Positions 1 to 39,878 of a stretch of 39,878 nt of DNA are shown here, piece after piece. The stretch's first letter is position 1, and each line of letters opens with the position of its first letter. The DNA is from Clostridia bacterium. GTDB taxonomy: Bacteria; CBDUZB01; JAGLHV01. The stretch spans positions 1 to 39,878 of the forward strand of contig DAOVVV010000024.1 of NCBI GenBank assembly GCA_030637025.1. The letters are read 5' to 3'. Position numbers and translations under genes: made by a program. Under the pieces are notes generated by a model. It was not told the origin of the DNA. It worked only from the letters and a program-made list of their open reading frames with translations, and searched no databases.

Positions 1-15
1 AAAATTATTTATCTG

Positions 16-237
16 CTAACTTTTCTGAACCTGTTGTCTTTTTAAGTCTGCCAACTGCTTTTCTAATTCTACAATTCTATCTCTCGATTGCTGTGTAAAG
101 TTTTCTACTTCTTTTATAGAATTAGCATTATCCACTAATCGCCTTTCCATTCCAAAAAGAATAACGAACGCAAAAGCCACAGCCAATAACCAAGCCATTT
201 TTCCCCTCCTTTTCCATATATTATATTTTTGATTCAA
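16..237 (-). CDS. Small bitopic membrane protein with C-terminal coiled coil (FtsL/FtsB-like architecture), function unknown
   Basis: 73 aa: basic N-terminus, one hydrophobic helix (AWLLAVAFAFVILFG), heptad-like tail (IVELEKQLADLKRQ); starts 21 nt after mscS. Confidence 0.6.
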   Translation of the reverse strand: MNQKYNIWKRRGKMAWLLAVAFAFVILFGMERRLVDNANSIKEVENFTQQSRDRIVELEKQLADLKRQQVQKS

Positions 238-258
238 CTCAAAATCTACTTTATTAAT

Positions 259-1377
259 TTACTTTTTCACCCTTTTAAATGATTTATTTTCTTGGACGGA
301 ATTTGCTGTTATCAAATCCGAATCTAAATATAATGTCTGAGTAGGATAGGCAAATTCAATTCCTCGTTTTTCAAATTCTTCTTTAATAGCAAAGTTAATT
401 TCCTGCTGAGCATCCATATATTTGTTATAATCATTTCCCAAAACATAATAAACTGTCTCAAAAATAAGGCTAAAATCTCCGTATGTAGAAAAATGTGCTC
501 TGTCAAAAACTGTATCATTAATGCCTTTTATAATCCGGGTAATTATAATGGGTATTTCTTTTAACTGTTTTAAGCTGGTCTGGTAAGTAACGCCTAATTT
601 AAATACTACTCTGCGTTTACCCATTTTTTTATAGTTACGTAAACGAGAGCTGGTAAGATCCGCGTTAGAAAAAACCAATTGTTCTCCACTTAAACTACAT
701 ATCCGGGTTGTTTTAATGCCAATATGCTCAACTACCCCCAAATAATCCCCTACAATAACAAAATCACCGATTTCAAACGGACGATCGAGAAATATAGCAA
801 AATAACTAAGTAAATCGCCCAAAACCGACTGCACCGCTAAAGCTACCGCTATACCACCGATTCCCAACCCGGCAATTACTGTAGAAATTTTAAAACCCAG
901 GTTATCTAAAAGAAAAATAATACCCATTCCCCAGATAAAAACCTTTATTATTGTAATCATTGTCTGTACACTCTTTTTTTTCGCTATATCCTTTTCTTTT
1001 TTCATCCAATAAAATTCAAGAATATAAGCGACCATAGCTACAGAAAAACGAATGGTAAGAATAGTTAAAAGAGTTACCCCGAAAACATTAATTACTTTAG
1101 TCAAATAAGGACTCAAGATTAAACTGCGAATAGCTAAATAAAAAACACCAAAATAAAGCAATGGAATCAAGGCCTTTTCAAAAATACTAACCAAGAAATC
1201 ATCTATAGCCACAGTGGTTTTTTCTGTCCATTTTTTAAGCCGTTTTAAAACTATTTTTTTAAATAGTTTAATAGAAATAACGCCTACAATAAAGATTAAA
1301 ATACTAATAACATAATTTAAAAGAGTATTTTGAAAAACTGTCTTTTCTGTCAATAATGAAATAATATTCTGTAACAT
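259..1377 (-). CDS. mscS: Small-conductance mechanosensitive channel (MscS family)
   Basis: GLGIGGIAVALAVQ, DRPFEIGDFV, GVVEHIGIKTTRI, GIEFAYPTQT motifs; AAGGAG RBS. Confidence 0.93.
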   Translation of the reverse strand: MLQNIISLLTEKTVFQNTLLNYVISILIFIVGVISIKLFKKIVLKRLKKWTEKTTVAIDDFLVSIFEKALIPLLYFGVFYLAIRSLILSPYLTKVINVFGVTLLTILTIRFSVAMVAYILEFYWMKKEKDIAKKKSVQTMITIIKVFIWGMGIIFLLDNLGFKISTVIAGLGIGGIAVALAVQSVLGDLLSYFAIFLDRPFEIGDFVIVGDYLGVVEHIGIKTTRICSLSGEQLVFSNADLTSSRLRNYKKMGKRRVVFKLGVTYQTSLKQLKEIPIIITRIIKGINDTVFDRAHFSTYGDFSLIFETVYYVLGNDYNKYMDAQQEINFAIKEEFEKRGIEFAYPTQTLYLDSDLITANSVQENKSFKRVKK

Positions 1378-1406
1378 TTTACACTCTCCTTTTTTATTTT
1401 CTTACC

Positions 1407-2501
1407 TTACCGTAATTTTAACGAAGCTAAAGACACCAAAGAAAGAACAATCGCTATAACCCAAAACCGAATCACCACTTTAGGCTCTGCCCAACCTAAC
1501 AATTCAAAGTGATGATGCAAAGGAGCCATTTTAAATATTCTTTTTCCTCTAATTTTAAAGGAAATAACCTGTAAAATAACTGAAACCGCCTCAACAACAA
1601 AAATCCCCCCTACAATAATTAAAAGTAATTCCTGTTTTACTAAAATAGCTACTACCCCTATGGTTCCTCCCAAAAATAAAGAACCTGTATCTCCCATAAA
1701 TATCTCTGCCGGATAAGTATTAAACCATAAAAATCCCAACCCTGCTCCCACCATAGCTGCCAGTAAAACTACCAGCTCTCCACTATCCGAAACAGGGATA
1801 ATGCGCAAATACATACTAAACTTGAGATGGCCGGCAAAATAAGCAAAAATTGCATAAGTTAAAGCAGCAAAAACAATCGACCCGATGGCTAAACCATCTA
1901 ATCCATCGGTTAAATTAACCGCATTAGAAGCTCCTACAATAATAAAAAGAACCAATACAAAATAAAAAATGCCCAAATCTAAAAACAAATCTTTCATAAA
2001 AGGAATATTCACTTTGGTAACAAAATCAGCATTGGGAGGATAAAAATAAATATAGGTTACTAAAAAAAAAGCCAAAATTAATTGTCCTCCCACCTTATAT
2101 AAAGCCCTTAAACCTTTTGTATGTTTTTTAACCACCTTAAGATAATCATCTAAAAAACCCAATAAACCCAGCCATACAATAGAAATTATGCATAAAATGA
2201 TAAAAGGATTAGTTAATTTAGCCCAGAGAAAGGTCGAAATTAAAAGCACCAGCAATATGATTATACCACCCATAGTAGGAGTCCCTGCTTTAGACAAATG
2301 AGTAGGAGGACCTTCCGGACGAATATGTTGTCCGATATGTAATCTTTTAAAAGTTTTTATCATCCGGGGAGCTAAAAAAAAGCTAACAACTAAAGAAGTT
2401 ATTATTGCGCCACTTGCCCGAAAAGTAATATATTGAAATACATTAAAAGGAGAGAAATATACCTGAAGAGGATAAAGAAAATGGTAAAACATATAATACA
2501 C
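1407..2501 (-). CDS. mraY: Phospho-N-acetylmuramoyl-pentapeptide transferase
   Basis: KAGTPTMGG, GFLDDY, NAVNLTDGLDGLA, FMGDTGSL, MAPLHHHFE motifs. Confidence 0.98.
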   Translation of the reverse strand: MYYMFYHFLYPLQVYFSPFNVFQYITFRASGAIITSLVVSFFLAPRMIKTFKRLHIGQHIRPEGPPTHLSKAGTPTMGGIIILLVLLISTFLWAKLTNPFIILCIISIVWLGLLGFLDDYLKVVKKHTKGLRALYKVGGQLILAFFLVTYIYFYPPNADFVTKVNIPFMKDLFLDLGIFYFVLVLFIIVGASNAVNLTDGLDGLAIGSIVFAALTYAIFAYFAGHLKFSMYLRIIPVSDSGELVVLLAAMVGAGLGFLWFNTYPAEIFMGDTGSLFLGGTIGVVAILVKQELLLIIVGGIFVVEAVSVILQVISFKIRGKRIFKMAPLHHHFELLGWAEPKVVIRFWVIAIVLSLVSLASLKLR

Positions 2502-2515
2502 CCCCTTTTTATTAA

Positions 2516-3925
2516 CTATTTATTTTTTAATCCCTTTACTATTTCTTCCATTTTCATTGCTCTGGAAGCTTTAAATAAAAGCGTATCTTTTTTTTCCACG
2601 ATTTTTTTTAATTCAAAAGCTAATTTTTTTCTATCCTTAAAAACAAAAATATTTTCTTTTTTCATGCCTGCTTTTTTCGCCTCTTGAGCGATAAAAATAG
2701 ATAAATCTCCCAAAGTAAATAAAAGATCACAAGCTTTTGCCGCTATTTTTCCTGTTTTTTTATGTTCCTTAACAGTATCTTTTCCTAATTCTAACATATC
2801 ACCCAAAATTAATATTTTCTTTCCTTGCGAAAATTTCTTCGAAAATGCAAGAATAGCATTTTTCATAGAAACAGGATTAGCATTATAAGCATCATTTATA
2901 ATTTCAATACCTTTAAAAGATATCTTTTGCATACGCATAGGAATGGGAGAAAAATTTTCTAAAGCTTGTTTAATTAAGGAAAAATCTATATTCAAATTCA
3001 AACCAATGGCACTTGCTGCCAACGCATTATAAATATTAAAAACACCTAACATAGGCAATCTGATTTTTCCGCTTTTGTTTTTTATGTGTAATTTAAACTC
3101 TATGCCGTAAGATAAATTTTTTATGTCAGTTGCATAAATATCCCCCTGATTTTTTATTCCATAGGTCAAATATTTACATTTTATTTTATTTGTTTCTAAA
3201 CCTTTTTTTAACCAAATATTATCTATATTTAAAATCGCTACACCTTTTTTCAAGGATAAAGCATTTACTAATTCCATTTTCCCCGATAATACATTTTTAA
3301 GAGAACCAAAAGACTCAAGATGAGCATTAGAAACATTAGTAATCAATCCTACCTGAGGATCGGAAATCTGCGCTAAACGCGCAATTTCCCCCCTATTGCT
3401 TGCTCCCATCTCCAAAATACATATACGATGTTTTTCTTCTAACTTTAAAAGGGTTAACGGTAATCCTATCTGATTATTCAAATTGCCTTCCGTAGCTAAT
3501 ACAGGAAATTTAAGTTTTAAAATAGAAAAAATCATTTCCTTAGTAGTAGTCTTTCCATTACTTCCGGTAATCCCCACCACCAAACAATTCAACATCTTAC
3601 GATAATACCCGGCTAATTCCTGCAGAGCAATAAGAGTATCGTCAACTTTAATTACCAATAAATCAGAATAATTCTGCTTTTTGCTGATAATTAAATTCAA
3701 CCATGAAGGAACTCGAGAAAGAACTATTCCCAAAGCGCCTTTCCTAATTGCTTCTCTAATAAACTTATGTCCATCAAAGTTTTCACCTTTCAAAGCAATA
3801 AATAAATCTTTTTGTTTTAATTTTCTGGTATCAATAGAAATACTTTTTATTATCTTCCTCTTCCCTCTTTGAAGTACTTTTCCTTTAATTACTTCTATTA
3901 ATTTTTCTATACTAATTTTTTTCAT
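2516..3925 (-). CDS. murF: UDP-MurNAc-tripeptide--D-Ala-D-Ala ligase
   Basis: GITGSNGKTTTKEM, NLNNQIGLPLTL, DAYNANPVSM, LGDMLELG, KASR motifs; dcw position. Confidence 0.97.
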   Translation of the reverse strand: MKKISIEKLIEVIKGKVLQRGKRKIIKSISIDTRKLKQKDLFIALKGENFDGHKFIREAIRKGALGIVLSRVPSWLNLIISKKQNYSDLLVIKVDDTLIALQELAGYYRKMLNCLVVGITGSNGKTTTKEMIFSILKLKFPVLATEGNLNNQIGLPLTLLKLEEKHRICILEMGASNRGEIARLAQISDPQVGLITNVSNAHLESFGSLKNVLSGKMELVNALSLKKGVAILNIDNIWLKKGLETNKIKCKYLTYGIKNQGDIYATDIKNLSYGIEFKLHIKNKSGKIRLPMLGVFNIYNALAASAIGLNLNIDFSLIKQALENFSPIPMRMQKISFKGIEIINDAYNANPVSMKNAILAFSKKFSQGKKILILGDMLELGKDTVKEHKKTGKIAAKACDLLFTLGDLSIFIAQEAKKAGMKKENIFVFKDRKKLAFELKKIVEKKDTLLFKASRAMKMEEIVKGLKNK

Positions 3926-5409
3926 TTTTTTCCTTTATTCTTTTCTTTTAACATATCTCTTACTATTTTACGTTCATCAAAAGGAATAATTGCCGCTAAA
4001 ATCTGACAGGTTTCATGACCCTTTCCTGCAATAAGCACAAAATCATTTTCAGTTGCGTAATCCAAAGCTTCTTTTATTGCTTTACGCCTATCCAAAACAA
4101 CTCTATAATTAGTGAAATCTATTCTTTTTATACCAACTTCAATATCGGTAACAATTTTCATGGGATTTTCACTACGGGGATTATCAGAAGTAATCCAGAC
4201 AAAATCACTATTTTTTGCAGCTATTTCTCCCATTAAAGGGCGTTTACTTCTATCCCTGTCTCCGCCACATCCAAAAACAGTAATAATTCTTTTAGGATTT
4301 AAATGACGCGCAGTTTGTATAGTCCTTTCCAGTGCATCCGGACTATGAGCAAAATCTACCACACAAGTAAAATTCTGTCCTTCGGAAATTACTTCAAACC
4401 TGCCCGGAACAAATTTTAAACTTTCCAGTCCTTTCTTAATTTTATCTATTGAAATACCCATGGTTTGTGCAGCAGCACTGCTGGCTAAAGCATTATAAAC
4501 ATTATGCAGCCCAATAAGATTTAAAGTAATAGAAATTTCCCCTTGAGGGGTACAAAGAATAAAAGAAGTATAGTTTAAATTAAATTCTATTCTTTTAGCA
4601 AAAAAATCCCCTTTGTTTTCAATACCATAGCTAATTATCGAAACAGTTGTATGTTTCATTATATATTCGCATGCCTTATCATCATTATTTATTATAGCAA
4701 ATTTTTGTCCTTTTTTTCTTGAATTTTTACCTAATTCTGTAAACAATTTTGTTTTAGCTTTTAAATATTCTTCCATTGTCCGGTGATAGTTTAAATGATC
4801 AGGAGTTAAATTAGTAAAAATTGCTATATCATATTCACAATTTACTACCCGCTGTTGCATTAGGGCATGAGAAGAAACTTCCATAACTGCAATATCAAAA
4901 TTGTCTTCCACCATTTTAGCTAAAATTTTCTGTAGTTCCACACTGCTGGGGGTGGTGGTAAAGGAAGGAATTATTTTATTACCCAACCGATAAGAAACGG
5001 TTCCCAACACTCCTGCTTTGTTTTTATTTGCAGAAAAAATTGATTCTAAAAAATAAGTAGTAGTTGTTTTCCCATTGGTTCCTGTAACACCTATCATCTT
5101 AAGTTTTCTGGAAGGATCTTTATAAAAGGCAGAAGATAAAACCGCCAAAGAATAACGGGCATCCGGGGTAATAATTAAAGTAATATCTCCAATATCCATT
5201 TTTCTTTCCGTTACAATTACTGTTGCCCCATTAGATAAAGCCGAAGAGATATATTTTTCTCCATTTTCTTTTTCCCCTTTTATACAAACAAAAATAAAAT
5301 TTTCCTTCACCTGACGGGAATCATTAGTAATACCTTCAACTATTAAATCCGTCCGGCCATAAATTTTTTTATGTTTTAAATAATCAAGTATTTCCTTTAA
5401 ATTTATCAT
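3922..5409 (-). CDS. murE: UDP-MurNAc-L-Ala-D-Glu--meso-DAP ligase
   Basis: GVTGTNGKTT, MEVSSH, DFAHSPD, FGCGGDRD, DNPR (mDAP-type motif), AGKGHE. Confidence 0.97.
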   Translation of the reverse strand: MINLKEILDYLKHKKIYGRTDLIVEGITNDSRQVKENFIFVCIKGEKENGEKYISSALSNGATVIVTERKMDIGDITLIITPDARYSLAVLSSAFYKDPSRKLKMIGVTGTNGKTTTTYFLESIFSANKNKAGVLGTVSYRLGNKIIPSFTTTPSSVELQKILAKMVEDNFDIAVMEVSSHALMQQRVVNCEYDIAIFTNLTPDHLNYHRTMEEYLKAKTKLFTELGKNSRKKGQKFAIINNDDKACEYIMKHTTVSIISYGIENKGDFFAKRIEFNLNYTSFILCTPQGEISITLNLIGLHNVYNALASSAAAQTMGISIDKIKKGLESLKFVPGRFEVISEGQNFTCVVDFAHSPDALERTIQTARHLNPKRIITVFGCGGDRDRSKRPLMGEIAAKNSDFVWITSDNPRSENPMKIVTDIEVGIKRIDFTNYRVVLDRRKAIKEALDYATENDFVLIAGKGHETCQILAAIIPFDERKIVRDMLKEKNKGKK

Positions 5410-7096
5410 TTTTTATTATTTCTTTTTCCGCCTGAAAAACAAGCGTGGAATCTTTTTGAGGAAGTATATTTAAATAATTCATTACCTGAAAACCTACCTG
5501 GGAAAAAACAGGTGCCGCGACAACTCCACCCCAATAATTTTTTTGTGGTTCATCAAAAATCACTAAAATTGTTATTTGAGGATTATCCGAAGGTAAAAAA
5601 CCCACAAAAGAAGCAATATATTTATTTTTTTCATAAGTATTAGTTTTAAAATTTATTTTCTGAGCCGTACCTGTTTTTCCTGCTACCGGATACCCACAAA
5701 TAGCCGCTTCCCTCCCCGTTCCGTCATTTACTACTCCTTCTAATATTTCCACCATCATTTTTGCCGTAGAAGGAGAAACTACCTGCCGTACTTTTACCAG
5801 ACGAAAATCTTTAACAAGCTCGTCCTTTGCATTTACCACAGACTTTACAATTCGGGGTTGCATAAGAACTCCGGAATTTCCAATACAGGAAAAAGCAGAG
5901 ATTAGTTGAATTGCCGTCACTCCTATTTCCTGGCCAAAAGAAATAGAAGATACCGACCGATTTGTCCATCGAGTGGGTGAATGTAAAATTCCTTTTACTT
6001 CATTAGGAAGGTCTATACCTGTAAGATTTCCAAAACCGAAATTTCGTACATATTTATAAAAATCCCTGTTATTCATACGAAAAGCAATCTTAGTCATACC
6101 AATATTGCTGGATTTTTCCATTACTTCATCAAAGGTTAACCAATCTTCTTTTTCATGATCATGGATATAAAATCCTTTTATGTAATACTTGCCGTTTTCA
6201 CAAAATATTTTTTCTTTGCGACTAACGACCCCTTCTTCTAAACTTGCCGCAGCAGTTACCACTTTAAAAGTAGAACCAGGTTCAAAAATATCAGTAACAG
6301 CCGGAGACTTTAAATATTTAATATTAAACGCATCTATTTTGTTAGGATTAAAATCAGGATAATTAGCCATTGCTAATATTTCACCGCTTTTCGTGTTTTG
6401 CACAATAATAGTCGCTGCTTTTGATTTTGTTTTTATAAAGGCTTTTCTTAATTCTTTTTCTGCAATATATTGAATCACTTCATCTATAGTAAGAATTACA
6501 TCACACCCAACAAAATGCATGCCGTCTTTAGTTGCCTTTACATTTTTTTTACCTTTTCGTCGAAGATAAGAATCAAAGAAGTATTCTATTCCGGCCAATC
6601 CCTGGTTATCTAAACCGGCTACCCCTATAACCTGACAGGCCAATCTATTCTGGGGATAAAAACGTTTTTCTTCTTTTATAAAACCAATTCCCGGAAAATT
6701 TTCTCTTTTAATTCTCTCCGCAATCTCCGGATTAAGTTTCCTTTTTATCCACACAAAAGACCTGTGGGATTTTAATTTTTTTAAAGTTTTCTTATAATCT
6801 AAATTTAAAATAGAACAAAGTTTACGCACATAGATTTTATGGTTTTTCATCTTATAAGGAATTGCATAACAGGAATCCACCATAATACTTACCGCTAATT
6901 CTTTTCCATTACGGTCATAAATACTTCCCCTGCTAACTTGAGGCAAATTAGAAGGACCACGAACTCTTTGATTCCGGCTCTTTTCAGAATAAAATTGATG
7001 TTGAGCAATTTGAATATGCCCTAATCTAAAAGCAAGAAATAAAAAACATAAAAAAATACCACAAAAAACAAATTTGATTCTTCCTTTAGAAATCAA
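5384..7096 (-). CDS. ftsI: Cell-division transpeptidase PBP3
   Basis: N-terminal TM, RGSIYDRNG, EPGSTFK (SxxK), SSN (SxN), KTGTAQ; TTG start with GGAGG RBS. Confidence 0.95.
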   Translation of the reverse strand: MISKGRIKFVFCGIFLCFLFLAFRLGHIQIAQHQFYSEKSRNQRVRGPSNLPQVSRGSIYDRNGKELAVSIMVDSCYAIPYKMKNHKIYVRKLCSILNLDYKKTLKKLKSHRSFVWIKRKLNPEIAERIKRENFPGIGFIKEEKRFYPQNRLACQVIGVAGLDNQGLAGIEYFFDSYLRRKGKKNVKATKDGMHFVGCDVILTIDEVIQYIAEKELRKAFIKTKSKAATIIVQNTKSGEILAMANYPDFNPNKIDAFNIKYLKSPAVTDIFEPGSTFKVVTAAASLEEGVVSRKEKIFCENGKYYIKGFYIHDHEKEDWLTFDEVMEKSSNIGMTKIAFRMNNRDFYKYVRNFGFGNLTGIDLPNEVKGILHSPTRWTNRSVSSISFGQEIGVTAIQLISAFSCIGNSGVLMQPRIVKSVVNAKDELVKDFRLVKVRQVVSPSTAKMMVEILEGVVNDGTGREAAICGYPVAGKTGTAQKINFKTNTYEKNKYIASFVGFLPSDNPQITILVIFDEPQKNYWGGVVAAPVFSQVGFQVMNYLNILPQKDSTLVFQAEKEIIKNDKFKGNT

Positions 7097-7194
7097 AATA
7101 TATCCTCCCCCTTCCCTGCTGAAAATTTATTCCTGCAGTTAATACCGAAAAATATAAACTAAACTATTTTTTGACCAAGGAATCTATTACATCC

Positions 7195-7464
7195 TTATTC
7201 AAATATAACAATTACATCATTTTTGCCCGGAGAAACTAATCCCAGTTTTTTTCTTGCAATTTTTTCTACTCTGCCTAAAGAAGTCAGTTCATTCAAACGA
7301 ATTTTTAAATATCTATTGTTATTTTTAAAAAATTGAATATCTTTTTCCAAACAATTTATTTTATAATCCGTTTCCACTCTCTGAACACTTTGCCAGACAT
7401 AAAATAAAAAAATTATTAAACTCATTAAAAAAATCTGCAAATAAGAACCTATACTCTTATACAT
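7195..7464 (-). CDS. ftsL: Cell division protein FtsL
   Basis: Single TM plus coiled coil, RVEKIARKKLGL motif, located between rsmH and ftsI. Confidence 0.88.
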   Translation of the reverse strand: MYKSIGSYLQIFLMSLIIFLFYVWQSVQRVETDYKINCLEKDIQFFKNNNRYLKIRLNELTSLGRVEKIARKKLGLVSPGKNDVIVIFE

Positions 7465-7467
7465 TTT

Positions 7468-8400
7468 TTAATTTTTCTCAGCTACTCTTAACTTGGCACT
7501 TCGTGCCCTGGGATTAATTTGTATTTCTTTTTTAGTAGGTAAAATTGGTTTTTTGGTTAAAATATTCAAAATTTTTTTTCGGCCACAAACACATACCGGA
7601 ATCTCTTCAGGACAAGAACATACGCCTGAAAATTCCCTGAATTTATTTTTTACAATACGGTCTTCCAGAGAATGAAAGGAAATAGCCGCTATTCTACCCC
7701 CTTTTTTTAAAAACTCTACTGCCTGGCTTAGCCCTTGTTCTATATTTTCTAACTCTTTATTTACTTCTATGCGTAAAGCCTGGAATGTTTTGGTAGCTAA
7801 ATGAATTTTAGAATAAAATTTATAAGGAATTGCCTGTTTTATAACATTTACTAATTGTTCTGTTGTAACTATCTGTTCATTTTGTCTTGTTTTCACAATG
7901 TTTTTTGCTATCAAAGAAGCATATTTTTCTTCTCCGTACCGATAAATAATAGTTTCTATTTGTTTACGCGTAAAATTATTTACAATATCTTTAGCAATAA
8001 AAGGAACCCTTTTATCCATACGCATATCTAAATATCCTTTACGTTTGAAACTAAAACCTCTTTCGCTATTTTCTATTTGAAAAGAAGAAACTCCAAAATC
8101 AAAAAGAATACCATCTACTTTTGTTATCTTTTTTTCTTTTATAATTTTTCTTAAATTATAAAAGTTATCCCGAACATAAATAATATTATCTTTATATCGA
8201 ACAAGTTTTTTTTTTGCTAAATTTATTGCATCTTCATCGCAATCAATACCAACCAATTTTCCCGATGAACCGATTTTTTTTAAAATTTCCTGTGCATGTC
8301 CTCCCAATCCTAAAGTACAATCAACATAAACCCCCCCCTCTTTGCAATTTAAAAATTCTATTACTTCATTTAAGAGAACGGGATTATGACTATACATCAT
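7468..8400 (-). CDS. rsmH: 16S rRNA m4C1402 methyltransferase
   Basis: HNPVLLNEV, DCTLGLGGH, DFGVSS, FQALRIEVN, ISFHSLEDR, NPRARSAKLR. Confidence 0.98.
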   Translation of the reverse strand: MMYSHNPVLLNEVIEFLNCKEGGVYVDCTLGLGGHAQEILKKIGSSGKLVGIDCDEDAINLAKKKLVRYKDNIIYVRDNFYNLRKIIKEKKITKVDGILFDFGVSSFQIENSERGFSFKRKGYLDMRMDKRVPFIAKDIVNNFTRKQIETIIYRYGEEKYASLIAKNIVKTRQNEQIVTTEQLVNVIKQAIPYKFYSKIHLATKTFQALRIEVNKELENIEQGLSQAVEFLKKGGRIAAISFHSLEDRIVKNKFREFSGVCSCPEEIPVCVCGRKKILNILTKKPILPTKKEIQINPRARSAKLRVAEKN

Positions 8401-8506
8401 TATAATCCTGTATCTCGCCGTAAAGTATTTTCACCAAAGATTAACATTGTATTTCCCTTTCTTCCCGGCAAGTTATTTACAACAAACATTTCCATAACAA
8501 ATAAAC

Positions 8507-8944
8507 TTATATTCCCAATTCCACCAACTCTTCACTAACTTTGGCAAATTTAGTATATGATTTTTTAGAATAAACCGACCATTTCCTTTTACTCCAAATT
8601 TCTATTCTATCCATAACCCCAATAATAACTATTTCTTTTACTATCCCGGCATAACTACATAAATTTTTAGGCACTAAAATACGCCCCTGACTATCAAGAG
8701 TAGTCTGTGTAGCCCCGGAAAGAAAAATACGCATAAATGCTCTGGCATCCGCTTTAGTCAAGGGTAACTTTCCCAGTTTAGTTTCTATATTTTTCCATCC
8801 CTCTAAATCATACATAAAAAGGCACTGTTCTAAACCATAGGTTAAAATAAATTCCTTTTTTCCCTTTTTTGAAGAACGAAATTTGGATGGAATAAATAAA
8901 CGATTTTTTTTATCGAGTGAATGTTGAAAAAATCCTGCCAGCAT
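8507..8944 (-). CDS. mraZ: Division/cell wall cluster transcriptional regulator MraZ
   Basis: Two DxxxR motifs (DKKNRL, DSQGRI), GVMDRIEIW; first gene of dcw cluster. Confidence 0.97.
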   Translation of the reverse strand: MLAGFFQHSLDKKNRLFIPSKFRSSKKGKKEFILTYGLEQCLFMYDLEGWKNIETKLGKLPLTKADARAFMRIFLSGATQTTLDSQGRILVPKNLCSYAGIVKEIVIIGVMDRIEIWSKRKWSVYSKKSYTKFAKVSEELVELGI

Positions 8945-8954
8945 ATAAATTCCC

Positions 8955-8980
8955 CCACTTTACACCACTTTTAACCACTT
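8955..8980 (-). promoter_or_regulatory. MraZ operator: three AAGTGG repeats at 10-bp period
   Basis: + strand ccactt at 8955, 8965 and 8975, between promoter and mraZ start; matches known GTGG-type MraZ boxes. Confidence 0.88.
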
Positions 8981-8985
8981 CGGCA

Positions 8986-9014
8986 AGTATACAATAATCG
9001 TTTTTTTTTGTCAA
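8986..9014 (-). promoter_or_regulatory. Sigma70-type promoter of dcw operon
   Basis: TTGACA (9014-9009), 17-nt spacer, TATACT (8991-8986). Confidence 0.85.
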
Positions 9015-9098
9015 GTTTTTTGTACAACTTTTCAAGCAAAGTAATTTATTTAAAAATCACACGAAAATAAGTCAGATAGAGAAAAAAATATTTTGGCT

Positions 9099-9306
9099 TT
9101 AACAATCAACCTTAAAGAAAAAATAAAGGCAAAATATATTTTGAACGACTTAGCGAATTTTAGAAAAAATAAGCGTTAAAAAAATGATCCTGTCTGAGCA
9201 AAGCGAATTGCTCATTTTTAGCTTATTTTTGCGTGCCCGCAGGGTAAAATTACGCGTTTAGAGAAAAACATATTTTACCTTTATTTTCCCTAATTAGTCT
9301 TGTTAA
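9099..9306. repeat. Long nested imperfect inverted repeat, REP/MITE-like element
   Basis: 9119-9142 pairs with 9265-9288; 9165-9174 pairs with 9221-9230; central TGAGCAA/TTGCTCA hairpin at 9195-9214; outer TTAACAA/TTGTTAA. Confidence 0.65.
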
Positions 9307-9329
9307 GTAATTGATTTTTTTGTTTTTGT

Positions 9330-9360
9330 CTATGGACTATCGACTGTGGACTATGGACTA
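9330..9360. repeat. Short 7-bp tandem repeat (about 4.4 copies)
   Basis: ctatgga-ctatcga-ctgtgga-ctatgga-cta. Confidence 0.8.
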
Positions 9361-9421
9361 TTCTTTCTTTTTAATTTATTTACGCATGCCCCTTTATTTA
9401 AATATCGTTTAATCTTTAAAT

Positions 9422-9475
9422 AAAAAAGGCCTTTTATTATTAACCTATTAAAAAGCTAATAACAAAAGACCCTTT
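9422..9475 (-). terminator. Probable intrinsic terminator after rnpB
   Basis: Minus-strand stem AAAGGGTCTTTTGTTATTA / TAATAATAAAAGGCCTTTT (includes G-U pairs) ending in a U run. Confidence 0.65.
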
Positions 9476-9478
9476 ATC

Positions 9479-9987
9479 GAGGCAAATTATAAGCCAGATT
9501 CTGTCAGATATTCTATTAAATATCTGTGATGACCATTTATCTCATTCTAATATCAACTTATTTACCCTTTTAAAAGTAACAGTTAAGATATCAAATTTAT
9601 GCGACCCACCCTTTGACTCTTCAAATTCTTTTTTGTCTTTTTATTTTGCAATCAGAACTAAAAAAAAGAAGTCGAGCGAACAACTCTCCTTTTCCTTAAT
9701 ATTAATAAGGAAAAAAGTCAAAATTATTTTGGTCTTGCTCCGGATGGGGTTTACCTCTCTAATCTGTTACCAGATTAAAGCGTGAGCTCTTACCTCCCGA
9801 TTTCACCCTTATCCGCCACTATATAACGACGGACGGTATAATTTCTGTGGCACTTTCCATCTTACCCTCATTTGACTTTAAGTAAGCCCTTCGGTTAGAA
9901 GGCATCCTGTCCTTTGGAGTCTGGACTTTCCTCTCTCCGGTTAAAAGATTACTCTTTCACCTAAAAGCGGCCATCTGATTTTACCTC
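9479..9987 (-). ncRNA. rnpB: RNase P RNA, bacterial type A, about 509 nt
   Basis: Minus strand shows GAGGAAAGTCC (P4 5'), GGAAAGTGCCACAGAAA, AGGGTGAAA, GGTAAACCCC, GGAGCAAG, ACAGAATCTGGCTTAT (P4 3'); P1 GAGGTAAAAT/ATTTGCCTC. Confidence 0.97.
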
Positions 9988-9999
9988 TATTTAAAAAAA

Positions 10000-10704
10000 T
10001 TATTCTTTCCAATAAAGTATTCTTCCGCAATTTTCACAAAGTACCAATTCTTTATCCTTCATTGCTTCATTAATGGACTGAGGAAGAACACTTAGATGAC
10101 ACCCACCACAATTATCTATATTTATACTTACTACAACCACTCCACCTTTATTTCCTCTCATTTTTTCGTATGTTTGTAAATATTCCTTTGGAATATTTCC
10201 TGTATAAAAACTTCGTTTTTGTATTAATTCTTCCATTTTCTCCGATAAATGCTTTACTTCTTTATTCAAACTATTTATTTCTTCATCCATAGTTTTTTTG
10301 CCCTGTTCTATTTGCATTTTTCTGCTTTCAAATTCTTTTTTTAAATCTTCGTTTTTCTGCATTATTTCCAAAATTTCATCTTCTAACTGCTGCTTTTTCC
10401 TATTTGCGTCTTCAATCTGTTTTAACATAGATTTATATGCTTCATTTTTCTTTATGGAATTTAATTCTTTTTGATGTTTTTTTATTGCTTCCTCTTCAGA
10501 TCCCAATTCAATCTCTTTGTTTTTTTTATCTACTTGCAAATACGATAAAGAATTTTTATCTTCTTCCATCTTTTCCACATCTATTTTATACTGCTCTTGC
10601 ATCCCCTTTATCTTTTCTGGAATTTCTTCTTTCTGTACTTTTAAATCATCTATAACCAAATCTAAATTTTGTAATTCCATCAATAATTTTAATGATTCAC
10701 GCAT
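10000..10704 (-). CDS. Coiled-coil protein with C4-type zinc ribbon (DUF164/zf-RING_7 family)
   Basis: LMELQNLD N-terminus, long coiled coil, CGGCHL...CENCGRILY C-terminus. Confidence 0.92.
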   Translation of the reverse strand: MRESLKLLMELQNLDLVIDDLKVQKEEIPEKIKGMQEQYKIDVEKMEEDKNSLSYLQVDKKNKEIELGSEEEAIKKHQKELNSIKKNEAYKSMLKQIEDANRKKQQLEDEILEIMQKNEDLKKEFESRKMQIEQGKKTMDEEINSLNKEVKHLSEKMEELIQKRSFYTGNIPKEYLQTYEKMRGNKGGVVVVSINIDNCGGCHLSVLPQSINEAMKDKELVLCENCGRILYWKE

Positions 10705-10817
10705 TTTATATCCTTATAATTGCTTATATTTCACAAACAAAACAAATAACATCTCCAAATCAAACCACTTTGATTATCATCCTATCGAGTATTAAAATCT
10801 GCAACTTATCAGTAATA

Positions 10818-10891
10818 TGGGCACAACAGGAATCGAACCTGTGACCTCCGGTATGTGAAACCGACACTCTAACCAACTGAGCTATGTGCCC
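10818..10891 (-). tRNA. tRNA-Val (anticodon CAC), CCA not encoded
   Basis: GGGCACA acceptor, D-arm GCTCAGTTGGTTAGAGT, anticodon arm TCGGT-TTCACAT-ACCGG, T-loop TTCGATT. Confidence 0.95.
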
Positions 10892-10900
10892 AAATAAAAA

Positions 10901-10974
10901 TGGGCCCACCAGGACTTGAACCTGGGACACCCTGATTATGAGTCAGGTGCTCTAACCAACTGAGCTACGGGCCC
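10901..10974 (-). tRNA. tRNA with CAT anticodon, most likely tRNA-Ile2 (lysidine-modified), CCA not encoded
   Basis: GGGCCCG acceptor with C4-G69/C5-G68 (TilS determinants in E. coli), CCTGA-CTCATAA-TCAGG; G1-C72 paired and no GGG/CCC anticodon stem, so not an initiator. Confidence 0.9.
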
Positions 10975-11080
10975 ACGCCTATAATTTATACCAACACAAC
11001 ATAAATATTAATTGCCTGATCTTTTGACTAACACAAACCCTATCAAAATTAATTCATTAATTAATTTTTAAAACTTTTTA

Positions 11081-11109
11081 ATTATATCCGTATTTCCAGC
11101 CAATGTCAA
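11081..11109 (-). promoter_or_regulatory. Consensus sigma70 promoter for the tRNA / zinc-ribbon / rnpB transcript
   Basis: TTGACA (11109-11104), 17-nt spacer, TATAAT (11086-11081). Confidence 0.85.
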
Positions 11110-11158
11110 ATAAAATTTTTAATTATAAATAAGATGAGTAAAAAAACAGAGGAGGATT

Positions 11159-11455
11159 TCAGATAAGAAAGTTGCCGATTCCTGAAGAATCATAAGCACT
11201 TAAAAGTATTAAATCAGTTTTTTTATTCTTAATATTTTTTAATTCTTTTTCTTTTGCCTTAAACGCAGATTTCCACCTTTCAATTTCTTTATTTTTATTA
11301 ACTACACACTTTTCCCACACAGTATTTCTCTCAAACAATTTTTTTTCTAATTCTCTTAAGACAGTATATATTTGTTCCCTTAATATCTTAGAAGTTATTC
11401 CATCTAAACATTTCTTAACTTCACTGAATACTTTTGGCCCTTTAGTAATAGACAT
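11159..11455 (-). CDS. Hypothetical small helical/coiled-coil protein
   Basis: 98-aa ORF with AAGGA RBS and its own promoter; no recognised family. Confidence 0.65.
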   Translation of the reverse strand: MSITKGPKVFSEVKKCLDGITSKILREQIYTVLRELEKKLFERNTVWEKCVVNKNKEIERWKSAFKAKEKELKNIKNKKTDLILLSAYDSSGIGNFLI

Positions 11456-11518
11456 TTTAGTCCTTCCCTTTATTTACAACTTGCTTGGAAATCAAAAATC
11501 ACTTATAACTTCACTACA

Positions 11519-11563
11519 ATTATATCCCTTTATTTTCATTTTATCAATGTGAATCTTATCACT
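11519..11563 (-). promoter_or_regulatory. Promoter (TTGATA-17-TATAAT) with abutting CRP/Rex-like palindrome
   Basis: -10 at 11524-11519, -35 at 11547-11542; TGTGA-ATCTTA-TCACT at 11548-11563. Confidence 0.6.
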
Positions 11564-11592
11564 TGTAATAAAAGTCACTTTTTAGGAAAATT

Positions 11593-14028
11593 TTATTCTT
11601 TCTTTTTAAAAATTAATTTATCCTTATTTCTATCAACACAAATTGTATCTGATGATTTAAATTTTTTAAGCAGTATTTCATTGGCTAATGAATCCTCTAA
11701 ATATTTTTGTAAAGCTCTTCTTAACGGTCGGGCTCCGTATTTAGGATTAAAACCTTTTTCTATCAAAAACTTTTTTGCATTAGAACAAACTTCTATTTTT
11801 ATGTTTTTTGGTTTCAGTCTCTCTTCTAATTCTTTGAGCATAAGGTCTACTATTTTTCTCATTTCTTCCCGGCCTAAAGAATGAAAAACAATCATTTCGT
11901 CAATTCGGTTTAAAAACTCCGGATTAAAAGCTTTCTTTGCTTCATTAATAACTGTTTCTTTCATATGTTCATATGTTTCTTTCAATGATGCCTCAGATTG
12001 AAAACCCATTTTTTTTTCTTTATTTATTTTACGAGCACCCACATTAGAGGTCATAATAATCACTGTATTTTTAAAATTTACCTTATGCCCCAAATTATCC
12101 GAAAGCTGCCCCTCATCCATTACCTGCAGTAAAATATTAAACACATCAGGATGAGCTTTTTCAATTTCATCTAATAAAACTATCGAATAAGGCTTTCTCC
12201 TCACTGCTTCTGTTAATTGTCCCCCCTCTTCATAGCCAACATATCCCGGAGGAGCTCCTATTAAGCGGGAAACAGAAAACTTTTCCATATATTCCGACAT
12301 ATCAATACGAACCACCGATTCCTCATCGCCAAACAAAAATTCTGCTAAAGTTCTTGCTAATTCAGTTTTACCCACACCCGTAGGCCCCAAAAAAATAAAA
12401 CATCCTGTAGGCCGCCGAGGATCTTTCAATCCTATACGTGAACGTCTTACTGCCTGTGAAATAATTTTGATTGCTTCTTCCTGCCCTACTACTCTTTTAT
12501 AAAGTTCTTCTTCCATATGCAATAATTTTTCTGTTTCTGATTCTGTCAGTTTTGTCACTGGTATTTTAGTCCAAACAGAAACAATATAAGCTATCTCTTC
12601 TTCTCCAATAACTTTCGTTTCAACTTTTCTTTCTTTCCATTTTTTCTTTGCATCATTTAATTTGAATTTTGATTTTTTCTCTTTATCCCTTAATTTTGCA
12701 GCTTTTTCAAATTCCTGAACAGAAATAGCAGCTTCTTTTTCTTTAATTATGAATTCAACTTCTTTTTCTATCTCTTTTATTTCATCCGGTAAAACAGTAG
12801 TTTGCAACCTCGCTCGAGAACCTGCTTCATCAATTAAATCAATTGCTTTATCCGGCAAAAAACGATCTGAAATATACCTGTCAGACAACTCCGCAGCTGC
12901 CTGTAATGAGGCATCACTATACTTTACCCTATGAAATGCTTCATACTTATCCTGTAAACCCTGCAAAATTTTTACTGTTTCTTCAACAGTAGGAGGGTCA
13001 ACAATAATACTCTGAAATCTTCTTTCTAAAGCTGCATCATGTTCTATTTGTTTCCTGTATTCATCCAGAGTAGTTGCCCCAATGCATTGTAATTCTCCCC
13101 GGGAAAGAGCCGGCTTTAACATATTAGAAGCATCCATTGCTCCTTCAGCTGCTCCTGCTCCGATCACAGTATGTAATTCATCAATAAATAAAATTATATT
13201 ATGTTTCAAACGCCGTATCTCTTCCATAATATTTTTCAATCTTTGTTCAAATTCTCCCCTATATTTAGTTCCGGCAACTACTCCACCCATATCTAAAGTA
13301 ATTACTCTCTTATTTAACAACGGTTCGGGAACATCACCCTTTGCTATTCTTTGCGCTAATCCTTCTACTATTGCACTTTTGCCCACACCCGGTTCACCAA
13401 TTAAAACCGGATTATTTTTAGTACGCCGAGACAAGATTTGAAGAACACGTCCTATCTCTTCGTCCCTGCCGATTACAGGATCCAATTTATCTTCTCTGGC
13501 TAAAAGAGTTAAATCACGGCCAAATTCATCAAGAGTAGGTGTTCTATTTCGGCTATGCACGGGCTGTTCTTTAACTGATTGAGCATAAGGAACTTCTCCC
13601 AGAAGATTAACTACTTCCGCTCTCACCTTATCCAAATTTACTTTTAAATTCTCCAATATCCTGGCAGCAATCCCTTCTCCCTCGCGAATCAATCCCAAAA
13701 GAAGGTGTTCCGTCCCAACGTAACGATGCCTCATACTTCGTGCTTCTTCTACAGCTAATTCCAATACTTTTTTCGCACGGGGAGTAAAAGGAACTTCTCC
13801 TAATACAAGAACACTCTCGCCAACCCCTACAATTTTTTCTACCCCATTACGAACTTTTTTCAAGTCTATCCCTAAATTAATTAGTACAGTAGCAGCAACC
13901 CCATCTCCTAAAGCAACCAGGCCTAAAAGAATATGCTCTGTCCCCAAATAATCATGATTCAATCTTTTTGCTTCTTCCTGAGCTAAAAGTATTACTTTTT
14001 GGGCCCTTTCTGTAAAACGATTAAGCAT
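11593..14028 (-). CDS. clpC: ATP-dependent Clp protease ATPase subunit ClpC
   Basis: Two Clp-N repeats, Walker A GEPGVGKS and GPTGVGKT, short UVR-type middle domain, MGF ClpP-docking loop, follows mcsB. Confidence 0.97.
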
Positions 14029-14071
14029 TCTCCTTTATACCTCCTGAAAATATTTTAATTTTACTAAAACC

Positions 14072-14114
14072 GAGACCCTTCGACTCCCTACGGTCCTCTC
14101 AGGATCAATGAGAC
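14072..14114. repeat. REP-like palindromic element between mcsB and clpC
   Basis: Minus strand GATCCTGAGAGGACCGTAGGGAGTCGAAGGGTCTC, a GC-rich imperfect hairpin in AT-rich DNA; CCCTTCGACT recurs at 29174. Confidence 0.5.
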
Positions 14115-15167
14115 TTATTTTTTAAACTTATTCCTTATTAATTCCGCTCTTAACCCGTCCCTTTGAACAAGAGACAATTGTTTTCCTTTTAATTCTTGAA
14201 TATGGGCTGATTGAGCCAAAATCATAAGTTCATTAATTTCAGTAATATCACAATCTAAGTCTAAATTTAAATATAATCCTAATCTAACTTTGCTTAATAA
14301 ATTCATTGTTTCATTAAAAGTAATCGAACGCATATATTTCATCATTCCATATGCCCTATAAATCATATCCTCTATTCCTATCCTGTCTTTCTCTATCAAC
14401 TTTATACGATTTTGCCTTTCATATTCTATAATCGTCTTTACCACCCGTTCAATATTATCAATTATTGATTCTTCTTCTTGCCCTAAAGTAACCGCATTAG
14501 AAATCTGAAATAAATCACCCATTACTTCCGTCCCTTCTCCATATAATCCTCTAACAATAAAACCTATTTTTGAAAGATTCCGTAAAACAACATTTATTTT
14601 CTGAGTAAAAACTAACGCCGGTAAATGCATCAAACAAGAAGCTCTCATTCCCGTACCTACATTAGTAGGACAAGCGGTTAAATAACCCCATCGCGGAGAA
14701 AAAGCATAATTTATTTTTTTATTTAAATTATCATCTATTTTTGTAGCCAGGCCCCAGGCCCCGGACAATTGTAATCCGGAATAAATGACCTGTAAACGCA
14801 AATGATCTTCTTCGTTAATCATAATACTGACTACTTCCTTTTTATCTATAGCAACAGCTCTGTGTCCTTGCCCTTGAGAATGCTCATAACTTATTAAATG
14901 CCTTTCTACCAGTAATTGTAAATCTATTTTATCTAATTCCAAAAGATATAATATTTGAGCATCTTTCATATATGGATTACCTTTAATTGCTTTTTCACTT
15001 TTTTCCAATATTTCTTTTCGCTGAAGATTACTTATTCTATTAGGAAAAGGAAAAAGGGGTAGATTCCGGGCCAATCTAATACGGGAAGAAATAACTACAT
15101 CATAAAAAGGACCTTTTTCTTTCCACCACCTACCTTTTCTCTTACACATCTGGATTAGCTGCATCAT
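14115..15167 (-). CDS. mcsB: Protein-arginine kinase McsB
   Basis: SSRIRLARN, INEEDHLR, YLTACPTNVGTGMRAS, VRGLYGEG, QISNAVTLG. Confidence 0.96.
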   Translation of the reverse strand: MMQLIQMCKRKGRWWKEKGPFYDVVISSRIRLARNLPLFPFPNRISNLQRKEILEKSEKAIKGNPYMKDAQILYLLELDKIDLQLLVERHLISYEHSQGQGHRAVAIDKKEVVSIMINEEDHLRLQVIYSGLQLSGAWGLATKIDDNLNKKINYAFSPRWGYLTACPTNVGTGMRASCLMHLPALVFTQKINVVLRNLSKIGFIVRGLYGEGTEVMGDLFQISNAVTLGQEEESIIDNIERVVKTIIEYERQNRIKLIEKDRIGIEDMIYRAYGMMKYMRSITFNETMNLLSKVRLGLYLNLDLDCDITEINELMILAQSAHIQELKGKQLSLVQRDGLRAELIRNKFKK

Positions 15168-15168
15168 T

Positions 15169-15699
15169 TTACCCTTTTCCCTTGTTTTTCTTACTTAGCT
15201 TTTTTTCTATTTCTTTAATCTTATCTCTAATTAATGCCGCTTCTTCATATTTTTCTGCTTTTATAACCTCAGCAAGTTCTTTTTTCAAACTTTGAATATC
15301 CGGAAAAACCCTATCGTTTTTCCTTGCTTTCTTGTAAAAAGGATTCTTACCTACATGTTGATTATAACCATGAATTCTTTTTAATAGGGACTGCAATTGC
15401 TGAGCAAAAACATCATAACATTTACTACAACCTAATTGCCCCTTTTGTTTGAAATCTTCAAAACTCATATTACAATTTTTACATCTTTGTTTTGTTTCCT
15501 TTTCTATTTTTAAAAAAGGTTCAAACCCGGAAAGACTGGCCAATAAATCAACTATAGAAAAATGTGTTTTATCAAAAGACATTTCTACCCCTTTCTTTTG
15601 AGCACATTCTTCACAAAGATGAAATTTAAATATTTTATCATTTATTATTTCTGTAAAGTGAATATTAGCTTCTTTCTTATGACACATGTTACAAAGCAC
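15169..15699 (-). CDS. mcsA: McsB activator McsA
   Basis: MLCNMC, LCEECA, CKNC, GCSKCY Cys motifs; C-terminal UVR domain (EKYEEAALIRDKI). Confidence 0.95.
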   Translation of the reverse strand: MLCNMCHKKEANIHFTEIINDKIFKFHLCEECAQKKGVEMSFDKTHFSIVDLLASLSGFEPFLKIEKETKQRCKNCNMSFEDFKQKGQLGCSKCYDVFAQQLQSLLKRIHGYNQHVGKNPFYKKARKNDRVFPDIQSLKKELAEVIKAEKYEEAALIRDKIKEIEKKLSKKNKGKG

Positions 15700-15730
15700 T
15701 TTTTCTCTCCTTTATTACTTTTAAAACATT

Positions 15731-16438
15731 CTATACTACTATATGCCCATCTTCTAAATAAATCCTCTGATTACAACATTTTGCCAGCTCTTCATTATGA
15801 GTAACTACAATTAAAGTCGTCCCCCTTCTTTTATTTAAATCCAGGAGTAATTGAAATATCCTTTTACCTATTTCTTTATCCAGATTACCCGTTGGTTCAT
15901 CCGCTAAAATAAGGGAAGGGTTATTAATCAATGCTCGAGCTACTGCCACCCTTTGCTGCTCACCACCTGATAATTGCTGAGGTTTATGATTTACTCTATT
16001 TTTTAAACCTACCTCTTCCAATCCTTTTAGTGCCCTTTTTTTAATATCTGCTTTTTTTTCATTACTTCCTTCCAACCGGCTTTCCGGATTTTCCGCTCTT
16101 ATAAAAGCCGGAATCATAACATTTTCTAATGCAGTAAATTCCGGAAGAAGAAGATGCGACTGAAAAATAAAACCTATTTCCCTGCTGCGTAAAACTGCTA
16201 ATTGATCTTTACTAAAATCATTGATGTCTTGCCCGATAAAAAAAAAATTTCCTTCACTTGGCCTCTCTATTGTACCAAAGATGTGCAGCAGAGTACTTTT
16301 TCCTGCACCGGAAGGACCCAGGATAACATAAATTTTTCCCGTTTCAATTTTTAAGTTAATATTTTTTAAAACTTTAACTTCTTTTTCCCCGGGAAAATAA
16401 TTCTTGCATAAATTTTGTGTTTCTAAAATTATTTCCAT
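15731..16438 (-). CDS. lolD: Lipoprotein-release ABC transporter ATPase
   Basis: [34 protein letters not shown]; adjacent to LolE-type permease. Confidence 0.88.
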
Positions 16439-16464
16439 TTTTTCACCATTAAATCAGTTAACAT

Positions 16465-17697
16465 TCATTCATATCTAATTGCTTCACATGGGTCTAACCG
16501 GGCAGCCTTATAAGCAGGATACAGAGTAGACAAAAAACTAATCAAAACAGCGGCTAAACCAACCCATATAAAATCCATCACCTGAATTTTTACCGGAAAA
16601 GTAGAAATGTAATAAACATCCGCAGGCAATTTAATAAATTCATATTTCTCCAATATCTTAGAGATAACAAGTCCTAAGACACACCCCAAAACAGTCCCGG
16701 AAAATCCGATAATAGAACCTTCCCATACAAAAATTTTCATAATTGCCTTATCTTTTGCTCCCATTGCCTTAAGAATTCCAATATCTTTAACTTTTTCCAT
16801 AGTCATTAAAATTAAAGTGGAAATTATATTAAAAGAAGCGACCAAAACAATTAAGGTTAAAATAATAAACATTCCAATCTTCTCTAATTTTAAGGCAGTA
16901 AATAAATTTTTGTTGCTGCTCATCCAACTCCGTACCCAACAAGGATAATCAAGTTCTTCCTGAAGATTTGCTGCTACCTGATCTGCTTTGAATATATCTT
17001 TGATTTTTATTTCCAATCCGGTAATTTTATCTTTTAAATTAAAAAGATTCCGGGCAACACTCAAAGAAACAAAAGCCATATTAGCATCATACTCATACAT
17101 ACCAACACTAAAAATACCACCCACTTCAAACTTCATCATCCGGGGCATCATTCCCATAGGAGTAATCATACTATAAGGAGAAATTAAAACAACTTCTTCC
17201 CCCACAAAAAGACCTAAATTCCTGGCCAATTCCTCTCCCAAAACGATTTTTGGCATTGATTCATCGTTTGATGAAAAATCCAGGCTGCCCTTTCGGATTT
17301 TTTGTGCAATATCAGATACTTTCTTCTCTTCGGCAGGATTAATCCCTTTAATTACTGACCCCGATACTTCTTTTCCTGCTCTCAATATTATTTGTCCATA
17401 AACAAAAGGGGCTATAGCTATAACCTCTTCCTCCTGTTTTATTTTTTCTTTTACCTGCTGTAAATTTGATAAGGATAACCCTTCTCCTTTTTGGTCTAAA
17501 ACAGTTATATGTGCAGACATCCCCAGGATTTTATTTCGTAAGTCATCCTGAAAACCATTCATTACCGAAAGAGTAACTATTAATGCCGCCACCCCCAAAG
17601 CTACTCCGCCAACAGAAATAATCGTAATTAAAGATACAAAAATATGTTTCCGTTTAGCAATTAAATACCTTAAACTAATAAAAAGTTCATAATTCAT
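16465..17697 (-). CDS. lolE: Lipoprotein-release ABC transporter permease (single LolC/E-type subunit)
   Basis: LSVMNGFQ, NLFTALKLEK, VASFNIIS, DIGILKAMGA, YPAYKAARLDP. Confidence 0.88.
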   Translation of the reverse strand: MNYELFISLRYLIAKRKHIFVSLITIISVGGVALGVAALIVTLSVMNGFQDDLRNKILGMSAHITVLDQKGEGLSLSNLQQVKEKIKQEEEVIAIAPFVYGQIILRAGKEVSGSVIKGINPAEEKKVSDIAQKIRKGSLDFSSNDESMPKIVLGEELARNLGLFVGEEVVLISPYSMITPMGMMPRMMKFEVGGIFSVGMYEYDANMAFVSLSVARNLFNLKDKITGLEIKIKDIFKADQVAANLQEELDYPCWVRSWMSSNKNLFTALKLEKIGMFIILTLIVLVASFNIISTLILMTMEKVKDIGILKAMGAKDKAIMKIFVWEGSIIGFSGTVLGCVLGLVISKILEKYEFIKLPADVYYISTFPVKIQVMDFIWVGLAAVLISFLSTLYPAYKAARLDPCEAIRYE

Positions 17698-17722
17698 AAA
17701 TTATTTCAGTTAAACTTAAAAA

Positions 17723-19207
17723 CTACTCCTTCTTCATTTGAGGGAATAAAATTACTTCCCGAATTGAGTTAGAACCAGTTAAAAGCATAACTAACCGGTC
17801 TATCCCTATTCCCAATCCCCCGCAAGGAGGCATTCCGTATTCCAAAGCACGAATGTAATCTTCATCCAGCATTTGTGCTTCCTGGTCTCCTTTTTGTTTT
17901 GCCTTCATTTGCTCTGTCATTCTTTTTCTCTGCTCGACCGGATCATTTAATTCTGAATAAGCATTAGCTAATTCAAAATTACCGATGAACAATTCAAATC
18001 TTTCTACTATTTCCGGATTATTTTCTTTTGATTTAGCTAACGGGGAAAGACATTTTGGATAATCCGTTATAAATACAGGTTGAACCAGTTTAGGAACTAC
18101 AAAAGTATCAAAAATATGGTCAAGAATTTTATGAGATTTAGTATTTGTATCATATTTCACTTTCAATTTATCAGCGATTTGCATAATTTGCGATTTATCT
18201 GCTATATCGGTCTTTTCACTAAAATCAATACCTGTGTTTTCCTGAAGTAATTCAAAAAAACCTTTTCTCTTCCATGGAGGGGTTAAATCTATTTTATTCC
18301 CTTTGTATTCAATCTCCAATTTCCCAAAAATCTCTTTACTAATCCCTACTATCATTTCCTCACATATTTCCATCATTTCATTATAGTCACTATACGACTG
18401 ATATATTTCCAGCATGGTAAATTCAGGATTATGCCGGGTAGAAATACCTTCATTCCTGAAATTCTTGTTTAATTCATAGACTCTTTCTATACCCCCCACA
18501 ATCAACCGCTTAAGATATAATTCGGGAGCAACTCTTAAAAATAAATCCATACTTAATGCGTTATGATGAGTAATAAAAGGCTGAGCAGCCGCCCCCCCCA
18601 CAATAGATTGCATCATCGGAGTTTCCACTTCCAAAAACTCTTTTTTATCCAGAAATTGCCTGATTATTTTTATTATTCTGCTACGAATAATAAAAATTTC
18701 TTTTACCTTATCATTCATAATTAAATCTACATATCTTTGACGATAACGAATTTCCGTATCTTTTAAACCATGCCACTTCTCCGGTAAAATACGCAATGAT
18801 TTAGACAATAAAATCATTTTTTCCACATGAATAGAAATTTCTCCGGTTCTTGTTTTAAAAACCTTTCCCTCTACTCCAACAAAATCCCCTATATCCATTT
18901 TTTTATAAAAAAGATAGTTTTCTTCTCCTATATCATTTTTTCCAACATAAATCTGAACCTTTCCCCAACCATCTTTAAGATGAGAAAAACTTACCTTTCC
19001 CATAACACGCCTGGATATCATACGCCCGGCAAAAGATACTTTTTTATCTGCTTCTTCTCCGTTATTTAAGGATTTAAACTCTTCGTTAATATCAACGGAC
19101 TTACATTTACCCTTAAATTTATGAGGAAAAGGATTTATTCCTTTGTCATATAATTCTTTTAACTTATCTTTTCTCTGTAATATCAACAAATTCACATCTT
19201 CAGTCAC
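17723..19207 (-). CDS. lysS: Lysyl-tRNA synthetase, class II
   Basis: YRQRYVDLI, APELYLKRL, FRNEG, HNPEFTMLE, GLGIGIDRL; GTG start with AAGGAG RBS. Confidence 0.98.
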   Translation of the reverse strand: MTEDVNLLILQRKDKLKELYDKGINPFPHKFKGKCKSVDINEEFKSLNNGEEADKKVSFAGRMISRRVMGKVSFSHLKDGWGKVQIYVGKNDIGEENYLFYKKMDIGDFVGVEGKVFKTRTGEISIHVEKMILLSKSLRILPEKWHGLKDTEIRYRQRYVDLIMNDKVKEIFIIRSRIIKIIRQFLDKKEFLEVETPMMQSIVGGAAAQPFITHHNALSMDLFLRVAPELYLKRLIVGGIERVYELNKNFRNEGISTRHNPEFTMLEIYQSYSDYNEMMEICEEMIVGISKEIFGKLEIEYKGNKIDLTPPWKRKGFFELLQENTGIDFSEKTDIADKSQIMQIADKLKVKYDTNTKSHKILDHIFDTFVVPKLVQPVFITDYPKCLSPLAKSKENNPEIVERFELFIGNFELANAYSELNDPVEQRKRMTEQMKAKQKGDQEAQMLDEDYIRALEYGMPPCGGLGIGIDRLVMLLTGSNSIREVILFPQMKKE

Positions 19208-19311
19208 TTTTTTTCTCCTTTTTAAATCAGCGATTAATAAATAAAATAAATTTTCGTCGACAAATTACACATTTTTTAAAAATATTTAAACAATTTACCA
19301 AAGATTTTTTA

Positions 19312-19340
19312 ATAATACTTTATTTATATAGTCTTGTCAA
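19312..19340 (-). promoter_or_regulatory. Sigma70-type promoter of lysS operon
   Basis: TTGACA (19340-19335), 17-nt spacer, TATTAT (19317-19312). Confidence 0.7.
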
Positions 19341-19371
19341 GATTAAATCTAACCCTTAAAAAATAGTTTTT

Positions 19372-19950
19372 TTATAATTTAGAAAAAAACCTTTCTTTCT
19401 TTATTTTTAAAAACAACCACTTAAAACCTTTAAATATTTGAATGGCCAATACTGCACAAAACCCAGCCAGCACAATACCCGCAGCAACATCTAACGGATA
19501 ATGAACGCCTACATAAATACGGGAAAAACCAACCACCACCGCTATCCCAAAAACCAAAAAACCAATCCAAAGACGACGCCAGATATAAGTTATCACTATA
19601 GCCATAGAGAACATATTAGCAGCATGAGAAGAAGGCAAAGAAAATCCACCGGAACCTACTAATTGTCGCACATCCTCTAAAACCTTATACGGCCTTAAAC
19701 GGTGAAATAATGGTTTTAGCAAACTGCTGCTTATCTGGTCGCTTAAAATCAAGGTAATTAGACAGAGCAAAAAAGTATTTTTTCCTTTTTTATTTCCCCA
19801 GATAAATAAACTAAAGAATATTATCATTAGAGGTATCCGCCAATACCTGATATTGGTAATTATAGGCATAATTACATCAAAAAAGCTGTTTTGCAATCCC
19901 TGATTAACAAAATAAAACAATTTAACATCTAAAGCATTCAAAAAACCCAT
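19372..19950 (-). CDS. PAP2-family membrane phosphatase (undecaprenyl-PP phosphatase-like)
   Basis: KPLFHRLRP, PSSHAAN, SRIYVGVHYPLDV motifs. Confidence 0.92.
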   Translation of the reverse strand: MGFLNALDVKLFYFVNQGLQNSFFDVIMPIITNIRYWRIPLMIIFFSLFIWGNKKGKNTFLLCLITLILSDQISSSLLKPLFHRLRPYKVLEDVRQLVGSGGFSLPSSHAANMFSMAIVITYIWRRLWIGFLVFGIAVVVGFSRIYVGVHYPLDVAAGIVLAGFCAVLAIQIFKGFKWLFLKIKKERFFSKL

Positions 19951-19997
19951 TAATAAATTCCCTTAATTTATGCGATTTAAAAAGACTCATCACATAC

Positions 19998-20648
19998 TCA
20001 TATTTCTATTACTTTCCCCACTCCCCCGCTAATATACTTCTGAGGATACAATGATTTAATTTCTGACTGATATTGTGTACAATGGGTAGGACAAATCAAC
20101 TCTAATTGGTCAATTAAATTAAATTCCTTAAATCCGTGCATTCCACCAATAATTGCATAAGGTTTTCCCCATTGAACCGCTGAATTCAAAATAGATTTAA
20201 TCCCCGGATGAGAACATCCTACTATCACAATCACTCCTTTTTCCATTTTAACGATGAGCGATTGTTCTATATTTTCCAGTTCACCTGTTGAAAAAATATT
20301 CTCATGAATTTCAAACGGTTCTTTCACTTTAACTACTTCTTTTGCTCCGTCATAATTAGAACAAGAAGCCGGAATATAAATCTTGACCGGATTTATTTTA
20401 AGAAAAGCAGAAAGCCCCCCTGTATGATCCCAGTGTTTGTGAGAAATAAATACCTCTTCAATTGCAGCCGGATTTATATCAAGTTTCTCCATATTATGCA
20501 AAAGAATAGAACCATCGGCACCGGTATCAAACAATATTTTCCGGCCATTCATTTCTACCAGACACGCAAACCCCCAATCAGCTTTAAGATTTGCTTTATT
20601 TGAGTCATTATCATAAATAATAGTAATTTTTATATTAAATTCCTTCAA
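19998..20648 (-). CDS. Metallo-beta-lactamase-fold hydrolase
   Basis: LFDTG, ISHKHWDHTGG, GCSHPG, GGMH, PTHCT motifs. Confidence 0.9.
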   Translation of the reverse strand: MKEFNIKITIIYDNDSNKANLKADWGFACLVEMNGRKILFDTGADGSILLHNMEKLDINPAAIEEVFISHKHWDHTGGLSAFLKINPVKIYIPASCSNYDGAKEVVKVKEPFEIHENIFSTGELENIEQSLIVKMEKGVIVIVGCSHPGIKSILNSAVQWGKPYAIIGGMHGFKEFNLIDQLELICPTHCTQYQSEIKSLYPQKYISGGVGKVIEI

Positions 20649-20772
20649 TTATGTCCTTTTATCTAATTTTTCAAAAATTTTGTATTTTTTTAAAGAAAAT
20701 AAATGTTTTTTATGATGATAGGTATAATTTACAGTTAAAGAAAGGAATTATGCATAATAATAAATAATGGGG

Positions 20773-21768
20773 TTATATCATCTTTTTTATGGGAAGAAAA
20801 ACAACAAAATTACTTCCTTTTTTAGGCTGACCCTTTATTCTATCCTCCACCCATATCTTTCCACCGTATCCCTCAACTATTTGCGTTACCAGAGTAAGTC
20901 CGATACCCAAACCATCAACAGTTTCATCTCCCCGCTGTAATCTGTCAAAAATTTTTTCTTTAATATTATCCGGTACCCCCGGACCATTATCTTTAAACTC
21001 TATCTTCCAGCACCCTTTATCCTTTGACAAAGAATGATTAACCTCTATTTCAACCTTTTTCTGCCGATTAAACTTAACTGCATTATAAAGTAAATTAGTA
21101 ATTACATCCTCCATTAATTCATTCCCCTCAATAATAACCTCTCCGGATGAAAAACTATATTTAACATCAATTGCTTTATCAGGAAAACCTGATTTAATTG
21201 AATCTATAACACGTATTAATATCTTATATATATCAATTTTTTCTATTTCTTCCCCTTTGGCCGAAAGACTCGATAATTTACGTACATTGGATATTAATCT
21301 TATAATCCTTTTAATTTGATTTAAAGGAACCTCAACAAATTTTTCAAATTTATCCGGCAACCCGGGTTTTTTCGATAAAAATTTTAAATAATTAAAAATG
21401 ATTTGAACCATATTACTGATATCATGATCCATTAAATCATTTAAGAACAAGACCTGTGCATGTTCCTTACAAAGTTTCGCCTCCGATTGATAGCGTCTTA
21501 AATTATTCCTGTAAAAAATTAACAGAAAAAAAATGGATACAATAACACACATACTCTCTTCCACCATTAATTCCACCCAGTTAATAGGGGTATCCGGTGC
21601 ATTAAAAACAATATGGGGCAAATCCAATACTTCATCTAAAAAAATCACTACAATAACAACAATAAACCAACTTAAGGGTAAGAATAAATCTTTAAACGCC
21701 TTTCTTTTCTGTTCTTTATAACAGTTTAATTTTTTACACATATCATTCATTCCTTTATTACAGTCCAT
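20773..21768 (-). CDS. Membrane-bound sensor histidine kinase (orphan)
   Basis: Two N-terminal TMs; H-box DLMDHDISN, N-box NAVKFN, G1 DNGPGV, G2 GLGIGL. Confidence 0.9.
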   Translation of the reverse strand: MDCNKGMNDMCKKLNCYKEQKRKAFKDLFLPLSWFIVVIVVIFLDEVLDLPHIVFNAPDTPINWVELMVEESMCVIVSIFFLLIFYRNNLRRYQSEAKLCKEHAQVLFLNDLMDHDISNMVQIIFNYLKFLSKKPGLPDKFEKFVEVPLNQIKRIIRLISNVRKLSSLSAKGEEIEKIDIYKILIRVIDSIKSGFPDKAIDVKYSFSSGEVIIEGNELMEDVITNLLYNAVKFNRQKKVEIEVNHSLSKDKGCWKIEFKDNGPGVPDNIKEKIFDRLQRGDETVDGLGIGLTLVTQIVEGYGGKIWVEDRIKGQPKKGSNFVVFLPIKKMI

Positions 21769-21913
21769 CTTATTATTCCTATTTCTATTTTATTTCCCTT
21801 TCCCTCTAAACCCAATAATACCAGTTATTTTCTCTTTTTAATCTACCAAAAGATAAGGCAAATGTCAATATATTCTTTTTTTCTATTTTTAATCCCTTTA
21901 GATTAATTAAATT

Positions 21914-22891
21914 CTACTTTTTCCTTAAATAGAATGCGGCCTGGTCCCCCCGCTTTTCTGCATTTAATTTCTTCGCTTTTCGCTTGAACGATTTAATCTC
22001 TGCCCTTGAGAAAATTGAATTTGAAGGATTTACATCGTATGACCGGTTAGACATTAAAGGAATACCCTTTAAATATTGTTCACTTCCCCAAAACTGAAAA
22101 TCCGTTGAATTATAAACACTTTTTTCCAGATTAAGACCTGCTTTTTGGGCCAATATTCCGATACTTTTATTAGAATGAAGAAATAAATGTCTTGGAGCAT
22201 CAAGTTGTACCCATTTTGTTCTATAATGTTCCCAGGCGTAAGAGCAAACCGTTGGAACTACGATTAAACAAACCCCACCTTCCAACAATAATCTTGCAAT
22301 ATGCTGAAAAATTCCCATCTGGTCAGAGATATGCTCAAAAGAATGATGTAACATTATCAAATCCCATTTTCCATCAAGATTACCAATTGTTTCTTTAATT
22401 ATTTTTAATCCATTCTTATACTTAATATCCTCTTTAATATATGGGTCAATTCCCATCAAATTTTTAAAACCCATTTGGCTAAGTGTTTCCAGCAAAGAAC
22501 CTGCTCCACACCCAACATCTAATATCTTGGTATCCCTGTTTAAATTAACCTTTGATAAGCTCTGAAGATAAAATAAACTACGTAACCATTCGTTAGGAAA
22601 GTTCCTATAAATTAATTTACCAATAACCCCTTTATTAAAAACTGCATACCTGTCTCTTAATTTTTTTACCAGTTTCTTAATTAAACTTGTGAATTGATTA
22701 GACCCGGCAAGAGAAAAGCTGTAGTAATCAGAAGGATAATATTGTGATATATCTGTTGGAACTTCCAAAATTTGTAAACACCCACATTTTGCACATTGAA
22801 AATAAGTAAACTTATCTCCCAAGCCAAACATCATTTCCTGCACTTCATAGACTTTATTATCGTTTAAGTTCTCACAAATTCTACATTTCAT
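21914..22891 (-). CDS. Class I SAM-dependent methyltransferase with N-terminal Zn ribbon
   Basis: CRIC...CAKCG, ILDVGCGAG, HHSFEH, LDAPRHL. Confidence 0.9.
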   Translation of the reverse strand: MKCRICENLNDNKVYEVQEMMFGLGDKFTYFQCAKCGCLQILEVPTDISQYYPSDYYSFSLAGSNQFTSLIKKLVKKLRDRYAVFNKGVIGKLIYRNFPNEWLRSLFYLQSLSKVNLNRDTKILDVGCGAGSLLETLSQMGFKNLMGIDPYIKEDIKYKNGLKIIKETIGNLDGKWDLIMLHHSFEHISDQMGIFQHIARLLLEGGVCLIVVPTVCSYAWEHYRTKWVQLDAPRHLFLHSNKSIGILAQKAGLNLEKSVYNSTDFQFWGSEQYLKGIPLMSNRSYDVNPSNSIFSRAEIKSFKRKAKKLNAEKRGDQAAFYLRKK

Positions 22892-23071
22892 CTTTTTTAT
22901 AATCCTTCTCCGTACCTATATCAAGTCTCCGATATAATAACCAACCCCATAAAAAAATTTGTTAAAAAACCCTATACTTAATTTTAAAGTAACCCTCTCC
23001 AGCTACTGTATCCCCAATAATAATGGTATTTGACATAAATTACTGCCTATTTAATCGTTTCAAGCAAAGTT

Positions 23072-23914
23072 TTATTTTTTAGCATATTTGCTAATAAAAG
23101 AATTTAAACCCTTTTCATAGCGTTCTGCCGAAAGCATAAATCCTTCATTATGCGTACCGGTAATTTTGAGAAACTCTTTTGGTTTATTTGCTGCTTCAAA
23201 CAATCGGCGTCCATGACGGAAAGGTATAATTTCATCTTCAGGGCTATGTATGATTAAAACCGGACAATTTACTCCTGATAAATACTCTATCGTTTTATAT
23301 TTAAAACGTGCCAATAATCTGACAGGGAAAAAGGGATATAATTCAGCCCCCATATCCGGAATAGAAGTAAACGCAGATTCTAAAATAAGCAGTTTAGGCG
23401 TATGCTTTTGTGCCAGCCAGGCAGCAATGGAACTACCCAGCGACCTGCCCCAAATAATAATCTCATCAGGACTTATCCGTTGATTATCAACAAGATATTG
23501 CCACGCTGCCTGTGCATCAAGATAAGTACCTTCCTCACTAATTCTCCCCTCACTTTTACCATAACCCCGATATCCAAAAATAAATGTATTTAACCCCAAC
23601 CGATGAAATATTTGCAGAGATTCCAACCGATGTGAGATATTACCGGCATTCCCATGACAAAACAAAACCACACCCCTGGCTTCTTTTGCAGGCACAAACC
23701 AACCATAAAGTTTTACTCCGTCACTAGTTTTAAAATAAACATTTTCGTATGAAAGTCCTATGCTCCCGGGCACCGTGGTAATCTCACGCTGGGGAAAATA
23801 AATAAGGTCGGATTGAAAAAAAGCTAAAAAAAACAGCAGAACAAAATAAACCCCGGCAAAAATAATCACCGTTAACCAGCCTACATGCCAAATTTTCTGT
23901 ACAATTCCACCCAA
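23072..23914 (-). CDS. Alpha/beta hydrolase (ABHD13/BEM46-like)
   Basis: N-terminal TM, HGNAGN, YRGYGKS, GRSLG nucleophile, HSPEDEIIP, GTHN. Confidence 0.92.
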   Translation of the reverse strand: MGGIVQKIWHVGWLTVIIFAGVYFVLLFFLAFFQSDLIYFPQREITTVPGSIGLSYENVYFKTSDGVKLYGWFVPAKEARGVVLFCHGNAGNISHRLESLQIFHRLGLNTFIFGYRGYGKSEGRISEEGTYLDAQAAWQYLVDNQRISPDEIIIWGRSLGSSIAAWLAQKHTPKLLILESAFTSIPDMGAELYPFFPVRLLARFKYKTIEYLSGVNCPVLIIHSPEDEIIPFRHGRRLFEAANKPKEFLKITGTHNEGFMLSAERYEKGLNSFISKYAKK

Positions 23915-24138
23915 AATACCCCCCCATTTTGCAAATTCGCAATATTAAAATATTACCCTTTTCCTTTTTCAACCCATTGTAGTATTAATACTTTATCCTG
24001 GTTATCAGTCCGAAGTTTCAAAACTTTTTCTAAATAAGGTACGGCTTGAACCTGCTAAATTTTTATTTGTATAACTTCCTCTCGTTTTACTTCTATTTTC
24101 TTCATTCGATCAGATTAAATTTTAAATCAAGACAAAAT

Positions 24139-24723
24139 TTATTTTTTTTCTGATTTTTGCACCAATAATTCTTTTGCCTTTTTTTCATCCATTTGAGATT
24201 CCCCCCCCTGATTAACCTTTACATACATAGCAGAGCGTAAAATGTAAAGATCAGCATTTTCAGGCTCAATCTCAATTGCTTTGTTTATCACTTTAAAAGC
24301 ACGGTCAGTTTGTTGTAATGCCATATAAGCACTCGCTTTTTTCATATAAGCGTAAATAAATTGTGAATCAGAAGAAATAAATTCATCACAAACAGATATG
24401 ACCTTGTTATAGTAATCAAAACTATCAACCCGTTTTATATCTTCCATACCGTTTTGCCTGATTATACCTTCTACCCATTTTTCATTATACTCCTGAGATT
24501 TCTTATAATTTCCTAATTCATTGTAAAGTTTTGAAAGGTCACAATAATAATCAATACAATAAGAATTATCTATAGAAATTTCAGCCAGTTTTAAACAAAA
24601 ATTTATTTCTTTTTCTAAAGGAGACTTTTGTTTTAGAAAAGAAAACCTTTGATTGCAACCAAAAAGAAAAAACAATAAAACGAAACCAATTAATAACCAT
24701 ATGCGAACTAAGTGTTTCATCAA
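24139..24723 (-). CDS. TPR-repeat lipoprotein
   Basis: Lipobox LFGC after hydrophobic signal; TPR-like AYMKKASAY...KAIEIEPENADLYILRS; AAGGAGG RBS. Confidence 0.75.
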   Translation of the reverse strand: MMKHLVRIWLLIGFVLLFFLFGCNQRFSFLKQKSPLEKEINFCLKLAEISIDNSYCIDYYCDLSKLYNELGNYKKSQEYNEKWVEGIIRQNGMEDIKRVDSFDYYNKVISVCDEFISSDSQFIYAYMKKASAYMALQQTDRAFKVINKAIEIEPENADLYILRSAMYVKVNQGGESQMDEKKAKELLVQKSEKK

Positions 24724-24850
24724 TAATATTCCTCCTTTTTTGATTTTCTTTGTCTCTGTTTCTATTAACTTCTCTTTTTACTGTAGTCTTAAAACTATTT
24801 TATTAATACCCCTCTCTCCGTATCTTTGTCTAAATAATAACATATTAACC

Positions 24851-25372
24851 TGTTTTTGTCCAATATCCATACATTGTTCTACTGAAATAATAGAAAAATT
24901 TATTTCCGGGTTTGAACCTCAAACCAAATGCAACATTCACCAGAGTTACCAAATCGATATACGTAATGGCTTACTTGCCGGAAAAAATTGTCCAAAGGAA
25001 TTCGTCACAAGCCGGGTATACGAAATTTATCCTGCACTTTACAACAACTGGGTGGCTAAACAATGTATCCCTCGTCCTTCTCAAAGATTCTCCAATCTCA
25101 GAGAAGAAAAACCAGCTTCTTTGTCTGATGAAGACACTCTTTATATTGCTTTTCCTGACGAAGGAGATATTTTTTGTATCTACCCCGTTTTAAGACTGGA
25201 ATATCAGACAATCTCACTTAAAGAGGTAATACCAAAGGGAATAAAAAACCTAATTTAGAATCAACCCTGCCATTTGAAACAGAGTGGCAACTTATAAGAG
25301 GGAAACACCCTTTTAGCTTTTCCTTAAAAAAAGAAAAAATAAAAACTAATCCGGTCAGAATCCAAGTTTTTT
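24851..25372 (+). pseudogene. pbpC: 3' remnant of penicillin-binding protein 1C gene, frameshifted
   Basis: Frame 1: CPIS..C...EKFISGFEP..C..H...IDIRNGLLA...CP...YEIYPALY..W...IAFPDEGDIF...LRLEYQTI. From 25261 a second frame gives PFETEWQLIRGKH...PVRIQV. Both resemble the PBP1C C-terminal region; no start codon or catalytic domains. Confidence 0.7.
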
Positions 25373-25485
25373 GGATACAATTAGCACACTTTTCGCCTAT
25401 TTTTATCAATCACCTGTTTTTTTTCTATTCTATTCTGAAATTTAGAAAAAATAGATAGTCACTTTTAAAAAATCATTTTTTCAGC

Positions 25486-26049
25486 TCAAACAGGAATACA
25501 CTTTAAATGTTTTTTCGACTCTTCAACAATATTCCAAAGTTTTGAATTATTTATCTTTGTTTTTGATTCATTACGAGGTTGATGTCCATCTTCAATGATT
25601 AAAAACCCGTCTTTTTTTAATAAACGATGTAATTCTTTCAAAAAAGAAAGAGGGGTTTTAATCATATGAAACATATCTAAGGCATAAATCATATCAGCAA
25701 TATGAGCATCAATCTTACAAAAATGCCCATTTGCTAACACCGGCACAACATTTCCTAAATCGTATTTTTCTATTTTCTTTTCTACCGACTTTATTGCTAA
25801 TTTATGAATATCTACAGCATATACCTTGCCTTTTTCACCGACCAAACCAGATACTTTTTTTAAATGCCTTCCGGGACCACACCCATAATCTATTACCGTG
25901 AATTTTTTTTTAATCCCAAAGCCATCCATTCGTTTATCAACCGAAGAAAAAAAATCTAATAGTTTAAAACTAAACGACATCATTATAAATGCTATATCAG
26001 GCATCCGTTCCATCTTGTTTCCACAAAAATATTTTTTAAAACCTATCAA
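25486..26049 (-). CDS. Class I SAM-dependent methyltransferase
   Basis: VIDYGCGPG, VYAVDIH, ELHRLLKKDG. Confidence 0.88.
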   Translation of the reverse strand: MIGFKKYFCGNKMERMPDIAFIMMSFSFKLLDFFSSVDKRMDGFGIKKKFTVIDYGCGPGRHLKKVSGLVGEKGKVYAVDIHKLAIKSVEKKIEKYDLGNVVPVLANGHFCKIDAHIADMIYALDMFHMIKTPLSFLKELHRLLKKDGFLIIEDGHQPRNESKTKINNSKLWNIVEESKKHLKCIPV

Positions 26050-26063
26050 TTAAACCTCCTCTT

Positions 26064-26633
26064 TTAATTTTTTTCTTCTATATATTTAAACCGGTAATTC
26101 GCTTTGGACATCTTCCCAAATAACATTTCCTCCTGGATAAAAACAGGAGAATTATCAATAAGTTTAGAAAGCCCCTCCCAAAAACCAAACCATCCTAAAG
26201 GCATAAGAATAATACTCAAAATATCAAGAGTAAGAACATTTAAAAATTTTAAATAAGTAGCCATAGTCAAAAAACTTAAAGAACAGATTCCCACAAGAAC
26301 AAATATTACTCCCCGGATACGAAGACGGGTAATCCTTTTTTTCTTTTGTAAAAACATATGAAAAAAATGTTTTTTTAATCGCTGTCTAACCATTCGTTCC
26401 GATTCTTCATTTTTTAAAGCCACGGGAGAATAAATGGTAATGAAAAAAGAACCTGTCCGGGTTTCCCGATAACGCTTTTTCAGTTCTTCAATGAAATCCT
26501 CTGATACTGTACGCATACTTAATGGCCTGGGATCAAAATCCGAAAAAACATCATCCCATGTATCAATTACAATAGCAATTTCTTTCAGGTCCTTTATTCT
26601 TTGTCCTCTTGTCTTTTCATTATTTTGATCCAT
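26064..26633 (-). CDS. Conserved hypothetical membrane protein (2 TM)
   Basis: IDTWDDVFSDFDPRP..RTVSEDF motif, two C-terminal TMs ending GWFGFWEG; AGGAGG RBS. Confidence 0.75.
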   Translation of the reverse strand: MDQNNEKTRGQRIKDLKEIAIVIDTWDDVFSDFDPRPLSMRTVSEDFIEELKKRYRETRTGSFFITIYSPVALKNEESERMVRQRLKKHFFHMFLQKKKRITRLRIRGVIFVLVGICSLSFLTMATYLKFLNVLTLDILSIILMPLGWFGFWEGLSKLIDNSPVFIQEEMLFGKMSKANYRFKYIEEKN

Positions 26634-26740
26634 ATATTAAATCCTCCTGATAATAAATTTACTAACAAAGAAACAAGAGACAATATTTTTTTCATAAATA
26701 CCCGAACTATCCCTATTTTCAAACTTCAAAAAACAAATAA

Positions 26741-26776
26741 AATACCCCCGGAATAAAAAGCTTTTCCGGGGGTATT
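26741..26776 (-). terminator. Intrinsic terminator after porin gene
   Basis: Perfect 13-bp stem AATACCCCCGGAA / TTCCGGGGGTATT followed by a U-rich tract on the minus strand. Confidence 0.9.
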
Positions 26777-26796
26777 AATTTTCCATATGAATTGTC

Positions 26797-28152
26797 TCAG
26801 AAAGTTACTTTCATTGAACCAATGATTCGATAACCAGTAGTATCATTAATCTCATTAAAAGTAGCACCCGCCAAATACACCCCGGTATTTAAGCCAAAAG
26901 TAACCTCTTTATTATAAGCATACTGAAGGTCTAACTCCACGAAATCACCTAAATGTTCTTCATTTTGGAGAATATAAACTCCATAAACTCCAAAAAGAGC
27001 AGTCCCTTCCAAAGGTTTCTTATCCCAAAGATAATGAGTATATCTTATATTAGCAGTAAGATCTTTAACCGGTTTGAGCTGAGTAATAATATGCATAAGA
27101 TGAGCATTACAAGGAGCAACCAGGGCGTTATCCAGACTTCCACCTCCCTGATTTTCACACATTATATCCCAGGCAGTATAGTCCCCTCCCAGATCCCCTT
27201 CTTGTTCCCCGGAACGATAATTATAAAGTAGAGTTATCGACGGAAGCAATTTAATAGGGGTAAGTAAGGTTGCAGAAATATCTGTCGCCCAGGCATCTCT
27301 GTCCCCCGGAAAATGGTATGTTGACAATACACTATTTGCCAATCCCCCGGGAAAATCTCCGGTTTGATGAGCTATTTCTGCCTGAAGAACAAAAGGCAGT
27401 GTTGGTGAATCAGGAGCAAAGTTAGGGCCAAAACTACAACGAAAGCCAACAGTGTTTACTTTATCTTTAAAAAGAGCTGCATCTTTGCCTGTCTCTTTAA
27501 CAAAATAATAAATTTCACTAAGAGCATTGTTTTCAGAAAAATTATAACGAAAATTAACTCCATAAAGATCTACATCGTCTTCAAGATTCACACTATTCCC
27601 TTCACTAATTTGTGCATAAAAAGGGTCAATAACTATAGGGGCCAAATCAATTGTTGCCCGGATAGCATCAAAAGCTTTACGTTCACTTAAATCTATAGCA
27701 TTAATCGCAGTAATGTTTGGACTAAAAAATACTAATAAATTCGTATCCGGATCACCAATAATCATAGCATTACCAAAAACTAATTCCTGACGGCCAATTA
27801 TTAAATCTAAAGGAGAAAAAAGAATTTTCTTCAAAGTGACATACGCTAAATCCAAATCAATATCGGTACTCTGGCTATCAGAAGCACTTACTTCTAATCC
27901 CCAATCCCTTTCGTTAAGCAGTCGCACTGTTGCAGTCACATCATCGGATAAAGCAGCATCTAAGCGTAAGCGTACTGTTGACATCCACCACGAGCCCCCA
28001 ATATTTCCGCTTCTAAGATCAAGGCTTTCATGATTTATTGCACGGATATTAATATCCCCGCTAACCTTAATCTTCTCACCTTCAGAGTATGCAGTAAAGG
28101 TAATACCAAAAACAAATAAAACTGTTAAAATTAATATCCAACATTTATTCAT
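26797..28152 (-). CDS. Outer-membrane beta-barrel protein (alginate-export/AlgE-like porin)
   Basis: Signal peptide, alternating beta-strand pattern, DLDLAYVTLK..LIIGRQELVFG..FDAIR motifs, C-terminal Phe. Confidence 0.8.
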   Translation of the reverse strand: MNKCWILILTVLFVFGITFTAYSEGEKIKVSGDINIRAINHESLDLRSGNIGGSWWMSTVRLRLDAALSDDVTATVRLLNERDWGLEVSASDSQSTDIDLDLAYVTLKKILFSPLDLIIGRQELVFGNAMIIGDPDTNLLVFFSPNITAINAIDLSERKAFDAIRATIDLAPIVIDPFYAQISEGNSVNLEDDVDLYGVNFRYNFSENNALSEIYYFVKETGKDAALFKDKVNTVGFRCSFGPNFAPDSPTLPFVLQAEIAHQTGDFPGGLANSVLSTYHFPGDRDAWATDISATLLTPIKLLPSITLLYNYRSGEQEGDLGGDYTAWDIMCENQGGGSLDNALVAPCNAHLMHIITQLKPVKDLTANIRYTHYLWDKKPLEGTALFGVYGVYILQNEEHLGDFVELDLQYAYNKEVTFGLNTGVYLAGATFNEINDTTGYRIIGSMKVTF

Positions 28153-28329
28153 TTATATCCCCCTTTTTTGTTTTTTTTAATTTAACTGCTTTTAAAATCT
28201 CCAAATGAAATTTTATTTTACGTTCACCCCCTCTTTTCATTTATTTTTTTTCTTAAATAATTAATCACCCTCTAAAACTAACAAAGAATCTCTTAATTGT
28301 CAAGACTAAAAAAACATTTCTTTTGTTAT

Positions 28330-28998
28330 TTATTTCTGAATTTCGACCAATGTGTCAACTGAAACTAATTCAAATAACTCAATCACCTCTTTATTTTTCA
28401 TTCTTACACACCCATGTGATGCCGGTGTCCCAATTAATCCTTCTTCCGGTGTTCCATGGATATAAACATAACGCTTTAATGTTTCAAGATTAATACCTGA
28501 TTCTAATCCTTTTAACCACATTATACGGGTAGTTACAAAATCCTCAGGAACATCTGTCTTGTCAATATAAATTTTAGCAATTTTTTTCGTATTTTTACGT
28601 GCTTTAAAAATTGTCCCAATCTTAGCTCCTTCTCCATGTTTGGAAGCAATATAGTGGGTACCTAAAGGAGTCTTATTGCTTCCCGGTTTGCTGCCCACTC
28701 CGTATTTAGAAGTGGAAACAGGGTAGGTTTTAATAATTTTTTCATCTTTGATAAGATAAAGTTTTTGTTTGGAAATACTTACGATAATCGCAAATTGATC
28801 GGACTTAAGATTAAATTTTACTTGTAGTTTTTGCAAAATTTTCTTTCGGTTTAAAATATTTTCTTTAACAATTGCATTATCTGTCAAAGTTTCATTTTTT
28901 TTCTTAACTTCACCTTTTAAACAACTCACAATAGAAAAAGAAATAATTAAACAAATTAATTTCATTCTTATTCTTCTTTTTATAGTCTCTATATCCAT
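28330..28998 (-). CDS. L,D-transpeptidase (YkuD family), possibly a lipoprotein
   Basis: VSISKQKL, YPVST, TPLG, IHGT...PASHGCVRM catalytic motif; IVSC lipobox-like. Confidence 0.92.
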   Translation of the reverse strand: MDIETIKRRIRMKLICLIISFSIVSCLKGEVKKKNETLTDNAIVKENILNRKKILQKLQVKFNLKSDQFAIIVSISKQKLYLIKDEKIIKTYPVSTSKYGVGSKPGSNKTPLGTHYIASKHGEGAKIGTIFKARKNTKKIAKIYIDKTDVPEDFVTTRIMWLKGLESGINLETLKRYVYIHGTPEEGLIGTPASHGCVRMKNKEVIELFELVSVDTLVEIQK

Positions 28999-29201
28999 AA
29001 AAAATCTCCTTTTTTTTAACCACTAGATAAATTTTTCAATTTTTTAGTTAAACTTTTACCAACGCTCTACATTTCTATTATGCCCATAATTCATTTATTA
29101 TAATAATAATAAAGCTTCATAGATGTTTTCTATTCTACTTTTATAAATCAACTGCCCCTCAGCAAGCTATAGGCCCTTCGACTACAGAGTTTTTAATTCA
29201 G

Positions 29202-29744
29202 CTAACATTCAAAAGCTGTTATTAACCCATCACTCTCCCCTATGGGAGGAAAAACCTCATCAAAATAGATTTGTTCTCTTGTTATAATATTTTTAAGGTG
29301 ATTACACAAACACTTTATGCATAATGAATCACCTTTATACTCCGAATTCATATTAAACTTATATACATCGCGAAAATAAACTTCCGGGGAACACCAAAGA
29401 AAACGAGCTGATCGGCCACAATCGCAATGTCTTTTTATTCTTGAAATTAAAATCTTCATTTTTTCAATATCTTCTTTCCTAAAATTATACTTTTTCATTT
29501 GCTGAAAGCTATAAAATTGATAAGCATTAAGAGGTTTAAACGGTTCTACTACTATTGCTTTATATTGGAAAAAATTTAAATATTCTTTGTATTTTTCCAT
29601 AAAACAGGAAGTACATAATTTTAATCGTTCACCTTGCTTATATAATCTGCGATAAGTCGCATCAAAAAAATGATATTTATTTTTTTCTAAAGGAATATAA
29701 CACCTTTCACATCTTATTTCCCTCTTACCAAAAAAATTAAACAT
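29202..29744 (-). CDS. Hypothetical Cys-rich protein
   Basis: CxxC-type motifs (CERC, CTSC, CDC, CIKC); AGGAGG RBS. Confidence 0.75.
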   Translation of the reverse strand: MFNFFGKREIRCERCYIPLEKNKYHFFDATYRRLYKQGERLKLCTSCFMEKYKEYLNFFQYKAIVVEPFKPLNAYQFYSFQQMKKYNFRKEDIEKMKILISRIKRHCDCGRSARFLWCSPEVYFRDVYKFNMNSEYKGDSLCIKCLCNHLKNIITREQIYFDEVFPPIGESDGLITAFEC

Positions 29745-29764
29745 TTTTGTTGTAAAAACCTCCT

Positions 29765-30118
29765 TTATAATTGGAAAGATTGCTTAACATAATAGGCAAC
29801 TTTTTTCTTTTTAATATCCTCCGGTTTAAAGATTTTTAAATGCCGTCTTAACTTTCCGCTTCCTTCCAGAAAATTATCCGAATCCTGAAACTCTACCCCC
29901 CTATCAAATTCAACAGATATATGATTTCTCCGAACAAAGATTCCGCAAAATAATCTCTTATCTCCTATAAAAACCAAACCACCGTATTTTATTTCTTCTT
30001 TTATTTTATAAGCTATTTTTAAAACTAATTTTCTTAAAGAAATCACCATCACTCCTTTGTCCTTATCAATAAGCATTATATCCTGTATAAAATTATCAAT
30101 CTTAGGATTTGTTTTCAT
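29765..30118 (-). CDS. DUF1801 (YdhG-like) domain protein
   Basis: EEIKYGG, LEGSGKLRRHLK motifs. Confidence 0.85.
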   Translation of the reverse strand: MKTNPKIDNFIQDIMLIDKDKGVMVISLRKLVLKIAYKIKEEIKYGGLVFIGDKRLFCGIFVRRNHISVEFDRGVEFQDSDNFLEGSGKLRRHLKIFKPEDIKKKKVAYYVKQSFQL

Positions 30119-30215
30119 ATTTTATCCTTCCTACTCTAATTTTTTATCGATAACAAATTTTTCCTTTTTCCCCAAGCAATAACTCATCTTAGTTCTTCAC
30201 CCATTCCCTCTCTTA

Positions 30216-30245
30216 TCTAAATCTAATCTTCTTTTTCTGTCATTT
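30216..30245 (-). repeat. Putative recombination-site repeat (degenerate copy)
   Basis: Minus strand AAATGACAGAA-AAAGAAGA-TTAGATTTAGA; spacer 7/8 identical to the 36257 copy. Confidence 0.45.
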
Positions 30246-30794
30246 AATGCCTTCCTTTATTCCCTGTGTATCTTGATTGATATAAGCTTCAAATTTAGGC
30301 CAAAGCACCTGCTTTGCCCAATCCCATTCACCGGTATCTTCAATGCGTCCGACTCTTTTATCTGAGTCTGCCTGCAGCCAGGCAACATATATTGTAGAAG
30401 TTCCGGCTATAATTGCAATTTTAACAATTTCAGAAGAAAAAAATTGAAATTGATCTTTTTGGCCAAAGCGTTCAAATCGAGCAAATGCCTGCTTTTTTTC
30501 GATTAATTTCCACCCATTATTCCCAGCCTTCTGAAAAATTTCAGACAGAACATTATCTATAGATTTTGAGCTGCCCCCAATAGTGTATCTAAAAATAAGA
30601 GCGTCGATATCCTGATTCCCATAGAGACCTTCCACCAAAATATCGTCTATTACAAATTCAGGTAATATCCGGTTAATCTGTTGTACCGTAGGTACATAAT
30701 TCATATCCAAATATTTAATACTAAAAAAGAGTAATATTAGTATTAACACCACACTTAAAAGACAGATTAACCCTCTAAAGTTTCGTAATTTCAT
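30240..30794 (-). CDS. Hypothetical membrane-anchored protein
   Basis: 184-aa ORF with N-terminal TM. Confidence 0.75.
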   Translation of the reverse strand: MKLRNFRGLICLLSVVLILILLFFSIKYLDMNYVPTVQQINRILPEFVIDDILVEGLYGNQDIDALIFRYTIGGSSKSIDNVLSEIFQKAGNNGWKLIEKKQAFARFERFGQKDQFQFFSSEIVKIAIIAGTSTIYVAWLQADSDKRVGRIEDTGEWDWAKQVLWPKFEAYINQDTQGIKEGIK

Positions 30795-30811
30795 ATTCGC
30801 TCTTTATTTGC

Positions 30812-32083
30812 TCATATTTTAATTTTTTTCGGCCAGGGTTCTTTCATAGCAATAGACCAAACTTTATTGATATAGTTCAACATAAAATAATTTTGGGCTA
30901 AATGTATCCAGAAAGATCCGCTTTCGGTAAGAGAAAATTTTTTATCCTTTTCCTTGAGTAATTTTAATATTTGAAACAGTTTTATTGTTTTTAATACCTT
31001 TTTATCTTCCCCAAAAACATCCTTTATTTGTCCTCCATAAAAATAGGTCTCATATAATTTCCAATAAAACCAATAATATTTTGATAAAGAAGGAGTAATA
31101 TCCATTTTCACAGATATAGGAAGTTTGTTGCCTGATAAAGTTTTTATGTATTGGTCCACAGAAAAAGTATTTAGGTAAAACATATTAGAAAAATTCGATC
31201 CTGCCCCTGCACCAATCCCTATGTAATATTCCCTGGTAACCGATGAATATCTGGGGCTATCCCCTTTTTTAAATCCCCATACTGAAACCCTATTAAACCC
31301 TTTTTTTAAAAGATAGTTATGAATTTTTCTATATACTTTCCTTCTGGTAAAAATATTAGGCATTTTAATTTTCTTAAGTTTTAAATACTGTCCTACGGAA
31401 GAATAGGGAAAAGTAAAAAGAGGATACATTGTTATTTGATTAATATTTAAATTTATAGCTTTATCTAAATCAAACATAACATCGGTTATGCTTTGTGCCG
31501 GCAAAGCAAACATTAAATCCAGATTTACCGAATTAAAATTTGCCAGTTTGGCAACTTCTATTGCCGAAAAAATGTCTTTTGCCTGATAATTCCTACCCAG
31601 AAAACAAAGATGTTTATCCTTGAAACTTTGAACTCCAATACTGATTAAGGTAATACCATCTTTCTTTAATTTTTGAATCGTAGATTTATTTACATCGGAA
31701 ATACTTGTTTCCAGGCAAATATCTCCGACAACTGTGAATTTTTCTTTTATTGCTTTTAAAATCACACTAAGTTCATCAATCAGGTTAGTGGGAGTACCTC
31801 CACCAATATAAACAGAAGAAATTTCGATTCTTCCCAGTTTTTCGTAATAAAGCTCTATCTCTTTTAAAACAGCACCTAAATAAGGGTTCACCAGATTTTT
31901 ATCATATTTTATTTTATTATAAGCACAATACGGACACATATTTTTACAAAAGGGAATATGAATATATAATCCTATCCTTTTGGTTGGTAAAAATTGTATT
32001 TCATTTACTTTTTTAAAAACAAACTCTTGCTCTTTACCTACCAGGTATCGCCTTAGTGTTTTAGTTAAGAAATTAATAATCAT
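30812..32083 (-). CDS. HemN-like (class C) radical SAM enzyme, MenK/MqnK-like
   Basis: LYIHIPFCKNMCPYC, YIGGGTPT, SIGVQSF, DLMFALP, QITMYPLF, YIGIGAGA, YLNTFSVDQY. Confidence 0.85.
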   Translation of the reverse strand: MIINFLTKTLRRYLVGKEQEFVFKKVNEIQFLPTKRIGLYIHIPFCKNMCPYCAYNKIKYDKNLVNPYLGAVLKEIELYYEKLGRIEISSVYIGGGTPTNLIDELSVILKAIKEKFTVVGDICLETSISDVNKSTIQKLKKDGITLISIGVQSFKDKHLCFLGRNYQAKDIFSAIEVAKLANFNSVNLDLMFALPAQSITDVMFDLDKAINLNINQITMYPLFTFPYSSVGQYLKLKKIKMPNIFTRRKVYRKIHNYLLKKGFNRVSVWGFKKGDSPRYSSVTREYYIGIGAGAGSNFSNMFYLNTFSVDQYIKTLSGNKLPISVKMDITPSLSKYYWFYWKLYETYFYGGQIKDVFGEDKKVLKTIKLFQILKLLKEKDKKFSLTESGSFWIHLAQNYFMLNYINKVWSIAMKEPWPKKIKI

Positions 32084-32084
32084 C

Positions 32085-33008
32085 CTAACCCCTGGGTAAA
32101 TAACTTAAAGCTAAAAAAATAGCACTCGGCTTTAGTTTTAAAATATAAATAATCTCAGGATATCCGAGATAGCCACAGTTTTTACAAGCAATCTCATTTC
32201 CCAGAGCACGACAACATTGATACAGTTTATTATTGGCGTATACATAACATATTTTGGACGGCCTCTTCCAACTATCATTAGCAACAGCTTTTAAACAAGC
32301 CGTTGAATTTAATATTTTATATCCTTTATTTTTTAAAGCAAAAATCCTTTCAATGATTTTTCTTTTTTCTTCCATATCCAGAAAAAGCTCATCGTATCCA
32401 TAATACGGAGTATGAAAGTAAAAGAAAATCCCTTTAATTTGTTCAATATTGGTTATTTCATCACAAAACTTTTCAATTTCATTTTGATTTTTTTTGTTTA
32501 TGGTAAAATTTATGATGATATTGGGATGACTTGATTTTTTTATATTACGCAGAACTACATCATAAATATTTTTTCCATTTCCACGCAATTCATTATTGGT
32601 TTCTTTTAATCCATCTAAACTCACAAAAACAGAATCAGTCGATACTTCAATGGGAAATGTTCCATTGGTATAAATACTTACTAAATAAAATCCAATTCCT
32701 CTGGCCAGTTTTACAACATCATTCAGTTTATATTTTCCATCTCGCCAGAGAAAAGGTTCCCCTCCCTCAATAAAAACAGACCTGATTCCTTTATCATGAA
32801 ATATTTGTAACCCTTTACCAATTTCCTCATATGATAAATCGGGAATATTTTTTCTGTTGGCAACATCACATTGTTTACAATTAAGATTACAATTCTCATT
32901 AATAACCAAGCCGCCTATAAAGGGTATTTCTTTACCCAATATCTTTGTCCTTATAAAATAACTTATCGCGTATAAAAAGTATTGTACTTTTTTAAATATA
33001 GTTTTCAT
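32085..33008 (-). CDS. Radical SAM protein with C-terminal Cys cluster (Twitch/SPASM-like)
   Basis: CNLNCKQC, EGGEPF, TNG, VSLDG; C-terminal C...CCR...CKNC. Confidence 0.9.
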   Translation of the reverse strand: MKTIFKKVQYFLYAISYFIRTKILGKEIPFIGGLVINENCNLNCKQCDVANRKNIPDLSYEEIGKGLQIFHDKGIRSVFIEGGEPFLWRDGKYKLNDVVKLARGIGFYLVSIYTNGTFPIEVSTDSVFVSLDGLKETNNELRGNGKNIYDVVLRNIKKSSHPNIIINFTINKKNQNEIEKFCDEITNIEQIKGIFFYFHTPYYGYDELFLDMEEKRKIIERIFALKNKGYKILNSTACLKAVANDSWKRPSKICYVYANNKLYQCCRALGNEIACKNCGYLGYPEIIYILKLKPSAIFLALSYLPRG

Positions 33009-33090
33009 ATTATAATCTTAATAATAAAATCCATCTTAGGGTTGCAAATATAACCAATTCTCTATTTTTATTAGACATTTAAATTTTACA

Positions 33091-33759
33091 CTACTCCCCT
33101 ATATTAATTTTCTTCATTTTAAATATGTTTTTAAAATAAACCCAGTGCCACGATATATGAAATATGGAAATGACAAACATCGCTATCCCGGTTTCTACAT
33201 GCCAAAACAAAATATCAAAGGGCAAGGGGATAATTATGCCTAAATTAACTTTAATAATTAATAGAACCCCTGTTATTCCTGAAAATAAAAAGGTAAGGAG
33301 CAGTAAACAATTCCAAATTCTTCTATGGTTTACCAGCTTTATAATTTTTTTTCTGGATAGAATACAACCAAATAAATATAAAAAAACTAAAACTAATGAT
33401 ATGGGCAACAAATGATAAATTCGTTTATGCCCCCTATTCCTTTCCTCTACCCCGATAAGCTGAGTATTTGATTCCAATGATACATCAATATCAGTGACCA
33501 CTTTTGTTTCTAATTCTTTGTTCTTTTTTAAATGGTCACCATCATTTATTATGATTTCGCTATTAGTGAAATTACTCTTTCTATCTTCCGGTGCCGGCTG
33601 CGAACGGTCACAAATCCCATCATTGTCTGTATCAATATATCTTCTACAATCACCAGGATAAACATCATTAATTTTACCTAAAGGACAATCATCCCAGGCT
33701 AATCCTATTATGGGAATTAAAATAAACAATAACAAAGTAAAGATTATTTTTTTTATCAT
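33091..33759 (-). CDS. DUF4405-like membrane protein with N-terminal Cys/DxDxDG motif
   Basis: Signal peptide, WDDCP..DVYPGDCRRYIDTDNDGICD, three TMs with WHVETG..FHISWHW histidines. Confidence 0.72.
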   Translation of the reverse strand: MIKKIIFTLLLFILIPIIGLAWDDCPLGKINDVYPGDCRRYIDTDNDGICDRSQPAPEDRKSNFTNSEIIINDGDHLKKNKELETKVVTDIDVSLESNTQLIGVEERNRGHKRIYHLLPISLVLVFLYLFGCILSRKKIIKLVNHRRIWNCLLLLTFLFSGITGVLLIIKVNLGIIIPLPFDILFWHVETGIAMFVISIFHISWHWVYFKNIFKMKKINIGE

Positions 33760-33818
33760 AAAATTATTAGTTATAAAGTAATATAACTTCCTTTCTTGTT
33801 TTTTTGCAATATATTGTG

Positions 33819-34265
33819 TTATCTGCTGTTTTGGGCTGATTTATCTATTTTTTTTATCACTTCATTTAATTCTTTTCTGGAACTTATATTACATTTAGAA
33901 CCTATCAACTCCACCGCTTTTTGATAGGCATGCTCACTTTTTTCCTGCTGATAAATTCTGTTATATACTACAAATAAACGACCATACGTCAAACCTAAAT
34001 CATTGATAAAAATATTATAATTTGTGCTTTGAGGATCTAGCGTCTTTTTGTAAGATTCCAATTTGTCTATAATGAAATTTAAAGAAATTAAAGATGAATT
34101 AATTTCACCTGTTTGGTACACTTTGAAAGCTAATTCTTCGCACTGGACAAGATTTTCCAATTTCGCTCTTTGTTTATTGTAAAATATGACCTTAGCCCAA
34201 AAAATACTTACACCCACGCCACCAATTATTATACCAATCATTATAAATACTAACTTTTTTTGCAT
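33819..34265 (-). CDS. Hypothetical membrane-anchored protein
   Basis: 148-aa ORF, N-terminal TM, helical/TPR-like tail. Confidence 0.7.
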   Translation of the reverse strand: MQKKLVFIMIGIIIGGVGVSIFWAKVIFYNKQRAKLENLVQCEELAFKVYQTGEINSSLISLNFIIDKLESYKKTLDPQSTNYNIFINDLGLTYGRLFVVYNRIYQQEKSEHAYQKAVELIGSKCNISSRKELNEVIKKIDKSAQNSR

Positions 34266-34333
34266 AATTTTATCTTCTTTTTTAAATTTCTAAACCCTTT
34301 TTGTTGTGTCATAAAAAGAAATCTCCTTTAAAT

Positions 34334-34774
34334 TTAACGTCCACCAATAAAACTTTCCTTAGGAATAAATAATCGATATTTTTTATTAAAATCATTCCCA
34401 TTTTTTGTCCAAATTAACATAGGAACTTCAAGAGTCACCCCATTATCTTCCCAAACTACCTTTGCTCTTTTTAATTCTTCCCCCTTGATATACTTATTAT
34501 AGTAATCATCAAAATAATTCATATGATAGCCATAATCTCCTCCATCTTTATATAACTTATCGTTAACAATTTTTATTTTTAATCGCGTTCTTAAAGTCTC
34601 TTGTTCTTTTACAACAAGCAAACAATACGGGTCAAAAGAATTATAATTAATCCCTATCGGCTGAACTGATTTAAATAAGACTTTTTGCGACCAAGAAATT
34701 CCAATCATCTGTGTCACAACTAAAAACAACAAAATGAAAAGGGCAATACCGGTTAATATTTTATTTGTTTTCAT
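34334..34774 (-). CDS. Hypothetical membrane-anchored protein
   Basis: 146-aa ORF, N-terminal TM, ends LFIPKESFIGGR. Confidence 0.72.
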   Translation of the reverse strand: MKTNKILTGIALFILLFLVVTQMIGISWSQKVLFKSVQPIGINYNSFDPYCLLVVKEQETLRTRLKIKIVNDKLYKDGGDYGYHMNYFDDYYNKYIKGEELKRAKVVWEDNGVTLEVPMLIWTKNGNDFNKKYRLFIPKESFIGGR

Positions 34775-34860
34775 GATTTATATACTTCCACCGTGTCGTA
34801 TCAACAACTTAATGTATCACTATCAAGTAATAAATTGTATTCAATAAATTAATTATGTTT

Positions 34861-35154
34861 TTATTTTAATGTATCTGTTATATCAAACCAATATTTGTGC
34901 ATTTCTTTTAAAAAGTCTTTATCATCTACAGGGAATCCGGATTTCTTTCCGATAACTGAATCAATACCACATTTGGGGCATAAAGCCGTTTGTCCTATAT
35001 TATTTTTATCCTCATCAACCCATTCCTTAATTTCGGATGGGAAAAAAATTGCTTTACAATAAAAACAACCACATAATTTACTTTTAAATATTTCTTCTTT
35101 ATGTATTGAAGAATGTTTATGGGCATCTTCTAATATTGTTTTATCTATTTTCAT
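34861..35154 (-). CDS. Conserved small Zn-binding protein
   Basis: CGCFYC...TALCPKCGIDSVIG...LKEMHKYWF. Confidence 0.85.
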   Translation of the reverse strand: MKIDKTILEDAHKHSSIHKEEIFKSKLCGCFYCKAIFFPSEIKEWVDEDKNNIGQTALCPKCGIDSVIGKKSGFPVDDKDFLKEMHKYWFDITDTLK

Positions 35155-35308
35155 TCTGTTTTTTTTAAACTTATATCGATTATAATATCCTGCTACTTAT
35201 ACTGAACTGCTACTTCATAAAATTTGCCATCAATCTCTGTTACTAATAAAACATATCCCCTCAGCCTCAAATTTTACATTTATATCCTGATAGATATCCT
35301 CTTTTTTG

Positions 35309-35860
35309 CTATTTTCTTGTTAGCTTTTTATTATACTCATCTATTTCTTTTGATAACTCAAGGATATCATTAAATCCATTCTCTTTACAGTATTCTGACA
35401 AATAAGAATTTTCGCTTATTTTATCTAAATACCATCCGAAGTTTGATACCTCTTCAAGGGAAAGTGTTTTTGCATTAAAATATGCATAGGCCATAAGGTC
35501 AAGAAAATTTAATAATTTATCAAATTTTTGGTAATATTCTGAGTATTGCAAAATATTTTTCTGATCAAAATTTTCATACAAAGTTTTAATGTTTATTTCC
35601 GAATGTCTATTCTCCAGAATTTTTATTGCTTCACCCAAGACATTATCTGTATCCAGTAATTTCGCCTGTTCAAAAATAAATTCTGTTCTCCTCCAGGCTA
35701 ACTCCCGGTTTCTGGTATCAAAATACTTCCACAATCCCCAGATCGCTACTAGCAATGTTGAAACAACCTGCCAATTACTTTCCAATAACACTAACATTAT
35801 TACTATTCCCAACATTAGAATAATCTGCCGTTTATTTTTTAACAAAAAATCCTTCATCAT
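35309..35860 (-). CDS. Hypothetical membrane protein; start reassigned to MMKD at 35860
   Basis: The called start (35899) overlaps the ykgJ-like gene; GAGGTG RBS precedes the ATG at 35860. Confidence 0.7.
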   Translation of the reverse strand: MMKDFLLKNKRQIILMLGIVIMLVLLESNWQVVSTLLVAIWGLWKYFDTRNRELAWRRTEFIFEQAKLLDTDNVLGEAIKILENRHSEINIKTLYENFDQKNILQYSEYYQKFDKLLNFLDLMAYAYFNAKTLSLEEVSNFGWYLDKISENSYLSEYCKENGFNDILELSKEIDEYNKKLTRK

Positions 35861-35867
35861 TCTCTTT

Positions 35868-36221
35868 TCACCTCTTTCGTTTTTGTTTTGTATACGCATC
35901 TAACTCTTCCGGTGAGGAAATTATTTTATCATACCATTGCCCGGTCATTTCACAGGAATCCGATTTATGCTCTCTACATACTTCAGGCCTGCGGTCATAT
36001 ATTTTACAAAGATTAGTATCGGATAAATACATACACTTCCCCTTAATTAACAAATACCACCGACGACTTTTAATATATACTTTTACCGTATCAAAATGTA
36101 ATTTCCACCGCAAATCATCAATTTCAGCAATATTTCTTGGTTTTGTCATCGGAACAGCTAAGTTTCGACAACAAATTGCTTCACATTCTTTACATACATC
36201 CTTTTCTTTAACAATCATCAT
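35868..36221 (-). CDS. YkgJ-family (CxxCxxCC) cysteine-cluster protein
   Basis: CKECEAICC...CMYL....CKIYDRRPEVCR; AAGGAG RBS. Confidence 0.88.
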   Translation of the reverse strand: MMIVKEKDVCKECEAICCRNLAVPMTKPRNIAEIDDLRWKLHFDTVKVYIKSRRWYLLIKGKCMYLSDTNLCKIYDRRPEVCREHKSDSCEMTGQWYDKIISSPEELDAYTKQKRKR

Positions 36222-36256
36222 TTCTCCTTTATAATTCCCGAACTTTACCCCTATTA

Positions 36257-36292
36257 TTTAAACCTAATTTTCTTTTCATGTCAACAATATTA
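36257..36292 (-). repeat. Putative recombination-site repeat, strong copy
   Basis: 30/36 identical to 39666-39701; core TGTTGACATGA-AAAGAAAA-TTAGGTTTAAA. Confidence 0.6.
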
Positions 36293-36347
36293 TATTTCCC
36301 CTATTGACTCATTTATACCTCTATAAATCTCTTCACTTTTTTACCCT

Positions 36348-36368
36348 TTTATGTCAACTATTTTAACT
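36348..36368 (-). repeat. Half-site copy of the same repeat
   Basis: tttatgtcaactattttaact is 19/21 identical to 39684-39704. Confidence 0.55.
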
Positions 36369-36406
36369 TTTTTGCTTTAGTTTTTACCTATTCTAAAATA
36401 CCTTTA

Positions 36407-37141
36407 TTATTTAATAGCAACCAATACTTTAATCCATTCAAATTCAGGCAGGGGTTTAATTGTAATTTTTTGAAATTTAACCTTTTTACATATATCCTTC
36501 CATTGTTTAAAGCTTATGCAATATTCACCATCATTTAAAATATGTTTTTTTCCATTGTCATACATACGTTTAAAGGCATCTATGCCCCCTTCTTTTAGGG
36601 CAAGAGCGAATTCTTCTTTTAAACAATCAATAATCCTTAATAAACGTCTTGGATCTCTTAGCTTTCCGGTAGTATCCATATCAATGTCTCCTAAAATGAA
36701 TTTTCCCCCGGGTTTTAATATACTACGGATTTTTCTTAATACCGGATATTTATACTTTATATGATGCAGGGTTACCGTTGAAGCAACAATATTAAACGAA
36801 TTCTTTTTAAAACCAAGAGAGGTACTATCTTCAAGTTTACAGGTAATACTGTCATTTAAAGATAATTTTTTGATTTTATCTTTAAAGATTGAGAGCATCT
36901 CCGGTGAATTATCTATAGCTGTAATAAAACAATCAATCTTTTTAAGGAATTTTAAGCTTAAAAGCCCGGTACCACAGCCAATATCCAATACTTTATGATT
37001 TTTTTTAACCGCTGAGAGATTAACAACAAGCTCAAGTAATTTATGATGTCTTTTAATTTTACCCAGAGTTTTATCGTATTCATTAGCCCATTCTTTGAAC
37101 CATTCTTTAGTAATTTTATTTGTCTTTTTATTTTTCTTCAT
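36407..37141 (-). CDS. Class I SAM-dependent methyltransferase
   Basis: VLDIGCGTG, AIDNSPEML, TLHH, LKPGGK; AGGAG RBS. Confidence 0.9.
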   Translation of the reverse strand: MKKNKKTNKITKEWFKEWANEYDKTLGKIKRHHKLLELVVNLSAVKKNHKVLDIGCGTGLLSLKFLKKIDCFITAIDNSPEMLSIFKDKIKKLSLNDSITCKLEDSTSLGFKKNSFNIVASTVTLHHIKYKYPVLRKIRSILKPGGKFILGDIDMDTTGKLRDPRRLLRIIDCLKEEFALALKEGGIDAFKRMYDNGKKHILNDGEYCISFKQWKDICKKVKFQKITIKPLPEFEWIKVLVAIK

Positions 37142-37167
37142 AATTTATAGATCTCCTATACTTAAAT

Positions 37168-37452
37168 TTATCTGTTTTTTATCTTAAACATCAATTTTTC
37201 TGAAAAAACACCAAAACCAAATAGACCAATAACGATAACAATATCTATTATTTTTCTAAATAAATTATTGCTTGCCATAAAATCCCCGAACAATGCTACC
37301 GGCCAAACTAAAGAAAAAATTAAAGTTAATAAAATTGTAGGTAAATCCATTGATAATACCTCTGGATCGTTTAACCAAACTAAAAAAGCAATAAGATTAA
37401 AAAAAATAATCCCCCATAAATATGAAAAAAATAATATTTTTATTGTCTTCAT
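37168..37452 (-). CDS. Small hypothetical integral membrane protein (3 TM); likely start MKTIK
   Basis: Three hydrophobic segments; GAGGAG RBS upstream of the ATG at 37452. Confidence 0.65.
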   Translation of the reverse strand: MKTIKILFFSYLWGIIFFNLIAFLVWLNDPEVLSMDLPTILLTLIFSLVWPVALFGDFMASNNLFRKIIDIVIVIGLFGFGVFSEKLMFKIKNR

Positions 37453-37489
37453 CTTTTTCTCCTCAAAAAACACCACTTGCATTAATTTA

Positions 37490-37984
37490 TTAGCTAATCC
37501 CTTTTTTTAAAATATTTCTTATTTGTTTGAGTATTTTTTTAACTTTAGAATAATTGTCAGGACATTTATAAATGTTTATATCGTTCACTATTTTTTTAAT
37601 CTGTTCGTACAATAAAATCAATTGTTCTCTTTTCTCTAAAGTTTGCTTGCCAATTCTTTTAAATCTTTCGTCATCCGAATTGAAAGAAATCATATATTCG
37701 GAAAAATTACTACGGGCTTGATTTAGGGATATTTCATCATTAGCACCTCCTTTTTCCTCTGCGTCTGCATCATCCTGCCCATCATCCTCCCACCAACAAA
37801 TCTGACAAATTTCATACTCAATTCGTCGTTGGAGAGTTGGATAACCACAACATGGACAGGTGCTACGACTACGAATATCCATGGGAAGCAAATAAGTTAA
37901 AAATCTCCAGAAAGAACATCTATATTCAATATGCCTCCATTGTGCATCAAACCACCGTCTTCTATTTATTAGTTTATTATTCAT
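37490..37984 (-). CDS. Cys-rich CPCC-domain protein
   Basis: CPCCGYPTL...YEICQICWWEDDG...GGAN..ISLNQARSNF. Confidence 0.85.
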   Translation of the reverse strand: MNNKLINRRRWFDAQWRHIEYRCSFWRFLTYLLPMDIRSRSTCPCCGYPTLQRRIEYEICQICWWEDDGQDDADAEEKGGANDEISLNQARSNFSEYMISFNSDDERFKRIGKQTLEKREQLILLYEQIKKIVNDINIYKCPDNYSKVKKILKQIRNILKKGIS

Positions 37985-38416
37985 ATTAGTTTCCTCTACT
38001 CAAAAATTAGTAATGTCAAAAACATCCGGTAGACAAGAGCAAACAAAATAAACTCTAAATCTAACACATTAAAATCCAAACAATATTTAAATTCCCTGCT
38101 TATAGACTGTCGAACAGGTAACCCAAATACAAATTATCGAAAATTATTTTCATAATTATTACCCATACTTAATATACAAAATCAGCGAATAGATTTGTAT
38201 TCCTTCTCTTTCCTTTTAGGACAATGAATAACATACACTATCTAAAATGTTACAGTAAAACTATACCAGACGGAATTAATCCCTATCGAATTATTCTTTT
38301 TTCATTAGGTAAAATACATAGAGGCATTCTTTGATTCTCCCTATTATGAGAACAAATATTTTATTCTGGTTTTTCTTATCAACTTATTTATACTTTTATA
38401 AATGTATCTTTGTTTT

Positions 38417-39142
38417 TTAGTTGTGCTGATTTTTATTTATAAATTTAAAAGTAGAAATAATTTTTTCAATAATAGTATCATATTTTGTTTCCATACTTTT
38501 ATCTTTTGAAGACTTATGGAATTTAAACCGTTTCTTGTGAGCATAGAATTCAATAACTATTTCATCCGATATAGGGAGTAGATAATAAAAAACACCTTTA
38601 CCATAAGGACCAGGGTATCCAGGTAACTTTACAACCGTATACTTTCCAATATTAATATGAAATTTTTTCTTATTAAATTGTTTATTATAAAACTCGGCCT
38701 TTTTTCCAATATGAGGATGAATTGTTATGGAGGATATCTCTCCGATAGGTATTTCAGAAACAGGTATGTTCCCAATAAGTTTTTTTTCCACCAAAACAAT
38801 CATATTCTTAAAAGGTCTTTCAAATTCCTCCGGATCAAAGCCCGATTCTTTTAGTGATGCTCTAATGCCTTTTTCAAGTTGATGAATTTCTTCTTTGTAT
38901 TTACCTACAACAAAATTATGAGAATATTCAAATTCAAACCCAACTTTCTTATTTCGATAAGTTTGCCATTTACCGGTTTTGCTAATGCTATCTATCAAAA
39001 TTTTCTCTTTAGTCTTTCCCCCGTGACATATTTGTTGTCCATAAATTCCAACATCAAACACCATTATAACAATAATTAATGCACCGGAAAATACCGATAT
39101 ATTTTTTAAGTTTTGAATTAATCTATCGAGTTGTTTATTCAT
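38417..39142 (-). CDS. Hypothetical membrane-anchored protein with PsbP-related-like motif
   Basis: N-terminal TM, WQTYRNKKVGFEFEY, C-terminal IISTFKF. Confidence 0.72.
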   Translation of the reverse strand: MNKQLDRLIQNLKNISVFSGALIIVIMVFDVGIYGQQICHGGKTKEKILIDSISKTGKWQTYRNKKVGFEFEYSHNFVVGKYKEEIHQLEKGIRASLKESGFDPEEFERPFKNMIVLVEKKLIGNIPVSEIPIGEISSITIHPHIGKKAEFYNKQFNKKKFHINIGKYTVVKLPGYPGPYGKGVFYYLLPISDEIVIEFYAHKKRFKFHKSSKDKSMETKYDTIIEKIISTFKFINKNQHN

Positions 39143-39152
39143 AATGTTTATA

Positions 39153-39173
39153 CGAAAATAGCCTTTCGCTATT
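39153..39173 (-). terminator. Possible weak intrinsic terminator after trmO
   Basis: AATAGC-GAAAG-GCTATT hairpin followed by TT. Confidence 0.45.
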
Positions 39174-39175
39174 GT

Positions 39176-39643
39176 TCATTCTCTATCTGCTGGTTTTGGA
39201 CGCAATTCTTTTATTTCAACCCATCCGTTGTTTGCGTTAATAAAATGATCAAATTTTGGTATATAAGGTTTAATATCAATAAGAGGCGTATTATCAAGAA
39301 TATCTATTCCACTTACTTCCAAAACATTTCCATTTCTTTTTAGAAGCTTTACTATGGAAATTCCAACCCCATTGGGTCTACAAGGATGTCGTGAGGCAAA
39401 AATTCCATGAGAGCAATCATCCAGAAAAGTAGGCCGTACTAATTTAATTTTTCCTGCCTGGTTGAAAATATAAAACAGTATGATATGAGAAAAGGTTTCA
39501 ACATCTTTTAATCCTTTTTCATACTCCGGAAATATTTCAACTTGTCCTTTTTCCTGAGTATTTATAGCACCCTGGATTGGACACTCTTCTTTTATCTTAT
39601 ATGGAGTATGAATAATTCCAATTGGTTTTATTTCGTATCTCAT
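39176..39643 (-). CDS. trmO: TrmO/TsaA-family tRNA methyltransferase-like protein (UPF0066)
   Basis: KPIGIIHTP, PIQG, GIFASRHPCRPNGVG, DILDNTPLIDIKPY. Confidence 0.88.
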   Translation of the reverse strand: MRYEIKPIGIIHTPYKIKEECPIQGAINTQEKGQVEIFPEYEKGLKDVETFSHIILFYIFNQAGKIKLVRPTFLDDCSHGIFASRHPCRPNGVGISIVKLLKRNGNVLEVSGIDILDNTPLIDIKPYIPKFDHFINANNGWVEIKELRPKPADRE

Positions 39644-39665
39644 TTTATTTTTTGTTTCCCCTCCT

Positions 39666-39701
39666 TTTCAATCTAATTCTCCGTTTATGTCAACAATATT
39701 A
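39666..39701 (-). repeat. Putative recombination-site repeat, strong copy
   Basis: Core TGTTGACATAA-ACGGAGAA-TTAGATTGAAA; 30/36 identical to 36257-36292. Confidence 0.6.
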
Positions 39702-39733
39702 ACTCCATCCTTGTTTCCTACTGGAGCAAACCA

Positions 39734-39877
39734 TTACTTTTCAGCAACAACCAACATCTCAAAATCTTCTGTTGTAAGTTTATCATTTCTTGAGAAGGCT
39801 CCGAGTTTTGCTCCATAAATATCAATCTTTTTAAATTCGAGTGATTTTAATAGCCATGTAATTTCAGAAGGAACATA
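39734..39877 (-). CDS. 3' end of a gene entering from the window edge, probably a SAM-dependent methyltransferase
   Basis: Open frame YVPSEITWLLKSLEFKKIDIYGAKLGAFSRNDKLTTEDFEMLVVAEK*, resembling a class I methyltransferase C-terminus. Confidence 0.7.
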   Translation of the reverse strand, partial: YVPSEITWLLKSLEFKKIDIYGAKLGAFSRNDKLTTEDFEMLVVAEK

Positions 39878-39878
39878 A

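Follow-up and report, generated by a model that had tools for sequence, protein, structure and literature searches.

In Acinetobacter, pdif sites copy the arms of the chromosomal dif site around a 6-bp spacer, and PMC13141974 describes dif modules bounded by inversely oriented sites of alternating orientation, with recombination only between identical or nearly identical spacers. Integron cassette arrays and CALINs (PMC4889954, PMC9024848) resemble the locus described here in being co-oriented rows of unrelated small genes that differ one gene at a time between relatives. Reused or 'mobile' promoters (PMC3575422) share with it a closely similar upstream sequence placed before unrelated genes and a consensus -35. 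A further likeness is to tRNA-linked flexible islands, in that a variable gene set starts immediately after tRNA-Pro(GGG) and extends to lysS.

The window analysed, a stretch of 39,878 nucleotides from a Clostridia bacterium (G000), contains three 30-bp sequences, S1 to S3, which an earlier note had interpreted as Xer-type 11-8-11 sites delimiting excisable modules of a cassette array. Their likeness to Xer core sites and modules (dif, cer/psi, pdif, IMEX) consists in being short, asymmetric and intergenic with inner ATAA...TTA letters, in a middle of 8 nt, which is also the length of the cer spacer, and in a host that encodes XerC and XerD. S1-S3 are the most conserved portions of repeated non-coding elements ('S elements') of about 90-100 nt, purine-rich and unstructured, which form a small family with 3-4 copies per genome. 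The copies in the window are given below with their scores under R1, a sequence-only family model of the four genomes of the genus with six training copies.

39634-39732, minus strand: S1, extended element upstream of a TrmO-like gene (core 39666-39695; 62.2 bits, training member).
36224-36310, minus strand: S2, element upstream of a CxxCxxCC-domain gene (core 36257-36286; 46.8 bits, training member).
36312-36402, minus strand: tandem partial copy, with the half-site 36349-36359 (10.3 bits, E 0.02, not in the training set).
30182-30270, minus strand: S3, element about 100 nt upstream of a DUF1801 gene (core 30216-30245; 44.8 bits, training member).
38050-38085, minus strand: possible decayed copy, AATATTGTT ... 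TTAGATTTAGAG, upstream of a CPCC-domain gene, identified by eye and holding the arm 38064-38054; it was picked up by neither the family model nor a matrix scan.

All six strings quoted in the earlier note were found exactly placed on the minus strand (39695-39666, 36286-36257, 30245-30216, 36359-36349, 38064-38054 and 19352-19342), and the sites are, as it held, intergenic or at gene ends and oriented as the genes. A pattern drawn from S1-S3 matched three times in the window, against 0.20 expected from 100 shuffles, and nowhere else in the 2.36-Mb genome, counts that are not independent since the pattern was defined from S1-S3 themselves. The similarity between S1 and S2 is real and exceeds chance: the 30/36 identical bases previously reported were confirmed, the next best place in the genome for either reaches 25/36, and the pair has a genome-wide BLAST E value of 2.7e-4. 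When 1420 upstream regions were scanned with a two-block matrix, both scored above all 1399 non-island regions. By sequence S3 is borderline, its 21-23/36 identities to S1 and S2 falling inside the genome background and its E value with S2 (0.004, BLAST) being reached by unrelated places; it is counted as a member mainly because S-like sequence occurs at the same position upstream of DUF1801 in the sister species G001 and G003.

The remaining sites fared less well. The 18 island upstream regions left in the scan after removal of the three belonging to training genes were not enriched relative to the 1399 others (Mann-Whitney p=0.08), with best ranks in the top 5-33%. The weaker copies near 30129, 34289, 34777, 35164 and 37994 (model filters off) and the lone arms at 38064 and 19352 are at background level, scoring at most 5 bits, below matches inside core genes such as 14715-14747 (9.8 bits); together with the lack of enrichment in the scan, this bears out the earlier caveat that weak copies could be chance. 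The half-site 36359-36349 is real, but as a tandem partial copy, its score coming from a model untrained on it; it carries the rare GTTGACAT[AG]A, three of whose nine occurrences in the genome lie within 3.4 kb here, and it aligns with an S-like copy in G001 that occupies the corresponding position and is better preserved. The string TTAGATTTAGA occurs 11 times in the genome. S elements are present at 3 of the 27 gene junctions in the island part of the window, and are therefore not a general junction feature.

Read 5' to 3' on the gene strand, an S element begins with ACArGGAyGGrG and the AT-rich AATATTG, continues with TTGACA (the -35 consensus of this genome) or a near variant and an A/G-rich stretch of 7-10 nt, and ends with TTAGrTTTrrATA and a G run (AGGGG). 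Alignments extend the similarity well outside the 30-bp core, with 15 identical bases to the left of S1 and S2 and roughly 40 nt of further shared sequence. The hexamer is a perfect TTGACA in S1 and S2 and TTGACA, TTGATA, TTGACG, ATGACA or TTAACA in the other copies, the distance between blocks is 7, 8 or 10 among family members, and orthologous arms differ. Every copy lies in sense orientation 20-220 nt upstream of an ORF; the left part of S3 overlaps the last codons and stop of the ORF at 30240-30794, and its right half is a short tandem (TTAGAT TTAGAT). The consensus contains no base pairs, and no Rfam match was found anywhere in 19-40 kb. The genes behind S are unrelated, being TrmO-like, CxxCxxCC and DUF1801 genes in G000 and a metallophosphoesterase gene in G001 (Pfam assignments), and a 222-aa gene of no Pfam family in G003.

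Clear copies (R1 above about 20 bits) occurred only in this genus, in the island or on contigs sharing sequence with it, one of these contigs having at most a putative link to the island. Beyond its training copies, R1 recovered only the S3 counterpart in G001 (22.7 bits), copies at G001:C136 (20.3 bits) and G000:C34 (19.3 bits), and one weak match at G002:C50. A profile built from only the three G000 sites scored copies of other species weakly (14.0 and 13.6 bits) and missed both G003 copies, and hence the cross-species family depends in part on a model whose training copies were chosen by eye. Within the 62-kb island set, S2 and a G003 copy align over 23 nt at 91% (E 3.6e-4). GTDB genomes often contain chance matches to the 25-nt core (at least 119 in all), and of 80 GTDB loci that fit the core pattern the copy from this genus was the only one with a high score (59.7 bits, against 9-20). 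None of 11 CxxCxxCC homologue loci of other genera had S upstream.

The S elements of the window lie in a gene-variable island that spans tRNA-Pro to the core gene lysS. Its content differs by one gene or a small group at a time among sister species and related metagenome populations. In the window, all called island genes are on the minus strand except a short, doubtful plus-strand ORF (24701-25258). The island continues over an assembly gap into G000:C13:1-2300, a methyltransferase gene being split between contigs C51 and C13, and ends at the tRNA-Pro(GGG) gene (C13:2308-2384), which adjoins MerR-family and HU-family genes at the island head (C13:2495-3140). The variable segments of the window, several of them defined against a contig of a related population (X8), are as follows.

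19372-39878, minus strand: window part of the gene-variable island, with mosaic similarity to G001, G002 and G003.
30146-30787, minus strand: 184-aa ORF and S3, replaced in X8 by 113 other letters (joint 30145/30788, 255 letters on the shorter side).
36387-37172, minus strand: 244-aa methyltransferase gene, replaced in X8 by 87 letters, with S2 and the tandem copy retained (joint 36386/37173, 180 letters on the shorter side).
37462-37998, minus strand: CPCC-domain gene, absent from X8 (joint 37461/37999, 62 letters on the shorter side; 8 letters fit either side, a microhomology).
39734-39878, minus strand: 3' end of a class-I methyltransferase gene, where the sequence context is especially variable, with 6-8 contigs per metagenome run at a summed depth of 92-657; in contigs of X5, X6 and X7 it is followed by different, G+C-richer sequence of the same kind as G001:C2.

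S remains intact beside its downstream gene where the upstream neighbour is a different one. In X8, S2 and its tandem copy are kept with the CxxCxxCC gene where the upstream methyltransferase gene is missing, and an S3-like copy precedes DUF1801 in all three species in which the junction is assembled. The earlier proposal of a cassette array holds in that the genes form a co-oriented array varying by single genes, but not in that they are cut in and out at dif-like sites. The island differs from tRNA-linked islands in this variation by single genes instead of one large insert; neither an integrase gene nor a direct repeat of the tRNA 3' end was found in it. Integron likeness extends to RYYYAAC/GTTRRRY-like boxes in some island-head spacers (G000:C13, G001:C2), and to one gene unit that is found in two distinct settings, its 5' end falling precisely at GTTATCGG. 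Searches for an integron integrase were negative in all four genus genomes and positive in 5 of 37 unrelated genomes, no attC-like inverted repeats were found in the window spacers, and the candidate sites at the island head folded no better than shuffles (z -0.84 to +0.79). An attC site stays with the gene upstream of it, whereas S lacks any pairing and is linked to the gene downstream.

The proposal that S1-S3 are core sites for XerCD or an unlinked tyrosine recombinase, with direct repeats delimiting modules such as 36257-39666, is disfavoured, and we regard it as very improbable. It draws on the inner ATAA/TTA letters, on a likeness to dif of 11/22 per site that only 2.7% of all intergenic frames reach, on a dyad symmetry in S1 and S2 (6/11) equal to that of dif, on an array that is truly gene-variable, and on two S-like copies in G000 and in G001 that enclose differing sets of genes although the outer neighbours are the same. 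The 5' edges of S1 (39722/39721, where X5, X6 and X7 diverge) and of the G001:C2 copy also coincide with synteny breaks, though these are also expected if the unit of the downstream gene simply has S as its first conserved part. The canonical 11-6-11 dif is identical at 23/23 positions in all four species of the genus, yet the S arms drift between positional counterparts, and the comparison with chromosomal dif leaves only the 11/22 match. S departs from pdif in this and in its variable spacing, in having all copies direct, and in its unlike spacers (3/8 differences between S1 and S2), and it belongs to a repeat some 100 nt long, similarity reaching far outside the arms. The expectation that gene-content breakpoints would map to the 8-bp spacers was not borne out, since none of the resolvable ones (39722/39721, 36386, 37173, 37461/37999 and 30145/30788) falls in a spacer. 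The only site-specific recombinases found in G000 are one ordinary XerC and one ordinary XerD, and searches for an integron integrase or serine recombinase there were negative, in an assembly that is 97.8% complete and could thus lack a recombinase gene. The reading of S as dif-like Xer sites that delimit excisable modules is not supported.

Pure chance, in the form of AT-rich spacers picked by eye, would account for the weak copies and lone arms, for S3 taken by itself and for the frequency of core matches across GTDB; for S1, S2 and the tandem copy it is ruled out by the S1-S2 identity, the matrix scan and the recurrence of copies at the same positions in sister species, and as a general account is barely credible. 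An operator through which a DNA-binding regulator co-regulates several island genes would fit the roughly constant distance between the conserved blocks that precede several genes, their non-canonical promoter geometry, and the MerR-family and HU-family genes at the island head. We think it improbable, as dyad symmetry is weak (6, 6 and 3 of 11 in the arms, 6 being reached by 6.9% of intergenic frames), the blocks are anywhere from 7 to 10 nt apart, and the S copies themselves have no regulator linked to them; MerR-type operators are palindromic, and the spacer of S is purine-rich and not palindromic. Somewhat unlikely, but a serious possibility, is that the copies are functionless paralogous remnants, left by segmental duplication or by short-homology recombination as genes were gained and lost, which persist only through their youth or their position in slippage-prone, low-complexity purine-rich spacers and are at most passive homology patches. 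The tiny, local family would agree with this, as would the greater likeness of the G000 paralogues S1 and S2 (83% over 36 nt) than of S3 counterparts between species, the tandem partial copy adjoining S2, the tandem within S3, indels of 1-2 nt between copies, an S3 region conserved no better than its flanks, and nearby microhomology deletions (the 8 letters at 37461/37999 and, by eye, TTTAAAT at a G003 junction). Against remnants stand the TTGAyA and TAGGTTTAAATAA blocks and the G run, which copies before different genes in different species still have in common, the alignment of S2 with the G003 copy, and the single orientation and upstream position kept throughout.

The explanation we tentatively prefer, at rather less than an even chance, is that S is a reused promoter-like upstream module. 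TTGACA is the -35 of this genome, 354 of its 858 occurrences falling in the intergenic 17%, and TAnnnT follows at a spacing of 17 or 18 in 157 of 353 intergenic cases. Several observations count against a promoter. No TAnnnT lies at a spacing of 16-18 in S1-S3, which upholds the earlier claim that the TTGACA of the sites lacks a normal -10 (0/3), and the TAGrTT block at spacing 12 is not enriched genome-wide (24/353, equal to background). The -35-like hexamer is not kept in all counterparts, being ATGACA in S3 of G000 and, at the S2 position, TAGTCG/TAATTG in G001/G003; the S3 region is conserved as the rest of its spacer is (78% mean column identity throughout), and G001 and G003 have a separate TATAAT near the DUF1801 start. 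Compared with mobile promoters, S is a putative promoter only, with a non-canonical -10, in one island of one genus. If the promoter-like reading is correct, transcription would be expected to start within the G run, some 7 nt past TrrATA. The S module would then travel with the gene behind it, would have spread among the island genes through duplication or recombination at short homologies, and would act in transcription start or in 5' leader function.

All of the strings from which the earlier note had assembled a family of 11-8-11 sites were found in the window on the minus strand, which also carries every real-looking window gene. Three are complete sites, designated S1, S2 and S3, and the others are a half-site and two lone arms.

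Sites in the window
39695-39666, minus strand, S1 core, TGTTGACATAA-ACGGAGAA-TTAGATTGAAA
36286-36257, minus strand, S2 core, TGTTGACATGA-AAAGAAAA-TTAGGTTTAAA
30245-30216, minus strand, S3 core, AAATGACAGAA-AAAGAAGA-TTAGATTTAGA
36359-36349, minus strand, half-site, string present as quoted
38064-38054 and 19352-19342, minus strand, lone arms, strings present as quoted

S1 is located upstream of a TrmO-like gene and S2 upstream of a gene encoding a CxxCxxCC-domain protein, whilst S3 lies approximately 100 nt upstream of a DUF1801 gene, its left part overlapping the stop codon of the ORF at 30240-30794. In the island part of the window, S elements were found at 3 of 27 gene junctions. A pattern describing the three sites gave three matches against 0.2 expected, and found only these three places in the genome (2.36 Mb), though it was built from the sites themselves and hence the ratio is not independent. 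S1 and S2 were identical at 30 of 36 bases, and elsewhere in the genome neither was matched better than 25/36; because 19 of 150 random intergenic 36-mers matched a place other than themselves at 30 positions or more, matches at this level mark true repeats. S3 shared just 21-23 of 36 bases with S1 or S2. By BLAST, S1 and S2 were each other's top non-self match genome-wide (E=2.7e-4), and the match between S2 and S3 (E=0.004) was equalled by unrelated places. Single-sequence nhmmer searches with default filters left the three sites unlinked, BLAST and the ungapped counts being what links them, and a 61-nt profile of all three retrieved no further match in the genome below E=1.

A two-block matrix (gaps of 6-11) was also run over 1420 upstream regions, in which S1 (28.1) and S2 (33.3) exceeded all 1399 non-island regions (maximum 20.5). 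The 18 island upstream regions, after removal of the three belonging to training genes, showed no enrichment (Mann-Whitney p=0.08 sense, 0.60 antisense). The initial observation stands in part: the S strings, the repeat formed by S1 and S2, and the half-site hold, whereas none of the five weaker copies or of the two lone arms stands out. The half-site represents a true partial copy in tandem, scoring 10.3 bits with a model from whose training it was excluded, and the string GTTGACAT[AG]A occurs nine times in the genome, three of them here, with the half-site among these. The weaker copies and lone arms scored at most 5 bits with filters off, when core-gene interiors reach 8.5-9.8, and the weak sites ranked in the top 6-33% of the two-block scan. 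By eye, the stretch at 38085-38050 (AATATTGTT ... TTAGATTTAGAG) has the look of a decayed copy, supported by no test. Two S-like stretches of the same genome lie outside the island: that at G000:C66:53758-53792, which has the top non-island matrix score (20.5), and that at G000:C34:3173-3212 (19.3 bits with the covariance model R1), in which TTGACA-N11-TAAAAT is followed by hairpin repeats.

Alignment of the copies revealed similarity reaching well beyond 30 bp, and the 11-8-11 sites are the cores of a longer element. Fifteen identical bases (TAATATTGTTGACAT) are common to S1 and S2 on their left, an AGGGG/GAGGG run follows the cores, a block of the type ACArGGAyGGrG lies upstream in several copies, and the sense strand is purine-rich. 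RNAalifold predicted no pairs for S, and a structured RNA was rejected given this lack of consensus pairing and the absence of Rfam matches in the 19-40 kb region at E<=1. Likenesses to ECF-sigma, IHF, FNR/CRP and MerR-operator sequences, noted by eye, were dropped, as none fitted more than one copy. A tiny ORF starting ATGGGTGAAG is present 3' of S3 in this genome, G000 (MGEELR*, window 30200-30225), and in the sister species G003 (MGEVL*, locus L014, approximately 2655-2680), and absent downstream of the S3 position in the sister species G001; it could encode a leader peptide or simply be an ORF by chance.

The genus comparison comprised G000 and three other species (G001, G002 and G003), in two of which S-like copies were first picked by eye.

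S-like copies in the sister species, picked by eye
G003, upstream of the homologue of window gene 33091-33759; the G000 homologue has no S
G003 and G001, upstream of DUF1801, the position of S3
G001, upstream of a metallophosphoesterase gene and upstream of a CxxCxxCC gene

When R1, a sequence-only covariance model of six S copies, was run over the four genomes, the six training copies were recovered at 45-63 bits, and beyond these only the S3 counterpart of G001 (22.7 bits), G001:C136 (20.3), G000:C34 (19.3) and G002:C50 (15.4, a weak and apparently coding match) were retrieved. The training copies and the match on G001:C185 were on contigs sharing blocks with the island, and the contig of the G001:C136 copy has sequence in common with the island head only. 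With a profile from the three G000 sites alone, copies of other species were weak (14.0 and 13.6 bits) and both G003 copies were missed, and BLAST linked S2 to a G003 copy over 23 nt at 91% (E 3.6e-4 in a 62-kb island set). Outside the genus, homologues of the CxxCxxCC gene (46-68% identity) at 11 metagenome loci had no S upstream, and a 27-nt pattern of the S 5' half had no matches in JGI metagenomes. When GTDB was searched with a 25-nt pattern of the core, at least 119 single matches turned up, scattered in unrelated taxa; of the 80 that were fetched and scored, only the genus's own copy was high (59.7 bits), the rest being at chance level (9-20 bits). The S core thus easily arises by chance in AT-rich DNA. 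A further short piece, beginning AAGTATAAATAAGTTGATAA, occurs at window 38357-38418, L013 3042-3089 and L014 3657-3720, and its preceding genes in G000 differ from those in G001 and G003. It resembles the S2 5' flank (33 nt at 82%), and in G003 another S-like stretch (TGGACATAGAAGGGGAGTTAGGTTCGAATAAA) comes next, ahead of a gene for a 303-aa protein.

The suggestion that the sites lie in a variable gene array was borne out, in that gene content differs among the sister species and related populations.

Parts of the island
G000:C13:1-2400 (locus L076), island head, with tRNA-Pro(GGG) at C13:2308-2384 and the variable array beginning directly downstream
19372-39878, minus strand, window part of the island, the array ending at lysS

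A class-I methyltransferase gene is cut by the window end, which is an assembly break, and starts on contig C13 (C13:2-121 plus window 39737-39877). The gene-strand order on that contig is core genes (ispH, rpsA, a PD40 protein, an HU-like gene and a MerR-family gene), tRNA-Pro(GGG) and small genes, after which the window continues from 39878 down to 19372, followed by lysS and other core genes. No integrase was found in the island, and a tRNA-att island was rejected, the tRNA-Pro 3' end not being repeated within it. The core part of the window carries an RNase P RNA (182 bits), a pair of tRNA genes and a row resembling clpC-mcsB-mcsA (9475-9987, 10818-10974 and 11593-15699), adjacent to ABC genes of the Lol type and an outer-membrane protein of the alginate-export type.

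Many ORFs are common to the sister species at 78-92% identity, with differing content. G001 carries 6 kb of other genes in place of window 36237-39732 and is without the 97-aa gene and the alginate-export gene, and both G001 and G003 lack the radical-SAM pair, having a 303-aa gene instead. An apparent breakpoint at every ORF edge is largely similarity decay in spacers at such divergence; those spacers that were aligned directly proved homologous over their full length. Logan metagenome contigs with 90% likeness or more, from cold-seep and marine-sediment runs of four studies, revealed additional differences of single genes in related populations of approximately 92% identity. None of the 12 sequencing runs listed was of RNA. 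In one contig from run X8, 30146-30787 was absent with 113 other letters instead, and in another, 36387-37172 was absent (87 letters instead) along with 37462-37998, at whose joint 8 letters fit either side. From 39722/39721, contigs of runs X5, X6 and X7 have the methyltransferase gene followed by a different, G+C-richer sequence of the G001:C2 kind, where G000 has the methyltransferase gene and then S1.

The methyltransferase gene was itself followed by differing sequences in different populations, and its last 145 bases (window 39734-39878) were found on 6-8 contigs per run with a summed depth of 92-657. G001 carries this gene end in two diverged copies, 88% and 96% identical to the window. 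In G003:C375 (L014 5027-5216), the homologue of another window methyltransferase gene (36407-37141) is truncated and runs into the right part of the S-like element that precedes the CxxCxxCC gene; the join falls at a TTTAAAT common to both and has the look of a microhomology deletion.

An integron array was rejected for the window, as there were no attC-like hairpins in the spacers and no integron integrase. The integrase model TIGR02249 exceeded its cut-off in none of the four genus genomes and, as a positive control, in 5 of 37 unrelated genomes; an IntI next to the array is not required for a CALIN. An attC site is an imperfect hairpin with R''/R' boxes that lies between cassettes. No attC-like inverted repeats were visible in 27 window spacers, nor among the longest 25 of 242 inverted-repeat pairs at 28.0-39.9 kb. 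Spacers in the island head (C13 and G001:C2) have boxes resembling RYYYAAC/GTTRRRY, the attC box consensus, including GCCTAAAC...GTTAGGC, GCCTAAC... and ...GTTAAGC (G000:C13:1276-1916 and G001:C2). Folding energies of these candidate sites were no better than those of shuffles. A box-plus-stem scan was unspecific, giving 108 matches genome-wide and missing the island-head candidates, and the IntI-neighbour loci of two unrelated genomes were short, with no clear repeated sites, so that no general attC model resulted. A 99/105-aa gene unit occurs in two gene contexts, L076 (G000:C13) 844-1320 and L016 (G001:C2) 5576-6036, with identical ends (start GTTATCGG, finish TTTTACTG) and attC-like boxes just upstream in both. 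Judged by these ends and boxes, the unit looks like integron-type cassette traffic, though the hairpins are weak and there is no IntI.

The earlier note had proposed that the S sites are Xer-type (dif/cer-like) sites delimiting excisable gene modules in a chromosomal cassette array. G000 encodes no serine recombinase and two tyrosine recombinases, of which one scores as XerD (362 bits, cut-off 329.6) and the other as XerC (337 bits, cut-off 335.15), and a canonical 11-6-11 dif (ACGTCCTATAA-TATATC-TTATGTTAACT) is present at G000:C72:11002-11029. The 23-nt core of dif was identical at 23/23 positions and single-copy in all four genus genomes. A second dif-like site with 2 mismatches, found in G000 only, is located at G000:C68:6589-6611 on a 9.4-kb contig that could be a Xer-exploiting element or small replicon. 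The two 11-bp arms of a Xer core site would be expected to resemble those of the host's dif, most of all the XerD arm. Compared with the chromosomal dif, the arms of S1, S2 and S3 each matched at 11/22 positions, a level reached or exceeded by 19,765 of 720,198 intergenic 11-8-11 frames (2.7%). Whereas the central region of a Xer core site has a fixed length (6-8 bp), the two blocks of S1-S3 and of the copy on G001:C2 are separated by 8, those of one G003 copy by 7, and those of the G001 and G003 counterparts of S3 by 10. Similarly, dif is held constant across species but the S arms drift between positional counterparts, the right arm of S3 being TTAGATTTAGA in G000, GCAGGTCTGGA in G001 and TAAGGTTTGAA in G003. 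The three spacers are also unlike (ACGGAGAA, AAAGAAAA and AAAGAAGA), with S1 and S2 differing at 3 of 8 positions, and the copies are in direct orientation throughout. According to PMC13141974, Acinetobacter dif modules are bounded by inversely oriented sites, and recombination was seen only between identical or near-identical 6-bp spacers, in contrast to the direct sites and unlike spacers of S.

Module excision would be expected to place breakpoints within the 8-bp spacers and to give rise to hybrid sites. Those detected in contigs, in which rare forms would be missed, were at 39722/39721, 36386, 37173, 37461/37999 and 30145/30788, in addition to ORF edges; none fell in 39677-39684, 36268-36275 or 30227-30234. 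Nor was there an S1-S2 joint among the joints listed for X5-X8 contigs (at least 90% likeness), contigs again dropping rare forms. In the X8 contig without the upstream gene, S2 and its tandem copy are still attached to the CxxCxxCC gene, and S3-like copies remain with DUF1801 while the upstream gene differs. In favour of a recombination site, synteny breaks fall exactly at the 5' edge of S1 and at that of the G001:C2 copy, and G000 and G001 each have a pair of S-like copies flanking gene sets that differ between the two genomes; however, both features would also be seen if the unit of the downstream gene simply had S as its first conserved part. The Xer-site interpretation was consequently not supported, and is very unlikely because of the dif mismatch, the variable spacing and arm drift, the unlike spacers, breakpoints that lie outside the spacers and linkage to the downstream gene; a recombination site was ranked last but one among the readings considered.

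A reused, promoter-like upstream module was ranked highest, albeit tentatively. TTGACA is strongly enriched in the intergenic DNA of this genome and is its -35 hexamer; 157 of 353 intergenic occurrences have TAnnnT at 17-18 nt, compared with approximately 5% at other spacings. The S layout comprises AT-rich DNA, TTGACA, a TrrATA-like block 17-20 nt on and a G run, positioned upstream of ORFs in the sense direction. The -35 is perfect in S1 and S2, ATGACA in S3, and TTGACA, TTGATA, TTGACG or TTAACA in other copies. S1 and S2 share the -35 of this genome's Sigma-70-type promoters, and all three sites lack their -10, TAnnnT, at 17-18 nt. The earlier remark that no good -10 follows was correct, TAnnnT being absent at 16-18 nt from S1 (TTGAAA/TGAAAA/GAAAAG at spacings 16-18), S2 (TTTAAA/TTAAAT/TAAATA) and S3 (TTTAGA/TTAGAT/TAGATA). 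Further counter-evidence is that a TAGrTT block at spacing 12 is unenriched, the -35 hexamer is lost in some counterparts and the S3 region is conserved no better than its flanks. As would be expected of a reused ('mobile') promoter, S1 and S2 precede non-homologous genes (TrmO-like and CxxCxxCC) with 83% identity over 36 nt; promoters reused before non-homologous genes are a concept in print (PMC3575422).

A functionless paralogous remnant, which was ranked second, is a rather unlikely source of the S copies, and an operator, ranked third, an improbable one. Recombination sites followed, and chance was placed last as scarcely credible. Returning to the promoter-like module, we considered the speculative and quite doubtful extension that S copies are portable 5' ends of gene units, serving as promoter and short homology anchor in recombinase-independent gene exchange. 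Under this model, a conserved upstream module of approximately 100 nt, common to the gene pool of the genus, would double as promoter and homology anchor, and single genes or small modules could swap via S into a tRNA-Pro-linked island that has lost its integrase. The S 5' edges at synteny breaks (39722/39721; G001:C2 versus G000:C13) would then mark the start of exchanged DNA.

Had the sites been Xer-type, they would have constituted a chromosomal non-integron cassette system outside Acinetobacter plasmids and a real surprise, but the evidence is against this. They also urge caution, since AT-rich 11-N-11 motifs picked by eye easily resemble dif, as do 2.7% of intergenic frames here. The remaining result is more modest yet useful, namely a documented upstream module reused before unrelated genes, within a tRNA-Pro-linked island of an uncultured cold-seep and sediment bacterium, the content of which varies by single genes among close relatives. 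With no visible integrase, and attC-like junctions in traces only, this island offers a sensible setting for studying how variation on the scale of single genes can come about when there is no dedicated recombinase.
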